Both the position numbers and the translations under genes were made by a program. A model generated the notes under the pieces. It worked only from the letters and a program-made list of their open reading frames with translations, did no database searches and was not told where the DNA came from. A stretch of DNA of 64,000 nt from an uncultured Chloroflexia bacterium (lineage in GTDB: Bacteria > Chloroflexota > Limnocylindria > Limnocylindrales > CSP1-4). The stretch spans positions 2,112,001 to 2,176,000 of the forward strand of contig OY970218.1 in NCBI GenBank assembly GCA_963713975.1, written 5' to 3'. Positions 1-64,000 of the stretch are shown piece after piece; positions within the stretch are counted from its first letter, which is position 1, and the number at the start of each line of letters is the position of its first letter.

Positions 1-617
1 AGGAGCGCGCGATTGTCCTCACGCGGTACGACCGTCGGCGGGTCGGGGGGCGCTGGATTCGCGTCCACCAGGAGGACCTCTGCCAGTCGTTCGGCGTCAT
101 GCCGGACAAGAAGTACGAGGCTGACGGAGGGCCCGGCATTCAGCGCATCGCCAAGTTGCTCCGCGTGGTGATGCCCCCGAGGGTGGCCGAAGATTCGGTG
201 TGGAGGTTCGCCGACGCGCTCGCGTGGAACTGGGCCCTGGGCGGCAGCGACGCGCACGCCAAGAACTACTCGTTGCTGCTGGCGGGGGAGAACGTGCGCC
301 TCGCGCCCCTCTACGACATCACGTCGTCCCTCGCCTACTGGCGCGAACACGACGTCTCGATCGCGATGAGGCTCGACGACGGCTACCGCCTCTTCGCCTA
401 CCGCGACCCGTGGCCAGCCGCCGCTGCCGCTCTCGCTGTCGATGAGGACCGACTCCACGACCGCGTCGTCTCGCTCCTGGAGCGGGCCCCAGAGGCCCTC
501 TCGGATGCCGCGTCGCAGGAGGGGATCGCAGCGCTACGAAGCAAGCTCCCGGGCCGCCTCATCAAAGCGGTGGCCGTCCGCTCCGAACGGTGTCTCAGGC
601 AGATGGGAGCGCGGTAG
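1..617 (+). CDS. hipA: HipA-family Ser/Thr kinase toxin, 5'-truncated by window edge
   Basis: Frame open from base 3: RYDR...RVHQEDLCQSFG..P.KKY, catalytic DAHAKNYS and APLYD motifs of HipA C-terminal domain. Confidence 0.9.
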   Translation, partial: ERAIVLTRYDRRRVGGRWIRVHQEDLCQSFGVMPDKKYEADGGPGIQRIAKLLRVVMPPRVAEDSVWRFADALAWNWALGGSDAHAKNYSLLLAGENVRLAPLYDITSSLAYWREHDVSIAMRLDDGYRLFAYRDPWPAAAAALAVDEDRLHDRVVSLLERAPEALSDAASQEGIAALRSKLPGRLIKAVAVRSERCLRQMGAR

Positions 618-790
618 GGGGGCGGCGGGGTCCTTCTGGCGCCGATCTGACCTCGGGCTAGATGACAGCGGCGACCCTCCCAGGGCGTCGTGACGCAAGA
701 GGTGAAGCACGGCTCATCGCCGACCGGCAAACTGCAGTTCTGAGTCCACCTAGTGGGGGGAGCAGTGCCTGTGAAGACCATCTACGTTTC

Positions 791-825
791 TTGACCCGCC
801 CGCTGCATACAGCTATACAGGAAAC
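791..825 (+). promoter_or_regulatory. Sigma70-type promoter with overlapping operator for the first RHH-VapC pair; leaderless
   Basis: TTGACC(791-796)-17 bp-TATACA(814-819), 6 nt to ATG826; ATACAG repeated twice and near-palindrome GCTGCATACAGC overlapping the spacer. Confidence 0.65.
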
Positions 826-1089
826 ATGAAAGCAACCATCGATGTCCCCGATGCGCTCTATCGACAGGTGAAGGCCCGCGCCGCCCTGCAAGGCCGTACC
901 GTCCGCGAGGTCACGATCGAGCTCTACGAGAGCTGGCTGGGTGGTCGCGAGGCTCCGGGATCGGACGTGGAGAAGCCACTCTCGGGCCCGGAGTGGCTTG
1001 CCCGCTGGGAGGAGCTCGGTGCGGAGACTGCCCGGAAGGCCATCGACCCACGTCCGACGAGCGAGATCATCATCACTGCACGGCGCTAG
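826..1089 (+). CDS. Ribbon-helix-helix antitoxin (VapB/FitA-like)
   Basis: MKATIDVPDALYRQVKARAALQGRTVREV RHH pattern; stop overlaps start of PIN gene by 1 nt. Confidence 0.85.
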   Translation: MKATIDVPDALYRQVKARAALQGRTVREVTIELYESWLGGREAPGSDVEKPLSGPEWLARWEELGAETARKAIDPRPTSEIIITARR

Positions 1090-1520
1090 TGCTGACCATC
1101 GACGCGTCGGTGCTCGTCGCAGCCGGCGCCACCGACGAAGGCGCTCACGCGCCGGCTCGAGCGTTCCTTGAGCGAGTGCTAACCGTGGGACAGGCAATCC
1201 ACGAGCCAGTCCTGGTGATTGTCGAGGTGACCGCGGGGATCGCGCGCCGGACCGGTGACCCTGCTCATGCCCGGGCCATGGGCCTCCAGGTGCTGGAACT
1301 GCCCGGGGTCGTCCTCCATGACTTCGACACCGATGCGGCGCTGGTCGCGGCCGGGCTCGCGAGCGATCTGCGCCTCCGGGCTGCCGACGCCGTGTACGCC
1401 GCCACCGCGCTGGTGCACGGCACGATGCTGGTCACCCTGGATGTGGAGTTGGCAACGCGCGCCGCCGCCGTCATCCCGACCTGCACGCCGGCCGAGTGGC
1501 TGGCGCGCCAGGGCGGATAG
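1089..1520 (+). CDS. vapC: PIN-domain VapC toxin
   Basis: GTG1089; TIDASV..., VIVEV, LRAADAVYAATA, LVTLD acidic PIN residues. Confidence 0.88.
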   Translation: MLTIDASVLVAAGATDEGAHAPARAFLERVLTVGQAIHEPVLVIVEVTAGIARRTGDPAHARAMGLQVLELPGVVLHDFDTDAALVAAGLASDLRLRAADAVYAATALVHGTMLVTLDVELATRAAAVIPTCTPAEWLARQGG

Positions 1521-1554
1521 CGGCCACCACCTCGACCGGCCGGTCAGCCTGGTC

Positions 1555-2097
1555 CTACGCGTCGCCCCGGAGCCGCGAGTACGCCACGCAGTCCACGGGC
1601 ACGCCGTCGTGGTGCAGGTCCCATGCCCGGAGCACGCCTTCACGCTGGAAGCCGGCACGCTCGACCATCCGCTCGGACGGCTCGTTGCCGATCATGATGA
1701 ACGAGTCGATCCGGATCACCGCGGTCGTGGCGAAGGTCCAGTCGGTCACCAGCCGCAGCGCCCGCGCCCCCACACCACGACCCCGGGCCTCGGGTGCGAG
1801 CCACAGGCCGAGGGTCGCCTGGTGACCGTCGGGCCCGAACCGGGTCACGGCGCCCAGGATCCGCTCGCTCGCAGCATCGACGATCGCGAAGGCCGCACCC
1901 GTCCCGTTCCCCCACATCGCCAGCGCATGGTCGATGAAGGCGTTGGCATCGGGGGGCAGGAATGGCTGCGGAATGGCCACCCAGCGGGCGATGTCCGGGT
2001 CCTGGCAGATGGCGAGGACGGCGGGCGCGTCGGTGCGCCGCCACGGCCGCAGGACGAGCTCGTCCACGGTGAGGGTCGTATCCGGCTCGTCGTCCAC
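1555..2097 (-). CDS. GNAT acetyltransferase, RimJ/RimL family
   Basis: LVLRPW...D, LGLWLAPEARGRGVG acetyl-CoA loop, N.PS.R.VERAGF.REG; start taken at GTG2097 (GAGAAT 6 nt upstream). Confidence 0.85.
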   Translation of the reverse strand: MDDEPDTTLTVDELVLRPWRRTDAPAVLAICQDPDIARWVAIPQPFLPPDANAFIDHALAMWGNGTGAAFAIVDAASERILGAVTRFGPDGHQATLGLWLAPEARGRGVGARALRLVTDWTFATTAVIRIDSFIMIGNEPSERMVERAGFQREGVLRAWDLHHDGVPVDCVAYSRLRGDA

Positions 2098-2152
2098 CGG
2101 ACCATTCTCGCCGGTCTGTGACCGCCCGACCACGGCGGACAGCGGGGAGGAT

Positions 2153-2174
2153 ATGGCACCACCGGTGGTACCAT
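2153..2174 (+). promoter_or_regulatory. 22-bp near-perfect palindrome (antitoxin operator) containing -10 TACCAT
   Basis: ATGGCACCACCGGTGGTACCAT, one mismatched pair; TACCAT(2169-2174) is 6 nt from ATG2181. Confidence 0.7.
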
Positions 2175-2180
2175 CCGCAC

Positions 2181-2396
2181 ATGGACAAGACCACGGTGTA
2201 CCTGCCGGTCGAGCTCAAGACCGCGCTCCGCCGCGTGGCGCTGGAGCGCGGCGTGTCCGAGGCGGAGGTCATCCGCGAGTCGATCCGCCAGGCCGTCGCC
2301 GGCGTGCGCCCGCGGCCCCGGTCCGGCCTGTTCGCGGGGGCGGAACCCGTCGCCCGTGACGCGGACGCCCACCTGGCGGGCTTCGGCGACCGGTGA
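2181..2396 (+). CDS. CopG/RHH antitoxin
   Basis: MDKTTVYLPVELKTALRRVALERGVSEAEVIRESI; GTGA overlap with vapC. Confidence 0.88.
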   Translation: MDKTTVYLPVELKTALRRVALERGVSEAEVIRESIRQAVAGVRPRPRSGLFAGAEPVARDADAHLAGFGDR

Positions 2397-2830
2397 TCGT
2401 CGACACGAGCGCCCTCCTTGCCTTCTTCGACCGCAACGAGCCCGATCACGACGCGGTGGCCCGGGAGCTGCTGGCCGCCGACGAGCCGCTGGTGGTGCCT
2501 CCCTACGTGCTCGCCGAGCTGGACTACCTCGTGGCAACGCGCCACGGGACGGCGGCCGAGCTGGACGTGATCGCCGAGCTCGCCGGTGGCGCCTGGGACC
2601 TGCCCGGCTTCGATGCGGCGGACCTCGCGGCCGCGCACCGGGTGATCGCGCAATACGCGGACCAGGCCATCGGGCTCGCCGACGCCTCGATCGTCGTGCT
2701 GGCAGACCGCCTGGGGACGCGGACCGTGGCCACGCTGGACCACCGCCACTTCGAGGTGCTTCGCCCGCTGTCGGGCGGCAGGTTCACGCTCGTCCCCTGG
2801 TCATCGACGACGCGCGGGCCCACGACCTGA
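2393..2830 (+). CDS. vapC: PIN-domain VapC toxin with a short aberrant C-terminal extension
   Basis: MIVDTSALLA, VLAELDY, GLADASIV, ATLDHRHF motifs. Confidence 0.9.
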   Translation: MIVDTSALLAFFDRNEPDHDAVARELLAADEPLVVPPYVLAELDYLVATRHGTAAELDVIAELAGGAWDLPGFDAADLAAAHRVIAQYADQAIGLADASIVVLADRLGTRTVATLDHRHFEVLRPLSGGRFTLVPWSSTTRGPTT

Positions 2831-2946
2831 CCGCCTACGACGCCGCGTACCTGGGGCTCGCCGCATTCCGGGGCCTGCCCCTCGCGACCGTCGACGAGCG
2901 GCTCCGGGCAGCGTGTGCCGATGCCGGGGTCGTGCTGCTCGCATGA
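2797..2946 (+). pseudogene. C-terminal remnant of a third, different VapC/PIN gene
   Basis: Alternate frame reads ARAHDLTAYDAAYLGLAAFRGLPLATVDERLRAACADAGV*, the typical second half of a PIN domain, with no matching N-terminal half. Confidence 0.75.
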
Positions 2947-3026
2947 CGTCCCAGCCCCCGACGGGATCGGTGGGCGTGGCCCTCCCACGGGCTTCGTCCC
3001 CGCAACGATCGCGACACCCTCGACCC

Positions 3027-3938
3027 TCAGGCGGACGTCCCCACCGGCACGGGTGAGGCTCCGCCGATCCCGTTCGCCGCGGTGAACCCGGCAAGGCGCT
3101 GCGCCCACGCGGCGATCATCGGGGCGGCGAAGTGGGTGGGATCCCAGGCTGCGAAGAGCACGAACCGGAGGTCGCGCCCACCGACGTCGATGGCGAGGCT
3201 CCGCAGGCCGTAGCGCGCGTCGTCCGAGACGACCGCCACCCCCAGTCCACCGGCAGCGAGCGTCTGGACGACCTCCGACAGCCCCGCCTCGGCGACCGTC
3301 CGGTACGTGAGGCCGGCGCTGTTCACTGCGGTGTCGAACAGCCGTCGCGTGCCCGTGTCGGGGGTCAGCAGCACGAGCGGCTCGGTCACGAGGTCGTCGA
3401 GCCCGATCCGCTCGCGGCCGGCGAGCCGATGGCCCGATGGCACCTGTGCCCAGACGCCGAACTCGCCGATCCCGCACGATGCGAGCTCCCCCGGCGCCGG
3501 CCCGAACGCGACGCCGAGATCCGCATCGCCGGAGAGGACAGTCTTGAACACGCCGAACGACGGTGACTCGAGCACCGTCACCTTCAGCGCGTCCTCGCCG
3601 AGCGTCGCGAGGTACGGCCCGATGACGTCGGCGACGGTCACATGCGGAGCGACGACGGTCAGGCTCACGGACCGCGTGGCGAGCGGCTCGCGCATCGCGG
3701 CGACGGCCAGGTCTGAGCGGGCAACGAGGTCGCGGGCATAGGGGAGGAACCGCCGCCCGGCGGGGGACAGCCTCAGGCGGCCGCCAACCCGGTCGAACAG
3801 GCGCAGGCCGAGCTCGTCCTCCAGGCCGTGGAGCTGGCGCGACAGCGACGGCTGGGCCACGCTCACGGCGGTGGCAGCGCGGGTGATCGAGCCCTCGTCC
3901 ACGACGGCGAGGAAGTACCGCACGACCCGAAGCTCCAT
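3027..3938 (-). CDS. LysR-family transcriptional regulator
   Basis: MELRVVRYFLAVVDEGSITRAA...QPSLSRQL..LEDELG..LFDR HTH; divergent from ABC operon. Confidence 0.95.
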   Translation of the reverse strand: MELRVVRYFLAVVDEGSITRAATAVSVAQPSLSRQLHGLEDELGLRLFDRVGGRLRLSPAGRRFLPYARDLVARSDLAVAAMREPLATRSVSLTVVAPHVTVADVIGPYLATLGEDALKVTVLESPSFGVFKTVLSGDADLGVAFGPAPGELASCGIGEFGVWAQVPSGHRLAGRERIGLDDLVTEPLVLLTPDTGTRRLFDTAVNSAGLTYRTVAEAGLSEVVQTLAAGGLGVAVVSDDARYGLRSLAIDVGGRDLRFVLFAAWDPTHFAAPMIAAWAQRLAGFTAANGIGGASPVPVGTSA

Positions 3939-3996
3939 CGCATCCTCCAACGACACCGCCGCCGCGCCCGATGCCAGGCGCTGCCCTTCGTCAACC

Positions 3997-4013
3997 CATG
4001 CCTCGCAGGCATG
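3997..4013. promoter_or_regulatory. LysR recognition box
   Basis: CATGCCT-CGC-AGGCATG dyad (ATGC-N7-GCAT, T-N11-A) in the divergent intergenic region. Confidence 0.7.
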
Positions 4014-4140
4014 TGAATCGGCTGATGCAAGTATTGGACGGCGGGTGGCACATCGGCAAGACTCCGCCCATGTCCGCGTCTCAAGGCGTGGTCTCGCGGC
4101 GGCCGCGACCGTCGCGCTCACCGATCAGGAGGAGGATCCG

Positions 4141-5808
4141 GTGAACCCAGTCACATCCGCGCGTCGGCGGCGTGCCGGGCTGCGCACTGCCGCGGCTCTC
4201 GCCGCGATGGCCGTCATGGTCGCAGCGTGCAGCTCGGACGCCAGCCCCAGTCCATCGACAGCCCCCGCCGCGACGAGCGCCGCGACCGCGGCCGCGACGG
4301 AAGCCCCCACCCCGAGCGGTCCGCAGGTCCTCAACGTCGCCGCGACCGCCAACGTCACCACCTGGGACCCGGTGAAGTCGTTCTCCACCGAGGCCTTCTA
4401 CATGGCGAACATGTACGAGCCGCTGCTCTGGATCAACCCGCCCGGATCGGCGGAGACGTACACGCCGGCACTTGCCACCTCGTGGGAGCCGAGCGCCGAC
4501 GCCATGACGTGGACGTTCCACCTCCGCGACGGCGTGAAGTTCCACGACGGTGAGCCGATGACCGCCGATGCGGTCGTGCAGTCCATCGAGGCCGCCAGGG
4601 AGCGCGGCGGCGCGTCCTTCATCTGGGCGCCGCTCGACACGATCACCGCGGTGGACCCGCTGACCGTCGAGATGAAGCTCAAGTGGGCGGCGCCCATGGA
4701 CCTCGTGGCGTCGTCGCTCTACGGCGCGTGGATCGTCAGCCCCAAGGCGCTCGCAGCGGCCGCGGCCGACGAGAACTACTTCGAGACCGGGATCGACGCC
4801 GGCACGGGGCCCTACACGATCGAGTCCTACACCCCGGACAAGGAGGTCCTGCTCACGAAGGCCGACGACTACTGGGGCGGCTGGGACGACCTCAGCCACT
4901 ACGACAAGGTGCTCGTTTCGATCACCCCGGAGTCGGTCGTCCAGCAGCAGATGCTTGACGGCGGCCAGGTGGACCTCGCGTTCAGCCTCCCCCTCGAGAA
5001 CATCCGGGCCCAGTACGAGAACAACCCGGACTACACGTTCATCGAGGAGCCGTCGTTCTTCAACTACGTGGGCTTCTTCAACACGGACCGCAAGGAGCTG
5101 AGCGATCCCAAGGTGCGCCAGGCGCTCTCGTACGCGATCCCGTACGAGGACATCATCGCGATCGGTGCGCAGGGCTTCGGAACCCAGTCCCGCGGGCCCG
5201 TGCCCGCCGGCGTCTTCCCCTGGTCCGACCAGGTCCCGCAGTACACCCAGGACCTCGAGAAGGCGAAGCAGCTGCTCGCCGAGGCGGGCTATGCGGACGG
5301 CTTCGCGCTCGAGCTGACCTACGCCTCGGAGAACCAGAACGAGGCGCGGTTCGCGCCGCTCATCAAGGAGGCCTACGCGGAGCTCGGCGTGGACGTCACG
5401 CTGACGCCGATGCAGTTCAACCAGCAGTGGGAACGCGGCAAGGGAGACCCGGCCAGCCGCCAGGACATGTTCCTCCTGCTCTACTGGCCGACCTACAGCG
5501 ACGCGGGATCCGACAACCTGTGGTCGATGTTCCGCTCCAGCGAGAACCCGTTCTTCAACCTCTCGTACTGGAAGAATGACGACTACGACAAGCTGATCGA
5601 CGATTCGGGCACGAAGACCGCGACCGACCGCGCCGGCGCCGAAGCCGGCTACGTCGAGGCGATGAAGCTCCTCGTCGACCAGGCGCCGGGCCTGTTCTTC
5701 TACGACACCAAGTTCGTGACCGCGGTGCCGAACCGGATCGCGGGCTTCAAGTACAACCTCAACTATCCGTTCGCGCAGTTCTTCTATCCGCTCCATCCGG
5801 CGAACTGA
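4141..5808 (+). CDS. Peptide/nickel-type ABC substrate-binding lipoprotein (family 5)
   Basis: AGGAGG RBS before GTG4141, lipobox VAAC, WTFHLRDGVKFHDG, GTGPY motifs. Confidence 0.93.
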   Translation: MNPVTSARRRRAGLRTAAALAAMAVMVAACSSDASPSPSTAPAATSAATAAATEAPTPSGPQVLNVAATANVTTWDPVKSFSTEAFYMANMYEPLLWINPPGSAETYTPALATSWEPSADAMTWTFHLRDGVKFHDGEPMTADAVVQSIEAARERGGASFIWAPLDTITAVDPLTVEMKLKWAAPMDLVASSLYGAWIVSPKALAAAAADENYFETGIDAGTGPYTIESYTPDKEVLLTKADDYWGGWDDLSHYDKVLVSITPESVVQQQMLDGGQVDLAFSLPLENIRAQYENNPDYTFIEEPSFFNYVGFFNTDRKELSDPKVRQALSYAIPYEDIIAIGAQGFGTQSRGPVPAGVFPWSDQVPQYTQDLEKAKQLLAEAGYADGFALELTYASENQNEARFAPLIKEAYAELGVDVTLTPMQFNQQWERGKGDPASRQDMFLLLYWPTYSDAGSDNLWSMFRSSENPFFNLSYWKNDDYDKLIDDSGTKTATDRAGAEAGYVEAMKLLVDQAPGLFFYDTKFVTAVPNRIAGFKYNLNYPFAQFFYPLHPAN

Positions 5809-5820
5809 CCCTAGGTGATC

Positions 5821-5865
5821 GACGTTCTGCCGGGCACGGTCCATCCGGACCGCGCCCGGCACGTC
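5821..5865 (+). other. Stem-loop after the binding-protein gene (mRNA stabiliser/partial terminator)
   Basis: TGCCGGGC-ACGGTCC-ATCC-GGACCG-C-GCCCGGCA inverted repeat. Confidence 0.6.
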
Positions 5866-5891
5866 CCCCCTCGCGCGGAGCACCCCCCGGC

Positions 5892-6908
5892 GTGAAGCGG
5901 TTCCTGGCCAGTCGGCTCGCGGGATCCATCGTGGTCATCGTGGGCGTCTCACTGATCACGTTCGTCCTCGCCCGGGTGATCCCCTCGAATGCGGCGGCGA
6001 TGTACATCGGTCCGAAGGCACGGCCCGCGGACATCGAGCGCGTGACGCAGCTCCTGGGCCTGGATCAGCCCCTGCCGATCCAGTACGTCACGTACATGCG
6101 CGACCTGCTCACCGGGGACTGGGGGACGTCGATCGGGACGAAGCGCCCGGTCATCGAGGAGATCGGCGGGCGCCTCCCGGCGACCCTCGAGCTGATCTTC
6201 GCGGCCATGCTCATCGCGATCCCGCTGGGGATCGTCCTCGGCGTGCTCTCGGCCCGCTGGCAGGGGAAACCGCCCGACGCCGTCGTCCGCATCGTGTCGA
6301 TCATCGGCGTCTCGCTTCCCGCGTTCTTCCTCGCGCTGATCCTGCAGATCGTGTTCTTCCGCACGCTGGAGCTGCTGCCTCTCACCGGGCGTGTGGCGTC
6401 GGACCTGCGCTTCACGAGCCCGATCGTGCCCGTCACCGGGTTCTATCTCGTGGACTCGATCATCGGGGGCAACTGGACGGCGCTTGCGGATTCCGTGTAC
6501 CACCTGATCCTGCCGGCGATCACGCTCGCGGCGTATCCACTAGGGCTCGTCGCCCGGATGACGCGCGCGTCGATGCTCGATGCGATGGATCAGGACTACG
6601 TTCGCACGGCCCGTGCCTACGGCCTCCATGGTGGGCTCATCACGTACAGGCTCACCCTCCGTAACGCCATCCTGCCGGTGCTCACCGTCATCGGGCTCAC
6701 GTTCGCGTACGCGCTCTCCGGCACGTTCTTCGTCGAGATCATCTTCAACTGGCCCGGTCTCGGGACGTTCGCAACGCGCTCGCTCCTGAACGTCGACTAC
6801 CCGGCGATCATGGGGATCGCCCTGTTCGGGGCGATCGCTTACGTCGTCATCAACTTCTTCGTCGACATCGGCCAGGCGTGGCTCGACCCGCGCGTGAGGC
6901 TCACCTGA
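5892..6908 (+). CDS. Peptide ABC permease (DppB/OppB-like)
   Basis: LGLDQPLPIQY, RLPATLEL, DYVRTARAYG EAA-loop. Confidence 0.93.
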   Translation: MKRFLASRLAGSIVVIVGVSLITFVLARVIPSNAAAMYIGPKARPADIERVTQLLGLDQPLPIQYVTYMRDLLTGDWGTSIGTKRPVIEEIGGRLPATLELIFAAMLIAIPLGIVLGVLSARWQGKPPDAVVRIVSIIGVSLPAFFLALILQIVFFRTLELLPLTGRVASDLRFTSPIVPVTGFYLVDSIIGGNWTALADSVYHLILPAITLAAYPLGLVARMTRASMLDAMDQDYVRTARAYGLHGGLITYRLTLRNAILPVLTVIGLTFAYALSGTFFVEIIFNWPGLGTFATRSLLNVDYPAIMGIALFGAIAYVVINFFVDIGQAWLDPRVRLT

Positions 6909-7801
6909 TGGCGATCGAGTACGTTCCCGCCGAGGCGCTTGCGCCTGCCGCCCCCGGCTTCCTGCGCCGGCTCCGCCGCGCGGTGCGCCGCGACCCGCTC
7001 GCCCTCCTGAGCCTCACGATCATGGGCGTCGTCCTTGTCTGGGCGGTCCTCGGCACGCTCGTCGCCCCGTATCCGTCCCAGGGCGAGGGTGCCAGCGATG
7101 TCGCCGCCCGCATGCTCCCGCCGAGCGCGGAGCACTGGTTCGGGACGGACCAGTTGGGCCGTGACGTGCTCAGCCGGGTGATCGTCGGCGCTCGGAGCGC
7201 GGTCGTCGTGTCGCTCGTCGTCGTGGGGCTGGCCGTCCTGATCGGCGTGCCGTTGGGCGCCATCGCCGGCTACCGGCGAGGACGGCTGGACGGGATCATC
7301 ATGCGGGCGACCGACCTGTTCCTCGCATTCCCGCCCCTGCTCCTGGCGATGGCGATCGTCGCGGCCCTGGGCCCGGGACTGGACCACGCCGCCCTCGCCC
7401 TGGCGATCTCGTGGTGGCCCTGGTACACCCGGATCGCCCGCGGGACGGCGGTCTCCATCCGCGAGCGGTCGTACATCGAGGCGGCGCGCTCGATCGGGAT
7501 CAGCGACCGGGCGATCATCGTGCGCCACATCCTCCCGAACTCGATGACCCCGATCCTGGTGCAGGCGACGGTCGACATCGGGACGGTGATCCTCGCCGCC
7601 GGCGCGCTCGCCTTCCTCGGGCTGGGTGCAACGCCACCCACGCCCGACTGGGGCCTCATGGTGTCCGAGGGCCGGACCTACATCCTCGACCAGTGGTGGA
7701 TCGCCACCTTCCCGGGACTCGCGATCTTCGTGACGGTGCTCGCGGTGAACCTGTTCGGGGACCTGCTGCGGGACCTCCTCGACCCGAGGCGGGGCCGATG
7801 A
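6908..7801 (+). CDS. Peptide ABC permease (DppC/OppC-like)
   Basis: HWFGTDQLGRDVLSR, YIEAARSIG, HILPN, PTPDWG. Confidence 0.93.
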   Translation: MAIEYVPAEALAPAAPGFLRRLRRAVRRDPLALLSLTIMGVVLVWAVLGTLVAPYPSQGEGASDVAARMLPPSAEHWFGTDQLGRDVLSRVIVGARSAVVVSLVVVGLAVLIGVPLGAIAGYRRGRLDGIIMRATDLFLAFPPLLLAMAIVAALGPGLDHAALALAISWWPWYTRIARGTAVSIRERSYIEAARSIGISDRAIIVRHILPNSMTPILVQATVDIGTVILAAGALAFLGLGATPPTPDWGLMVSEGRTYILDQWWIATFPGLAIFVTVLAVNLFGDLLRDLLDPRRGR

Positions 7802-8772
7802 GCGCCCCCCTGCTCAGGATCCGCGACCTCTCGCTCGACTTCGTGTCCGAGGACTCGCGGTCAACCGCCCTCGGGGGGATCTCGATCGACGTGGCGCCGG
7901 GCGAGGTCGTGGGGCTCGTGGGCGAGACCGGATGTGGCAAGACGGTGACCGGCCTGTCCATCCTGGGGCTCCTCCCGCGCACCGCCCGCGTGACGAATGG
8001 GTCGGTGGAGTTCGAGGGCCGTGATCTGCTGGCGCTCGGCGAGCGGGAGATGCGCGCCATCCGGGGCGCGCGGATCTCGATGGTCTTCCAGAACCCCGCG
8101 GCGGCCTTCAATCCCGTCTTCTCGATCGGGTCCCAGATCGGCATGGTGCTCAAGGCTCACGAGGCGCTCTCCCGTGCTGATGCGGACGATCGAATCCGAT
8201 CCACGCTGACGGCTGTCGGCCTGCCCGAGCACGACCGGATCCTGCGCGCCTACCCGCACCAGCTGTCGGGTGGCCTCCTCCAGCGCGCGATGATCGCCAT
8301 GGCGCTCGTGTGCCGGCCGTCGCTGCTGATCGCCGACGAGCCGACGACCGCCCTCGACGTGACGATCGCCGGCCAGATCCTCCGGCTCCTCCGCCGCCTG
8401 CAGGAGGAGCAGGGGTTCAGCGTCCTGTTCATCACGCACGACCTGGGGGTGGTACGCACCGTGAGCGACCGCGTCGCCGTCCTGTACGCGGGGCGGGTCG
8501 TCGAGACCGCCCCAACGGCCGAGCTCTTCCGCGGGCCGTCACACCCGTACACCAGGGGGCTCATGGCAGCCGTGCCGCGCCGCTCGACGCGCGGATCGGC
8601 GCTGGCGTCGATCCCGGGCAGCGTGCCCGGGGATGCGGCGATCCTGCCCGGCTGCGCGTTTGCCGGTCGCTGTCCGATCGTCGCGGATCGCTGTCGTTCA
8701 GAGCGGCCCGACCTGCGTCCGGTCGGTGTCGACCACATGGCCGCATGCCTGTTCGCGGAGCCGGCGCGATGA
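7798..8772 (+). CDS. Peptide ABC ATPase (DppD/OppD-like)
   Basis: Walker [30 protein letters not shown] and C-terminal Cys cluster. Confidence 0.93.
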
Positions 8773-10973
8773 CGGCCGTCACGGCGCTCCCGGTGCAGGC
8801 CCCCGCGGGCGGCTCGACGATCCTGCGGGTGCGCGGACTGGTCAAGGAGTTCGAGTCGTCAGGCGGACGCAAGGTGCGCGCCGTCGCGGGTGTCGACCTC
8901 GATGTTCACGAGGGCGAGATCCATGCCCTGGTGGGCGAGTCGGGCTCCGGCAAGACGACGCTCGCCCGCTGTGTCGTGGGCCTGCTCAGCGCCACGGAGG
9001 GTGAGATCGCCTGCGACGGCATCGACGTCCGTAGAGCCCGCGGTGCAGAGCTGCGTGCGCTGCGGCCGCGGGTGCAGGTCGTCTTCCAGGACCCGATCGG
9101 GTCGCTCGACCCGCGCATGAGCGTGCGCGACCTGGTTGCCGAGCCCATCAGGGCACACCTCCGTCCCGCCCGGTCCGAGATCGAGCCCGGCGTGGTGGAG
9201 CTCCTCGAGCAGGTCGGCCTCGGACGACAGCACCTGGACCGGCGCCCTCACGAGCTGTCCGGCGGCCAGTGCCAGCGCGTCGCGATCGCCCGGGCCCTCT
9301 CCCTGCGGCCACGCCTGCTCGTCCTCGACGAGCCCACGTCGTCGCTCGACGTCTCCGTGCAGGCGCAGATCCTCAACCTGCTCCTCGACCTCCGGGCGAG
9401 CCACGGGCTGACCTACCTGCTCATCTCCCACGACCTGGGTGTTGTGCGGCACGTGAGCGACCGGATCGCGGTCATGTACCTGGGCCAGATCGTGGAGGAG
9501 GGAACGTCCGAGGAGATCTTCAACACGCCGCGCCACCCGTACACGCGGGCGCTGCTGGCAGCCGTGCCGGACATCGAGGAGGGCGCCACGGCCCCGGGCC
9601 TGATCCGTGGTGATCCGCCGAGCCCGGCCAGCCCGCCGCCCGGTTGCCGGTTCCACCCGCGCTGCTGGCTCCGTGAGCGACTCGGATCGCCCGCGGAGTG
9701 CGAGTCCGTCGAGCCACCGCGCGTCGGGCCGGACCTCGCCCACGAGGCAGCCTGTCACTTCTCCGACCGAGCGGCGATCGAGCCGATCGGCGGGCCCACC
9801 AGCATCGGCGGCGACGTGACACTCGCCAACTGGCATGACGCGCCATGGAACCGGTGGGGCTATCTCCACGCGGCCGAGATCGTCCCCGTCGACCTCATCG
9901 GGCGCGGGTCCGGGCCGGTCACACCCCTGGGTTCGGCCCCGCGCGAGCTCGAGGGGCTCGTCTTCCGGCACCGTGACCGCGACCACACCATCGCGCAGAT
10001 GCTGCGGGCGACCGACAGCGACGGCCTGCTCGTGCTCCACGACGGCGACGTCGCCTTCGAGTGGTACGCGCACGGCATGACAGCCGCGACACCGCACCTG
10101 CTCCAGTCGGTGTCCAAGTCGCTCACGGCGACGCTGGTGGGCGTGCTCGTGGACCGCGGCCGGCTGGATCCGCTCGCGCCCATCACGGAGTACGTCACGG
10201 AGCTCCGCGGGACGAGCTTCGAGGGCTGCACGTCCCAGCATCTGCTGGACATGCGGGCGGGGACGCGGTTCTCGGAGGCCTACGACGATCCCGACGCCGA
10301 CGTCCGGGTCTACGAGCAGGTCTGCGGCTGGCGGCCGCGCACGGACGAAGGGCTCCCGGCAGACCTCTACGCGTACATGCCGCGACTGGCCAACGTCCGG
10401 CCTCATGGCGGCCCCTTCGACTACCGCTCGATCCTTACGGACGTCCTCGGGTGGGTCGCCGAGCGCGCCGCCGGCACGACCTTCGCCCAGGCCTTCTCGC
10501 AGGACGTGTGGTCGCGCCTGGGCGCCGAGCACGATACGAGCGTGACGGTCGACGCGGGTGGCTGCGCGCTCGCCGATGGAGGGTTCTCGGTCACGCTGCG
10601 CGACCTCGGTCGGTTCGGGTGGATGCACATGCAGGACGGTGAGGTCCTCGGACGGCAGGTGATCCCGGCGGCCTGGATCGGTCGGCTGTTGCGCCCGGAC
10701 GCGGAGCTCTCCACGGCCTTCGGCGGTGCGCTCACCGTGGATGGCGTGACGGGCCCGACCACGATGTACCACGACCAGTGGTGGGTGCTGGACCCGGCCG
10801 CCGGCATCTACGTGGCGATCGGGATCCACGGCCAGATGCTCCTCGTCCATCGGCCCACGCGGACGGTCATCGTGAAGCTCGCCACGCAGCCGAAGGCCGT
10901 GGATCGAGCCGTGTTCGCCTACCAGATGGCGGGCTCGCTCGCGATCTGCCGCGACCTGGTCCGCCAGGCCTGA
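8769..10973 (+). CDS. Fusion: peptide ABC ATPase (DppF/OppF-like) + beta-lactamase-fold serine hydrolase of NylB (6-aminohexanoate-dimer hydrolase) type
   Basis: [30 protein letters not shown] then in frame [14 protein letters not shown], SxxK (SVSK), FDYRS, GIHGQ; no stop between domains. Confidence 0.88.
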
Positions 10974-11069
10974 TCGGCGGGGTGGGGGAGCCCGCCACTC
11001 CTGGGGGCGCCGCGAGGAGACCGCCGACCACGCGCGCAGCCACGCCGATCGACAGTCAGGAAGGGGGAG

Positions 11070-11145
11070 TGGAGCGGGAGACGGGGTTCGAACCCGCGAC
11101 ATTCAGCTTGGGAAGCTGACACTCTGCCAACTGAGTTACTCCCGC
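11070..11145 (-). tRNA. tRNA-Gly (anticodon CCC), CCA encoded
   Basis: Reverse complement GCGGGAG-TA-ACTCAGTTGGCAGAGT-G-TCAGC-TTCCCAA-GCTGA-ATGTC-GCGGG-TTCGAAC-CCCGT-CTCCCGC-T-CCA folds as a cloverleaf. Confidence 0.97.
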
Positions 11146-11158
11146 TCGGGAGGCCCGT

Positions 11159-11187
11159 ATTCTAGCGACTGGCCAGCCCGGCGACAA
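11159..11187 (-). promoter_or_regulatory. Sigma70-type promoter of tRNA-Gly
   Basis: Minus strand TTGTCG-17 bp-TAGAAT, 13 nt upstream of mature tRNA. Confidence 0.75.
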
Positions 11188-11678
11188 TTGAGACCGAGTC
11201 GCCAGCGATAGAGCGGCGGTCATCCGGGCTCCGACCTGGATCGGCCGGCGGTGCCCGCGCCCATTCCGGGTAGTGCAGACGCACTCGCAGAGCCCCGGTT
11301 TCGTTATCGTTGCCATGAGCAGGCCCGATGTCGAACGGAAGCCTTCCGACCGGGTCCGACCATCCAATCGGCCCATGGGCAGTGGCCGGTTGGGTCATGT
11401 GCCGGCGTCGGATGAGCACCTAGGATCGGGCGAAGCCCGACCCGGGCGGGGGACCGCCGTTCAGCCGAAGGTACCGCTGAACCGTGAAACCTTTTCAGCG
11501 CCGAGCGACACAGAGGATCAGGCGGCACCGGGGCTCCGGGAGCGTCCCCGATGGAGACCGGGCCGTCGGCACGCCCTTGATGCGAGGCGCCCCCGATGTC
11601 GTGTAAGCGCAGTGGGCCGAGACCCAGCCCGCGCGTGAGCACGCCCACGAACCGGCTGAAGACCGGCGTCGTGGGCGC

Positions 11679-12074
11679 ATGATCGGCATCCGAGGGGCGT
11701 GGAGGCAGTCGCAGCCCGACGACGAGGGGCGCGGCGACCTGCCCCGCGGCGACCCGCCCCGTGGCGACCCGCCCCGTGGCGAGGAGCCCGCCGGCACGCC
11801 CGTCGCCACCCTCCTCGCACGAGACGTCCTCAAGCGTCGTGCGATGGTCTCCGCCCGCGTGGTCGCCGACCAGGTCCGCTGCGTCGAGTGCGGGACCTGC
11901 ACGTACAACTGCCCGCTGGGCGTCGACGTCCGTGAGCAGGTCCGTCTTGGCCTGCCGATCTCGGACAGTCGTTGCCTGACCTGCGGCGAGTGCGTGGCCC
12001 GCTGCCCGCGCGGCGTCCTGCACTTCGAGGAGTCAACGGTGTTCACGACCGTCCTCCGGGGCGAGGGGGCCTGA
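11679..12074 (+). CDS. 2x[4Fe-4S] ferredoxin-like protein
   Basis: CVECGTCTYNCP and CLTCGECVARCP; start uncertain, N-terminus low complexity. Confidence 0.85.
   Translation: MIGIRGAWRQSQPDDEGRGDLPRGDPPRGDPPRGEEPAGTPVATLLARDVLKRRAMVSARVVADQVRCVECGTCTYNCPLGVDVREQVRLGLPISDSRCLTCGECVARCPRGVLHFEESTVFTTVLRGEGA
11730..11782 (+). repeat. 15-bp tandem repeat, about 3.5 units (RGDPP peptide)
   Basis: CGCGGCGACCTGCCC / CGCGGCGACCCGCCC / CGTGGCGACCCGCCC / CGTGGCGA. Confidence 0.9.
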
Positions 12075-12075
12075 C

Positions 12076-13392
12076 ATGCCCACCCGCTACGTCATCGTGG
12101 GCAACGGGGCGGCCGGCGCGACGGCGGCCGAGACGATCCGCACGCACGACCCCGCCGGTGACATCCAGATCATCGGTGCGGAATCCGTCCCGTTCTACTC
12201 CCGTCCCGGGCTGGCCTATCTCCTGACCGGCCAGATCCCGGAGGACCAGCTGTTCTCGCGGCCGGACAAGGACCTCCGCGCCGCCGGCATCGGGCGGACC
12301 GTGGCCACCGTGCAGCGCGTGGACCCGCGGGCGCACCGGCTCGAGCTAGGCGGCGGCAGGGTGCTGCGCTACGACCGCCTGTTGCTCGGCGTCGGGGCCG
12401 CGGCGGTGCGCCCCGACCTCCCGGGCATCGACCTCCCGGGCGTGGTGACCCTCGCGAGCCTCGAGGATGCGCGCCTGATCCTGAAGCTGGCGAAGCGGGC
12501 GAAGCGAGCCTGCGTGGTCGGCGGCGGGATCACGGCGATCGAGGTGGCGGAGGGGCTGGCCGCGAACGGCGTGACGGTGACCTACCTGATGCGAGGCGAC
12601 CGCTACTGGGCGAGCGTCCTGGACCCGCACGAATCCGCCCTGGTCGAGGGGCGCCTCGCGCATGACGGGATCCTGATCCGCCGCAACACCGGGCTGGGCC
12701 GCGTCATCGGGAACCGGGACCGGGTGGCGGCGATCGAGACGACCGAGGGCGGACGGATCGAGTGCGACCTGCTGGCGGTGGCGGTTGGCGTGCAGCCGAG
12801 GCTGGGGCTCGCGGCGGAGGCCGGGCTCGAGACGGGACGCGGGATCTTCACCGACGAGTCGCTTGCCACGAGCGAGCCCGACATCTACGCGGCGGGTGAC
12901 GCGGCGGAGGTGCTGGATCCCACCACGGGACGTCGCGCGATGGACAGCCTGTGGTCGGTTGCCCTCGCCCACGGCCGGATCGCCGGGGCGAACATGGCGG
13001 GAGGCTCAGACAGCTACGGCCGCCCGGCGCCGTTCAACGTGACGAGGATCGGCGGGGTGACCGCCACGCTCATCGGAGCCGTGGGCGCAGGGGGCCGCGA
13101 TGGGGACCTGGTCGCGCTCGCACGCGGCGACAGCCAGGCGTGGCGCGAGCAGCTCGGCGGATTCACGGTGGCGCAGGACCGCGGCGCGGACCGCCTCCGG
13201 CTCGTGGTGGGCGAGGACCGGATCCTCGGCGCCCTGGTGATGGGCGACCAGTCCCTGTCCCGCCCGCTTCTCCACCTGGTCCGCCGCCGGGTCGACATCC
13301 GCGCAGTCCGCGACCGGCTCCTGCTGGGGTCGGCGGAGATGCGTGCCGCCGTCGTGCAGTTGATGGAACGGACGGCGGTGCATGCGGCATAG
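12076..13392 (+). CDS. FAD-dependent NAD(P)H oxidoreductase (NirB-N/rubredoxin-ferredoxin reductase family)
   Basis: GNGAAG FAD loop, YSRP, GGGITAIEVAE NAD loop, IYAAGD. Confidence 0.9.
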   Translation: MPTRYVIVGNGAAGATAAETIRTHDPAGDIQIIGAESVPFYSRPGLAYLLTGQIPEDQLFSRPDKDLRAAGIGRTVATVQRVDPRAHRLELGGGRVLRYDRLLLGVGAAAVRPDLPGIDLPGVVTLASLEDARLILKLAKRAKRACVVGGGITAIEVAEGLAANGVTVTYLMRGDRYWASVLDPHESALVEGRLAHDGILIRRNTGLGRVIGNRDRVAAIETTEGGRIECDLLAVAVGVQPRLGLAAEAGLETGRGIFTDESLATSEPDIYAAGDAAEVLDPTTGRRAMDSLWSVALAHGRIAGANMAGGSDSYGRPAPFNVTRIGGVTATLIGAVGAGGRDGDLVALARGDSQAWREQLGGFTVAQDRGADRLRLVVGEDRILGALVMGDQSLSRPLLHLVRRRVDIRAVRDRLLLGSAEMRAAVVQLMERTAVHAA

Positions 13393-14026
13393 CGAATTGC
13401 TGATCGCGGCCGCCCTGATCGTCGTGCTCACGACGGCGTACTGGGTGTTCGTGTCGGCGGCGGGCATACCCGCGGCAGGAGGCTTGGTCGGCCACCTGAT
13501 GGGCGTGGTCGGCTTCACGATGATGCTCCTGACCGAGACCCTGTACTCGCTGCGTAAGCGGGCGATGCGCCGGCCGCGGGGCAGCATGCGCTCGTGGCTC
13601 CAGGCCCATATCGTGATGGGGATCGTCGGCCCGTACCTCGTCCTGCTGCACGCGGCCTGGACGTTCAACGGCCTCGCCGGGGCGCTGACCCTGATGACCG
13701 CGCTGGTGGTCGCGTCGGGATTTATCGGCCGGTACATCTATACGGCCGTTCCCAGGACGGCGGACGGCGTGATCGTCGAGGCGCATGAGCTCGGTTCGCA
13801 GCTGGCGGCCCTGCGGGCACGTGGCGCAACGGCGGCCGCCGGCCACGACCAGCGGGCGATCGAGCACCGCATCCACCACCTGGAGCGGCAGATTGGCGCG
13901 CTCCGCTGGGAGCGGCGGGTGCTCGCCACCTGGCACTCGATCCACATCCCTCTGGGCATGGCGATGTTCGTGGTCGCGTTCGTGCACATCGGTGCGGCCC
14001 TGTACTACGCCACGTTGCTGCGCTGA
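13382..14026 (+). CDS. Integral membrane protein, probable cytochrome b subunit
   Basis: About five hydrophobic helices with intramembrane His pairs (WLQAHI...LVLLHA; WHSIHIP...AFVHI) and LYSLRKR motif. Confidence 0.7.
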   Translation: MRHSELLIAAALIVVLTTAYWVFVSAAGIPAAGGLVGHLMGVVGFTMMLLTETLYSLRKRAMRRPRGSMRSWLQAHIVMGIVGPYLVLLHAAWTFNGLAGALTLMTALVVASGFIGRYIYTAVPRTADGVIVEAHELGSQLAALRARGATAAAGHDQRAIEHRIHHLERQIGALRWERRVLATWHSIHIPLGMAMFVVAFVHIGAALYYATLLR

Positions 14027-14038
14027 GGGAGGGGAGCG

Positions 14039-16066
14039 ATGCGCCGGCCGCTGGGCTGCATGACCTTCTCGGCGTTGCTCGCCGCCATCGTGACGTTGCT
14101 GGCGATCGCGGCCGCGCTGATGGTGAACGGCGGCTCGATGTTCAGCCCGGGCGACCTTGCCGCCACATCGCAGGGCGCCGGAACGCTGGTTGCCGCGCAC
14201 GGCGGGGTCTCCTCGCACGCAGAAATCGAGGGCCGCTGCGAGGCATGCCATGTCGCCGTCTGGTCCGGGCAGACGATGGGCGACCGCTGCCTGGCCTGCC
14301 ACACGGACGTCGGCCAGCAGGCTGCCACCCGTACCGGTCTGCACGGACGGCTCGACGCGAGCGCGGCAACCTGCCTGCGTTGCCACACCGAGCACAACGG
14401 GGCGACAGCATCCACCACCCTCGCCGACCCGGCCGTCTTCCCGCACGACGAGACGCCCTTCGCCCTGACCGCCCACCAGCAGCCGGCCGTCGCCACCACA
14501 CTGGGTTGCCGCGCGTGCCACCCGGCGTCGCCAAGGACCTATACCGCACCCACCTGCATCGGCTGCCACCAGCAGCTGGACAACGCCGCGATGACGACGC
14601 ACGTGGACACCTACGGCCAGGCCTGTTTGAACTGCCATGACGGCAAGGAAACCTACGGCCGGTCGTTCAAGCACACGGCGTACCCGCTGGCCGGGAAGCA
14701 CGAGGGGACGGGCTGCGCGTCCTGCCACCAGGGCTCGACCACGATCGCCGCCCTCCGTTCGACGTCCACGGTGTGCTCCACGTGTCACCAGCAGGACGAC
14801 ATCCACCAGGGCCGCCTCGGCGAACAGTGTGGCTCGTGCCACACCCCCGCGGGCTGGGAGGGGGCGACCCTGGACCACAACGTCCAGACCAGGTTCGCGC
14901 TCACCGGCAAGCACGCTGGCGCGACCTGCGAGTCGTGTCACACGGGCCGCCGGTGGACGGGCATCGGCACCACGTGCGCCGCCTGCCACGCGAAGGACGA
15001 CCCGCACAAGGGACAGTTCAAGGGCGATTGCGCAAGCTGCCACGCTGCCAGTGGCTGGACGGACGTGACGTTCGACCACTCCACCACCTCGTTCCAGCTC
15101 GCCAGTGCCCACGCCACCGTTGCCTGCAGTTCGTGCCACAAGGACGACACGTTCGCGGGCACGTCCACCACATGCGTCTCCTGCCACGCGCCGAAGGACA
15201 CGCACGACGGTGCGCTCGGCCGGAACTGTGAGGCATGCCACAAGGCGACCACCTGGTCGGATGCGTCGTTCAACCACGCCACCACGGCGTTCAAGCTGAC
15301 TGGCGCCCACGCCGGCGCCACCTGCGGGCAGTGCCACACGAGCGGCCCACCGTCGTCGACCTCTACGGCCTGTGCCTCGTGCCACGGTCGCCCGGCCTCG
15401 CACGACAGCCACTTCGGCGGCAGCTGCGGATCGTGCCATACCTCCAAGGCGTGGAGGCCGGCTGCGTTCGACCACGCGAGGACGACCTACAAGCTGACTG
15501 GCATGCACCTGAGCGCGACCTGCCAGAAGTGCCACAAGTCACCGTCGACGTTCGCGGGCGCCCCCACCTCGTGCGCGGCCTGCCACACGAAGCCGGCCTC
15601 ACACACCGCGGCCTTCGGCTCCAGCTGCTCTACCTGCCACTCCACGAAGCGATGGCAGCCGGCCACGTTCGACCACGCCCGGACCGACTTCAAGCTCACC
15701 GGCGCGCACATCGGCATCTCGTGCGCGAAGTGCCACAAGGGGTCGAAGTTCACGGGGCTGCCGACGACGTGCGTAAGCTGCCACGCGAAGCCCGGATCGC
15801 ACCCGAGCTCCTACAGCACCACGTGCACGCAGTGCCACACGACGAAGGCATGGCTGCCGATCGCATACACCGGGCCACACACGTTCCCGATGACCCACCA
15901 CGGGGCCGACGGGAAGTGCGCGACCTGCCACACGTCGACGCTCGCGTCGTACACCTGCAGCAAGTGCCACTCGAACTCGTCGATGACCTCGCACCACAAG
16001 GAGGTCTCCGGGTTCTCGCTGACGACCTGCGCGAAGTGCCACCCGAAGGGCAAGAGCGGCGACTAG
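14039..16066 (+). CDS. Exported/membrane-anchored 27-heme c-type cytochrome built of triheme repeats
   Basis: N-terminal hydrophobic segment; 27 CxxCH motifs counted; repeat FDH-x4-F-x-L-x-G-x-H-x4-CxxCH-x11-CxxCH-x5-H-x7-CxxCH. Confidence 0.95.
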   Translation: MRRPLGCMTFSALLAAIVTLLAIAAALMVNGGSMFSPGDLAATSQGAGTLVAAHGGVSSHAEIEGRCEACHVAVWSGQTMGDRCLACHTDVGQQAATRTGLHGRLDASAATCLRCHTEHNGATASTTLADPAVFPHDETPFALTAHQQPAVATTLGCRACHPASPRTYTAPTCIGCHQQLDNAAMTTHVDTYGQACLNCHDGKETYGRSFKHTAYPLAGKHEGTGCASCHQGSTTIAALRSTSTVCSTCHQQDDIHQGRLGEQCGSCHTPAGWEGATLDHNVQTRFALTGKHAGATCESCHTGRRWTGIGTTCAACHAKDDPHKGQFKGDCASCHAASGWTDVTFDHSTTSFQLASAHATVACSSCHKDDTFAGTSTTCVSCHAPKDTHDGALGRNCEACHKATTWSDASFNHATTAFKLTGAHAGATCGQCHTSGPPSSTSTACASCHGRPASHDSHFGGSCGSCHTSKAWRPAAFDHARTTYKLTGMHLSATCQKCHKSPSTFAGAPTSCAACHTKPASHTAAFGSSCSTCHSTKRWQPATFDHARTDFKLTGAHIGISCAKCHKGSKFTGLPTTCVSCHAKPGSHPSSYSTTCTQCHTTKAWLPIAYTGPHTFPMTHHGADGKCATCHTSTLASYTCSKCHSNSSMTSHHKEVSGFSLTTCAKCHPKGKSGD

Positions 16067-16073
16067 AGACCGG

Positions 16074-19929
<3,856 letters not shown>

Positions 19930-19992
19930 CCTGCGATCTCCTCCGTCCGGGACCCGTGGGCCCGCTTCCTGCTCAGGGCCACTCGGCCGAAC

Positions 19993-21072
19993 CTACTTGT
20001 CCACTCCCGTGACCACGACGCCCCGCATGAACGCCCGCTGGGCGAGGAAGAAGATCACCACCGGCACGATCATGGCCAGCACCGCCGAGGCCTGGATCAG
20101 CGTCGGCTGGCTCGCATACAGCGCGTTGTACTGCTGGATCCCGATTGACAGCGGCTGCAGCTCCGGCTTGTTGGCCAGGTACAGCAACGGGACGAAGAAG
20201 TCGTTCCAGGCCCAGAAGAAGTGGAACAGGGTGACGGCCGTGATCGCGGGGATGGACTGGGGGATGATGATGCTGCGCAGGATCCTGAACGGGCCTGCCC
20301 CGTCGATCATCGCCGACTCGTCCATCTCGCGCGGGATCGTCATGAAGTACTGGCGCAGCAGGAACACGTTGAAGGCGTTGGCGAAGAAGTGGGGGACGAT
20401 CAGCGGCAGCCACGTCCCGTTCCAGCCGAGCCACGAGAAGATCACATAGGTCGGCAGGAGGGTGACCTGGTTGGGCAGGATGATGGTGCCCAGCAGGATG
20501 AAGAAGAACAGGTTGCGTCCCGGGAAGCGGAACCGCGCGAACCCGTAGGCCACGAGGATCGACGACAGGACCGCCCCGATCGTGCTGAACAGCGCGATCC
20601 CGAACGTGTTGGTCAGGAGCCTCGGGAAGTTCAGCTGGTTCCAGACCGTCGTGTAGTTCTCCGCCAGGGGCGAGAACGTCCAAGACTGCTCGAGCGTCCG
20701 CCAGCGCCCCTCCCACTCGATCCTGGTTGCGCTCGGATCGGAGGGGTCCACGAAGTCGCTCGACTCCCGGCCCGGCTCGACGAGCATCAGCTCGCGCGCG
20801 GCGCCGTCGATCGTGACCGTGTAGATCGGGTACTCCTCGCCCTCGAAGGTCCCGGTGTTCGGCTTGGCGGGCCACAGCGGCGCCCCGGGCGTCGCGATCT
20901 GGGACGGCTGCTGGAACGAGGTGGTGACCATGTACAGCAGCGGGGACAGGAAGGCACTGACGATGATCACGGCGAACATCGTGAGCATTGCCTTGCCCAG
21001 GTACCGCCGGTAGGTTCGCGCGACCGGGGAGCGGTCGGACCATCGGAGCTCCGGCCGCGACGTCTGCGTCAT
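19993..21072 (-). CDS. Carbohydrate ABC permease (MalG-like)
   Basis: FLLRQYFMTIPREMDESAMIDGAG EAA-loop, WNDFF. Confidence 0.93.
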   Translation of the reverse strand: MTQTSRPELRWSDRSPVARTYRRYLGKAMLTMFAVIIVSAFLSPLLYMVTTSFQQPSQIATPGAPLWPAKPNTGTFEGEEYPIYTVTIDGAARELMLVEPGRESSDFVDPSDPSATRIEWEGRWRTLEQSWTFSPLAENYTTVWNQLNFPRLLTNTFGIALFSTIGAVLSSILVAYGFARFRFPGRNLFFFILLGTIILPNQVTLLPTYVIFSWLGWNGTWLPLIVPHFFANAFNVFLLRQYFMTIPREMDESAMIDGAGPFRILRSIIIPQSIPAITAVTLFHFFWAWNDFFVPLLYLANKPELQPLSIGIQQYNALYASQPTLIQASAVLAMIVPVVIFFLAQRAFMRGVVVTGVDK

Positions 21073-22028
21073 CGCTCGCCGCCGGCGTAGTAGACGCGCT
21101 TGCGGGAGACGGCGAACAGGGCGACCGTGAGGACCAGGACGATCGCGAACAGGAGCCAGGCGATCGCGGCGCCGTAGCCCATCCGGCTGAACACGAACGC
21201 CTCGCGGAACAGCTCGAGGTTGATGAACAGCGTCGCGTTATTGGGATCACCCCGCCCGTTGGTCAGGGTGTAGGCCTGGGTGAAGTACTGGAACGTCGCG
21301 ATGAGCGTGATCACGAGGTCGTACAACAAGACCGGGGAGATCAGCGGGATCGTGATCCGCCGCAGCTGGGTCCACCAGCCGGCGCCATCGATCCTCGCCG
21401 CCTCGTACAGCTCGGTGGGCACGGACTGCAGGCCGGCGATGTTGATGATCATGAAGTTGCCGACGGCCCACAGACCCATCAGCGTCAGCGCCGGATAGAC
21501 CCAGACCTCGCTCTGGAACCAGTCTGGCCCGGCGAGGCCGATGGTCTCGAGGGCCCGGTTCAACCATCCCGTCTCGGTGTTCAGGAAGCCGGTCCAGACC
21601 ATCGTGCTGGCCACCAGCGGGATCATCATCGGCATGTAGACGAGGGTTCGCAGCGCCCCCTTGCCCGACAGCTTCGGGTGGTTCATGAGGAGGGCGAAGC
21701 CCAGGCTCGCGATCATCGTGGCGGGGATGACGATCAACGCGAACTTGAAGGTCGAGACGAGGGCCTGCCCCACCAGGGGGTCCTTGGTCATCCGGACGTA
21801 GTTGTCCAGGCCGATGAACCGCGTCTGGTCCACGTGGAGCAGGTCGAAGTTCGTCATGGACATCACGAGGGACGCGATGATCGGCCCGGCGGTGAACAGG
21901 GCCAGGCCCAGCAGCCAGGGGCCGATGAAGATGTAGCCCCAGATCGCCTCGCGGGTCGATGGCCGGAGGACCCGATGCGAGCGGCGGGGCGCAGGCGTCG
22001 CGGGCAGCGCCTGGGGCGTATCGGTCAT
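21069..22028 (-). CDS. Carbohydrate ABC permease (MalF-like)
   Basis: FIGLDNY, ELYEAARIDGAG, MGYGAAIAW. Confidence 0.93.
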   Translation of the reverse strand: MTDTPQALPATPAPRRSHRVLRPSTREAIWGYIFIGPWLLGLALFTAGPIIASLVMSMTNFDLLHVDQTRFIGLDNYVRMTKDPLVGQALVSTFKFALIVIPATMIASLGFALLMNHPKLSGKGALRTLVYMPMMIPLVASTMVWTGFLNTETGWLNRALETIGLAGPDWFQSEVWVYPALTLMGLWAVGNFMIINIAGLQSVPTELYEAARIDGAGWWTQLRRITIPLISPVLLYDLVITLIATFQYFTQAYTLTNGRGDPNNATLFINLELFREAFVFSRMGYGAAIAWLLFAIVLVLTVALFAVSRKRVYYAGGER

Positions 22029-22077
22029 GGTCGGGTCCGGCTCCACAACAGGCGCGAAGGAGTCTGCGGGCAGGTTT

Positions 22078-22116
22078 CGGCGTCCCGGGCGAGCGGGAGC
22101 TCCGCCCAGGACGCCG
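22078..22116 (-). other. Stem-loop downstream of sugar-binding protein gene
   Basis: CGGCGTCC..GGGCG / CGCCC..GGACGCCG inverted repeat. Confidence 0.6.
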
Positions 22117-22129
22117 TTGGAGGAGGGGC

Positions 22130-23647
22130 TTACGGGTTGGCGGCGTTGTACTCGTCGAAGATGCCCTGGAGGGTCGTCTGGAGGGTGGCGAGCTCGGCAT
22201 CGATGTCAAGGCCGGGCGTCGTCCGGTACTTGTTGTACACGGCCTTGAGGGCAGACCTGGACTTCTGGTAGTCAGGGATCCAGGACTGGTGGTTGGGCTT
22301 GTCGACATAGCCGAGCATCGCGGCGGGCACGGCCCAGTCGATCTTCGAGTTGGGGTAGTTGGCCTGGACGGAGTCGAAGAAGCCCTGCTGGAGGGCCGGA
22401 TCGGCCGGGAACGCGCCGTAGTTGGTCAGCAGCTCAGGCGACTGGACCAGGGCGGCGACGGCCTTGAAGGCCTCGTCGGGGTTCTTGGTCGAGTTGAGGA
22501 TGCTGAAGGTGTCGGCATGGACCTTGGCCGTCGTGACACCGTTGTAGGACGGGGTCACCGCGACGCCCCAGTTGAAGCTGGGCTTGGCGGGCGCGGCCGG
22601 GTTGATGCAGCACGTGTACCAGGCGTGGGTGTCGACCATCGCGATGTTGCCGGACTGGAAGGGGTTGCCCTTGGCCAGCAGGTCGCTCTGGATCTGCGCC
22701 GACGTCGGGATGAAGTGGTCCTTCCAGACGCCGTCGTTGAACCACTTGAGGCCCGTCTTGAACTGGTCCGAGATCTGGGCGGTCTTGCCGTCCGCGGCGA
22801 CCACGGAGCTGGCGCCGAAGATGGTGGCCTCGGTGTCGGAGCGGTCGTCCGCCCACTGCATGTCGAAGCCCCACTGCACGATGTTCTCGGGGTCGAAGTC
22901 GGGGCTCGTGGCGTCGTTGCCGTTCTTGTCGACGGTGAGCTTCATGCCCAGCTCGCGGACGGCCTCCATGTCCCACGGCTTGCCGTTGTACAGCTCGCCG
23001 ACCTTGGTCGGCGGGTACGGCAGCTTGGCCTCATCGAACAGCTTCTGGTTGTAGTAGATGAAGGACGGATAGGTCGCGTACGGCAGGCCGATGGTGGCGC
23101 CGTCCTTGCCCATGTCGAAGAAGTTGACCAGCGCCGGGTCGAACTTGGTCATGTCGAAGTTCTGCGAGGCGATCAGGGACTTCACGTCGAGCAGGTTGTC
23201 GCGGAAGATGTTGAGGCCTTCCACGCCGACCGGGCCGATGATGTCCGGCGGGTTGCCGGCCGCGATCTGGATCTGGAGCTGCTGCGCGGCGACGCTGTTG
23301 TCGTAGATCTCCGGCGTGAGGTAGATGTCCGCCTGCGCGGCGTTGAAGTCCGCGGCGAACTTCTGCTCGGCGGCGATCTGCTCGGGCTTGCCGCCGCCAC
23401 CGAGACCGATGAACCAGCGAACAACCTTGCCGCCGTTGGGGCCGACGGACGTGGCGATCGGCTCCGGGGTGATGGCGACCAGGGACGGTGCCTCGGTGGG
23501 GGCAGGAGCCTCCGTGGCGACCGGGGCTGCACTCGCGGCCGCGCTTGGGGCGGTGGTCGCGGTCGAGCTCCCGCAGGCTGCCGCCACGATCGCGACGATC
23601 CCTGCGGCCACCATCACGGCCCGAGGGCCGGAACGAGAACGGATCAT
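22130..23647 (-). CDS. Sugar ABC substrate-binding lipoprotein
   Basis: AGGAG RBS, lipobox AAAC, Ala/Thr/Pro linker, IAAGNPPDI, IYYNQKLFDEAKLPYP. Confidence 0.92.
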   Translation of the reverse strand: MIRSRSGPRAVMVAAGIVAIVAAACGSSTATTAPSAAASAAPVATEAPAPTEAPSLVAITPEPIATSVGPNGGKVVRWFIGLGGGGKPEQIAAEQKFAADFNAAQADIYLTPEIYDNSVAAQQLQIQIAAGNPPDIIGPVGVEGLNIFRDNLLDVKSLIASQNFDMTKFDPALVNFFDMGKDGATIGLPYATYPSFIYYNQKLFDEAKLPYPPTKVGELYNGKPWDMEAVRELGMKLTVDKNGNDATSPDFDPENIVQWGFDMQWADDRSDTEATIFGASSVVAADGKTAQISDQFKTGLKWFNDGVWKDHFIPTSAQIQSDLLAKGNPFQSGNIAMVDTHAWYTCCINPAAPAKPSFNWGVAVTPSYNGVTTAKVHADTFSILNSTKNPDEAFKAVAALVQSPELLTNYGAFPADPALQQGFFDSVQANYPNSKIDWAVPAAMLGYVDKPNHQSWIPDYQKSRSALKAVYNKYRTTPGLDIDAELATLQTTLQGIFDEYNAANP

Positions 23648-23756
23648 CCTGGAATCTCCTCCTGTACGAGCTCTGGTGAGCTCCTCTTCGTGGGGACGAG
23701 AGCAAGGCTGGGGCGCCGAGGCCCGGTGCTGCGGCGTCCGCCGGTTGCCGGCCGAC

Positions 23757-24821
23757 TCAGGGCGACCGCCTCCCGGCACTCGACGCGCGCCGAATGAGCT
23801 GGGTGGACAGGATCACGCGCCGGGGCACGGGATCCGTCGCGTCGAGCGACTCGACGAGCAGGCGGGCCATCTCGTGGCCCATCTCCTCGATGGGTTGGCG
23901 AACGCTGGTGAGGTGAGGCGTGGTGGACATGGCGATCGCGATGTCGTCGAAGCCGACGACCGCGACGTCGGCCGGGACCCGCCGGCCCGATGCCGTGATC
24001 ACGGCCATGGCGCTGGCGGCCATCAGGTCCGAAGCCGCGAAGACGGCGTCGATGTCCGGGCGGGTCGCCAGCAGGCGTTCCATGGCCGCGGCGCTGCCCT
24101 CCTGGGTGAACCCGCCCAAGGCCTCCAGGGTGCCCTCCAGCGTCAGGCCGCCCTCGGAGAGGGCGTCGCGGTAGCCCTTGAGGCGGTCGAAGCCCGGGGC
24201 CGTGTCGAGGGGCCCGGTGATCGTGGCGATGACCCGCCGTCCGGAGGAGATCAGGTGCGCGACGGCCGCCTGGGCGCCCTGCCGGTTGTCGGCATCCACG
24301 AAGCTGGCCTGTGACCCATGCGGGGGCCGCCCGACCATCACGATCGGAACGCCCGCGGCCGCCAGGCGGGCCGGGAGGGGGTCGTTCTCGTGGAGGCTGA
24401 CCAGGAGGGCCCCGTCCACGTGGCCGGCGGTCAGGTAGTCCACGGCGCGGCGCTCATCGGCCGGCGATTCAGGCATCAGCAGGACGAGCTGGCGGTCGCT
24501 GGCCGCGAGCGCGGAGCTGATGCCGCGCAGCAGGCGCGGGAAGAACGGGTCCGCGAACACCTGGCCGGTGGGCTGGGTGATGACCACCGCGACCGAGTCG
24601 CTGCGCTTGGTCACGAGGCTTCGGGCGGCTCGATTGGGCGTGTAGCCGAGCTGCTCGATGGCGGCCTGGACGCTGAGCCTCACGTCCGGGCTCACCCGCG
24701 GGGAGTCGTTCACGACGCGCGAGACGGTCGCGCGGGAGACGCCCGCGACCTGGGCGACCTCCTCCAGCGTGGCATTGCCGGGTCGAGTGCGACCGTTGAG
24801 CTGTGGCACCTGCCGCTCCAT
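23757..24821 (-). CDS. LacI-family repressor (CelR/CebR-like)
   Basis: TLEEVAQVAGVSRATVSRVVN HTH, LGYTPNRAARSL, VAVVGFDD, LTSVRQP. Confidence 0.95.
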   Translation of the reverse strand: MERQVPQLNGRTRPGNATLEEVAQVAGVSRATVSRVVNDSPRVSPDVRLSVQAAIEQLGYTPNRAARSLVTKRSDSVAVVITQPTGQVFADPFFPRLLRGISSALAASDRQLVLLMPESPADERRAVDYLTAGHVDGALLVSLHENDPLPARLAAAGVPIVMVGRPPHGSQASFVDADNRQGAQAAVAHLISSGRRVIATITGPLDTAPGFDRLKGYRDALSEGGLTLEGTLEALGGFTQEGSAAAMERLLATRPDIDAVFAASDLMAASAMAVITASGRRVPADVAVVGFDDIAIAMSTTPHLTSVRQPIEEMGHEMARLLVESLDATDPVPRRVILSTQLIRRASSAGRRSP

Positions 24822-24826
24822 GCATG

Positions 24827-24886
24827 GTGAGAGCGCTCTCACGCTTGATGTGCACTCTAACAGCACGTGTCAAGAGAGCGCTCTCA
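24827..24886. promoter_or_regulatory. Two LacI operators flanking an extended -10 promoter
   Basis: GTGAGAGCGCTCTCAC (24827-24842, perfect) and AGAGAGCGCTCTCA (24873-24886), centres 45 bp apart; minus-strand TGtTAGAGT between them. Confidence 0.85.
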
Positions 24887-24950
24887 CGGTGTGCGGCGGC
24901 AATCCGGTCGCGTTCGAGGGCCCTCGCCGCGCTCTGGGAGAGGAGTGCCT

Positions 24951-25928
24951 CTAGCGGCGGGTCGCCGGATCCTCCCCGGTCATCTCCACCACCGCGTCCC
25001 ACAGCGCGACCCGGTCGGCGGCGGACAGCCGCGTCGCCGGCACCCGGTCGAACGGGCGCGCCCGACGGTCCAGGAACAGCCGCCCGGTGACGCGACCTGC
25101 TCCGGGCGAGGCTGCGAGCCACAGGATCGTGTCCACGCCTTCCGCCGCAGTCCGCAGCTGGCCGCCCACGAGCTTCGCGAAGCCCGGTAGTGACGCCTCG
25201 AGCCCGGGCGTGTTCGCCCAGCCGGGGTGCATGGCATTGGCGACGACACCGGCCCCGCGCAGCCGCCGCGCCCACTCGCGGATGAGCGCCACCTGGGCCC
25301 GCTTGGCCCGCGCATAGGCCCCGGCCCCGTTGTAGGTGCCACGCTCGTAGGCCAGGTCGTCGAGGGGGAGCGCCTGCGTGTACATCCCACCCGACGTGAC
25401 GGCGATCAGCCGCCCGTCGGGGCTCTCGGCCAGCCGCGGCATGAGCCGGGATGCCAGCACGAACGGCCCGAGGACCATGATCGCGAAGGTGCGCTCGAAC
25501 CCCTCGTCGGTGACCTGACGCTCGGGGATCATGGCGCCTGCGTTGTCCACGATCACGTCGATCCGCGGCTCGCGCTCCAGGATCTCGTCGGCGGCGGCCC
25601 GGACGGAGGCCAGCGACCCCATGTCGGCCACGACGCTGATCGCGTCGAGCGCGGGCACCTCGGTGAGCAGCTCCGTCCGGGTCCGCTCGAGGCGGCCGGC
25701 ATCGCGGCCAACCAGGACCAGGCGGGCGCCCATGCGCGCGAGCGAGCCCGCGGCCGCCCGCCCCAAGCCGGACGTTGCGCCCGTGAGCACCACGGTGCGC
25801 CCGGTCATCGGGTAGGTCTCCACGTCGGGCCAGCGGTGCAGGCGCTTGCGCAGGCGGAAGCCGATTCGGGTGAAGGAGGGGACGATGAGCACTTCCGCGA
25901 GGTCGTCGAGCAGGTAGCGTGTGTTCAT
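24951..25928 (-). CDS. Short-chain dehydrogenase/reductase (DHRS12-like)
   Basis: [32 protein letters not shown]. Confidence 0.92.
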
Positions 25929-25940
25929 AACACCCACATC

Positions 25941-25980
25941 TTCGTCCGCCGACCCCATCCGGATCGCCTCGGGGCCCGAA
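25941..25980. promoter_or_regulatory. Back-to-back ECF (SigK-type) promoters
   Basis: + strand CCATCC(25955-60)-N15-CCGAA(25976-80); - strand CGATCC(25966-61)-N15-ACGAA(25945-41). Confidence 0.7.
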
Positions 25981-26026
25981 TTGAGGGCACTGGGTCCCCG
26001 AGCAGGACCCGATGGAGAATCCCGAG

Positions 26027-26479
26027 ATGCCCCGACTGCACGAGACCATCGAGACACGCCTGCCCGCCGAGGACGCTTTCGCGTTCATCGCGGACTTCGC
26101 CAACTCCCAGCACTGGGACCCGGGGGTTGCCACCTCCGAGCGGATCGACGACGGCCCTGTGGGCCTGGGTGCCCGCTACCAGCTGGGCGTCCGGATGCGC
26201 GGCAACGTCGCCCCCATGGAGTACCGGATCACCACCTGGGAGCCGTCCACGCGCGTGGTCCTCACGGGCGAGGGATCGAGCGTCCACGCGGTGGACGAGA
26301 TCCGCTTCGAGCCGATCCCGGACGGCACGCGCATCGACTACACAGCCGACATTCACCTGACTGGCTGGATGCGCCTCGTGGAGCCGTTCGTGGGAGGCTC
26401 CTTCGCCAAGATCGCCAAGGACGCTCTGGGAGGTATGCAGAAAACGCTCGACGAGCGCGCGAAGTCGGCCCCTCGATGA
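26027..26479 (+). CDS. SRPBCC/START (polyketide cyclase-like) lipid-binding protein
   Basis: [17 protein letters not shown]...GPVGLGARY; GGAG RBS. Confidence 0.85.
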
Positions 26480-27753
26480 GGGTCGCCGTTGTCGGTTCGG
26501 GCGTCAGCGGCCTGTCCGCGACCTGGGCTCTCCAGCAGGGCGGCCACCGGGTCGCCCTGTACGAGCGGGACGCAGATCCCGGTGGGCACGTCGCCACGGT
26601 CGCCGTGAACACCCCGGCGGGCGCGTTCAACGTGGACACCGGGTTCATCGTCTACAACGAGCCCACCTACCCCAACCTCGTGCACTTGTTTGAGGAGCTG
26701 GGCGTGGAGACGCAGCCCAGCAACATGTCGTTCGCGTCGTCCTGCAAGGCCTGCGACGTGGAGTTCGGGTCCCGAGGCGCGGGCGGGTTCTTCGCCCAGC
26801 GCAGTCTCGCGGCCCGCCCTGGCTACCTGCGCATGTTCCCGGACATCCTGCGGTTCTACCGCGATGCCCGGAAGATCCTTGACACCCCGGCGCCCACGGG
26901 CATGACGCTGGGCGCGTACCTGGCGGACCGGAGGTTCGGCACCTCGTTCCGGGACCACTTCCTGGTGCCCATCACCGCGGCAGTGTGGTCCACGGCGCCC
27001 GGGCTCACTCTGGACTACCCCGTCGACTACCTACTCCGGTTCCTGGACAACCACGGCCTGATCGGCCTGGGCCAGGCACACCCGTGGCGGACCGTGACGG
27101 GTGGGTCCCGTGCCTACGTGGAGAAGCTGCTGGCGCAGCTGCCGGACAACGCGATGCGGGCGGGCTCGCCGGTCGTGGGCGTGACGCGGGACCATGCCGG
27201 CGTGACGGTGCGGACGCTGGACCGCGGCCCCGAGCGCTTCGACGCCCTGGTCATGGCGGCCCATGCGGACGATGCCCTGGCGGCGCTCGCCGACGCTGAC
27301 GGCGCGGAGCGGTCCGCCCTGGGCGGCTTCGAGTACAACCGCAACGAGGTGGTGCTCCACACGGACGAGCGTGTCATGCCCCGGCGGCGTGGTGCCTGGT
27401 CGTCGTGGAACGTGGACCAGGCGGCGTGCAATCCGCCCGGCGCAGCCGTCACCATGACGTACCACATGAACCGTCTCCAGGCCCTCCCGGGCCCCACCCA
27501 GTACTTCACCTCGGTCAATCCGGGCGACGCGGTCCGCGACGACCGGGTCATCCTGGCCCGCGAGTTCACGCACCCGCTGTACACCTTCCGCTCGCTCGAG
27601 TCCCAGGCGGCGATCCGCGACCTCCAGGGCCACCGGTCCACCTGGTACGCCGGCGCCCACCTGGGCTACGGGTTCCACGAGGACGGCTGCCGGTCCGGGT
27701 TCGAGGCCGCCGCGCTCATCTCCTCGGTCAAGCCCCAGGAGCGTGCGGCATGA
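26476..27753 (+). CDS. FAD-dependent amine-oxidase-family enzyme (UfaD/Rv0449c-like)
   Basis: [37 protein letters not shown]. Confidence 0.9.
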
Positions 27754-28571
27754 GATCCCACCTGCTGGAGGGCAAGCTCCGGCATCGCCGGGCGGCGCCC
27801 GTCGAGTACACGCTGGAGCACAACGTCTTCTACACCGCCCTCGACCTCTCGGAGTTGGACGAGGTGTCCCGCTCGATGCGGCTCATCGGGCGCAACCGCC
27901 GCAACGTGCTGGAGTTCCGGGACGCGGACCACTGGCCCACGCCCGCCACGGACCTCCGGGAGACCGTCCTCGCGCACCTGCGCGCGGAGGGCGAGGACCC
28001 CACAGGCTGGCGGATCATGCTGATCACCAACCTGCGGGTCCTGGGCTACGTCTTCAACCCGGCCAGCTTCTACCTGTGCCGGGACGCCACAGGCGAGTTG
28101 CGGGTTGTCATCGTGGAGGTGCACAACACGCACCTGGAGCGACACCTCTACACGCTTCGCCCCGGGGCGCCGGGCCGGCGTTTCGTGGCCTCGATGGACA
28201 AGGACTTCTATGTCTCGCCGTTCATCGACATGGAGGGTCGCTACACGGTGCACGTGTTGGACGACCCGAAGAGCGTGCGGATCGCGATCAACGAGCGGCG
28301 GGGCGATGCACCCGTCATCGGCACCAGCCTCGTGCTGGAACGCAAGCGGCTGAGCGACCGGATGGTGGTTCGGATGCTGTTCCGGCACCCGCTCATGACC
28401 CAGCGGACCATCGCGCTGATCCACGTGCACGCCTGGCGGCTGTGGCGCCGGGGCGTGCGGTTCCAGCGCCACGGCCAGGCAGTCGCCGAGCACGCCGCCG
28501 CGAAGGCCCGGGTGTCTTCCGGTCCAGGGGCACGGCCGCTTGCGCCGGGCACGGGAGCCGTCGGCCGTTGA
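27750..28571 (+). CDS. DUF1365 protein (UfaO/Rv0448c-like)
   Basis: [35 protein letters not shown]. Confidence 0.9.
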
Positions 28572-29827
28572 GTCTCGGGATCACCGCCAACCCCATCGCG
28601 CGGTTCGCCGATCGCACGATGACCCAGCTGGCGATGCGGGTCGGGCTCAGGGCTGCGTCGCGGATCCGGACGGGCCGCCTCACGGTGGTCATGCCCAACG
28701 GGCGCCGGCGGGTGTTCGGCGACCCGGCCTCGCCGCGCCAGGCGGAGCTCCACGTCCACGAACCGTCCGCGGCCATCCGCGTCCTGCTGCACGGCGAGAC
28801 GGGCATCGGCGAGGCCTACATGGACGGCCAGTGGTCGTCCCCGGATATCGAGGCGCTGATCGAGCTTGCAGCCCTCAACCGGTCCGATCTCGCCCTGGCC
28901 AAGGGGTGGTGGCGCCGGCCGTTCGAGATCCCGCGCCGCCTGGCGCACCGCGCCCGCGCCAACACGAAGACGCAGGCCCGCGACAACATCTCCGCCCACT
29001 ACGACCTCGGCAACGATCTGTACCGCCTGTTCCTCGACGAGACGATGACCTACTCCAGCGCCGTGTTCGACTCGCCGGAGCAATCCCTCGAAGACGCCCA
29101 GCGCACCAAGTTCCAGCGGCTCGCGGAGGGTGCAGGCCTGGAAGCCGGGATGCACGTCCTGGAGATCGGGTCGGGCTGGGGCGGATTCGCGCTGTACGCG
29201 GCCGGCGAGCTTGGCTGCCGGGTCACGTCCATCACGATCTCGCAGGAGCAGCACGACCTCGCCCGGGAGCGCGTCCGCGAGGCCGGGCTGGAGCACCTCG
29301 TCGACATCCAGCTCCTTGACTATCGCGACATCACGGGCGAGTACGACGCCATCGTCTCGATCGAGATGCTTGAGGCGGTCGGCGAGGAGTTCTTCACCAC
29401 CTACTTCGAGGCCTGCGATCGCGCGCTCAAGCCCGGCGGCCGGTTCAGCCTTCAGGTGATCACCTTCCCGGACGTCGCCTACGGGGCCCAGCGCCGCGGG
29501 GCGAACTGGATCCAGACCTACATCTTCCCGGGTGGCCTGTGCCCGTCGCTCGCGGTCATCGAGCAGTCGCTGCACGGCACCCGGCTCCTGATCCGCGAGT
29601 CACGCGACATCGGACCGCACTACGCCACGACGCTTCGGGCATGGAGGACGCGCTTTCTCGAGAACGTCGATGCGGTGCGCGCGCTGGGCTTCGACGACCG
29701 CTTCATCCGGATGTGGGAGTACTACCTCGCGTTGTCTGAGGCGGGCTTTGCCACCGGCCTGACGCAGGACCTCCAGGTCGTGCTGGAGAAGGGGCGCGGC
29801 CTCACCGTCCCGTCGTCGTCCGCCTGA
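28568..29827 (+). CDS. cfa: SAM-dependent fatty-acyl phospholipid methyltransferase (Cfa/UfaM family)
   Basis: NISAHYDLGN, LDETMTYS, LEIGSGWG, SIEMLEAVG, IQTYIFPGG, RMWEYYL. Confidence 0.92.
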   Translation: MSLGITANPIARFADRTMTQLAMRVGLRAASRIRTGRLTVVMPNGRRRVFGDPASPRQAELHVHEPSAAIRVLLHGETGIGEAYMDGQWSSPDIEALIELAALNRSDLALAKGWWRRPFEIPRRLAHRARANTKTQARDNISAHYDLGNDLYRLFLDETMTYSSAVFDSPEQSLEDAQRTKFQRLAEGAGLEAGMHVLEIGSGWGGFALYAAGELGCRVTSITISQEQHDLARERVREAGLEHLVDIQLLDYRDITGEYDAIVSIEMLEAVGEEFFTTYFEACDRALKPGGRFSLQVITFPDVAYGAQRRGANWIQTYIFPGGLCPSLAVIEQSLHGTRLLIRESRDIGPHYATTLRAWRTRFLENVDAVRALGFDDRFIRMWEYYLALSEAGFATGLTQDLQVVLEKGRGLTVPSSSA

Positions 29828-30491
29828 TCACCGGCGCCTGCGGGTCGTGGGTGGCGACGTAGGTCGGGACCTGGGCCCGACGCTCGAGCCCCAACTTCGA
29901 CAGGATCGAGCTGACGTAGTTCTTGACGGTCTTGTCCGAGAGGAAGACCGTCTCGGCGATCTCCCGATTGGTCATGCCCGCGGCGATGAGCGGCAGGATC
30001 TCGCGCTCGCGCACCGTCAGGGTGCTCGCCTCGTCCGGGTAGGTGCCGCCCGCGATGCGCCGGACGCGCTCCAGCACCATCCCTGTCACCACGGCATCGA
30101 ACATCGACTCGCCGCGCCCCACCGCCTCGAGGGTGCGCACCAGCTGGGCGGACCGCGTCTGCTTGAGGACGTAGCCGCGAGCCCCGGCCACGATGGCCGC
30201 GAACACGTCAAGCTCGTCGGGTGAGCTCGTCAGGAACACGACCCGCAGGTCCGGGGATCCGTCGAGCAGCAGCCGGCAGGCCTCGATCCCCGACGCATCC
30301 GGAAGTTGGATGTCCAGCAGCACGATGTCCGGCTCGAAGCGCCGGGCCTGGGCGACGGCGCCATGACACGTCCCGGCCTCGGCCACGACCTCAAACTGCC
30401 CGCGGCGGTCGAGGAAGGCGATCAGCCCGCGTCGGACCACCTCGTGATCGTCCACGACGAGAATCCGCAGGGGCGCAGCGGGGGTGGTCAT
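29802..30491 (-). CDS. NarL/DevR-type response regulator (orphan)
   Basis: VVDDHEVVR, LLDIQLPD phospho-Asp, LTVRERE...GMTNREIA...KTVKNYVS HTH. Confidence 0.93.
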   Translation of the reverse strand: MTTPAAPLRILVVDDHEVVRRGLIAFLDRRGQFEVVAEAGTCHGAVAQARRFEPDIVLLDIQLPDASGIEACRLLLDGSPDLRVVFLTSSPDELDVFAAIVAGARGYVLKQTRSAQLVRTLEAVGRGESMFDAVVTGMVLERVRRIAGGTYPDEASTLTVREREILPLIAAGMTNREIAETVFLSDKTVKNYVSSILSKLGLERRAQVPTYVATHDPQAPVIRRTTTGR

Positions 30492-30585
30492 CCGTCTCCG
30501 AGCATGACGGCTTCGCTGCCGGACCGCAATGCCGGCGGCGTCGGCATGGTCAGGGGAGACCGCGGCCTGGGGCCGGCGGTCACGT

Positions 30586-31041
30586 CTACAGCCTGGATCG
30601 GAGGTCCACGCTGAAGTCCACGTGGGCGCGGAGCATGGTCAGTGCCTCGCCCCACCCCTCCAGCGCCTCGGACCAGGCCTCGATGCCCCCCGGCTCGTCC
30701 AGCGGGAACGGGCCGTCGTCCAGCTGCATCACGGAGCCGTACCCGGCGGGCTGGATCGTGATCCGTGCGGTGGTGACCAGCTGGTCGTCGGGGAGCCACG
30801 GCCAGCGGAATGCGAATGCCGTGGCTGAGCGCGCCTCGATCACCTCCCACCACACCCGGTGGTCCTCCCAGACGAGCGTCGTCCGGGCGCCCACGGTGAG
30901 GCCGCCCTCGACGCGGTCGGGGAACCAGCGCGCCAGCTCCTCCGGATCGGCCCAGGCGCGGTACACCCGCTCGGGCGGCGCGTTGAACCGCCGGGTCATC
31001 CGGGCGGTGGGTCTGATCTCCGTGCCGACGGGCAGCGTCAT
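30586..31041 (-). CDS. SRPBCC/AHSA1-like protein
   Basis: RRFNAPPERVYRAWADPEELARWF...GW..AL..L. Confidence 0.85.
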   Translation of the reverse strand: MTLPVGTEIRPTARMTRRFNAPPERVYRAWADPEELARWFPDRVEGGLTVGARTTLVWEDHRVWWEVIEARSATAFAFRWPWLPDDQLVTTARITIQPAGYGSVMQLDDGPFPLDEPGGIEAWSEALEGWGEALTMLRAHVDFSVDLRSRL

Positions 31042-31117
31042 GGTGGCATCGCTCCTTCGAGCCAAAGGGTAAGCCCCATCCCGCGACACCGCACATGGCT
31101 GGTGCTAGCGTGCCGCC

Positions 31118-31810
31118 ATGGGCACCCGGCTCTCGTTTCCCTCGACCGTCATCGGCGTCCTCGCGTTCGCGATCGCGATGGCCTACCTGGAATCGGCGGT
31201 CGTCGTCTACCTCACGCTTGCGCTGGGTGGGGAGGTCGGGGTGCTCTTCCCGCTGCGGCCGGTGATCGAGGCGGGCGACCTGGTCGCGATCGAGGTCGGA
31301 CGGGAGGCGGCGACGCTGGTCATGATCGCGGCGATCGGCGTGCTCGTCGGCCGGACATGGGTCGAGCGCCTCGCCTGGAGCGCGGTCGTCTTTGGCGCGT
31401 GGGACATCGGCTATTACGCGTGGCTGAACGTGTTTCGGGGCTGGCCGCCGACGCTGGGCACGACGGACGTGCTGTTCCTGATCCCGGTGCCATGGGTCGG
31501 CCCGGTCTGGTCGCCCGTGGTGGTGAGCATCGCGCTGGTCGGTTTCGGCCTGGTCGCGGCGTGGCGGGAGCGGGCCGAACGGCCGGTCGTGCTGTGTCGC
31601 CGGCACTGGGTTGCCGCGGTCGGCGGGGGCATCCTCGTCATCCTCTCGTGGACGATCGATGCTGGGCGCGTGATGGACGGGGCGTTTCCGGGCCCGTACC
31701 CGTGGCCGCTGTTCGTGGCCGGGATGCTGCTCGCCGTGGCCGCCGCGGTGGACGCCCTGTGTCGGCCGGGCCGTGCGGTTCCCGACGCGCGGGTGTCAGG
31801 AGTCGCCTGA
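31118..31810 (+). CDS. Conserved-looking multi-pass membrane protein, function unknown
   Basis: AMAYLESAVVVYL, REAATLVM, WDIGYY, DVLFLIPVPW; TAGCGT 6 nt upstream of ATG. Confidence 0.8.
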   Translation: MGTRLSFPSTVIGVLAFAIAMAYLESAVVVYLTLALGGEVGVLFPLRPVIEAGDLVAIEVGREAATLVMIAAIGVLVGRTWVERLAWSAVVFGAWDIGYYAWLNVFRGWPPTLGTTDVLFLIPVPWVGPVWSPVVVSIALVGFGLVAAWRERAERPVVLCRRHWVAAVGGGILVILSWTIDAGRVMDGAFPGPYPWPLFVAGMLLAVAAAVDALCRPGRAVPDARVSGVA

Positions 31811-33100
31811 CGAGCCCAGCTCCCAGGTGGAGCCCGCGGCGCCGTCACGAACCTCGATGCCGGCCCCGGTGAGCCGGTCCCGGACGAGGTCGGCGGTCGC
31901 CCAGTCGCGGGTCTCGCGGGCGCGGGACCGGATCTCGAGGAGGGCGTCGACGTAAGGCTCAACCACTTCCCGCCGGTCCGGACCACCGGTGCCCACGGCC
32001 TCGCCGAGCCGGACGATCAGCGCCCGGAACGTTGATTCCGCGTTGTCGAGCTCGGGGCTGTCCTCGCCGCCGCGGATCCTGCCCTCGATCGCCGTGTCGA
32101 GATCCAGCAGGGCCGCCACAGCCCCCCGGCCGTCGCCACCATGGAGCGCTGCGAAGAACGCGCCCTCGAGGTCCGCTACCTCGTGGCCGATGGGCTCCGT
32201 GGAGCGGGCCGGCCGACCGGTCGCGCGACCGGGGCCCGTGGCGGGTTCTGTGCCCGACTCCACGTCCGGTAGACCCCCTGCGGCCAGGGTCCGTGCCGCC
32301 TCGCCCAGCGCCTTGATCGACACCTCGCTGCCGCCCGGGATCACGACGGACCGGCCGTCCACGCGGACGGTGACCCCGCCCAGGCCCGAGACCGTCGCGG
32401 TCCCGCACTCGAGGTCCAGCACAAGCGCCGTGTGGCTGTCGACGCCCAGCACGAACGTGTCCGCCGGTAGCTGGCGCTCGAGGATCCGCAACCGCCGCTC
32501 GCCCATGTAGCAGAAGCGGGTGTCGTGGTTGCCGCCCTCGGCGTTGTCGTAGTGGGGGACCACGGCGGCCCGCAGGCCGGTGGCCGCGCCGAGGAGATCC
32601 AGCCCCGGGAGCCATCGCGGCTCCTCGCCGACCTTGTAGATCTCGTAGACGGGGATCGTGACCGTCCCCAGCGTCAGTGCGGCGGCGCTGGCCATGACCA
32701 GGACGCCACCATCGCGCAGCAGGTCCGCGAGGGCCGGCGGGATGGGGCCATCGGTCCACTGGCGGAGGGCGTAGCTTGGGCTGCCGGGCCCGGCCATGAC
32801 GTAGCGTGCCGGGCGGAGCCGCGCGACGGCCGTGGCCGCCGTGACCGCGTCCACGTCCCGGGACCGGTAGGAGGCGACGTCGACCTCGCGGCCCACGCTC
32901 TCCGCGAAGAACTTCGTCGTGCGGGCGCTGAGCTCGTCGGCGTTCTCCTGGAACCCGTACGGGGTGTCGAGGATGACCGCGGGGAAGGGCGCCGGGCCCA
33001 GGCGCTCGAACAGCGCGCGATGGACCTTGGCCATCGTCGGCGCGGTCTCACCCGAGCCCATGATCGCGAGGATCCGCGGGCTGCTCATACCGGGGACCAT
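31796..33100 (-). CDS. Peptidase E/cyanophycinase-like (class I GATase fold) domain fused to CysRS anticodon-binding domain
   Basis: MGSGET, GPGSP, MASAAA nucleophile elbow, VPHYD; C-terminus R..AR..RDWATAD.VRD.L...GI.VRD...GSTW. Confidence 0.78.
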   Translation of the reverse strand: MVPGMSSPRILAIMGSGETAPTMAKVHRALFERLGPAPFPAVILDTPYGFQENADELSARTTKFFAESVGREVDVASYRSRDVDAVTAATAVARLRPARYVMAGPGSPSYALRQWTDGPIPPALADLLRDGGVLVMASAAALTLGTVTIPVYEIYKVGEEPRWLPGLDLLGAATGLRAAVVPHYDNAEGGNHDTRFCYMGERRLRILERQLPADTFVLGVDSHTALVLDLECGTATVSGLGGVTVRVDGRSVVIPGGSEVSIKALGEAARTLAAGGLPDVESGTEPATGPGRATGRPARSTEPIGHEVADLEGAFFAALHGGDGRGAVAALLDLDTAIEGRIRGGEDSPELDNAESTFRALIVRLGEAVGTGGPDRREVVEPYVDALLEIRSRARETRDWATADLVRDRLTGAGIEVRDGAAGSTWELGSSGDS

Positions 33101-33104
33101 CCGC

Positions 33105-34361
33105 TCATCCGAAGAACCCGTCGACGTCGAGGTGGTGCATCACACCTGCGAGTTCGGCCGGATGCTGGGCATGGATGTCGTGATCGCCCAAGAACCAGCG
33201 GGTCTCCACGGTCGGGATGATCGACGCGGCCGTCTCCACGTCCCGGCGCTTGCGCTCCATGCGGTCGCTCCCGCCGCCATCGGCCGGCGTCAGCAGGACC
33301 GGGACCGTCAGGCCCGCGTACAGCTCGGACGGGTGGTGCTCCCACAGCCCGCGCAGGACCTTGATATGGCGGTCGAACGTGAGCCACGGGGCCACCGTGC
33401 CGTCCGGGCGGATCTCGAAGTTGGCCAGCACGCCACGGATGCTCGCCTCCGGCCAGTCAGGGTGGGCGGTGCGGATGTAGCCCTCGATCTCCACCACGCG
33501 GCGACCGGCGAGGCGCGGCGGGGCGAGGGCCTCCCGGCAGTCGGCCCAGTCGGGGAAGTCGCGAGCCAGCTCCAGCCAGCCGCCGTCCACGCATGCGATG
33601 CCCCGAACGAGCTCCGGACGCCGGGCCGCGAGCTCGACGACCACGTTGCCGCCCCAGGACTGCCCGGCCACCACGGGACGCTCGATACCCAGCTGTTCGA
33701 CCAGCGATGCCAAGTCGGCGGCCACCGTGGCCACGTCGTAGGGACGATCCGGCTTCGAGGACCGGCCGTGGCCCCGCTGGTCAATCGTGACCACCGCGTG
33801 ACCGGCGGCGAAGAGCGCGGCCGCCACGCCGTCCCAGGTGCGCGCGTTGGACGCCAGGCCGTGGACCAGCACGAACGGCGAGCCGCGGACCTCCTCCGGC
33901 CGCCACTCGTCCATGGCGAGGGCGATCCCGGGTGCCACGACGATCTCGCGGGTCGCGCCCGGCCCGGCATCCGACGGGCTCGGCCAGCCGGCCACGACGC
34001 GCCCGCTGCGCACAAGGGCGAGCGTCCGGACGGGTGGCAATCCCGCGGTGGCGTCGCTCCCGAGCCGGGGATCTCGGTCGACGACGGCGAGATCGGCCGG
34101 ACCGCCCAGCTCCAGCACGGCGTCGGTCGGCCAGGCGGCGTCGGCCTCCGGTGAGGCGGCGCCGGCTCCCGGCGCCAGCGGCACGACGAACGCGCCCTGG
34201 AGGTCGATGAATCGTGAGTCGCCGCGCGAGATCGAGCGCACCTCGGCGTCGGAGCCCAGGGCGAGGATCGTGTCCTCCGCCCAGGCGATGGCCGTGGCGT
34301 CCGGTCCAGGACCGCCGGTGATGACGACCCCGCCGACCAGGAGCGTGTACTCGTGGGTCAC
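33105..34361 (-). CDS. Alpha/beta hydrolase with an N-terminal amidohydrolase beta-sandwich 'shell' domain
   Basis: VHGL, DQRGHG, GQSWG nucleophile, C-terminal DH; N-terminus ATAIA...ILALGSD...IDLQG..VVP and L..G.PADLAVVDRDP...GRVV. Confidence 0.78.
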   Translation of the reverse strand: MTHEYTLLVGGVVITGGPGPDATAIAWAEDTILALGSDAEVRSISRGDSRFIDLQGAFVVPLAPGAGAASPEADAAWPTDAVLELGGPADLAVVDRDPRLGSDATAGLPPVRTLALVRSGRVVAGWPSPSDAGPGATREIVVAPGIALAMDEWRPEEVRGSPFVLVHGLASNARTWDGVAAALFAAGHAVVTIDQRGHGRSSKPDRPYDVATVAADLASLVEQLGIERPVVAGQSWGGNVVVELAARRPELVRGIACVDGGWLELARDFPDWADCREALAPPRLAGRRVVEIEGYIRTAHPDWPEASIRGVLANFEIRPDGTVAPWLTFDRHIKVLRGLWEHHPSELYAGLTVPVLLTPADGGGSDRMERKRRDVETAASIIPTVETRWFLGDHDIHAQHPAELAGVMHHLDVDGFFG

Positions 34362-34454
34362 CCCGGGAGGCTACCGCACCACGTCGCCCACCGCCCGCTT
34401 TGCGACAGCCGGCGCCACCCGCAGCTGGCGTCGCCATCGCCCTATGCTTGGCCG

Positions 34455-35627
34455 ATGAACCCATCCGTGCTCGTCCTCGGCGCCGGCTTCGGTGGCCTCG
34501 AGATCGCATCCCGCCTGTCGGAGCAGCTTGACGGCACCGCCGACGTGACCCTGATCGACCGTGCGGACGCCTTCGTCTTTGGCTTCTCCAAGCTGGACAT
34601 GATGTTCGGGAAGCGCACGCCCGACGCGATCCGGCTGCCCTACGGCGATTACGCCACGCGAGGTGTCCGATTCCGGTGCGAGACGATCACCTCGATCGAT
34701 CCCGTCGCCCGGAGTGTCGTCACCGACGCCGGCACCTACGAGGCCGACATCCTGGTCGTGGCGCTTGGCGCGGACTTCGATCTCGCAGCCACGCCCGGCC
34801 TGGCCGACGCCGGCAACGAGTTCTACACCGTACCCGGTGCGGCGGTCGTCCGCGACCTGCTGCCGTCCTTCCTGTCCGGTCGGGCCGTCATCGGCGTCTG
34901 CGGCACCCCGTTCAAGTGCCCTCCGGCGCCCAGCGAGACGGCGCTCCTCCTCGACGACTACCTGCGCGCCCGTGGCCTCCGCGATGCCGTCGACATCAAG
35001 GTCGTGATCCCGTTCGGTCTGCCCGTGCCACCGTCGCCCGCCATGTCGGAGGCGATCCTGGCCCGTTTCGCGGAGCGCGCGATCGAGTTCGTCAAGAGTC
35101 GCAAGGTGGACGCCCTCGATGCCGCGACCGGCGAGGTCGTGCTGAGCGATGGCACGCGTCTTCCCTACGACCTCTTCCTCGGCATCCCGGTGCATCGCGC
35201 CCCCGCGGTGGTCGAGGCGTCCGGGCTGGCCGAGGGCGGCTGGATCCCCGTGGACAAGGGGAGCGGCGCGACGCGTTTTTCCGGGGTCTACGCGGTGGGC
35301 GACGTGACCAGTGTCGGCACGCCCAAGGCCGGCGTCTTCGCCGAGCGCGCCGCGCGCGTGGTCGCCGACCAGCTGGTGGCCAGGATCCGTGGCGAGCAGG
35401 AGCCGCCGGGCTACGACGGGACCGGTGCCTGCTGGATGGAGTTCGGAGGCGGTGAGGTGGCGCGCGTGGACGTCGACTTCTTCGCGGTCCCGGGGCACCC
35501 GCAGGGCACGTTCACCGAGCCATCGGCGCGCCTGGTGGAGGAGAAGGTGGAGTTCGGCAGCAGCAGGCGCGTGCGCTGGTTCGGCCTCTCGGACGCCTGG
35601 GCGGCCACTCACACCGCCGACCGTTAG
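34455..35627 (+). CDS. Sulfide:quinone oxidoreductase-like flavoprotein (SqrC/type III-like)
   Basis: GAGFGG, FKCPPAP.E, PKAG.FA, CWMEFG; TATGCT 6 nt upstream. Confidence 0.8.
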   Translation: MNPSVLVLGAGFGGLEIASRLSEQLDGTADVTLIDRADAFVFGFSKLDMMFGKRTPDAIRLPYGDYATRGVRFRCETITSIDPVARSVVTDAGTYEADILVVALGADFDLAATPGLADAGNEFYTVPGAAVVRDLLPSFLSGRAVIGVCGTPFKCPPAPSETALLLDDYLRARGLRDAVDIKVVIPFGLPVPPSPAMSEAILARFAERAIEFVKSRKVDALDAATGEVVLSDGTRLPYDLFLGIPVHRAPAVVEASGLAEGGWIPVDKGSGATRFSGVYAVGDVTSVGTPKAGVFAERAARVVADQLVARIRGEQEPPGYDGTGACWMEFGGGEVARVDVDFFAVPGHPQGTFTEPSARLVEEKVEFGSSRRVRWFGLSDAWAATHTADR

Positions 35628-35636
35628 CCCTGGGTG

Positions 35637-35759
35637 AACGCTTTGGGTCCCAGGCCCTCGGGCCGATGCCCCACGTGACGCATCGTTCACCCGCAGCGAA
35701 CACCGCGACGGATAGAGCTCCCCGGAGCCCGCCGCGGCCGCTGGAGTGGCCAAAGCGTT
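35637..35759. repeat. 123-bp element bounded by 10-bp inverted repeats (MITE/REP-like)
   Basis: AACGCTTTGG(35637-46) / CCAAAGCGTT(35750-59). Confidence 0.5.
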
Positions 35760-35765
35760 AGCGGA

Positions 35766-35841
35766 CAGCCAACGCGACGCGACGCAGCCAACGCGATGCC
35801 GACCGCCGCCGAGACGCAGCCAACGCGACGCTGACCGCCGC
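35766..35841 (+). repeat. Imperfect direct repeats
   Basis: CAGCCAACGCGA three times; 29-bp copies at 35781-35809 and 35813-35841. Confidence 0.8.
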
Positions 35842-35910
35842 GGGAGCCGCGGCGCCCGCCACCGGAGCCCCGAGCATCGGGCCCCCGGACCGCGCATCAT
35901 TGCGCCCGCC

Positions 35911-37677
35911 ATGCCCGCCGCCCAGCCAGCTCCCGCCATCGTGATCCCGCCCGGTCCGTATCCGTACGTGCCGCGACTTCCCGTGCCCGAATCGGACTCG
36001 CGCGCGGTCTGCGATGCCGCCGTCGCGGAGCTTCGGGCCCGCGCGGACGAGTGGGTCCGGACCAGCCCGGAGCGCAAGCGGGCGCTCTTGGACGAGGTGA
36101 TGCGGGCAACGCTGCCGCTGGTCGACCGCTGGACGAGGCTCGGCTCGCTGCACGAGGGCCTGGACCCGGACGGCCGGGACGCGGCCGAGGAGACCATCGT
36201 CGGACCGTATGTGTTCCTGCGCGGCGTCCGCCTCCATCGCGACGCACTCGACGGGATCATCCGCACGGGACTGCCCCGCATCCCCGGCGGCATCCGCACG
36301 CTCGAGGACGGCCGCGTCGTCGCGCGCGTCATGCCCGCGGACCTGCTGGACCGCCTCGCCTACCTGCGGATGACCGCGGACGTCTGGATGGACCGATCCG
36401 TCACGGCGCAGTCCCTGCCCGAAACGATGGCGAGCCCCTACCGCACGCCACCGCCCGGTCGCGTCTCCCTCGTGCTGGGGGCCGGCAACGCCTCGTCCAT
36501 CGGCCCCCTGGACGCCATCCACAAGCTGTTCGTGGAGCAGCAGGTGGTGATCCTCAAGCTCCACCCCGTGATGGCGCACCTGTTCGAGGTCCAGGCCGCT
36601 GCGCTGGCCCCGCTCGTCCGCGCGGGCGTGCTGCGGATCATCCATGGGGACCATGTCCAGGGGGCGCACCTCGCCGCGCACCGGGGCGTGGACTCGCTCC
36701 ACATCACGGGCTCGGACCGGACGTACGACACGATCGTGTTCGGGGTCGGGCCCGAGGGCATCGAGCGCCGCCACCGCGATGACCCGGTGCTGCACAAGCC
36801 GTTCACCGCAGAGCTTGGCAACCTCACGCCGATCATCGTGGTGCCGGGTCGCTGGTCGGGCGCGGAGCTGGACTACGACGCCGAGAACATCGCCACGATG
36901 CTCACCAACAACGCCGGCTTCAACTGCACGACGTCCCGGGTCATCGTGACCGCGGCGGGCTGGCCCCAGCGCGGCGCCCTGCTGGACCGGATCCGCCGCC
37001 GTCTGGGCGAGCTGCCGACGCGCCTCGCCTACTACCCGGGCGCCGCGGCCCGCTTCGGCGCGTTCGCCGAGGTCCATCCCGAGGCCGAGCTGTTCGGCGA
37101 CCCATCGGACGGCCACCTGCCGTGGATGCTCATCCCCGACGTGTCACCGGACGCTGCGGGCGACCCCTGCTACCGCGTGGAAGCGTTCTGCAGCGTGACC
37201 GCCGAGACACCCATCGACGCGACGGACGCGGCCGCGTTCCTGGATCGGGCAACGGCGTTTGCCAACGACCGGCTGTGGGGCACGCTCAACGCCACCGTGA
37301 TCGTCGACCCGCGGACCGCGAAGGACCCGGCGGTGAAGCCGGCCCTGGAGCGGGCGATTGCAGACCTTCGCTACGGCACCGTGTCGCTCAACCACTGGTC
37401 CGCGGCGGGCTACGGCATCGGGATCACGCCTTGGGGCGCCTACCCGGGCAACCCGCGAACGGCCATCGGATCGGGGGTCGGCTTCGTCCACAACCCGCTG
37501 ATGTTCGAGCGTGCCGAGAAGACGGTGATCCGCGGTCCGTTCCGGGCCTGGCCGAAACCGCCCTGGTTCACCAGCCACCGTGGTGCCCATCGGCTGATGC
37601 CGGAGCTCACCCGGTTCGAGGCCGACCATCACCCCGGCCGGCTCCTTCCGATCCTGTGGCACGCCCTCCGCGGCTGA
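35911..37677 (+). CDS. Aldehyde dehydrogenase superfamily protein
   Basis: LGAGN, HITGS, ELGN, NAGFNC catalytic Cys, EAF. Confidence 0.87.
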   Translation: MPAAQPAPAIVIPPGPYPYVPRLPVPESDSRAVCDAAVAELRARADEWVRTSPERKRALLDEVMRATLPLVDRWTRLGSLHEGLDPDGRDAAEETIVGPYVFLRGVRLHRDALDGIIRTGLPRIPGGIRTLEDGRVVARVMPADLLDRLAYLRMTADVWMDRSVTAQSLPETMASPYRTPPPGRVSLVLGAGNASSIGPLDAIHKLFVEQQVVILKLHPVMAHLFEVQAAALAPLVRAGVLRIIHGDHVQGAHLAAHRGVDSLHITGSDRTYDTIVFGVGPEGIERRHRDDPVLHKPFTAELGNLTPIIVVPGRWSGAELDYDAENIATMLTNNAGFNCTTSRVIVTAAGWPQRGALLDRIRRRLGELPTRLAYYPGAAARFGAFAEVHPEAELFGDPSDGHLPWMLIPDVSPDAAGDPCYRVEAFCSVTAETPIDATDAAAFLDRATAFANDRLWGTLNATVIVDPRTAKDPAVKPALERAIADLRYGTVSLNHWSAAGYGIGITPWGAYPGNPRTAIGSGVGFVHNPLMFERAEKTVIRGPFRAWPKPPWFTSHRGAHRLMPELTRFEADHHPGRLLPILWHALRG

Positions 37678-37767
37678 CGCTTGGGTCGCTAACACAGGTC
37701 AGCGCAAGATGTAGTGGTGCGCTCGCGAGGGCCGCGGTCGCTTCATGCGCTGGACTGGACCAAAGCG
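37678..37767. repeat. 90-bp element with related inverted ends
   Basis: CGCTTGGGTC(37678-87) / GACCAAAGCG(37758-67), one mismatch; ends resemble those at 35637-35759. Confidence 0.4.
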
Positions 37768-37841
37768 CCCTTGTCGCGACGATTGCTTGAGCCCAAACAT
37801 GCCGGTGGCCGGGTGCGGTCACGATCGGGGGATGAGGCAAC

Positions 37842-38780
37842 ATGCCTGACGAGCAGACGGACGACAGGATCGAGCGACGGTTCGACGGGCGCTCGGCGGC
37901 GGCCCACGTCGGCGCAGCGTTCGCGCTGATGTTCGCCGTCCTGCTGGCAAGCGACCTCGGACTCGTCGTCGGGTTCGCGGCGGCGATTGGAGCAGGTCTC
38001 GTGCTGGGCCGGAGGTTCCCGGGCAATGTCTTCGTCGTTGGCTGCGGCGTGGTTGGTGCAGTGCTTCTCTACGCCATGATTGGCGGACAAATCGCGGCGG
38101 GACCCGGCTACGAGTGGCAGTCCATCGACGAGATGTTCGATGCGATCGCCACGGTGGCGATCCTTGTTTCGGCGCTTGTCGCGTATCTTGTCGCCGCCCG
38201 CAGGCGGCCGGCCCGACTGGCAGCCGAGCACGACGATGTCATCTTCGCGACCTCCGGTGCCCTGGTGGGGGTCGGCGCCGGCATGACGTTGCTCATGCTC
38301 CTGCTGACGCCAGCCAGCCGATCCTACGAACTGCCGTCAGCCACGGGCTGGGCGGAGGCATCGGATGCCGCTCTGCCTGAGCAAGCACGCCTCTACTTCG
38401 CGGGTCGAACAGCGATCTACGTGCCCGACGACCCGAATGACCTTCGACCGGGGCCTGCCGCCATGATTGGCGTGCTCAATGCGATGGGAACGACATACGG
38501 CTGCCCGGCCGTATTCGATCCGTGGCCCGGCACGCCGCTGTTGCGTGGCGATGGAGGCGAACGCATCGACGTGACCCTTCCCGCCGGACCCGCCACCCGA
38601 ATCCACTTGACGCTCACGCCGACGGGCGAGGACGCCTATCTCTACTTCCTGCGACGATCTCGCCTGATTGGCCTCGCGCACGAGGATCTTTGCTACCTGT
38701 TGGCGGTTGTGGGCAAGCCGGAGGTTCCGCTCGATCCGATGACCCCCGACGGGCTGGCGGACGCGTTCCGCCTCCGGTGA
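37842..38780 (+). CDS. Hypothetical membrane protein
   Basis: 312-aa ORF with GAGG RBS, five N-terminal hydrophobic helices, soluble C-terminal domain; more A/T-ending codons than neighbours. Confidence 0.7.
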   Translation: MPDEQTDDRIERRFDGRSAAAHVGAAFALMFAVLLASDLGLVVGFAAAIGAGLVLGRRFPGNVFVVGCGVVGAVLLYAMIGGQIAAGPGYEWQSIDEMFDAIATVAILVSALVAYLVAARRRPARLAAEHDDVIFATSGALVGVGAGMTLLMLLLTPASRSYELPSATGWAEASDAALPEQARLYFAGRTAIYVPDDPNDLRPGPAAMIGVLNAMGTTYGCPAVFDPWPGTPLLRGDGGERIDVTLPAGPATRIHLTLTPTGEDAYLYFLRRSRLIGLAHEDLCYLLAVVGKPEVPLDPMTPDGLADAFRLR

Positions 38781-38880
38781 CGGTGACGGTGAGGGCGAGG
38801 GCGCTCTGCCGCGACGGTGATCACGTCACGTCACGTGATCGCCGACGCTCGGCGCTTCCATGTACGAGGGTGCGTATCGA

Positions 38881-39827
38881 TCAGGCTGACACCTGGTCAG
38901 CGTCCTTGATCTCGTCGCCCTCGTAGTAGTAGGACAAGTCCGCCGCGCGGATGATCGTGGCCCGCCGGACGGGCGGGTGCTGCGAGCCGAGACCAAGCAA
39001 CGACTGGAAGGCAGCCTCCGGGTTCTGACGACGGTTGAACCGGAACACGAACTCGTCGAGGTAGGCTTGGAGATGGGGCCGGCCGACGCCGTGATGCGTG
39101 CCGTTGATCCGCACCTTCATGTTCGAGATCACCCGGTGCGCGAGCGGGACAATTTGGTGGTCACGGGTCGCCTTGCCTTGGGTGCGCATCAGCGACTCGT
39201 AGCCGAGCTCGCGGCACGCCGCCCCATAGCCGCCGAGGGCATCCGAGCGGATCGTGGAGCCGGGGCGCACGTGCCGTTCTAGGAAGTCGGCGATCCACGT
39301 AGAGTTCTCGGCCTGCACCACCTCCATCCGGCAGCGGCCGGCGTAGTCGCGGGCGTGAATCACCCCGTCCTTGTCGGTCCAGGTCTTGGTCCGGACCTCG
39401 ATGGCGGCCAGCACCATCGCCGCCTGGCGACCCGTCCGCTGGCGGTTTCACATTCACGGCCGCCCGCCGCATCTTATGGAGCAGGAACCAGGCGGTCTTG
39501 TGGTTGCCGAGGTCGAGCTGCGAGTCGAGGTAGATCGCACTGATCCCGCGCTTGTCGATCGCCAGCACGAACGCCGCGTGGAACCTACGTCATGAGCGAG
39601 AGCCGGGTGTGGTCCATCACGGTCCCAGAGGTCGCGCTCGTCTGCTTCCGGCAGGCCGGGCATTGCCAGAGGCGCTTGATCGTCCGGGGTGTCCAGGGCT
39701 TGGCGTCGGCTGCGCACGACCGGATGCGCGCGTTGATCTCCCAGCCGCCCTCGTGCTGGCAGTGCGGGCACACGAACCCGTCAGGCCAGCGGCTCTTTAC
39801 CAGGTAGTCGTGGCACGCCCTCCGCGG
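38881..39827 (-). mobile_element. Decayed IS1595-family transposase (5' truncated, frameshifted, internally deleted)
   Basis: YL...RWPDGFVCPHC...WQCPACRKQTSATSGT zinc ribbon; 1-nt insertion near 39586; KRGISA...TAWFLLHKMRRA; TIRSD..GY, N.K..INGTHHGV...HLQAYLDEFVFRFNRR. Confidence 0.9.
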
Positions 39828-40235
39828 CTAGCCCAGCTCGGGGGAGAGCTCCTCGAACAGCGTCAGCTGCAGTCCCGCGGGCGCCTGGAGCCGCGAGTTG
39901 AGCGACTGCCACGGTGTCGCCACGGGCGCTGCGATCAGCGTGGCCCCGCCCTCCACCAGCCGGTCGGTGGCCGTGGCCGTGTCGGGAACCCGGAAGGCGA
40001 CCCGGATCTGCCCTGCCACGCGTCGGCCGACCTCGAGGCGGTCGATGTGCTCGGCGTGGGCGATGTCGGAGAGCTCCAGCGTGGCCCGCCCGGCATCGAG
40101 GATGGCGACGTGCCCACCGCCGTCGTCGAACGAGCCCAGCTCCCGCAATCCCAGCACGTCGCGGTAGAAGCGCAGGGCCTCGTCGTAGTCGGGGGCCGTC
40201 ACCACCAGCCGCATCTCGAGCACACCGTCGCTCAT
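39828..40235 (-). CDS. VOC/glyoxalase family protein
   Basis: DYDEALRFYRDVLGL, ATLEL, IRVAF.V, P.ATPW, AP.GLQLTLFE; AAGGAGG RBS. Confidence 0.9.
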   Translation of the reverse strand: MSDGVLEMRLVVTAPDYDEALRFYRDVLGLRELGSFDDGGGHVAILDAGRATLELSDIAHAEHIDRLEVGRRVAGQIRVAFRVPDTATATDRLVEGGATLIAAPVATPWQSLNSRLQAPAGLQLTLFEELSPELG

Positions 40236-40265
40236 CGCCGCCTCCTTGCGCCCATGCACCGCCGG

Positions 40266-40307
40266 AAAACAGGCGGACCCGGGCGCGGTTCCGTCGCTCC
40301 CGGGTCC
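40266..40307 (-). terminator. Intrinsic terminator-like hairpin upstream of the VOC gene
   Basis: GGACCCGGG / CCCGGGTCC stem followed on minus strand by GCCTGTTTT. Confidence 0.55.
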
Positions 40308-40549
40308 TCACCCGTCATTCGTGGCTACGAACGGCGGGCTGCCCCGAGGGTACCAGCCCCCTCCTGATCGTCCGCCCGACGCGACGCCCGATCCGCACGG
40401 CCCCACAGCGATGATGCAGGTGTGGATCAGATCAGGGGTCGACGAGCGTGGCGGCGCCCGCCGACCGTGACATCCGGCCTTCCGCCACGCTGCAATGGCC
40501 CGATTCCGATGCCCACGTGACTCGCGGGCGCGGGCGCGGGCAGGTCCCG

Positions 40550-42568
40550 TCAGATCGCGACGCCGGCCCGCAGTCCCTCGAGCACCGCCTCCTCGATCGT
40601 CCGCGGCGAGAGCACGTCGCCCACGGCCACGACCTCGAACGATCCGGCAAGCGCCCCCGCCTCCAGCTCCGAGAGGAGCCCGTCCGCGGGCACGTGCCCC
40701 TGGGCCAGGACGAGCGCCGAGGCGTCCTCGACAACCACCGCGTCCCCGGTCAGGACGTCCTGGAGGAAGACCGCGGTCGAGTCGGCCCCGAACGGCCGCA
40801 GCGTGGGCCGGAGGTCCACACGCGCACGCCGGGCCGCGGCGATCATGGCGTCGCGCACGTACTGCTGGATCCGCTGGCCCGCCGTATAGCCCGACGAGGC
40901 GAGGGTCACGCGGTGGCCGCTCGTGGCCAGCAGCGTCGCGAGCCCGAGGCCGATCCAGTCGCACCGGAAATCGGCCACCACGACGTGACCGGGCGGCACC
41001 CTGGCTCCGCGGAGGACATCCCAGGCGTCGAGCACGACAGGCTCGCCCATGAGCTCGAGCGGCGGGCGGTACGGCACGGCGCCCGTGGCAACCACGACCA
41101 CGTCGGCGCCCGAGGCCCGCACGTATGCCAGGTCAGCGCGGGTACCGGTGAGGATGGTCGCACCGGCGCGCCGGGCCTCGCCCTCGAGGTTGGTGATGGC
41201 GCCGCCCATTTCCTCCCGCCCGGGGAGCAGCTGGGCCAGGCGCACCTGTCCGCCGACCCAGCGATCGGCCTCCACGAGGGTGACCCGGTGGCCACGCTCC
41301 GCTGCGACGGCGGCCGCCTTGAGTCCGGCGGGCCCACCGCCGATGACCAGCACCGTGCGTGCCGTCGCCGCCGGGGCGTGGCGGGCATGCCCCGGATCGC
41401 CGGCCCGCGGGAACTCCCGCTCCCGCCCGCTCTCCGGGAACTGGATGCACGAGATCGGGAAGCCGGCGTGGAAGTGCCCGATACAGGCCTGGTTGCAGCC
41501 GATGCAGGCCCGGATGTCGTCCAGGCGCCCGTCGGCCGTCTTCGCGGGCAGCTCGGGATCACAGATCAGCGCCCGGGTCATGATGCACATGTCCGCCTGC
41601 CCGGCAGCCAGGACGGCCTCGGCCTCCTGGGGCTGGTTGATCCGGCCGGCGAGGAACACCGGGACGCGCACCACGGCCTTCGTCCGGGCGGCCAGCGGCG
41701 CGTTGTAGGCGTTCGGGATCGGGGACGGTGGCACGATGTGGTCGGAGCCCGCGAGCGTCGCGGACGTGCCCACCATCACGCTCACGTAGTCCATCAGGCC
41801 CTCGGCATCGAGCGCCGCAAGGGCCTCGAGCGCCTCCTCGTCCGTGAGCCCTTCGGGCGTGATCTCCCCGATGGACAGCCGGACGCCGACCACGAAGCCA
41901 GGCCTGGTCGCGGCGCGGCAGGCAGCCAGCGACTCGCGCAGGAACCGCAGGCGGCGGGCCGGGTCACCGCCCCACTCATCGGTGCGCAGGTTGGTGCGCG
42001 GGTTGAGGAACTGCGACGCCAGGTACCCGAACCCCGCGAGGATCTCGCACCCGTCGAGGCCGGCCCGTTCGAGACGTGCCGCCGCGGGGCCGAACCCGGC
42101 CACGATCTCTTCGATCAGCGCCGCCGGCATCGAGCGCGGGATGACGTGGAAGCGTTCGGTGGGCACGGCGCTCGGGGCGAGTGCCACGGCGAGCGTCCCG
42201 TCGCTCGTGTCCATGATCTCCCGGCCGCCGTGGAACAGCTGCCCGAAGACCGTGGCCCCGTGGCGGTGGATGGCCTCCGCCAGCGCCGCGAAGCCGGGGA
42301 TCGCATCGTCCGTGTCCGCCGTCAGCTCGCTCGACGTGTAGCGCGCGGTGGGATGGACGCCCGCGACCTGGATCACGATCAGGCCCGCACCGCCGCGCGC
42401 CCGGGCCTCCTGGTACGCGATCAGCTGGTCGGTCACGAGGCCATCCACCGCCATGACCGTGTCGTGTCCCGAGGACATGATGCGATTGCGGATCGTGACC
42501 CCGCCCACGGTGAGCGGCGAGAAGAGGTGGGGAAAGGCAGGGTTGGCCGACGGCCGCGCGGTCTCCAT
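40550..42568 (-). CDS. NADH:flavin oxidoreductase (OYE TIM barrel + Fe-S + FAD domain; DCR/HpbA-like)
   Basis: LFSPL...IRNRI, ARARGGAGLI, GYL..QFL.P.TN.RTDEWGG, CIGCNQAC...C, GGGPAG. Confidence 0.92.
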   Translation of the reverse strand: METARPSANPAFPHLFSPLTVGGVTIRNRIMSSGHDTVMAVDGLVTDQLIAYQEARARGGAGLIVIQVAGVHPTARYTSSELTADTDDAIPGFAALAEAIHRHGATVFGQLFHGGREIMDTSDGTLAVALAPSAVPTERFHVIPRSMPAALIEEIVAGFGPAAARLERAGLDGCEILAGFGYLASQFLNPRTNLRTDEWGGDPARRLRFLRESLAACRAATRPGFVVGVRLSIGEITPEGLTDEEALEALAALDAEGLMDYVSVMVGTSATLAGSDHIVPPSPIPNAYNAPLAARTKAVVRVPVFLAGRINQPQEAEAVLAAGQADMCIMTRALICDPELPAKTADGRLDDIRACIGCNQACIGHFHAGFPISCIQFPESGREREFPRAGDPGHARHAPAATARTVLVIGGGPAGLKAAAVAAERGHRVTLVEADRWVGGQVRLAQLLPGREEMGGAITNLEGEARRAGATILTGTRADLAYVRASGADVVVVATGAVPYRPPLELMGEPVVLDAWDVLRGARVPPGHVVVADFRCDWIGLGLATLLATSGHRVTLASSGYTAGQRIQQYVRDAMIAAARRARVDLRPTLRPFGADSTAVFLQDVLTGDAVVVEDASALVLAQGHVPADGLLSELEAGALAGSFEVVAVGDVLSPRTIEEAVLEGLRAGVAI

Positions 42569-42695
42569 CCGCGGAGCATGGCGTGTCCGGCGGGCAGCGC
42601 GCCGGCCCGTCGCGCGGGGCGGTTGCACGGATGGGAATCTCGGTCACGAATGGTGCCCCGCCGCCGCCCTCCACGGCCCCTGCTATCGTCCCCGC

Positions 42696-43478
42696 ATGGA
42701 CGCCCACGAGCCCGGACCCGCGGCCGCTCCTCCGATCACGGCACACTGGCTCGGCCGCATCGGTTACCGGGATGCCTGGGGCCTCCAGAAGGGGCTCGCG
42801 AGGGCTCGCGCGGACGGCTCGATCGGGGACCAGCTCCTGCTCCTCGAGCACCCCGCCGTCCTCACCCTCGGACGTGGCGCAGACGAGGCCCACGTCCTCG
42901 CGCCCACGTCGCTGCTGGAAGCACGCGGCATCGAGCTCCTGCGAGTCGAGCGCGGCGGGGAGGTCACCTACCACGGCCCCGGCCAGCTGGTCGCGTACCC
43001 CATCGTGCGGCTCGCGGACCGGGGGCTGCTGCTGCGCCCGTTCGTACGAGCCCTCGAGGCCGCCCTCGCCGAGACGTGTGCCGCGTCCGGCGTCGAGGCG
43101 GGCCGACGCGAGGGCCACCCGGGATGCTGGGTCGGCCGGGAGGATCCGCTGCCGCGCAAGATCGGGGCCCTGGGCATCCGCATCGAGCGGGGCACCACGT
43201 ATCACGGCATCGCGCTCAACGTCGATGTGGACCTCGCCGACTTCAACCTGATCGATCCCTGTGGGATGCCGGGCCTCACCTCCACGTCGATCGCGCGCGA
43301 GGCGGGCCGCCCGGATGAGTCGCCGTCTACGGCCCGCGTGGCGGAGGCGGCCGCCGTGTTCGCCCGTGCCTTCGCCGCCCAGATCGGCGCACCCCTCGCA
43401 GGCACGCTGCCGTCGGAGGCGGATCCCGTCGCGGAGCGCCTGGAGCTGGAGCGCGTGGCCGCCCTGGTGGCGGCATGA
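42696..43478 (+). CDS. lipB: Octanoyltransferase LipB
   Basis: LLEHPAVLTLG, RGGEVTYHGPGQLVAYPI, KIGALG, HGIALNV, IDPCG. Confidence 0.95.
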   Translation: MDAHEPGPAAAPPITAHWLGRIGYRDAWGLQKGLARARADGSIGDQLLLLEHPAVLTLGRGADEAHVLAPTSLLEARGIELLRVERGGEVTYHGPGQLVAYPIVRLADRGLLLRPFVRALEAALAETCAASGVEAGRREGHPGCWVGREDPLPRKIGALGIRIERGTTYHGIALNVDVDLADFNLIDPCGMPGLTSTSIAREAGRPDESPSTARVAEAAAVFARAFAAQIGAPLAGTLPSEADPVAERLELERVAALVAA

Positions 43479-43501
43479 GCGCCGGGGCGGCATGAGCGCC
43501 G
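43469..43501 (+). repeat. 16-bp direct duplication of the lipB 3' end
   Basis: GGCGGCATGAGCGCCG at 43469-84 and 43486-501. Confidence 0.9.
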
Positions 43502-43514
43502 CGGGAGGACGGCC

Positions 43515-44519
43515 GTGAGCCAGGGCCTGTTCGAGCTGCGCAAGGACGCCATCACGGGCTGGTGGGTGGCCACGATGGTGGACCGCACCTTCGCCCGCGA
43601 GCGGTTCGCGCTCGCCGCGGCCCGGATCGACGACCGCGACGACTGCTTCAACTGCCGAATCCCCGAGGGCGACGGCGTCCGCCTGCGCACACTCAAGGAC
43701 TTCGCGTTCACGGTCGCCGGCACCGAGGAGGAGGCGCGCGCGCGGGAGGGTTCGGTTGCCCAGGTGACGATCGCGGACGCGCGCGCGGCCGGGGCCTGGC
43801 GGACCGTGGTCGCGCCGCCCGGCGAGCACCGCGCGCTCCACGCCGTCGGCAGCGGGATCATCGAGCAGCTCCTGCGCGGCTCGCGCGACGCGATCGTCGC
43901 CAGCCGCGCGGCGGACCGCACGCAGTACCTGCAGGTCGTCCAGAACTGGGGAGCCCAGGCCGGCGCCCGGACCAACCACCTGTGCCTCGACCTGTACGAC
44001 CTGCCCCAGATCCCGCACCGGATCGGGGAGGAGCTGGGCGGTGCGGCGCGGTACCTGATCCGCGAGGGCGAGTGCCCGTACTGCCGGCTCGTCCGCGACG
44101 AGGTCCGCCGGGCCGACCGCCTGCTGTATGCCGACGACCACGCCGTGGCGTTCGCGCCCTACGCGAGCCGCTCGCCGTTCGAGATCTGGGTCGTGCCCCG
44201 CCGTCACGATGCGGATTTCGGCCGCGCCACGGACGCGGACATCGCCGCCGCCGCCGAGGCGTTGCGCCACGTGCTGGGCCAGCTGGCCTCGAGCCTCGAT
44301 GGCCCGCCCTACAACCTGGTCCTCCACACCGCGCCGCTGAAGGAACAGGTCGACGCTACCTACCACTGGCACTGGGAGATCCACCCCCGATTGCGCGAGA
44401 TTGCGGGCCTGGAGCTGGGGACCGGCCTGCCGGTCAACCCGGTGTCGCCGGAGGACGCCGTCGACGAGCTCCGGGCGGGTCCCGGTCCGGACACGCCGCC
44501 CGAGCATCCGAGGCGGTGA
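43515..44519 (+). CDS. GalT/HIT-superfamily protein lacking the canonical HxH catalytic motif
   Basis: ELRKD.ITG.WV, N.G..AGA, CPYC, PYASRSPFEIW..P..H, YHWHWEI.PR...AG.ELGTG..VNPV.PE; HPH site reads HLC. Confidence 0.85.
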   Translation: MSQGLFELRKDAITGWWVATMVDRTFARERFALAAARIDDRDDCFNCRIPEGDGVRLRTLKDFAFTVAGTEEEARAREGSVAQVTIADARAAGAWRTVVAPPGEHRALHAVGSGIIEQLLRGSRDAIVASRAADRTQYLQVVQNWGAQAGARTNHLCLDLYDLPQIPHRIGEELGGAARYLIREGECPYCRLVRDEVRRADRLLYADDHAVAFAPYASRSPFEIWVVPRRHDADFGRATDADIAAAAEALRHVLGQLASSLDGPPYNLVLHTAPLKEQVDATYHWHWEIHPRLREIAGLELGTGLPVNPVSPEDAVDELRAGPGPDTPPEHPRR

Positions 44520-44540
44520 GCGGGACGGGGGGAGGAGTCC

Positions 44541-44566
44541 GTCACACGGTGCGCGATCGCTGCGTC
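44541..44566 (+). promoter_or_regulatory. Putative autoregulatory ECF promoter
   Basis: GTCACA-N16-CGTC upstream of the sigma gene. Confidence 0.5.
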
Positions 44567-44631
44567 ACAAGGGCCTGGAGCACACGGCTCCGGATCGGGG
44601 GGAGCAACGGATCCCCAGCACCGGAGTACTT

Positions 44632-45279
44632 GTGGTCGCAGATCCCCTGGAGCTCGAACGGCGGCGGGTCATGCCCGCGGGCTTTGCCGTGAGCGCCGCG
44701 TGGGATCGTGACGAGGCCTACCGCTTCGTCGAGGACCTGTTCGCAAAGCACCAGAACGAGATCTACGCGTACCTCGTCCGCATGCTCCGCGACACGGAGC
44801 TCGCCGCGGACCTGACCCAGGATGCGTTCGTCAAGGCCTACCGGGCCTACGACTCGCTCCAGAAGCCCGAGAACGCCCGCGCCTGGCTGTACCAGATCGC
44901 GCACCGGGTGGCGCTCGACGACCTGCGGCGCAAGCGCATCGTGCGGTTCATCCCGCTCGTCGGCGAGACCCGCAACTCCGCCCCGTCTGCTGAGCACCTG
45001 GTGATGGAGGCCCGCCTGTCGGGGGAGCTCCAGCGCGCGCTGGAGAGGATCCCGGAACGCCAGCGGTCCGCCCTCCTGCTCGCCGAGCTCCACGACATGA
45101 CGGGCCTCGAGCTCGCGGCCGCCCTCGGCGTGTCGCACGTGGCCGCGCGGGCGCTGCTCACCCGGGCCCGTGAGAGCCTCCGCCAGGCGCTGTCCGCCGA
45201 GCGCCAGTCAGCTGCCGATGCGGAGTCCGCCGCCGATGCCGGGTCCGCTGCAGGGCGTGATGGGGAGGCGCGGCGATGA
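44632..45279 (+). CDS. ECF sigma-70 factor
   Basis: AADLTQDAFVKAY, RAWLYQIA.R.ALD..R, region 4 ELAAALGVS...LTRAR; start GTG44632 (GGAG RBS) or ATG44671. Confidence 0.92.
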   Translation: MVADPLELERRRVMPAGFAVSAAWDRDEAYRFVEDLFAKHQNEIYAYLVRMLRDTELAADLTQDAFVKAYRAYDSLQKPENARAWLYQIAHRVALDDLRRKRIVRFIPLVGETRNSAPSAEHLVMEARLSGELQRALERIPERQRSALLLAELHDMTGLELAAALGVSHVAARALLTRARESLRQALSAERQSAADAESAADAGSAAGRDGEARR

Positions 45280-47012
45280 GGTCGCTCCACCGCGCCACGG
45301 GCGATCACCAGCGCGCTCGCGAGCTCGCCGCCGTGCGCCAGGGCGAGCTCCTCGAGACGGCGGACGCGGCGTGGCTGGACAGCCATCTCGCGGGTTGCGC
45401 GGACTGCGCAGGGGTGGCAGCGGCCTACGATGCGGACCATCTTGCCTTCGGGGCGCTGCGTGAAGCGGTACCGATGCCGCCGCGGGACCTGTGGGCGCGC
45501 ACCGCGGCCAGCCTGGACGCCGAACCTGGCGCCCGTGTCCGCCTCGGTCGTCCGCGCCGCTCCATGGACCGGTCCTCGGCCCTGCTGGCGCCTATCGCCG
45601 GTATCGCCGTGGTTGCCATCGTGGTGGGTTCCGGCCTGCTCAACGGGTCCACGTCGACGCCCGGGGCCCTGGCCCCGTCCGCAGCACCTCCCACGCCGAT
45701 CGCCATGACCGCGCGCGACGTCTCGGTCCTGAGCATGGATTCAGATGGCGGTTTCCAGATCCAGACGCGGCGCGTGGACGAGGTCTGTCCGCTGGCTGCG
45801 TCGGAGTGCCAGGTGGAACCCTCCTTCGAGGTGGCCCAGGTCGCCGGGATCGGCGGTTGGGACAGTCTTGACGCGATCATCTCCCCCACGAAGGACAGCC
45901 TGGTGCTGGTCCAGCGGGGCACGTCCGGGTCTGATGGCGTGTTCGTGGTCCCGGTCACGCGGCCGACCGCCAGCCCGCCGCCCTCGCCGCCGGTGGCCAC
46001 CGTTGCGCCGGCGACGCCGAAGCCGACCCCCGACTCCACGCCGGAACCTGCCACCGGGGCGCCGTCCGTCGCGCCCACGGAGGCACCGTCCAGCCCGGAC
46101 GGCTCGCCGTCCGAGGCGCCGTCCGAGTCTCCCCTCGACACGCCGCCGGCGACCCCGGAGCAGCCAACGACGCCTTCCGAGACGCAGGAGCCGACACCCG
46201 AGCCGACACCGGTCGTGGCAGTGACCCCGGTGCCCGGCGGTGCGGTCGAGATCGCCAGCAACGTCATCGTCGTCGGGAGCATCTCCGGTTACAACGCCGA
46301 CGGCAGCCGGTTTGCCTTCACTGCCCGGCCTGCCGACGGGTCTGCGGGGCCCGACGTCTACGTGTGGAACACCGACGACACCGTCGCACGCGCCGTGACC
46401 ACCGATCACCGGTCCGTGCTCGCGGGCTGGGACGGGCGCCACCTGCTGGTCAGCCGGGTCGTGGACGGCACCCCACGGACGTTCACCGTGAACGCCAAGA
46501 CCGGCGAAGTGGTGGCCGAGCAGGGTCGCGCCGCCTGGCTGCCGACGATCGCGCCGTCCGGAGACCGTGCTGCCTGGTGGGACGGGTCGGTCCGTCTCGC
46601 GGACGACGGGGTCACCTGGGCTCCCGAGAGCGGACGGCTCGTCGTGGGCTCCTGGCCGGATCCGGTCGGTGGCGGGCAGGTGCTGGTCGAGGGCGGCGTG
46701 CCTGACTGGCAGGTCCGCTGGGCGCCCGATGGCTCCGCCCTTGCCGTCTGGATCGCGGGCAAGCGCTCTGCGGATCCCGGGTTGCTTGACCTCTACGCGA
46801 TTGACCCCGAGACGGGTCGCGTGCTCGTCGATTCGCCGCTGCTCAAGGGCGCGGACGCGTTCGAGGGCTTCTCCCTGCAGGACGGCCACCTGGCGTGGTC
46901 GGCCCCCGGCAACGGCGGCGATCGGACCGTGCAGGTGCTGGGCTGGGAGGGTGACGCGGTGCTCGGTGGCCTGCAGCTTCCGGCCGCAGGTGGGGCCACC
47001 GTCGTCCGCTGA
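45276..47012 (+). CDS. Membrane anti-sigma factor: ZAS zinc finger, TM helix, Pro/Thr linker, extracellular beta-propeller-like domain
   Basis: HLAGCADC (HxxxCxxC), TM IAGIAVVAIVVG, TolB-like DGSRFAF / WAPDGSALA repeats; ATGA overlap with sigma. Confidence 0.85.
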   Translation: MRSLHRATGDHQRARELAAVRQGELLETADAAWLDSHLAGCADCAGVAAAYDADHLAFGALREAVPMPPRDLWARTAASLDAEPGARVRLGRPRRSMDRSSALLAPIAGIAVVAIVVGSGLLNGSTSTPGALAPSAAPPTPIAMTARDVSVLSMDSDGGFQIQTRRVDEVCPLAASECQVEPSFEVAQVAGIGGWDSLDAIISPTKDSLVLVQRGTSGSDGVFVVPVTRPTASPPPSPPVATVAPATPKPTPDSTPEPATGAPSVAPTEAPSSPDGSPSEAPSESPLDTPPATPEQPTTPSETQEPTPEPTPVVAVTPVPGGAVEIASNVIVVGSISGYNADGSRFAFTARPADGSAGPDVYVWNTDDTVARAVTTDHRSVLAGWDGRHLLVSRVVDGTPRTFTVNAKTGEVVAEQGRAAWLPTIAPSGDRAAWWDGSVRLADDGVTWAPESGRLVVGSWPDPVGGGQVLVEGGVPDWQVRWAPDGSALAVWIAGKRSADPGLLDLYAIDPETGRVLVDSPLLKGADAFEGFSLQDGHLAWSAPGNGGDRTVQVLGWEGDAVLGGLQLPAAGGATVVR

Positions 47013-47135
47013 TCGGGCCGCCAGAGCGCCTGTTGCACCCGCGCACCACAACCGGGAACCGGCACCGGAACAGGCAAACGCCGGCTCCCGCCCGCAACCA
47101 CCGCACTCGGCCGAATAGGGTATGTTCCCTATGTA

Positions 47136-47687
47136 ATGCGACGTAGACCGGTCGTTGCGGTCGCAGCGCTCATCGCTGCGTTCGCACTGGTCGGCTTGCC
47201 CGTTCCGGCGGAATTGCGGATGTCGTCCGCGGCCCGGGACCTGCAGCCGGTGTCATTCACTTCGGTGACCATTCCCGCGGATGCCCCCGCTCAGCGAGCC
47301 AGGGGCGCGTCCGACACTGCCCTCGATTCCGCGAATCGCCTGTCCGGCGCTGAACGGTTGGCCGAGCTGGGCACGGCGCCCGCGCTCCCGTCGAAGCGGC
47401 CCTCCGTAACGCAGCCGCTCGCGGCCGCGGGATCCGACTGGAAGGAGCCCAAGTCCAAGGTCTCGGGGTACGCCACGTTCTACGACAACGGCACGACCGC
47501 CATGCGGCTGCCCCGCGGAACCGTCGTCCGGATCTGTGGTGCCGGTGGGTGCATCCAGCGGACCGTCACCGATTACGGGCCCCAGAAGAAGAGCCGGGTC
47601 GTGGACCTCTATCGGCCGGACTTCTTCAAGATCTGCGGCTGCGAATTGTGGTCCGGCACCACCAAGGTGACCGTCTCCATCTACTGA
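47136..47687 (+). CDS. Secreted RlpA-like/DPBB-domain protein
   Basis: Signal peptide; GYATFY, LPRGTVVRI, VTDYGP, RVVDL. Confidence 0.75.
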   Translation: MRRRPVVAVAALIAAFALVGLPVPAELRMSSAARDLQPVSFTSVTIPADAPAQRARGASDTALDSANRLSGAERLAELGTAPALPSKRPSVTQPLAAAGSDWKEPKSKVSGYATFYDNGTTAMRLPRGTVVRICGAGGCIQRTVTDYGPQKKSRVVDLYRPDFFKICGCELWSGTTKVTVSIY

Positions 47688-49419
<1,732 letters not shown>

Positions 49420-49423
<4 letters not shown>

Positions 49424-50814
49424 GCGAGGTTGCGGATGGCCTGGTCCTGCGGGGCTGGGCAGTGGACCCGGCGAGCGGACACGATGGCGCTGCCGAGGTG
49501 TCGGTGCAGAACGGCGTGCTCGAGCGCCTGACCTGGCTCTCCGGATCGGACGCGGACGGCCTCGGCCCGGAGGGGACGCTGATCCTGCCCGGCCTGGTGG
49601 ACCTGCATGCGCACTTCCGCGAGCCCGGCAACGAGGATGCCGAGACGGTCGCCACGGGCCAGGCGGCGGCGGCGCACGGAGGCTTCACCACGGTTGCCGT
49701 GATGCCCAACACGACCCCGGCCGTCGACGAGCCAGGGGTTGTGGCGCGGATCCTCGCGGCCGCCTCGTCCTCCGGCTCCCCCGTGCGGGTGATGGTCCAC
49801 GGAGCCGTTACCGCAGGTCGCAAGGGGGAGACGCTGGCCGCGTTGGGCGAGCTTGCCGACGCCGGCGTCGCGGGCTTCTCCGATGACGGGGCGCCCGTGC
49901 ACGCTGCCGCCATCCTGCGCAATGCCCTCGCCTACGCGGGCTCGCTGGGGCTCCCGGTCATCGACCACCCGGAGGACCCGGCCCTCACCGGTGGCGCAGA
50001 GGCGTCTGAGGGCTATGTCGCCAGCGTGCTCGGGCTCCGCGGCTGGCCGGTCGCCGGCGAGGCGGGCGCCGTCGCCAGGGCGATCGCGATCCTCGCCGAC
50101 GTGGTGGCTGACGTGCCGGGCGCCAGGCTCCACCTGACCCACGTCTCCACGGCCGCGTCTCTGGACCACGTCCGGGCGGCAAAGGCCGCGGGCCTGCCCG
50201 TGACCTGCGACGTCACGCCGCACCACCTCGCCTTCACGGATGAATGGATCGCCGGTTCGCGGCGCTGGGCGTGGGAGGCGCTGGGCCCGGATGGCTCGGC
50301 GCGGGACCCGTGGGTGGACGGGTCGCTGGTCGCCGCGCCGTTCGACACCTCGCTGCGGGTGAATCCCCCGCTGCGGTCCGCACCCGATGCCGCCGCCTGC
50401 ATGGCGGCGCTCGCCGATGGGACGGCGGACGCGATCGCCACGGACCACGCGCCGCACACCGAGGTGGACAAGCACGTCGAGTTTGGCTGGGCGATCAACG
50501 GCATCAGCGGGATCGAGACCGCACTGCCGATCGCGCTGGCGGCGGTTGAGGCGGGGCTGCTGCCCCTCGCGCGGGCCGTGGAGGCCCTGACCACCGGTCC
50601 GGCGCGGATCCTCGGGGACCGGATCGCGGTGGAGCCGGGACTTCGTGAAGGCGAGCCGGCCGACCTCGTCGTCGTGGACCGGGGGGCGCGCTGGACCGTG
50701 ACCCGGGAGACGTTGCGCTCGAAGGGCAAGAACTCACCCCTGCTCGGCCGCGAGATCCGCGGCGTCGTGCGGCTGACCCTCGCCGCCGGCCGCGTCGCCT
50801 ACGGCGCCGACTGA
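49420..50814 (+). CDS. pyrC: Dihydroorotase (type I)
   Basis: DLHAHFREPG, MPNT.P, FSDDG, DVTPHHL, VNPPLR, IATDHAPH, GKNSP. Confidence 0.96.
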
Positions 50815-50866
50815 CGCTCGGCCGGCCCCGTCATCCGGCCCGAAACGCCGACCGTGCCACCCGGGG

Positions 50867-51880
50867 TCAACGGCGCACCGGTGCTGGCACGGCCACCGGA
50901 CGGCCCGCGCCAAGGACCCGCAGGTCGCGCTCGGCCATGAGCATCCAGCGCACGCTGCGGACCATCCCCGGGCCGCGTGCCCCGTCGAGCACACGCACAT
51001 ACCAGACGGGTTCGGACGGGGATCCCGCGCCGGCGACCAGGGCGGCCGCCGGATCGAGCGCGGCGACTGCGTCCGGCCATAGCAGGACGCCCGACAACGG
51101 CAGGTCTGCCGCATCGAGGAAGGCGAACGGGTTTGGTCGTCGCTCACCCGTGTCAAGGCGGCTCGCGATGAGGGGTGTCAGGCCGACACGCGCGCCGTCG
51201 GCCCAGGCGAAGCGCTCCACGACGAGCACCTCCTCGCAGGTGTCGGGCCCGATCCCACACCGCGGTCCGGAGGCTCCGAACCGGCCGATCACCAGGACGC
51301 GGGGATCTCCGTCGACGGCGGGACGGGTCGCATCGGTGACCGCTGCAGGCAGACGCACGCCGATCGGGATGGACAGGTGGACATGGGGGGCGACTGCGCC
51401 GAGAAGCGTGTCGCGCGCGGCCCGGGGCGCATCCGCAAGGGTGGCCGCCCGCTCGCACCACGGGCCGAGCGATCCGCCGGCCTCATCGACGCAGGCGCCA
51501 TCGACCGGCCCGAGGCCGCGGAGGTAGCCGGTCACCGCAAGTGCCACGGCGGCTCCACCTTCGTCCTGTGCGGCAAGTGCCTCGCCCACGGTCCGGGACG
51601 AGAGGTCGCCGAGCTGGCCCGGGGGCTCGGGAGACCCATCCAGGATGACCGCGGGCGATGGGGAGGCAGGGACCGTCGACGGCGACAATGCCGATGGCGC
51701 CGTGGTCCCGGCGGGACCGGCCACGGCGGGCGTCGGTGCCGTCCTGTCCTCCGGCCTCGACCCGAGCACGCCGACGGCCACGACCGCGGCCAGCAGTGCC
51801 ACCGGCACGATGAGGGCGGCCAGGCGCACCGCGCGGCGGACCGGCGATCGCGGGTTGGTGGGAGTCGGCTCGATGATCAT
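50867..51880 (-). CDS. Hypothetical membrane-anchored protein
   Basis: N-terminal TM helix, Pro/Thr/Ser linker, Cys-containing extracellular region. Confidence 0.65.
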   Translation of the reverse strand: MIIEPTPTNPRSPVRRAVRLAALIVPVALLAAVVAVGVLGSRPEDRTAPTPAVAGPAGTTAPSALSPSTVPASPSPAVILDGSPEPPGQLGDLSSRTVGEALAAQDEGGAAVALAVTGYLRGLGPVDGACVDEAGGSLGPWCERAATLADAPRAARDTLLGAVAPHVHLSIPIGVRLPAAVTDATRPAVDGDPRVLVIGRFGASGPRCGIGPDTCEEVLVVERFAWADGARVGLTPLIASRLDTGERRPNPFAFLDAADLPLSGVLLWPDAVAALDPAAALVAGAGSPSEPVWYVRVLDGARGPGMVRSVRWMLMAERDLRVLGAGRPVAVPAPVRR

Positions 51881-51934
51881 CGCTTGCCCGACTCTACGAT
51901 GCAAGGGCTCCGCTGGATGTGAGGCCTCGGCCGG

Positions 51935-52315
51935 CTATTCCGGCGGCGGCGTCGGACCCAGGCCGGGCGGGGGCCGGCCGGAGCGGCAGCTGAAGCAGGT
52001 GTCGCGATCACCGGCGTTCAGGGCCGAGCACGACGCACATGTCCACCACGCGCTCGGATCGGTCGGGCGCGGCAGCGCGGCAGCCTCGCGGCGCAGGCGC
52101 ACCGCGACCACGGCGGCCGCGATCATGCCGGCCGTCACCAGCACCAGCATCAGCAGCACCGGGGTCACAAGGTCGCCAGAGGTGTCGACGGGGATCCCGT
52201 ACTCGTTGACCTTTGGCGAGGGCTCGTCGGCCGACACGGGGGACGCCGCCATCGCGGCGACGCCGAGTGCGGCGAGCCAGACCAGGAGCGACAACGCCCG
52301 ACGTGTCCAAACCAT
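51935..52315 (-). CDS. Small membrane protein with RanBP2-type zinc finger
   Basis: Signal peptide, TM helix, W-T-C-x2-C-x3-N-x6-C-x2-C. Confidence 0.7.
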   Translation of the reverse strand: MVWTRRALSLLVWLAALGVAAMAASPVSADEPSPKVNEYGIPVDTSGDLVTPVLLMLVLVTAGMIAAAVVAVRLRREAAALPRPTDPSAWWTCASCSALNAGDRDTCFSCRSGRPPPGLGPTPPPE

Positions 52316-52350
52316 GTCTCAGGCCTCGATGGCAGGGGCGGCGAGGGTCG

Positions 52351-53112
52351 TCAAGCGATCCCGCCGCCGTCCACGACGAGGATGGCGCCCGTGACCCAGG
52401 CGGCGGCGCCGGACGCCAAGTAGAGCACGGCCTGGGCGATGTCGTCCGGGGTGCCCAGGCGGGCGAGGGGTCGCTCGGCACCCTCCGCCAGGAACGACGC
52501 CTCGTCCTGGCCCAACTGGCGCGCCTCGTTGCGCAGCATCGGTGTGTCGGTGTCGCCCGGGCAGACGCAGTTGACGCGAATGCCGGCCGACCCGTGGTCG
52601 ATGGCCATGGCCTTGGTCATGTTCACCACGGCGCCCTTCGAGGCGCAGTAGCTCACGGCGTTGCCGCCGCCCTTGAGCCCCCAGCCCGACCCGATGTTGA
52701 CGATGGCACCCCCGCCGCCGGCAGCCATGACCGGGACGGCGTGCTTGCCCATCAGGAAGATCGAGCGGACGTTCACGGCCATGACGGCATCCCACTCCTC
52801 CTCGGTCGTGCCCACCACGTCGGCGCGGCGGATGATCCCGGCCGCGTTCACGACGACGTCGAGGCTCCCGAACGCGGAAGTCGCCGTCTCGACCAGGCGG
52901 CGGCAGTCGTCGCTCTTCGTCACGTCCGCCACGCCCGTGACCGCCGCGCCTCCGGCTGCAGCGATCTGCGCCACCGTTGCCGCGGCGCCGTCCCCGTCGC
53001 GGTCGGCGACGACGACCTTCGCGCCTTCCGCGGCCAGTCGGATCGCCGTCGCCCGGCCGATGCCGGACGCTGCCCCCGTCACGATCGCGGTCCGTCCATT
53101 CAGTGCATCCAT
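52351..53112 (-). CDS. Short-chain dehydrogenase/reductase
   Basis: TGAASGIG, NAAG, S..., YCASK, RVNCVCPG. Confidence 0.94.
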   Translation of the reverse strand: MDALNGRTAIVTGAASGIGRATAIRLAAEGAKVVVADRDGDGAAATVAQIAAAGGAAVTGVADVTKSDDCRRLVETATSAFGSLDVVVNAAGIIRRADVVGTTEEEWDAVMAVNVRSIFLMGKHAVPVMAAGGGGAIVNIGSGWGLKGGGNAVSYCASKGAVVNMTKAMAIDHGSAGIRVNCVCPGDTDTPMLRNEARQLGQDEASFLAEGAERPLARLGTPDDIAQAVLYLASGAAAWVTGAILVVDGGGIA

Positions 53113-53149
53113 GCGTCCACCTGTGTCTCTCGGCCAGGCACGCCGGCCG

Positions 53150-54325
53150 TCATGCGGGGGCCACGGGCACAACCGCGCGCTCCCTGTATCCCGTTACCAC
53201 GGTCAGATAGCCGGCCAGCTCCCGGTCCAGCTCCGCGTCGCCCGTGTCCACCAGCAGGGGCCGGCTCCCGAGCTCGGCCAGCTTCCGCGATGTTGCCACC
53301 ACGACCAGGCCCGCTCGACCCACGGCGCGGATGACGTCGGGCGCGATCTGCTGGTTGCCCCGCCCGAAGAGGAACCCCTGTCCTCCGATTGGCGTGACGA
53401 TGATCGAGGCCTCCCGACCGTTGACCGCCGCGCGGAGCGCCTCGTCGCCGGCGTCCTGGGCGACGACGATCGCCTGGGCTGACGTCCCGTCGGCCCGAGC
53501 TGGAGCGGCCGCCTCGATCACGTCGACTCCCACCAGCGTCTTGGGAACGCCAAGCGCCTCGGCGACCGCGCGAACGGTGGTTCCCGGGCCCAGCACGTAG
53601 CGGCGTCCCGGCACGACCGAGGCGGCCACGTCCGCTGCGATCGCCGCCATCGAAACCGACTCGCCGGCGGGGGAGGGGGCCTTGCGCGCCTGCACCAGCC
53701 GGCCGACCGGGACGCGGAGCGTCCCATGGAGCTCTGCGTACAGGCCGGGCCCGTCGGCCAGGTCCGCAACCTCGCGCTCCGACGTGCGCCGGGCGCCGGA
53801 CCGGAGCCACGCGGCGGCGAGTCGGCCCGCCGCGGCCGGGCTGGTCGCGAACACGGCGGACTGGACCTTCACTCCGGTCGGGATGCCCAGCACGACCTGC
53901 GAGGTGCCCACCGCGGCGGTCACGTCCCGGGCGGTGCCATCGCCGCCGGCGAACAGGAGAAGGTCGACGCCCAGGTCACGCAGCACGACGGCCGCCGCCC
54001 GGGTGTCGGCAGCCGTCGTGGGACCCTCGTGCCGCTCGCCGACGACCCGGGCGTCGACCTCGGCCGTCCCGGCCGGGATCTCGCCCATCTGGCCGGATGC
54101 GACGAGTAGATCGGGGACCGGCACGCCGGCCGGCCACGCGTCGAGCAGCGCGGTCAGCGCCTCCGCCGCACGCTCGCCTGAGTGGGGCCGGGCCCCGAGC
54201 TCTCGGGCCCGTTCGGCCAGCCCCGGATCGTCGGTGCCCTTGAGGCCCACGGGACCGCCGAGCCCGGCGATCGGGTTGACGATGAGGGCCACGCGGGGGT
54301 GTCCGCCCCGCTGGTCGTCAGTCAT
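53150..54325 (-). CDS. ATP-NAD kinase/AcoX-like family protein
   Basis: IVNPIAG.GG..GLKGTD, GGDGTARD, GIPTGVK..S.VFA, GGQGFLFGRGNQQ, VDTGD. Confidence 0.85.
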   Translation of the reverse strand: MTDDQRGGHPRVALIVNPIAGLGGPVGLKGTDDPGLAERARELGARPHSGERAAEALTALLDAWPAGVPVPDLLVASGQMGEIPAGTAEVDARVVGERHEGPTTAADTRAAAVVLRDLGVDLLLFAGGDGTARDVTAAVGTSQVVLGIPTGVKVQSAVFATSPAAAGRLAAAWLRSGARRTSEREVADLADGPGLYAELHGTLRVPVGRLVQARKAPSPAGESVSMAAIAADVAASVVPGRRYVLGPGTTVRAVAEALGVPKTLVGVDVIEAAAPARADGTSAQAIVVAQDAGDEALRAAVNGREASIIVTPIGGQGFLFGRGNQQIAPDVIRAVGRAGLVVVATSRKLAELGSRPLLVDTGDAELDRELAGYLTVVTGYRERAVVPVAPA

Positions 54326-55949
54326 CGGCCCCCGCGGTTGCGGCACCGGGGCGGACGTGCTTGCGCTGGTAGGCGCGCCAGGTGGGCGTCCAGCGGTCCG
54401 GGTCATCGAACCAGGAATGGTCGATCTGGTGGATGGTGCTGTTGTGGGGAGCCGTCCGCACGGTCTCCGGGTCCTCGTAGGCCTCGCTCGACACGGTTCG
54501 CAGCATCGCCACGTACTCGTCCAGGTCGGCCTGCGAGTAGGACTCCGTGGGCTCGAGCGTCATCGGCTCGGGCACGACGTACGGGTGATGGCTGGTCCAG
54601 TAGTGCATCCCGAAGTCCGCCGCCCGGATCCCCAGCTCCTCGCTGTGGATGCCGGTGTCGGACGCCAGCTGCTCCCAGCTGTAGCGGACCTGCTCGATGC
54701 GGCGATGGCCCTCGGCGTAGGGCGCAGCAACCCCCCTGACCGCCAGCACCTGCCGCAGCAGGTAGTTGTTGTTGAGGACGGCGACCTCGGCCGTCTCGCG
54801 GAGGCCATCGGCGCCCATGCTCATGATCCAGGCGTAGGCGCGGACGAGGTTGGGGGCGATCCCGTACCAGGGTCGGACCTTGCCGATCGAGAGCGGTCGG
54901 TCGTGATCGAGCCGGAAGCGGTCGCCGTCGCGCTCGACCGTGGGCCGGGGGAGGAACGGCGCCAGCTCCGAGCTGACGCCGCATGCGCCCGCGCCCGGGC
55001 CTCCCGAGCCATGTGGCGTCGAGAACGTCTTGTGCAGGTTGAAGTGGCACAGGTCGAAGCCGGCGTCACGGGCCCGGGTGATGCCCAGGATCCCGTTGGC
55101 GTTGGCCTGGTCGTAGGCGGCAAGGCCGCCGACCTCGTGGACCGCCTTCACGAACTCGTCGATCTCGGGGTTGTAGATCCCTGTGTCCTCCGGGTTCGTG
55201 ACCAGGATCGCCGCCGTGCGCTCGGAGAGGACGCTCTTGAGCGCGGCGAGCGTGGGTCTGCCGAGGAGCGGATCCGGCATCAGCGTGATGACCTTGAACC
55301 CGGCGGTCTTGGCGCAGGCCGCGTTGGAGGGGTGGCTGAACATGGTCGTGACGATCTCGTCGCGCTGCCCGGACTCGCCGCGCGCGACGTGGTAGGCGCG
55401 GATCATCGACACGTTGGCCCAGATCGCCGCCGAGCCCGAGGCGGGGTGCAGGGTGACCCGGTCCATGCCCGAGATCTCCTTGAGCGCCTGCTCGAGGCGC
55501 CACATGATCTCGAGGGTTCCCTGGACGGTGGACTCGTCCTGGGCCGGGTGGACATCGGCCTGCTTGTGGTTCCGGACCAGCTGGTCGTTGACCTTGGGCG
55601 AGTACTTCATCGTGCAGGTGCCCTGCCCGATGTCGATGTTGAGGTCGACCCCCAGGTTCTCCTGCGAGAGCCTCGCGTAGTGGCGCATGACGTGCACCTG
55701 TGCGAGCTCCGGCAGGGCCGCCGGCATCGCGCGGCGGACGCCGGCCGGCAGGGTGTCGGCAGGGTTGCCGACACGCGCCGTGATGGCGGCCTCGACCTCG
55801 GGCACCAGCAGGCCCCGGGCGCCCGGGGTGGACAGCTCGAAGATGACCGGCTCGTCCCAGCTCGCTTGGTGGAAGCGACGGGGCATGGGCTTGGGGGCGA
55901 TGGCGCCGTCGTTGGGGGCCGATGCCATGCCGGAATGGCTGTCGCTCAT
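54318..55949 (-). CDS. Divergent glycine decarboxylase P-protein subunit 2 (GcvPB-like)
   Basis: LPEL....VMRHY.RLSQ, GTCTMKY.P, YDQANANG, HFNLHKTFSTPHG.GGPG (PLP Lys), EPTES. Confidence 0.88.
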   Translation of the reverse strand: MSDSHSGMASAPNDGAIAPKPMPRRFHQASWDEPVIFELSTPGARGLLVPEVEAAITARVGNPADTLPAGVRRAMPAALPELAQVHVMRHYARLSQENLGVDLNIDIGQGTCTMKYSPKVNDQLVRNHKQADVHPAQDESTVQGTLEIMWRLEQALKEISGMDRVTLHPASGSAAIWANVSMIRAYHVARGESGQRDEIVTTMFSHPSNAACAKTAGFKVITLMPDPLLGRPTLAALKSVLSERTAAILVTNPEDTGIYNPEIDEFVKAVHEVGGLAAYDQANANGILGITRARDAGFDLCHFNLHKTFSTPHGSGGPGAGACGVSSELAPFLPRPTVERDGDRFRLDHDRPLSIGKVRPWYGIAPNLVRAYAWIMSMGADGLRETAEVAVLNNNYLLRQVLAVRGVAAPYAEGHRRIEQVRYSWEQLASDTGIHSEELGIRAADFGMHYWTSHHPYVVPEPMTLEPTESYSQADLDEYVAMLRTVSSEAYEDPETVRTAPHNSTIHQIDHSWFDDPDRWTPTWRAYQRKHVRPGAATAGADD

Positions 55950-57361
55950 CGGATGACCTCCCGGATGGTCTCGACGAGACCATCGATGTCCCGCTGCGTC
56001 CGCACCTCCGTGACGGCGATCAGCGCCGCCTGCCCGAGCTCCGGGAGCTCCCGAGAGAGGTCCTTGCCGCCGATGATCCCGTGCCCGAGGAGCGCTCCAT
56101 TGATCTCCGCGACGGTCCTGCCGGTGGCGCTGAAGTCCACGACGAACTCGTTGACGTGGTGCGACCCGAGGTGGGGGACGGACACGCCAGGCAGCTCCAC
56201 CAGGCGCTCCATGGCATACCGCGAGCGGGCCATCATCCGCTCGCCCAGGTCCCGCATGCCCTGCGGCCCCATCAGGGACAGGTAGACGCCCGCCGTGATG
56301 CCCCACAGGGCCGCGGCCGTGCCGACCCATTCCTTGCCGTCCTCGCGGATCGCGAACGAGGTTCGCTCGTAGGCCACGTCGCCGAACCCGTACTCGCCGG
56401 GGACCGTCGTGGGCGCGATGCCGAACAGGCGCGACGGGTACTCCAGCACGATCCTGGGATCGTCATGCGAGGCGATGAAGCCGGCGTGGCCGCCACCGAA
56501 ATGCTGGTGCATGCCCAGGGGCTGGATGTCGCCGCAGGCGATGTCCGCATCGAAGGTGGCGGGCGGGGCAAGCACCCCGAGGGTGGCCGGATTGACCGCC
56601 ACGACCGCGAGCGCGCCGATGCCGTGGGCCAGCTCGACGATCGTGCCCGGCTCCGTCTCCACGACGCCGAGGTACGAGGGCTGCTCGAAGTAGACGGCCG
56701 CGACCGTGTCGTCCAGCGCCGCGCGCAGGGCGACGAGATCCACGGTCCCCGTCGTCGGGTCGGCCGGAACCAGTTCGAGGTCGAGGTTGGGGCCGCTGTG
56801 GTCGCGATACTTGGACAGCTTGTCGCCGTCGATGGAGCCGGCCAGCAGGACCCGTCGCCGGCCGGTCACCCTCGCCGCCATGCCCAGGGCCGTCGCCCCG
56901 GCCTGGAAGCCGTCGTAGACCGGGACGTTGACGACGTCCATCTCGAGCAGCTCGCCCATCATCGAGACGTACTCGAACAGGGCCTGGAAGCGGCCGTGGT
57001 CCTCGTACGGCTCGCCAGCGTAGGCGGTCAGGAACTCGCCGCGGCCGTTGACCTCGTCGCACACCGCCGGGACGTGGTGGTCGTAGCAGCCGGCGCCGAG
57101 GAAGCTGACGGCATCGCGGGTCGACACGTTCCTGTTGAGGAGGCCCTCGACGTGCCGCACGAGCTCCGCCTCGGACGCCAGCGCCGGTGGCAGGTCGAGC
57201 GGGCGGCGCAGCCGGAGGCGCTCCGGGATATCTGCGTAGAGCTCCTCCACGCTCGCCGCGTCGACGGCCTCGAGCATCGTTGCCCTGACCCGGGGCTCGG
57301 AGTTCGGGATGTACGGGTGCACGACCGGCCCGGGTCGTACCGCAGCTCTGTGGTCGGTCAC
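55946..57361 (-). CDS. Divergent glycine decarboxylase P-protein subunit 1 (GcvPA-like)
   Basis: HPYIPN, FLGAGCY.H.VP, RGEFLTAY, QALFEY, G..QPLG....GG; GGAGGA RBS before GTG57361. Confidence 0.88.
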   Translation of the reverse strand: MTDHRAAVRPGPVVHPYIPNSEPRVRATMLEAVDAASVEELYADIPERLRLRRPLDLPPALASEAELVRHVEGLLNRNVSTRDAVSFLGAGCYDHHVPAVCDEVNGRGEFLTAYAGEPYEDHGRFQALFEYVSMMGELLEMDVVNVPVYDGFQAGATALGMAARVTGRRRVLLAGSIDGDKLSKYRDHSGPNLDLELVPADPTTGTVDLVALRAALDDTVAAVYFEQPSYLGVVETEPGTIVELAHGIGALAVVAVNPATLGVLAPPATFDADIACGDIQPLGMHQHFGGGHAGFIASHDDPRIVLEYPSRLFGIAPTTVPGEYGFGDVAYERTSFAIREDGKEWVGTAAALWGITAGVYLSLMGPQGMRDLGERMMARSRYAMERLVELPGVSVPHLGSHHVNEFVVDFSATGRTVAEINGALLGHGIIGGKDLSRELPELGQAALIAVTEVRTQRDIDGLVETIREVIR

Positions 57362-57423
57362 GGTTCCTCCATGATTGGGTGTCCCAGCGCCCCCGGGGGC
57401 CGTGGTCGTTCGGTGGTGGAGCG

Positions 57424-58227
57424 TCAGGCCGTGCGGATCCAATCACGACTCGCGAGCCCGCCGGCGAGCTCGCCACCGTCGATCGGGATGGCCGTCCCCG
57501 TCAGGTAGGCACCCTCGTCGGAGGCGAGCCAGGCGAACAGCCCGGCGATCTCCTCCGGGCGCGCATGCCGGCCAATGGGGATCCTGGCGTCGGTGGCCGT
57601 GAGCATCTCGGGCGTGTATTCGGATTGCTGCATCGGGGTCATCACGTAGCCGGGACAGATGGCATTGACGCGCACGACGGGCGCGAGCTCCAGGGCCATC
57701 GAGCGGGCGAGCAGGATGACGCCGGCCTTGCTGGCGTTGTAGTCGGCATAGAAGGGGTGCCCCACGACACCGTTGGTCGACGCGGTCATGAGGACCACGC
57801 CGGACCCCTGCGCCACCATCCGGCGGGCGGCCTCCTGGGCACAGTTGAAGACACCGTCGAGGTTGACGGCCATGACCCGACGCCACTCCTCGGGTGTGAT
57901 GTCGAGGAAGTTGTGTCGGATGCTGATCCCGGCGTTGGCGACCAGCACATCGACACCGCCCAGGAGCCGGTCCACGGTCTCGAACGCAGCGTCCACGGAG
58001 GCACGGTCGGCGACGTCTGCGTTCACGATGCCCGCCAGACCGGACAGCTCGTCCCCGACCACGTCCAGCCGCGCACCGTCGCGGTCGAGCACGACGACCC
58101 GGGCGCCCTCGGCGACGAACCGCGCCGCGGTGGCCAGGCCGATGCCACTCGCGCCTCCGGTGACGACGACGCGGCGTCCTGCCAGGTCCGGGTGGCGGGC
58201 GATGGTGCCCGCGGAGCCAGTATTCAC
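57424..58227 (-). CDS. Short-chain dehydrogenase/reductase
   Basis: TGGASGIG, ANAGI, YNASK, RVNAICPG. Confidence 0.94.
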   Translation of the reverse strand: MNTGSAGTIARHPDLAGRRVVVTGGASGIGLATAARFVAEGARVVVLDRDGARLDVVGDELSGLAGIVNADVADRASVDAAFETVDRLLGGVDVLVANAGISIRHNFLDITPEEWRRVMAVNLDGVFNCAQEAARRMVAQGSGVVLMTASTNGVVGHPFYADYNASKAGVILLARSMALELAPVVRVNAICPGYVMTPMQQSEYTPEMLTATDARIPIGRHARPEEIAGLFAWLASDEGAYLTGTAIPIDGGELAGGLASRDWIRTA

Positions 58228-59372
58228 GTGGAAGCCTCCTGCGGCTGATCGGGGTCCGTCGAGTCGCCGGCAGTCGGGGCCTTGCCGGCGCGCCGGCGCT
58301 CGCGTCGGCGGAGGAGCACCTCGTCCAGCTCGAGAAGGCCCAGGAGCCCGTTCGGGCGGCGGTACATCACGAGAATGATGGTCAATCCCAACGTGACCTC
58401 CTGGAGGCCGAAGATACCGTTGAGCGTGAAGTCGCCGATGGTGAGGCCGCTCAGCATGCCCTCCACGCGGCGCGCGATCTCCACGAGGACCGATACGAGA
58501 ACAGCGCCGCCGACCGCGCCGCTGACGGTTGACCGGCTTCCCACGACGAGCATCGCCAGGAGGGCAAACTGCAGCGTGAAGTAGAACTGCTTGGGTGAGA
58601 AGGCGGTTAGCGTGTGGCCGAGGAGGACGCCGGCGACGCCGACGACGAGGGCGCTCAGCAGCCAGGCAATGAGGCGGACGCTCGGGATGTTGATGCCCAT
58701 CGCGCGGGCGGCCATCTCGTCCTCGCGGGTTGCCCGGATTCGCAGGCCGACTGTTGACTCGCGGAACAAGCGCGCGATGAGGATCGCGAGCAGGGCGACC
58801 CCGAGGGCCACCCAGATCGTGACGACGGGCGGCACGCCGTAGAAGGTCTGGCTGCCCCGGGTGATGTCAGCCGCACCCACGAGCACCACGTAGACAATCA
58901 TCAGCATCGCCAACGTTGCGATTGGCGTGGCGGCCGCCGAGAGGCGGGACAGGGGAATGCCGAAGAGCAGGGCGACGAGCGCGACCACGACGAGCGCGAC
59001 GAGCGTCGCCAGGACCAGCGGCAGTTGGATGTCCCGCAGGAATGGCAGCAGGTTCGGCAGCGCCTGCGACTTGATGACCGGGTCCATGGTGAGGATGCCC
59101 GCGGCGTAGGCGCCTACCCCCATAAAGGCGACATGGCCGAAGGTGAGGATGCCGGTGTTGCCGCTGTAGATCCCGAAGCCCACGACCGCGATCAGCGAAA
59201 TCAGGAAGTTCTGGGTGACCTGCTGCTCGGTGGGACCCAGGAGCAGGACGACGATCGCCGTGAGCGCCACGAGCGGAGTCCCCAGCGTGGTAACGCCGGC
59301 GAGGGCACGGACCACTGGGCGGTCCATGGACAGGTCGCGTCCGGCGACACGGATCACGGCTGCGCTGGTCAT
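58224..59372 (-). CDS. Branched-chain amino acid-type ABC permease (LivM-like)
   Basis: TGILTFGHVAFMGVGAY, GLRIRATREDEMAARAMGIN, RPNGLLG. Confidence 0.92.
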   Translation of the reverse strand: MTSAAVIRVAGRDLSMDRPVVRALAGVTTLGTPLVALTAIVVLLLGPTEQQVTQNFLISLIAVVGFGIYSGNTGILTFGHVAFMGVGAYAAGILTMDPVIKSQALPNLLPFLRDIQLPLVLATLVALVVVALVALLFGIPLSRLSAAATPIATLAMLMIVYVVLVGAADITRGSQTFYGVPPVVTIWVALGVALLAILIARLFRESTVGLRIRATREDEMAARAMGINIPSVRLIAWLLSALVVGVAGVLLGHTLTAFSPKQFYFTLQFALLAMLVVGSRSTVSGAVGGAVLVSVLVEIARRVEGMLSGLTIGDFTLNGIFGLQEVTLGLTIILVMYRRPNGLLGLLELDEVLLRRRERRRAGKAPTAGDSTDPDQPQEAST

Positions 59373-60256
59373 ACGCGGTCCGTGACCTTCCCAAGGAGCC
59401 CCTGCGGCCGCCACAAGAGGATCACGATGACAATCGTCAGCGCGACTGCGTCTTTGAACGGCAGCGCGGATTGGGGGAGCCAAGCTTGGAGCATGACCTG
59501 GATGAAGCCGAGGACGAAGCCACCGAGCACGGCACCCGAGAGGCTGCCGAGCCCGCCCAGGACGGCGGCGATGAAGGCGTTGATCACCGGCGCAAGGCCC
59601 ATCATCGGCTCGACCGAACCGCGCTGGGCAACGTAGAGGAAGGCCGCAACCCCGGCCAGGAGGCCGGAGATCGCGAAGGCAGTCGCGATGACGGCATCGG
59701 CGCGGATACCCATGAGGCGGGCGACCGAGAAGTCCTGGGCGGCGGCCCGCATGCTGATTCCGAGCGTCGTCCGGCGAAGGAATAGCGTGATCAGCACCAG
59801 CGATACCAGCACGAGAACGATGGCGGTCAACTGGATCAGGCCGATGCCGACACCCAGGATTGGGACCTGCTGGCTCAGCTCGTCCGGCAGCTGGATGCCG
59901 CGCGGCCGCGGCGAGATGACGTTCTGGAAGGCGACCTGCAGGATGATGCTCACCGCGAAACTCGTGAGCAGCAGGGTGGCCCCGCTTGCCCCCCGTACCG
60001 GCCGGAACGCAATCCGCTCCATGGCGACGGCGGCCACCATCGCCGTGACGATCGCGGCGGCGAACACAAGGGGCAGCGGTGCGCCAAATGAGACCGTCGC
60101 GACCCACATGGCGTAGCCGCCGAGGGTCATGATCTCGCCGTGGGCGAAGTTGACCATGCCCATGATCGAGAACACGATGGCGAGCCCAAGGGCGAGCAGG
60201 GCGTAGATGCCGCCCAGCGCGATGGCGTTGACGATCTGTTGGACGAAGATGTCCAT
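59369..60256 (-). CDS. Branched-chain amino acid-type ABC permease (LivH-like)
   Basis: YALLALGL, VNFAHGE, G..MRAAAQD...A.LMGI, GGLGS..GA..GG, RPQGLLG. Confidence 0.93.
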   Translation of the reverse strand: MDIFVQQIVNAIALGGIYALLALGLAIVFSIMGMVNFAHGEIMTLGGYAMWVATVSFGAPLPLVFAAAIVTAMVAAVAMERIAFRPVRGASGATLLLTSFAVSIILQVAFQNVISPRPRGIQLPDELSQQVPILGVGIGLIQLTAIVLVLVSLVLITLFLRRTTLGISMRAAAQDFSVARLMGIRADAVIATAFAISGLLAGVAAFLYVAQRGSVEPMMGLAPVINAFIAAVLGGLGSLSGAVLGGFVLGFIQVMLQAWLPQSALPFKDAVALTIVIVILLWRPQGLLGKVTDRV

Positions 60257-60975
60257 CAGTCAGCCCCGATGCCCAGATACGCGCGCTCGATGCCGCTCGA
60301 CGCGCGCAGTTCGGCGGCCGGCCCCTCGAGCTGCAGTTGGCCAGAGGCCAGCACATAGCCACGATCGGCGATCGAGAGCGTCAAGTCCACGTTCTGCTCC
60401 ACAAGCAGGATCGTCACGCCGTCCTTTCGTAACTCGAGGATCAGGTCGAAGATCAGATCGACGAACTTGGGTGCCAGGCCGAGCGACGGCTCGTCGAGGA
60501 GGAGGAGGCGCGGGCTCGACATCAGCGAGCGGGCGATGGCGAGCTGCTGCTGCTCGCCGCCCGAGAGCGTCCCGGCCGCCTGACGACGGCGCTCGGCGAG
60601 CACCGGGAACCGGGTGTAGGCCATGTCCCGGAGCTCGCCTGCCCTGGAGCGCTCCTTGAGGGGAATCCCGCCCAGGAGGAGGTTCTCGTCAACTGAGAGA
60701 GTGGCGAAGACGCGCCGGCCCTCCGGGGTCAGCGTCATGCCCATGCGCACGATGCGCTCAGGCCGCATGCCGACGATCTCCTGCCCGTCGAAGCGGACGC
60801 TGCCCTCAACGTGGGGCACAAGGCCCATGAGCGCGTTGAGCGTGCTCGACTTGCCGGCTCCGTTGGCGCCGAGGACGGCGACGATCTCGCCGGCCTCGAC
60901 GTGGAAGGAGAGGTCTCGGACGGCCCGGATCGCGTCGTACGCGACGGACAACCGTTCGACGGACAGGACCGCCAC
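60256..60975 (-). CDS. ABC ATPase (LivF-like)
   Basis: [36 protein letters not shown]. Confidence 0.94.
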
Positions 60976-60991
60976 GGTGATGGACTCCGGG

Positions 60992-62164
60992 CTAGGGGGC
61001 TGGGATGTCGGCCGCGGCCGGTTCTATGGTCTTGAGCAGTTCGAAGGAGCCGTCCTTGACGGTGACGAGGTAGACCGTCTTGAGCGGGATACGGTTCTCG
61101 CCCTTGTACGTGATCGCTCCGGTGGCGCCCTTCACGTTCTCCAGGTTGTTGATCGCGTCGCGGACCTTGGCCGGATCGACCGAGTCGGCGGCAATGACCG
61201 CGGCCTCGACGATCTTGACCAGGTCGTAGCCGGTGGCCGCGAAGACGCTGTCCGGCGGTGAGCCGTACTCCTTCTCGTAGGCGGCCCAGAAGTCGGCAGT
61301 GGGCGTGCCCGCGGCCGGGAAGCCGTGGGTGGTGAAGACGAGGCCCTCGACGGCGCTGCCGCCCGCGGACAGGGTGTCCTGGGAGTCCACACCATCGATC
61401 GAGATCACCGGGGTCGTGACCCCGGCCGCCCGGAGCTGCTTGATAAAGGTCGGAGCATCCGGCGGGTAGGCGGGCGTCATGATGACGTCTGGTGCCGGGG
61501 ACATGCCCTGGATCTTGGTGACCTCCGCCGTGAAGTCGGCCGCCCCGAGGGTGAATGAGCCACGGCCCGCGATGGTGCCGCCCTTGTCCTCGAACACCGT
61601 CGCGAAGTAGTCGCACGACTTGCTGGTGTAGGAGGAGTCGGGGGAGCAAAGCAGGTAGGCGTTCTTGTACCCGGTTTCGGCGGCGTAAGTCGCCAGCGCC
61701 GTCGCCTGGGTGTTGTCACCGAACACGCTCATGAACATGAAGTCGCCGACGGACGCCGGCAACGTCGGCGAGGTCGCCGCCGTGGACATCGTGGGGATGC
61801 CCGCCGTCTGAGCGATCTGGCCGGCCGCCGTGCACGGATCCGCGTCCGAGGTGCAGATGAGGAAGTTGACGTCCTTTGAGATGAGGTCCTGGGCGACCAC
61901 GGCACTCTGTGCGGCCTCGGACCGGTTGTCCTGGAGGTTCAGTTCGATCGGCCACTTGCCGGCGATGCCGCCGTTGGCATTGATCTCCTTGATCGCCAGC
62001 TGAACACCTTTGGACGCAGGGACGTCCGAGTAGGCAAGGCCGCCCGTCTGCGACGAGTCATAGCCGATCGAATACGTGTCGCCGCCGCCGCTGTCGCTGC
62101 CGCCGCAGGCCGCCACGGCCAGCATCACAGCTGCTGCAGCGCCGACCAACTTCCGTCCGTTCAT
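60992..62164 (-). CDS. ABC substrate-binding lipoprotein (LivJ/LivK-like)
   Basis: Lipobox [35 protein letters not shown]. Confidence 0.92.
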
Positions 62165-62287
62165 GTTGCCCTCGCCCTCCTTCTTGACCTCTCGCGGCCC
62201 TTTCGGACTGCCGTCGGGAGCCGTCCCAGTCGGGGCATGCTCCTCGTGGCTGCTCGACCCGGCCCGTACGTCCGGTTTCCGCCGTCC

Positions 62288-63112
62288 CTACGCCGGTACC
62301 GCCCCCATGGGTGCGCCCGTCTCCGCCCTCCCATCGGTGCCGACCGCGCGGCGGCCGAGATAGGCCTCGCGCACCGCGGGGTCCTCGCCGATCTCGGCGA
62401 CGCTCCCCATGGCGATGCGGTTGCCCTCGTTGAGGACCACGATCCTGTCCACGAGCCGCATGATCAGCCGCAGGTCGTGCTCGACCACGAGGATGCCAAG
62501 GCCATGTTGGTGACGCAGGTCGCCGATGAGCTCGCGCAGGGCGTCCGACTCCGCCTCGTTGGCGCCCGCTGCCGGCTCGTCCAGCAGCAGGTATTGGGGG
62601 TTCGTGGCCAAGGCGCGCGCGATCTCAAGGCGACGGCGGACGCCGTACGGGAGTGTGTCGGCCCGGCGGTCCGCGACGTCGGAGAGGCCCATCTCCACGA
62701 GCATCGCCCGCGCCGCCCGTCGGAGGGCCGCCCCGCCCGGCCGGTTCGGGTGGAGCGCAGCCCCGACCTCGACGTTCTCGAGGACCGTGAGCTGCTTGAA
62801 CAGGCGGATGCTCTGGAAGGTGCGGGAGATGCCGAGTACCGCGATCCGGTGGGCCGGCGCGTGGGTGATGTCTTGCCCGTCGAGGTGGATCGTCCCGCCC
62901 GTGGGGATGAGCATGCCCGACAACACGTTCAACAGGGTCGTCTTGCCGGAGCCGTTGGGCCCGATCAGGCCGACGATCTCGCCTGGGACGAGGTCGATGT
63001 CGATTCCCTTGAGGGCGCGCAGCCCACTGAACTGCATCTCGATGCCGCGGGCGACGAGCGCGCGCGCCGAGCCCAGCTTGATTGGCGGCGAGGTGGACGG
63101 ATGGCTAGACAC
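62288..63112 (-). CDS. ABC ATPase (LivG-like)
   Basis: GPNGSGKT, RTFQ, LPYG.RRRLEIARAL, LDEPAAG, VEHD, V.EAYLG; GTG63112 with GGAG RBS. Confidence 0.93.
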   Translation of the reverse strand: MSSHPSTSPPIKLGSARALVARGIEMQFSGLRALKGIDIDLVPGEIVGLIGPNGSGKTTLLNVLSGMLIPTGGTIHLDGQDITHAPAHRIAVLGISRTFQSIRLFKQLTVLENVEVGAALHPNRPGGAALRRAARAMLVEMGLSDVADRRADTLPYGVRRRLEIARALATNPQYLLLDEPAAGANEAESDALRELIGDLRHQHGLGILVVEHDLRLIMRLVDRIVVLNEGNRIAMGSVAEIGEDPAVREAYLGRRAVGTDGRAETGAPMGAVPA

Positions 63113-63288
63113 GGATCTCCACCACCATGGGCAGGAAACCTCGGGTTGCTTCAAGGGACACCCGGGCGCGTGCTTCGCTTTCGCAAGTCGTCCACCCAGT
63201 CCTTAGGCCTTGCTAGACTACACGAACCGGTCAAGACGAAAGCGCTCATTGGCAATCCGCAAGCGAACGGCGCTCGAGAGGAACACAC

Positions 63289-64000
63289 GTGGCCAGCGAA
63301 TCCAAGCGCATCGCGCCCCTGGTCTCTCCGGAAGGGTTGGTCCTGCCGATGCCCGTCCGGCGAGCCCGTGTGCTAGAGACCGTCCGTCGGGAGCAATTCG
63401 CCTCGGTTGCCGACCTGAGCGCCGCGTTCGGTGTGTCGGAGGTCACCATCCGCAACGATCTCGACATCCTCGCCGGAGAGGGCGCGCTGCGCCGCGTTCG
63501 CGGCGGTGCGGTGCACCGTACGGGCCGGAACTTCGAGGAGCCATTCGAGGACGCGGAGGTGCGGCAGGTTGCGGCCAAGCTCGCGATCGCCGCGGCCGCC
63601 GCCGAACTCGTAGAGAGCGGGCAAACGGTCATCCTCGACGCGGGCGCCACCGCGACCGTCACGGCGCGGGCGATCGCGGCACGCGAGGATCTCCACGACG
63701 TGTTGGTCTTCACGAATGGTGTCCCCGTAGCGCTGGCCCTGGAGCCCGCGATACCCCGCATCTCGGTGCTGCTCACTGGCGGAACGCTGCGCCGACTCCA
63801 GCACTCGTTGGTGAACCCGTTCGGCACGACGATCCTCGACCAGGTCCATGCGCACCTGGTCATCCTCGAGTGCGACGGGATCGACGCCTCCGCCGGTATC
63901 ACGCACATCAACGTCGCCGAGGTGGAGATCAAGCGGCTCATGATGCGCGCGGCTCGAAAGCGTGTTCTCGTGGCCGACAGTTCCAAGGTTGGCCAGGTCA
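63289..64000 (+). CDS. DeoR/GlpR-family regulator, 3'-truncated by window edge
   Basis: Not in ORF track (no stop in window): RRARVLE...SVADLS..FGVSEVTIRNDL..L...G..RRVRGGA, K.AIA..AA, LDAGAT, TGG.LR, ADSSK. Confidence 0.92.
   Translation, partial: MASESKRIAPLVSPEGLVLPMPVRRARVLETVRREQFASVADLSAAFGVSEVTIRNDLDILAGEGALRRVRGGAVHRTGRNFEEPFEDAEVRQVAAKLAIAAAAAELVESGQTVILDAGATATVTARAIAAREDLHDVLVFTNGVPVALALEPAIPRISVLLTGGTLRRLQHSLVNPFGTTILDQVHAHLVILECDGIDASAGITHINVAEVEIKRLMMRAARKRVLVADSSKVGQV

What the first reader, a model, noticed from the sequence alone, without database searches (positions are those of the whole stretch)
52351..64000. Catabolic island built around a non-canonical glycine-cleavage P protein with no T or H gene
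Seen: DeoR regulator divergent from livG-SBP-livF-livH-livM-SDR-gcvPA-gcvPB-ATP/NAD-kinase-like-SDR, mostly with overlapping stops/starts. The PLP Lys motif is intact, but subunit 1 replaces the near-invariant REQHIRREKATSNICT with RTSFAIREDGKEWVGT (56321-56365) and YTPYQ.E with YAGEPYE; subunit 2 has QGTCTMK for LGSCTMK. Known: true GCS loci pair P with gcvT/gcvH, glycine needs no SDRs, and DeoR effectors are typically sugar phosphates. Inference: an undescribed pathway that imports a non-glycine amino compound (for example a polyhydroxy amino acid or amino-sugar acid), processes it with two dehydrogenases and a kinase, and uses a repurposed P protein for lipoyl-dependent oxidative decarboxylation; with a larger side chain no folate T protein would be needed. 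lipB lies 9 kb away.
Basis: partly seen in the sequence, partly recalled or inferred. Interest (0 to 1): 0.85.

Follow-up and report, generated by a model that had tools for sequence, protein, structure and literature searches.

The report
P-protein look-alike with kinase module
An inserted gene island carries a divergent copy of the glycine-cleavage P enzyme that, in many bacteria and archaea, always travels with a kinase-like gene and small dehydrogenases, and it most likely degrades an unidentified amino compound rather than glycine.

Summary
On the minus strand lie livG-SBP-livF-livH-livM-SDR-PA'-PB'-kinase-like-SDR, divergent from a DeoR gene, mostly with overlapping stops and starts. The quoted motif changes are real. 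A canonical gcvT-gcvH-gcvPA-gcvPB operon lies 1.15 Mb away.

PA'/PB' are not a local oddity. In 58 of 80 loci fetched with the kinase-like protein (KIN), both PA' and PB' lie within 10 kb, in the order PA'-PB'-KIN in 54. These loci span Chloroflexota, Actinomycetota, Bacillota, Gemmatimonadota, Aminicenantes and Asgard archaea. PA' forms a clade apart from canonical GcvPA (SH-aLRT 100) with conserved replacement motifs. The replaced sites are the YTPYQ active-site loop and the stretch a docking study names as the H-protein interface.

The module also occurs in three genomes where I found no GcvH, no lipoate ligase domain and no canonical GcvPA.

Elsewhere KIN relatives sit beside or fused to other PLP enzymes (HisC/CobD-like, class III aminotransferase) and a PdxB-like dehydrogenase. 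My best reading is that KIN phosphorylates a small hydroxy-amino compound and a lipoyl-independent P-like PLP enzyme then converts it. The substrate is unknown. RefSeq labels such genes GcvPA/GcvPB. Eight library searches aimed at the module or its kinase family found no description of it.

The parts
52351..53112 (-). SDR2, a classical short-chain dehydrogenase and last gene of the operon
   Evidence: Pfam adh_short_C2 3.6e-64. A homologue of SDR1 or SDR2 (>=45% identity) lies within 10 kb of KIN in 47 of 80 loci. PDB hits are generic; they include TsaC, an SDR-type aldehyde dehydrogenase.
53150..54325 (-). KIN, an ATP-NAD kinase family protein (NAD-kinase/DAG-kinase fold) of unknown substrate
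   Evidence: Pfam NAD_kinase N and C domains; 0 NCBIfam hits. G127-G128-D129-G130 are invariant and T131 nearly so in 30 homologues. AF2 model pLDDT 88; best structural matches are NAD kinases and DgkB-type lipid kinases, Z 9-10.6. Its start overlaps the PB' stop by 8 nt. A second NAD_kinase-domain gene elsewhere in the genome is the likely housekeeping enzyme.
54318..55949 (-). PB', the divergent PLP-binding beta subunit of a P-protein-like enzyme
   Evidence: NF003346 GcvPB 572 bits (cut-off 441); 1wyt_B 6.9e-94. The PLP-lysine motif NLHKTF is kept. There are 15 clade-specific positions, and the motifs GQGTCTMKYSP, HPSDAA and YDQAN replace LGSCTMKYNP, HGTNPA and YDGAN.
55946..57361 (-). PA', the divergent alpha subunit
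   Evidence: NF001696 GcvPA 460 bits (cut-off 364); 1wyt_A 1.4e-57. Separate clade, SH-aLRT 100. YAGEPYEDHGRFQ replaces YTPYQPEISQGTLQ, and RTSF..RE.GKE.VGT replaces REQHIRREKATSNICT.
57424..58227 (-). SDR1, a classical short-chain dehydrogenase
   Evidence: Pfam adh_short_C2 2.1e-62. Its start overlaps the livM stop by 4 nt. Found in part of the related loci, at 55-77% identity.
58224..60256 (-). Two Liv/Urt-type ABC permeases (livM-type 58224-59372, livH-type 59369-60256)
   Evidence: Pfam BPD_transp_2. NCBIfam best hits are UrtB/LivH and UrtC/LivM, all below their cut-offs.
60256..60975 (-). livF-type ABC ATPase
   Evidence: NF008626 LivF 238.8 bits, below its cut-off.
60992..62164 (-). Lipoprotein substrate-binding protein (Peripla_BP_6)
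   Evidence: Pfam 2.3e-59. The nearest solved relatives are branched-chain amino-acid binding proteins 3td9 and 4gnr (E 1e-35); urea binders are far weaker.
62288..63154 (-). livG-type ABC ATPase (start between 63037 and 63154)
   Evidence: NF008449 LivG 233.8 bits, below its cut-off. The profile alignment begins at model position 13, so the true start lies upstream of 63037.
63289..64000 (+). DeoR-family regulator, divergent, cut by the window end
   Evidence: Pfam HTH_DeoR and DeoRC. It is 276 aa in the genome. An FmdA/AmdA-like amidase gene follows it, then a group II PLP decarboxylase on the other strand.
50867..52315 (-). Two ORFs without family hits (345 aa and 126 aa) at the left edge of the inserted stretch
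   Evidence: No Pfam or NCBIfam hit. The 345-aa ORF has a 34% identical counterpart next to the same operon in L019. pyrC ends at 50814.

Best explanation
The locus is an inserted island. Its core is a conserved four-to-five gene module: SDR, PA', PB', KIN and often a second SDR. It is not a glycine cleavage system.

PA'/PB' form a PLP enzyme derived from the P protein. It keeps the fold and the PLP lysine. It has rebuilt the alpha-subunit active-site loop and the stretch predicted to dock the H protein. It works without lipoyl-H protein and on a substrate other than glycine.

Inferred mechanism:
1. The Liv-type ABC system imports a small hydroxylated amino compound, a beta-hydroxy amino acid or an amino alcohol.
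2. KIN phosphorylates its hydroxyl group with ATP.
3. PA'/PB' act on the phospho-ester. This would be decarboxylation, possibly with loss of phosphate and ammonia, as in known kinase plus PLP-enzyme pairs.
4. The SDRs oxidise or reduce the carbonyl precursor or product.
5. DeoR would sense a phosphorylated intermediate.

Shown here: the gene order, the separate clade, the motif changes, the occurrence in genomes where I found no H or lipoylation genes, and the insertion. Inferred: the substrate class, the order of steps and the chemistry.
For: 1. Conserved module. 58 of 80 KIN loci hold both PA' and PB' within 10 kb. The order is PA'-PB'-KIN in 54 and KIN-PA'-PB' in 4, and 43 of the 58 also hold an SDR1/SDR2 homologue. 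Clustering of all neighbours shows that only KIN, SDR, PA' and PB' recur widely; the next commonest family is in 11 loci.

2. Separate clade. 59 PA' rows split from 19 canonical rows by a branch with SH-aLRT 100. Identity to the window's PA' is 45-75% within the clade and 31-37% for canonical rows.

3. A paralogue, not a replacement. Nearly all of the 50 module genomes also hold a canonical split or fused P, and so does this genome.

4. Active site and H interface rebuilt. Human Y161/Y164 (active site) and Q366/R373/K376 (H interface by docking) in PMC7259800 map onto YTPYQ and QTREQHIRRDK. PA' has its own conserved motifs there, with Ile at R373 and Asp at K376. The PLP lysine is kept.

5. 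H independence. G441 (3.9 Mb, record not labelled MAG), G473 and G444 carry the module. I found no GCV_H, no LplA/LipB catalytic domain and no canonical PA in them, and no gcvT in G441 and G444.

6. KIN as a small-molecule kinase feeding PLP enzymes.
- The GGDG motif is invariant, with the following T nearly so.
- It has an NADK/DgkB-like fold.
- A separate housekeeping NAD_kinase-domain gene exists.
- KIN relatives sit next to a HisC/CobD-like PLP enzyme in Peptoclostridium acidaminophilum.
- KIN relatives are fused to class III aminotransferases and to a PdxB-like dehydrogenase, and lie next to a PdxB-like gene in L061.
- From recall, characterised members of those families act on phosphate esters.

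7. Catabolic setting. Variable transporters (Liv ABC, APC permease, NhaC-type) and regulators (DeoR, GntR, LysR, TetR, sigma-54 activators) flank the module. Acyl-CoA synthetase genes flank it in Rhodococcus and Gemmobacter.

8. Insertion between pyrC and pyrD. KIN was found in 3 of 401 genomes of the phylum sample, G000 included, and in none of 23 other genomes of its family, 3 of them of the same genus.
Against: - No biochemical or expression data exist for any member.
- GCV_H is over its cut-off in 46 of 50 module genomes. In L041 the module directly abuts gcvH-gcvPA-gcvPB-gcvT::SHMT. A link with glycine or H protein is therefore not excluded.
- The completeness of G441, G473 and G444 is not given.
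- The H interface in PMC7259800 is a docking model, not a structure.
- NCBIfam's GcvPA and GcvPB models score both proteins above their cut-offs.
- The DHG(R/K) part of the new PA' motif is also present in a KIN-less sister group (L099, L117). It cannot be read as a phosphate site tied to KIN.
- Seven loci with at least 3.2 kb of upstream flank hold KIN without a detectable PA'/PB' pair; one of them, L067, keeps a PB' fragment.
- The roles of the SDRs are unassigned; their solved relatives are generic.
- An ATP-consuming first step is costly for fermenters.
- The substrate classes of the KIN partner families are recalled, not tested here.
Confidence: 0.45

Rival explanations
1. PA'/PB' oxidatively decarboxylate a larger amino acid onto the lipoyl arm of the genome's single H protein. 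The adduct then falls apart into aldehyde and ammonia, so no T protein is needed.
For: The fold and PLP site of a P protein are kept. GCV_H is over its cut-off in 46 of 50 module genomes, and this genome has one H gene. L041 places the module next to gcvH. L044 has an LplA-like gene nearby.
Against: Three module genomes showed no GCV_H, lipoate-ligase domain or canonical PA, and two of them no gcvT either. The residues predicted to bind H are replaced: R373 becomes Ile and K376 becomes Asp. No H-like gene recurs near the module. The lipB 9 kb away is separated from the cluster by unrelated genes. The model gives the invariably linked KIN no role.
Confidence: 0.15
2. Decarboxylase first, kinase last. 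An SDR oxidises a beta-hydroxy amino acid such as serine or threonine to the 2-amino-3-oxo acid. PA'/PB' decarboxylate it. A second SDR reduces the amino ketone or aldehyde to an amino alcohol. KIN phosphorylates that alcohol, giving phosphoethanolamine or aminopropanol phosphate for biosynthesis or further breakdown.
For: Every core enzyme gets a step, and the ancestral decarboxylation is kept. KIN partners elsewhere (HisC/CobD-like, class III aminotransferase) fit enzymes that use amino-alcohol phosphates (their substrate classes are recalled). The known 1-amino-2-propanol locus has the same kinds of parts: permease, dehydrogenase, phosphotransferase and PLP enzyme (PMC6620236, passages).
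Against: The module holds no enzyme to use the phosphorylated end product. 2-Amino-3-oxo acids decarboxylate on their own (recalled). 15 of the 58 modules show no SDR1/SDR2 homologue, and part of the rest only one. No cobamide or lipid genes recur nearby.
Confidence: 0.2
3. An ordinary second glycine decarboxylase. It would be an isozyme that feeds the canonical H, T and L proteins during growth on an imported glycine source.
For: NCBIfam equivalog models pass. RefSeq names such genes GcvPA/GcvPB. H and T are present in this genome. L041 shows adjacency to the canonical system.
Against: The clade is deeply separate. The glycine-site loop YTPYQ and other PLP-site motifs are replaced and then conserved in their new form. 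The module occurs without H, canonical PA or, where sought, gcvT. The strict link with KIN and SDRs has no place in glycine cleavage.
Confidence: 0.08
4. Thioester-coupled chemistry. The tunnel that admits the lipoyl arm in P proteins admits a pantetheine arm instead. PA'/PB' would then join or split an amino acid and an acyl-CoA, like the alpha-oxoamine synthases. The SDR would reduce the amino ketone and KIN would phosphorylate the amino alcohol.
For: Acyl-CoA synthetase or 3-hydroxyacyl-CoA dehydrogenase genes flank the module in Rhodococcus, Gemmobacter, Paracoccus and L098. PAP2 phosphatases flank it in Heimdallarchaeota loci. From recall, SDR, lipid-kinase-fold kinase, PLP enzyme and PAP2 are the enzyme types of sphingoid-base metabolism.
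Against: This rests on analogy only. No CoA-binding feature was tested. The CoA-related neighbours are lineage-specific.
Confidence: 0.05

Closest known systems
Glycine cleavage P protein, split form GcvPA/GcvPB (Thermus thermophilus 1WYT)
   Same: It has the same two-subunit architecture and fold-type I PLP fold. The PLP lysine lies in the beta subunit. Pfam GDC-P/GcvP2_C and NCBIfam GcvPA/GcvPB score above their cut-offs.
   Different: It forms a separate clade. The YTPYQ loop, the REQHIRREKATSNICT stretch and several PLP-site motifs are replaced. It is not linked to gcvT/gcvH in 49 of the 50 module genomes examined; L041 is the exception. It occurs in genomes where I found no H or lipoate ligase. 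It is always linked to KIN.
ATP-NAD kinase family proteins of the AcoX type (acoX of acetoin operons)
   Same: Both have NAD_kinase N and C domains. The protein is about 370-390 aa, of unknown function, and encoded beside a decarboxylating or cleaving enzyme. AcoX is stated to be of unknown function in PMC10107126 (passages). That AcoX belongs to the same family as KIN is recalled and was not tested here.
   Different: The partner here is a P-like PLP enzyme, not a thiamine-dependent E1. None of the loci I annotated held aco genes.
Kinase plus PLP-enzyme pairs acting on hydroxy-amino compounds (1-amino-2-propanol utilisation locus; threonine kinase PduX with CobD; hydroxylysine kinase with its phospho-lyase)
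   Same: The set of parts is the same: permease, dehydrogenase, phosphotransferase, PLP enzyme and regulator (PMC6620236, passages). The logic is the same: phosphate as an activating group for PLP chemistry (recalled).
   Different: The kinase has an NAD-kinase fold, not an APH or GHMP fold. The PLP enzyme is P-protein-like, not a class III or class I/II aminotransferase-fold enzyme. There are no microcompartment genes. The similarity is one of working principle, not of family.
NAD kinase (PpnK)
   Same: The fold, the GGDG motif and the Pfam domains match.
   Different: No NCBIfam model matches. No PDB hit was found by sequence. An extra alpha/beta insert is present. The genome has another NAD_kinase-domain gene. 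The distribution is patchy: 3 of 401 genomes of the phylum sample, G000 included.

Membership tests
Glycine cleavage P protein (GcvPA/GcvPB, EC 1.4.4.2) | Sequence matches the family models above their curated cut-offs | tested here: met
   NF001696 460 bits against 364; NF003346 572 bits against 441; Pfam GDC-P 1.2e-50.
Glycine cleavage P protein (GcvPA/GcvPB, EC 1.4.4.2) | PLP-binding lysine in the beta subunit | tested here: met
   NLHKTF at residues 304-309 of PB'. It is conserved in the PB' and canonical rows.
Glycine cleavage P protein (GcvPA/GcvPB, EC 1.4.4.2) | Alpha-subunit active-site loop YTPYQxE | tested here: not met
   It reads YAGEPYE here. The PA' clade consensus is YaG-epYeDhG against canonical YTPYQpEiSQG. 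Human Y161/Y164 are listed as active-site residues.
Glycine cleavage P protein (GcvPA/GcvPB, EC 1.4.4.2) | REQHIRRxKATSNICT stretch (predicted H-protein interface) | tested here: not met
   It reads RTSFAIREDGKEWVGT here and is conserved in its new form in the clade. R373 and K376 of the human enzyme align with Ile and Asp.
Glycine cleavage P protein (GcvPA/GcvPB, EC 1.4.4.2) | Nests among canonical GcvPA in a tree | tested here: not met
   19 canonical rows separate from 59 PA'-type rows, SH-aLRT 100. This is the quick IQ-TREE; the careful search did not finish.
Glycine cleavage P protein (GcvPA/GcvPB, EC 1.4.4.2) | Occurs together with H protein and a lipoylation enzyme | tested here: not met
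   G441, G473 and G444 carry the module, and I found no GCV_H or LplA/LipB catalytic domain in them. Their completeness is not given, so the test is indirect. 46 of 50 module genomes do have GCV_H.
Glycine cleavage P protein (GcvPA/GcvPB, EC 1.4.4.2) | Decarboxylates glycine onto lipoyl-H protein | not testable with these tools
   This needs an enzyme assay.
NAD kinase (PpnK) | NAD_kinase domains and the GGDG motif | tested here: met
   Pfam PF01513 and PF20143. G127-G128-D129-G130 are invariant in 30 sequences.
NAD kinase (PpnK) | Matches a curated NAD kinase model or a solved NAD kinase by sequence | tested here: not met
   0 NCBIfam families at E 1e-3. 0 PDB sequences at E 0.01. The structural match to NAD kinases is Z 9-10.6 and ties with lipid kinases.
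NAD kinase (PpnK) | Is the genome's housekeeping copy | tested here: not met
   Another NAD_kinase-domain ORF lies at G000:C1:2924456. KIN was found in 3 of 401 genomes of the phylum sample, G000 included.
Branched-chain amino-acid (LIV) ABC importer | All five components match the Liv equivalog models above cut-off | tested here: not met
   The best hits are Liv or Urt models, but all are below their cut-offs. The binding protein is nearest to solved amino-acid binders. The ligand is unknown.

The most novel reading that the evidence does not exclude
PA'/PB' would be the first member of the P-protein (group I PLP decarboxylase) family that acts on something other than glycine and needs no lipoyl-H protein. 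With an AcoX-type kinase it would form a new, ancient two-step unit: phosphorylate a hydroxy-amino compound, then decarboxylate it or eliminate its phosphate by PLP chemistry. This unit is spread from Asgard archaea to actinomycetes and is at present annotated as glycine cleavage. It would also give the AcoX-type kinase-like family its first function.
Probability: 0.35. Interest if true: 0.8.

Novelty: new variant of a known kind. Interest (0 to 1): 0.68.

Why it matters
Three reasons.

1. Annotation. NCBIfam equivalog cut-offs let PA'/PB' pass as GcvPA/GcvPB. RefSeq records label such genes with 'glycine catabolic process'. Metabolic reconstructions that count gcvPA/gcvPB, for example for glycine cleavage or the reductive glycine pathway, can therefore be misled in genomes that hold only the paralogue, such as G441.

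2. Enzymology. A review table lists glycine decarboxylase as the only enzyme of PLP decarboxylase group I (PMC11350588, passage). A second specificity without H protein would widen that family.

3. An orphan family. The KIN/AcoX-type family has 613 clusters at E <= 1e-30 and no known function. This module offers culturable carriers for testing, among them Rhodococcus jostii RHA1, Gemmobacter fulvus, Paracoccus aminophilus and Lutispora saccharofermentans.

Tried and rejected
Literature. I made ten full-text searches. Eight of them aimed at the module or its kinase family, and none described a P-protein paralogue linked to an ATP-NAD-kinase-like gene. 'COG3199' gave 0 papers. Subscription journals are not in the library. 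The two structural papers on P proteins were not held (Thermus 2005 and Synechocystis 2013). The active-site mapping therefore rests on PMC7259800 (passages) and on my alignment. I opened no supplements.

Sequencing runs. None was listed for the operon and no RNA holder was listed. No reads were laid.

KIN. There was no PDB hit by sequence. Foldseek gave no match at E <= 0.001. The protein atlas gave only the family name. The C-terminal half of the model was barely tested by the wide structural search.

SDR1, SDR2 and the binding protein. Solved relatives are generic and name no substrate.

lipB as part of the pathway: rejected.

The new basic residues of PA'/PB' as a phosphate site: considered and not adopted. 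The KIN-less sister group shares part of the motif, and no coordinates were available to measure distances.

I did not run complex prediction. I do not claim binding between KIN and PA'/PB', and neighbouring genes alone were not reason enough.

Caveats on my own counts:
- The careful tree search did not finish; the quick tree is reported.
- Rows dropped before the tree were the second copy of the genome's own canonical PA (L001) and L118 and L119, which repeat L096 and L066.
- In the PB comparison one divergent PB' row (L098, 43% identity) fell on the canonical side of my 45% cut. The canonical set was therefore 16 true rows plus that one.

Full report
What is in the window

The region is about 70% G+C, so long ORFs occur on both strands. 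Third-position G+C picks the true frames. All operon genes lie on the minus strand. Read from the right they are: livG-type ATPase, Peripla_BP_6 binding protein, livF-type ATPase, livH- and livM-type permeases, SDR1, PA', PB', KIN and SDR2. A DeoR gene diverges on the plus strand and is cut by the window end. Five of the nine junctions overlap by 1-8 nt. Both P subunits score above the curated NCBIfam cut-offs for GcvPA and GcvPB. A standard pipeline would therefore name them so. RefSeq does exactly that for homologous clusters in Rhodococcus, Gemmobacter and Paracoccus.

The genome has a canonical system elsewhere

The same chromosome holds gcvT, gcvH, gcvPA and gcvPB in a row at 3,313,550-3,317,857. 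These have higher family scores: PA 562.8 bits against 459.8 for the window's copy. The chromosome has only one GCV_H hit. The window's pair is an extra paralogue.

The module is conserved far beyond this genome

I used the kinase-like protein (KIN) as the marker, because it is the most specific part.
- It has thousands of relatives. In a library of 1.84 billion representatives there are 613 clusters at E <= 1e-30.
- It is rare near this organism. It was found in 3 of 401 genomes of the phylum sample, G000 included, and in none of 23 other genomes of the family, 3 of them of the same genus.
- In 58 of the 80, both PA' and PB' homologues (>=40% identity) lie within 10 kb of KIN. The order is PA'-PB'-KIN in 54 and KIN-PA'-PB' in 4.
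- Five more loci show PB' only and are cut by a contig end. One shows PA' only.
- Of the 16 without either, 9 have less than 3 kb of upstream flank. Seven have enough flank and lack the pair; one of these, L067, keeps a PB' fragment.
- An SDR1/SDR2 homologue accompanies 43 of the 58.
- The carriers include Chloroflexota, Actinomadura, Streptomyces, Thermoleophilia, Clostridia, Gemmatimonadota, Aminicenantes, Acidobacteriota, a Rhizobiaceae MAG, Bathyarchaeia and Heimdallarchaeota.
- When all neighbours are clustered, only KIN, SDR, PA' and PB' recur widely. The next family, a sigma-54 activator, is in 11 loci.
- Transporters and regulators change with lineage: Liv-type ABC and DeoR here and in the closest Chloroflexota loci; APC permeases, NhaC-type carriers, and GntR, LysR, TetR and sigma-54 activators elsewhere.

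A separate clade with its own conserved motifs

Identity of PA homologues to the window's PA' is bimodal: 45-75% for those beside KIN and 31-37% for canonical copies from the same genomes. In a tree of 78 rows the 19 canonical sequences separate from the 59 PA'-type sequences on a branch with SH-aLRT 100. This is the quick tree, because the careful search did not finish. The window's PA' sits among Chloroflexota sequences, next to an Actinomadura/Streptomyces group. All 50 module genomes I searched have a PA-family hit, and nearly all have both a canonical P (split or fused) and PA'. The exceptions are G441, G444 and G436.

The clade has its own consensus where canonical proteins are nearly invariant. 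EFLTAYaG-epYeDhGrfQ replaces YTPYQpEiSQGtLQ, and RTSf..Re.gke.vGT replaces REQHIrREkAtSNICt. In PB' the PLP lysine motif is kept. GQGTCTMKYSP, HPSdaA and YDQAN replace LGSCTMKYNP, HGTNPa and YDGAN, and 15 positions are fixed differently in the two groups.

What the replaced motifs do in the canonical enzyme

PMC7259800 (passages read) lists human Y161 and Y164 as active-site residues. It lists Q366, R373 and K376 as the H-protein interface, with salt bridges from R373 and K376 to H-protein glutamates in a docking model. In the alignment of PA' with the human chain 6i33_A, chain index plus 43 reproduces all five residue identities. The two tyrosines are those of YTPYQ. Q366, R373 and K376 lie in QTREQHIRRDK. 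PA' has Ile and Asp at the R373 and K376 positions.

Is H protein needed?

GCV_H is over its cut-off in 46 of 50 module genomes. That is compatible with dependence, but H is common anyway: it is over the cut-off in 10 of 14 control genomes. Three exceptions say more.
- G441 is a 3.9-Mb Lachnospiraceae record not labelled as a MAG. It has two PA'-type pairs. I found no GCV_H, no gcvT and no LplA/LipB catalytic domain, and neither PA hit scores like a canonical copy.
- G473, found in a sample of 201 Lachnospirales of which 4 (G441 included) carry KIN, likewise shows no GCV_H, no ligase domain and only a PA'-type hit. gcvT was not sought there.
- G444, a 1.6-Mb MAG, is the same as G441.
Completeness figures are not given for these genomes, so this is strong but indirect evidence. 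On the other side, in L041 the module abuts gcvH-gcvPA-gcvPB-gcvT::SHMT.

The kinase-like partner

KIN has both NAD-kinase Pfam domains, but it has no NCBIfam hit and no PDB hit by sequence. The GGDG motif is invariant in 30 homologues, with the following T nearly so. The AF2 model (pLDDT 88) matches NAD kinases, DgkB/YegS-type lipid kinases and sphingosine kinase at Z 9-10.6 over the N-terminal domain. The genome has another NAD_kinase-domain gene.

Outside the P' module, KIN relatives keep company with other PLP enzymes and a dehydrogenase:
- a HisC/CobD-like enzyme with overlapping stop and start in Peptoclostridium acidaminophilum;
- class III aminotransferase fusions P0123 and P0126, the latter running on into a PA'-type sequence and probably frameshifted;
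- a PdxB-like dehydrogenase, fused in P0122 and adjacent in L061.
From recall, characterised members of these families act on phosphate esters: histidinol phosphate, threonine phosphate, phosphoethanolamine, phosphohydroxylysine and 4-phosphoerythronate. This pattern is the basis for reading KIN as a kinase for small hydroxy-amino or hydroxy-acid compounds. AcoX of acetoin operons, which I recall as a member of the same family, is still described as of unknown function (PMC10107126, passages).

An island in the pyrimidine cluster

To the left of the operon lie two ORFs without family hits, then pyrC, pyrB and pyrR. To the right of the window DeoR is followed by an FmdA/AmdA-like amidase, a group II PLP decarboxylase on the other strand, two unknown ORFs, and then pyrD and a pyrE-like gene. 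The decarboxylase's nearest relatives are diaminobutyrate and lysine decarboxylases, far below their cut-offs. pyrB and pyrD are 20.2 kb apart here, against 3.8-14.1 kb in the 16 family genomes that have both on one contig. In the closest locus, L019, the same group II decarboxylase (78% identical) directly follows SDR2. It therefore belongs to this lineage's version of the island. The lipB-type gene at 42342-43478 lies outside the island.

How it most likely works

Shown: a self-contained module SDR-PA'-PB'-KIN(-SDR); a rebuilt substrate site; loss of the predicted H-docking residues; occurrence in genomes where I found no lipoyl machinery; catabolic-type flanks.

Inferred: KIN phosphorylates a hydroxyl group of a small amino compound. 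The P-like enzyme uses PLP chemistry on the phospho-ester without a lipoyl acceptor. The SDRs handle the carbonyl precursor or product. DeoR senses a phosphorylated intermediate; that DeoR effectors are usually phosphorylated is recalled. Acyl-CoA synthetase genes beside the module in Rhodococcus and Gemmobacter would fit an acid end product.

By composition the closest working analogue is the 1-amino-2-propanol utilisation locus, which has a permease, a dehydrogenase, a phosphotransferase and a PLP enzyme (PMC6620236, passages). Here both the kinase and the PLP enzyme are non-homologous to those of that locus. I hold this at 0.45. I give about 0.8 to the weaker claim that it is a distinct function outside glycine cleavage.

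Novelty

None of the eight searches aimed at the module or its kinase family found it described. A review table gives glycine decarboxylase as the only enzyme of PLP decarboxylase group I (PMC11350588, passage). I file it as a new variant of a known kind: known folds in an undescribed, widely conserved combination with an unknown substrate.

Noticed in passing
L041:4308-17375 (Eubacteriales Family XIII MAG): The module (SDR, PA', PB', amino-acid permease, KIN) is directly followed by canonical gcvH-gcvPA-gcvPB and an 885-aa ORF joining a GCV_T domain to an SHMT domain. This appears to be a gcvT-glyA fusion.
   Followed up: partly
L099:8819-17284 (G441, second pair) and L117: A third group of PA/PB-like pairs branches inside the PA' side of the tree. 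It lies next to an Opp/Dpp-type peptide ABC transporter and has no KIN or SDR. The P-like family may hold more than one non-glycine function.
   Followed up: partly
P0122; L061:8807-11116: KIN relatives are fused to, or adjacent to, a PdxB-like 2-hydroxyacid dehydrogenase with DUF3410, in Pseudomonadales-type genomes.
   Followed up: partly
L056:5981-12596: A variant neighbourhood reads SDR-SDR-GH63/MGH1-like glycoside hydrolase-KIN-UDP-glucose pyrophosphorylase-like. The two SDRs and KIN are kept, but PA'/PB' are replaced.
   Followed up: no
L120:2135-5017 (G000, just right of the window): An FmdA/AmdA-like amidase is co-directional with DeoR, and a group II PLP decarboxylase belongs to the island. 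The decarboxylase is 78% identical to the gene that follows SDR2 in L019.
   Followed up: partly
window 47688-50814 and L120:7634-9931: The pyrimidine genes pyrR-pyrB-pyrC and pyrD-pyrE-like are split by about 19 kb (from 50814 to pyrD). Spacing between pyrB and pyrD varies from 3.8 to 14.1 kb among relatives, which suggests a recurrent insertion site.
   Followed up: partly
window 38881-39447 (-): A 188-aa ORF matches only the C-terminal part of an IS1595-family (ISXO2-like) transposase domain. It is probably a remnant.
   Followed up: no
window 40550-42643 (-): A 697-aa Old-Yellow-Enzyme-like FMN oxidoreductase is fused to a pyridine-nucleotide disulphide oxidoreductase domain (2,4-dienoyl-CoA reductase-like architecture). 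It is divergent from the lipB-type gene.
   Followed up: no
L053:2792-12133 and other Heimdallarchaeota loci: In Heimdallarchaeota the module is flanked by two PAP2 phosphatase genes and by a conserved 316-aa ORF without a Pfam hit.
   Followed up: no
L122, L123, L125 (RefSeq plasmid records): PA'/PB' homologues beside KIN are annotated as 'aminomethyl-transferring glycine dehydrogenase subunit GcvPA/GcvPB' with the GO term glycine catabolic process. This is probably over-annotation.
   Followed up: yes
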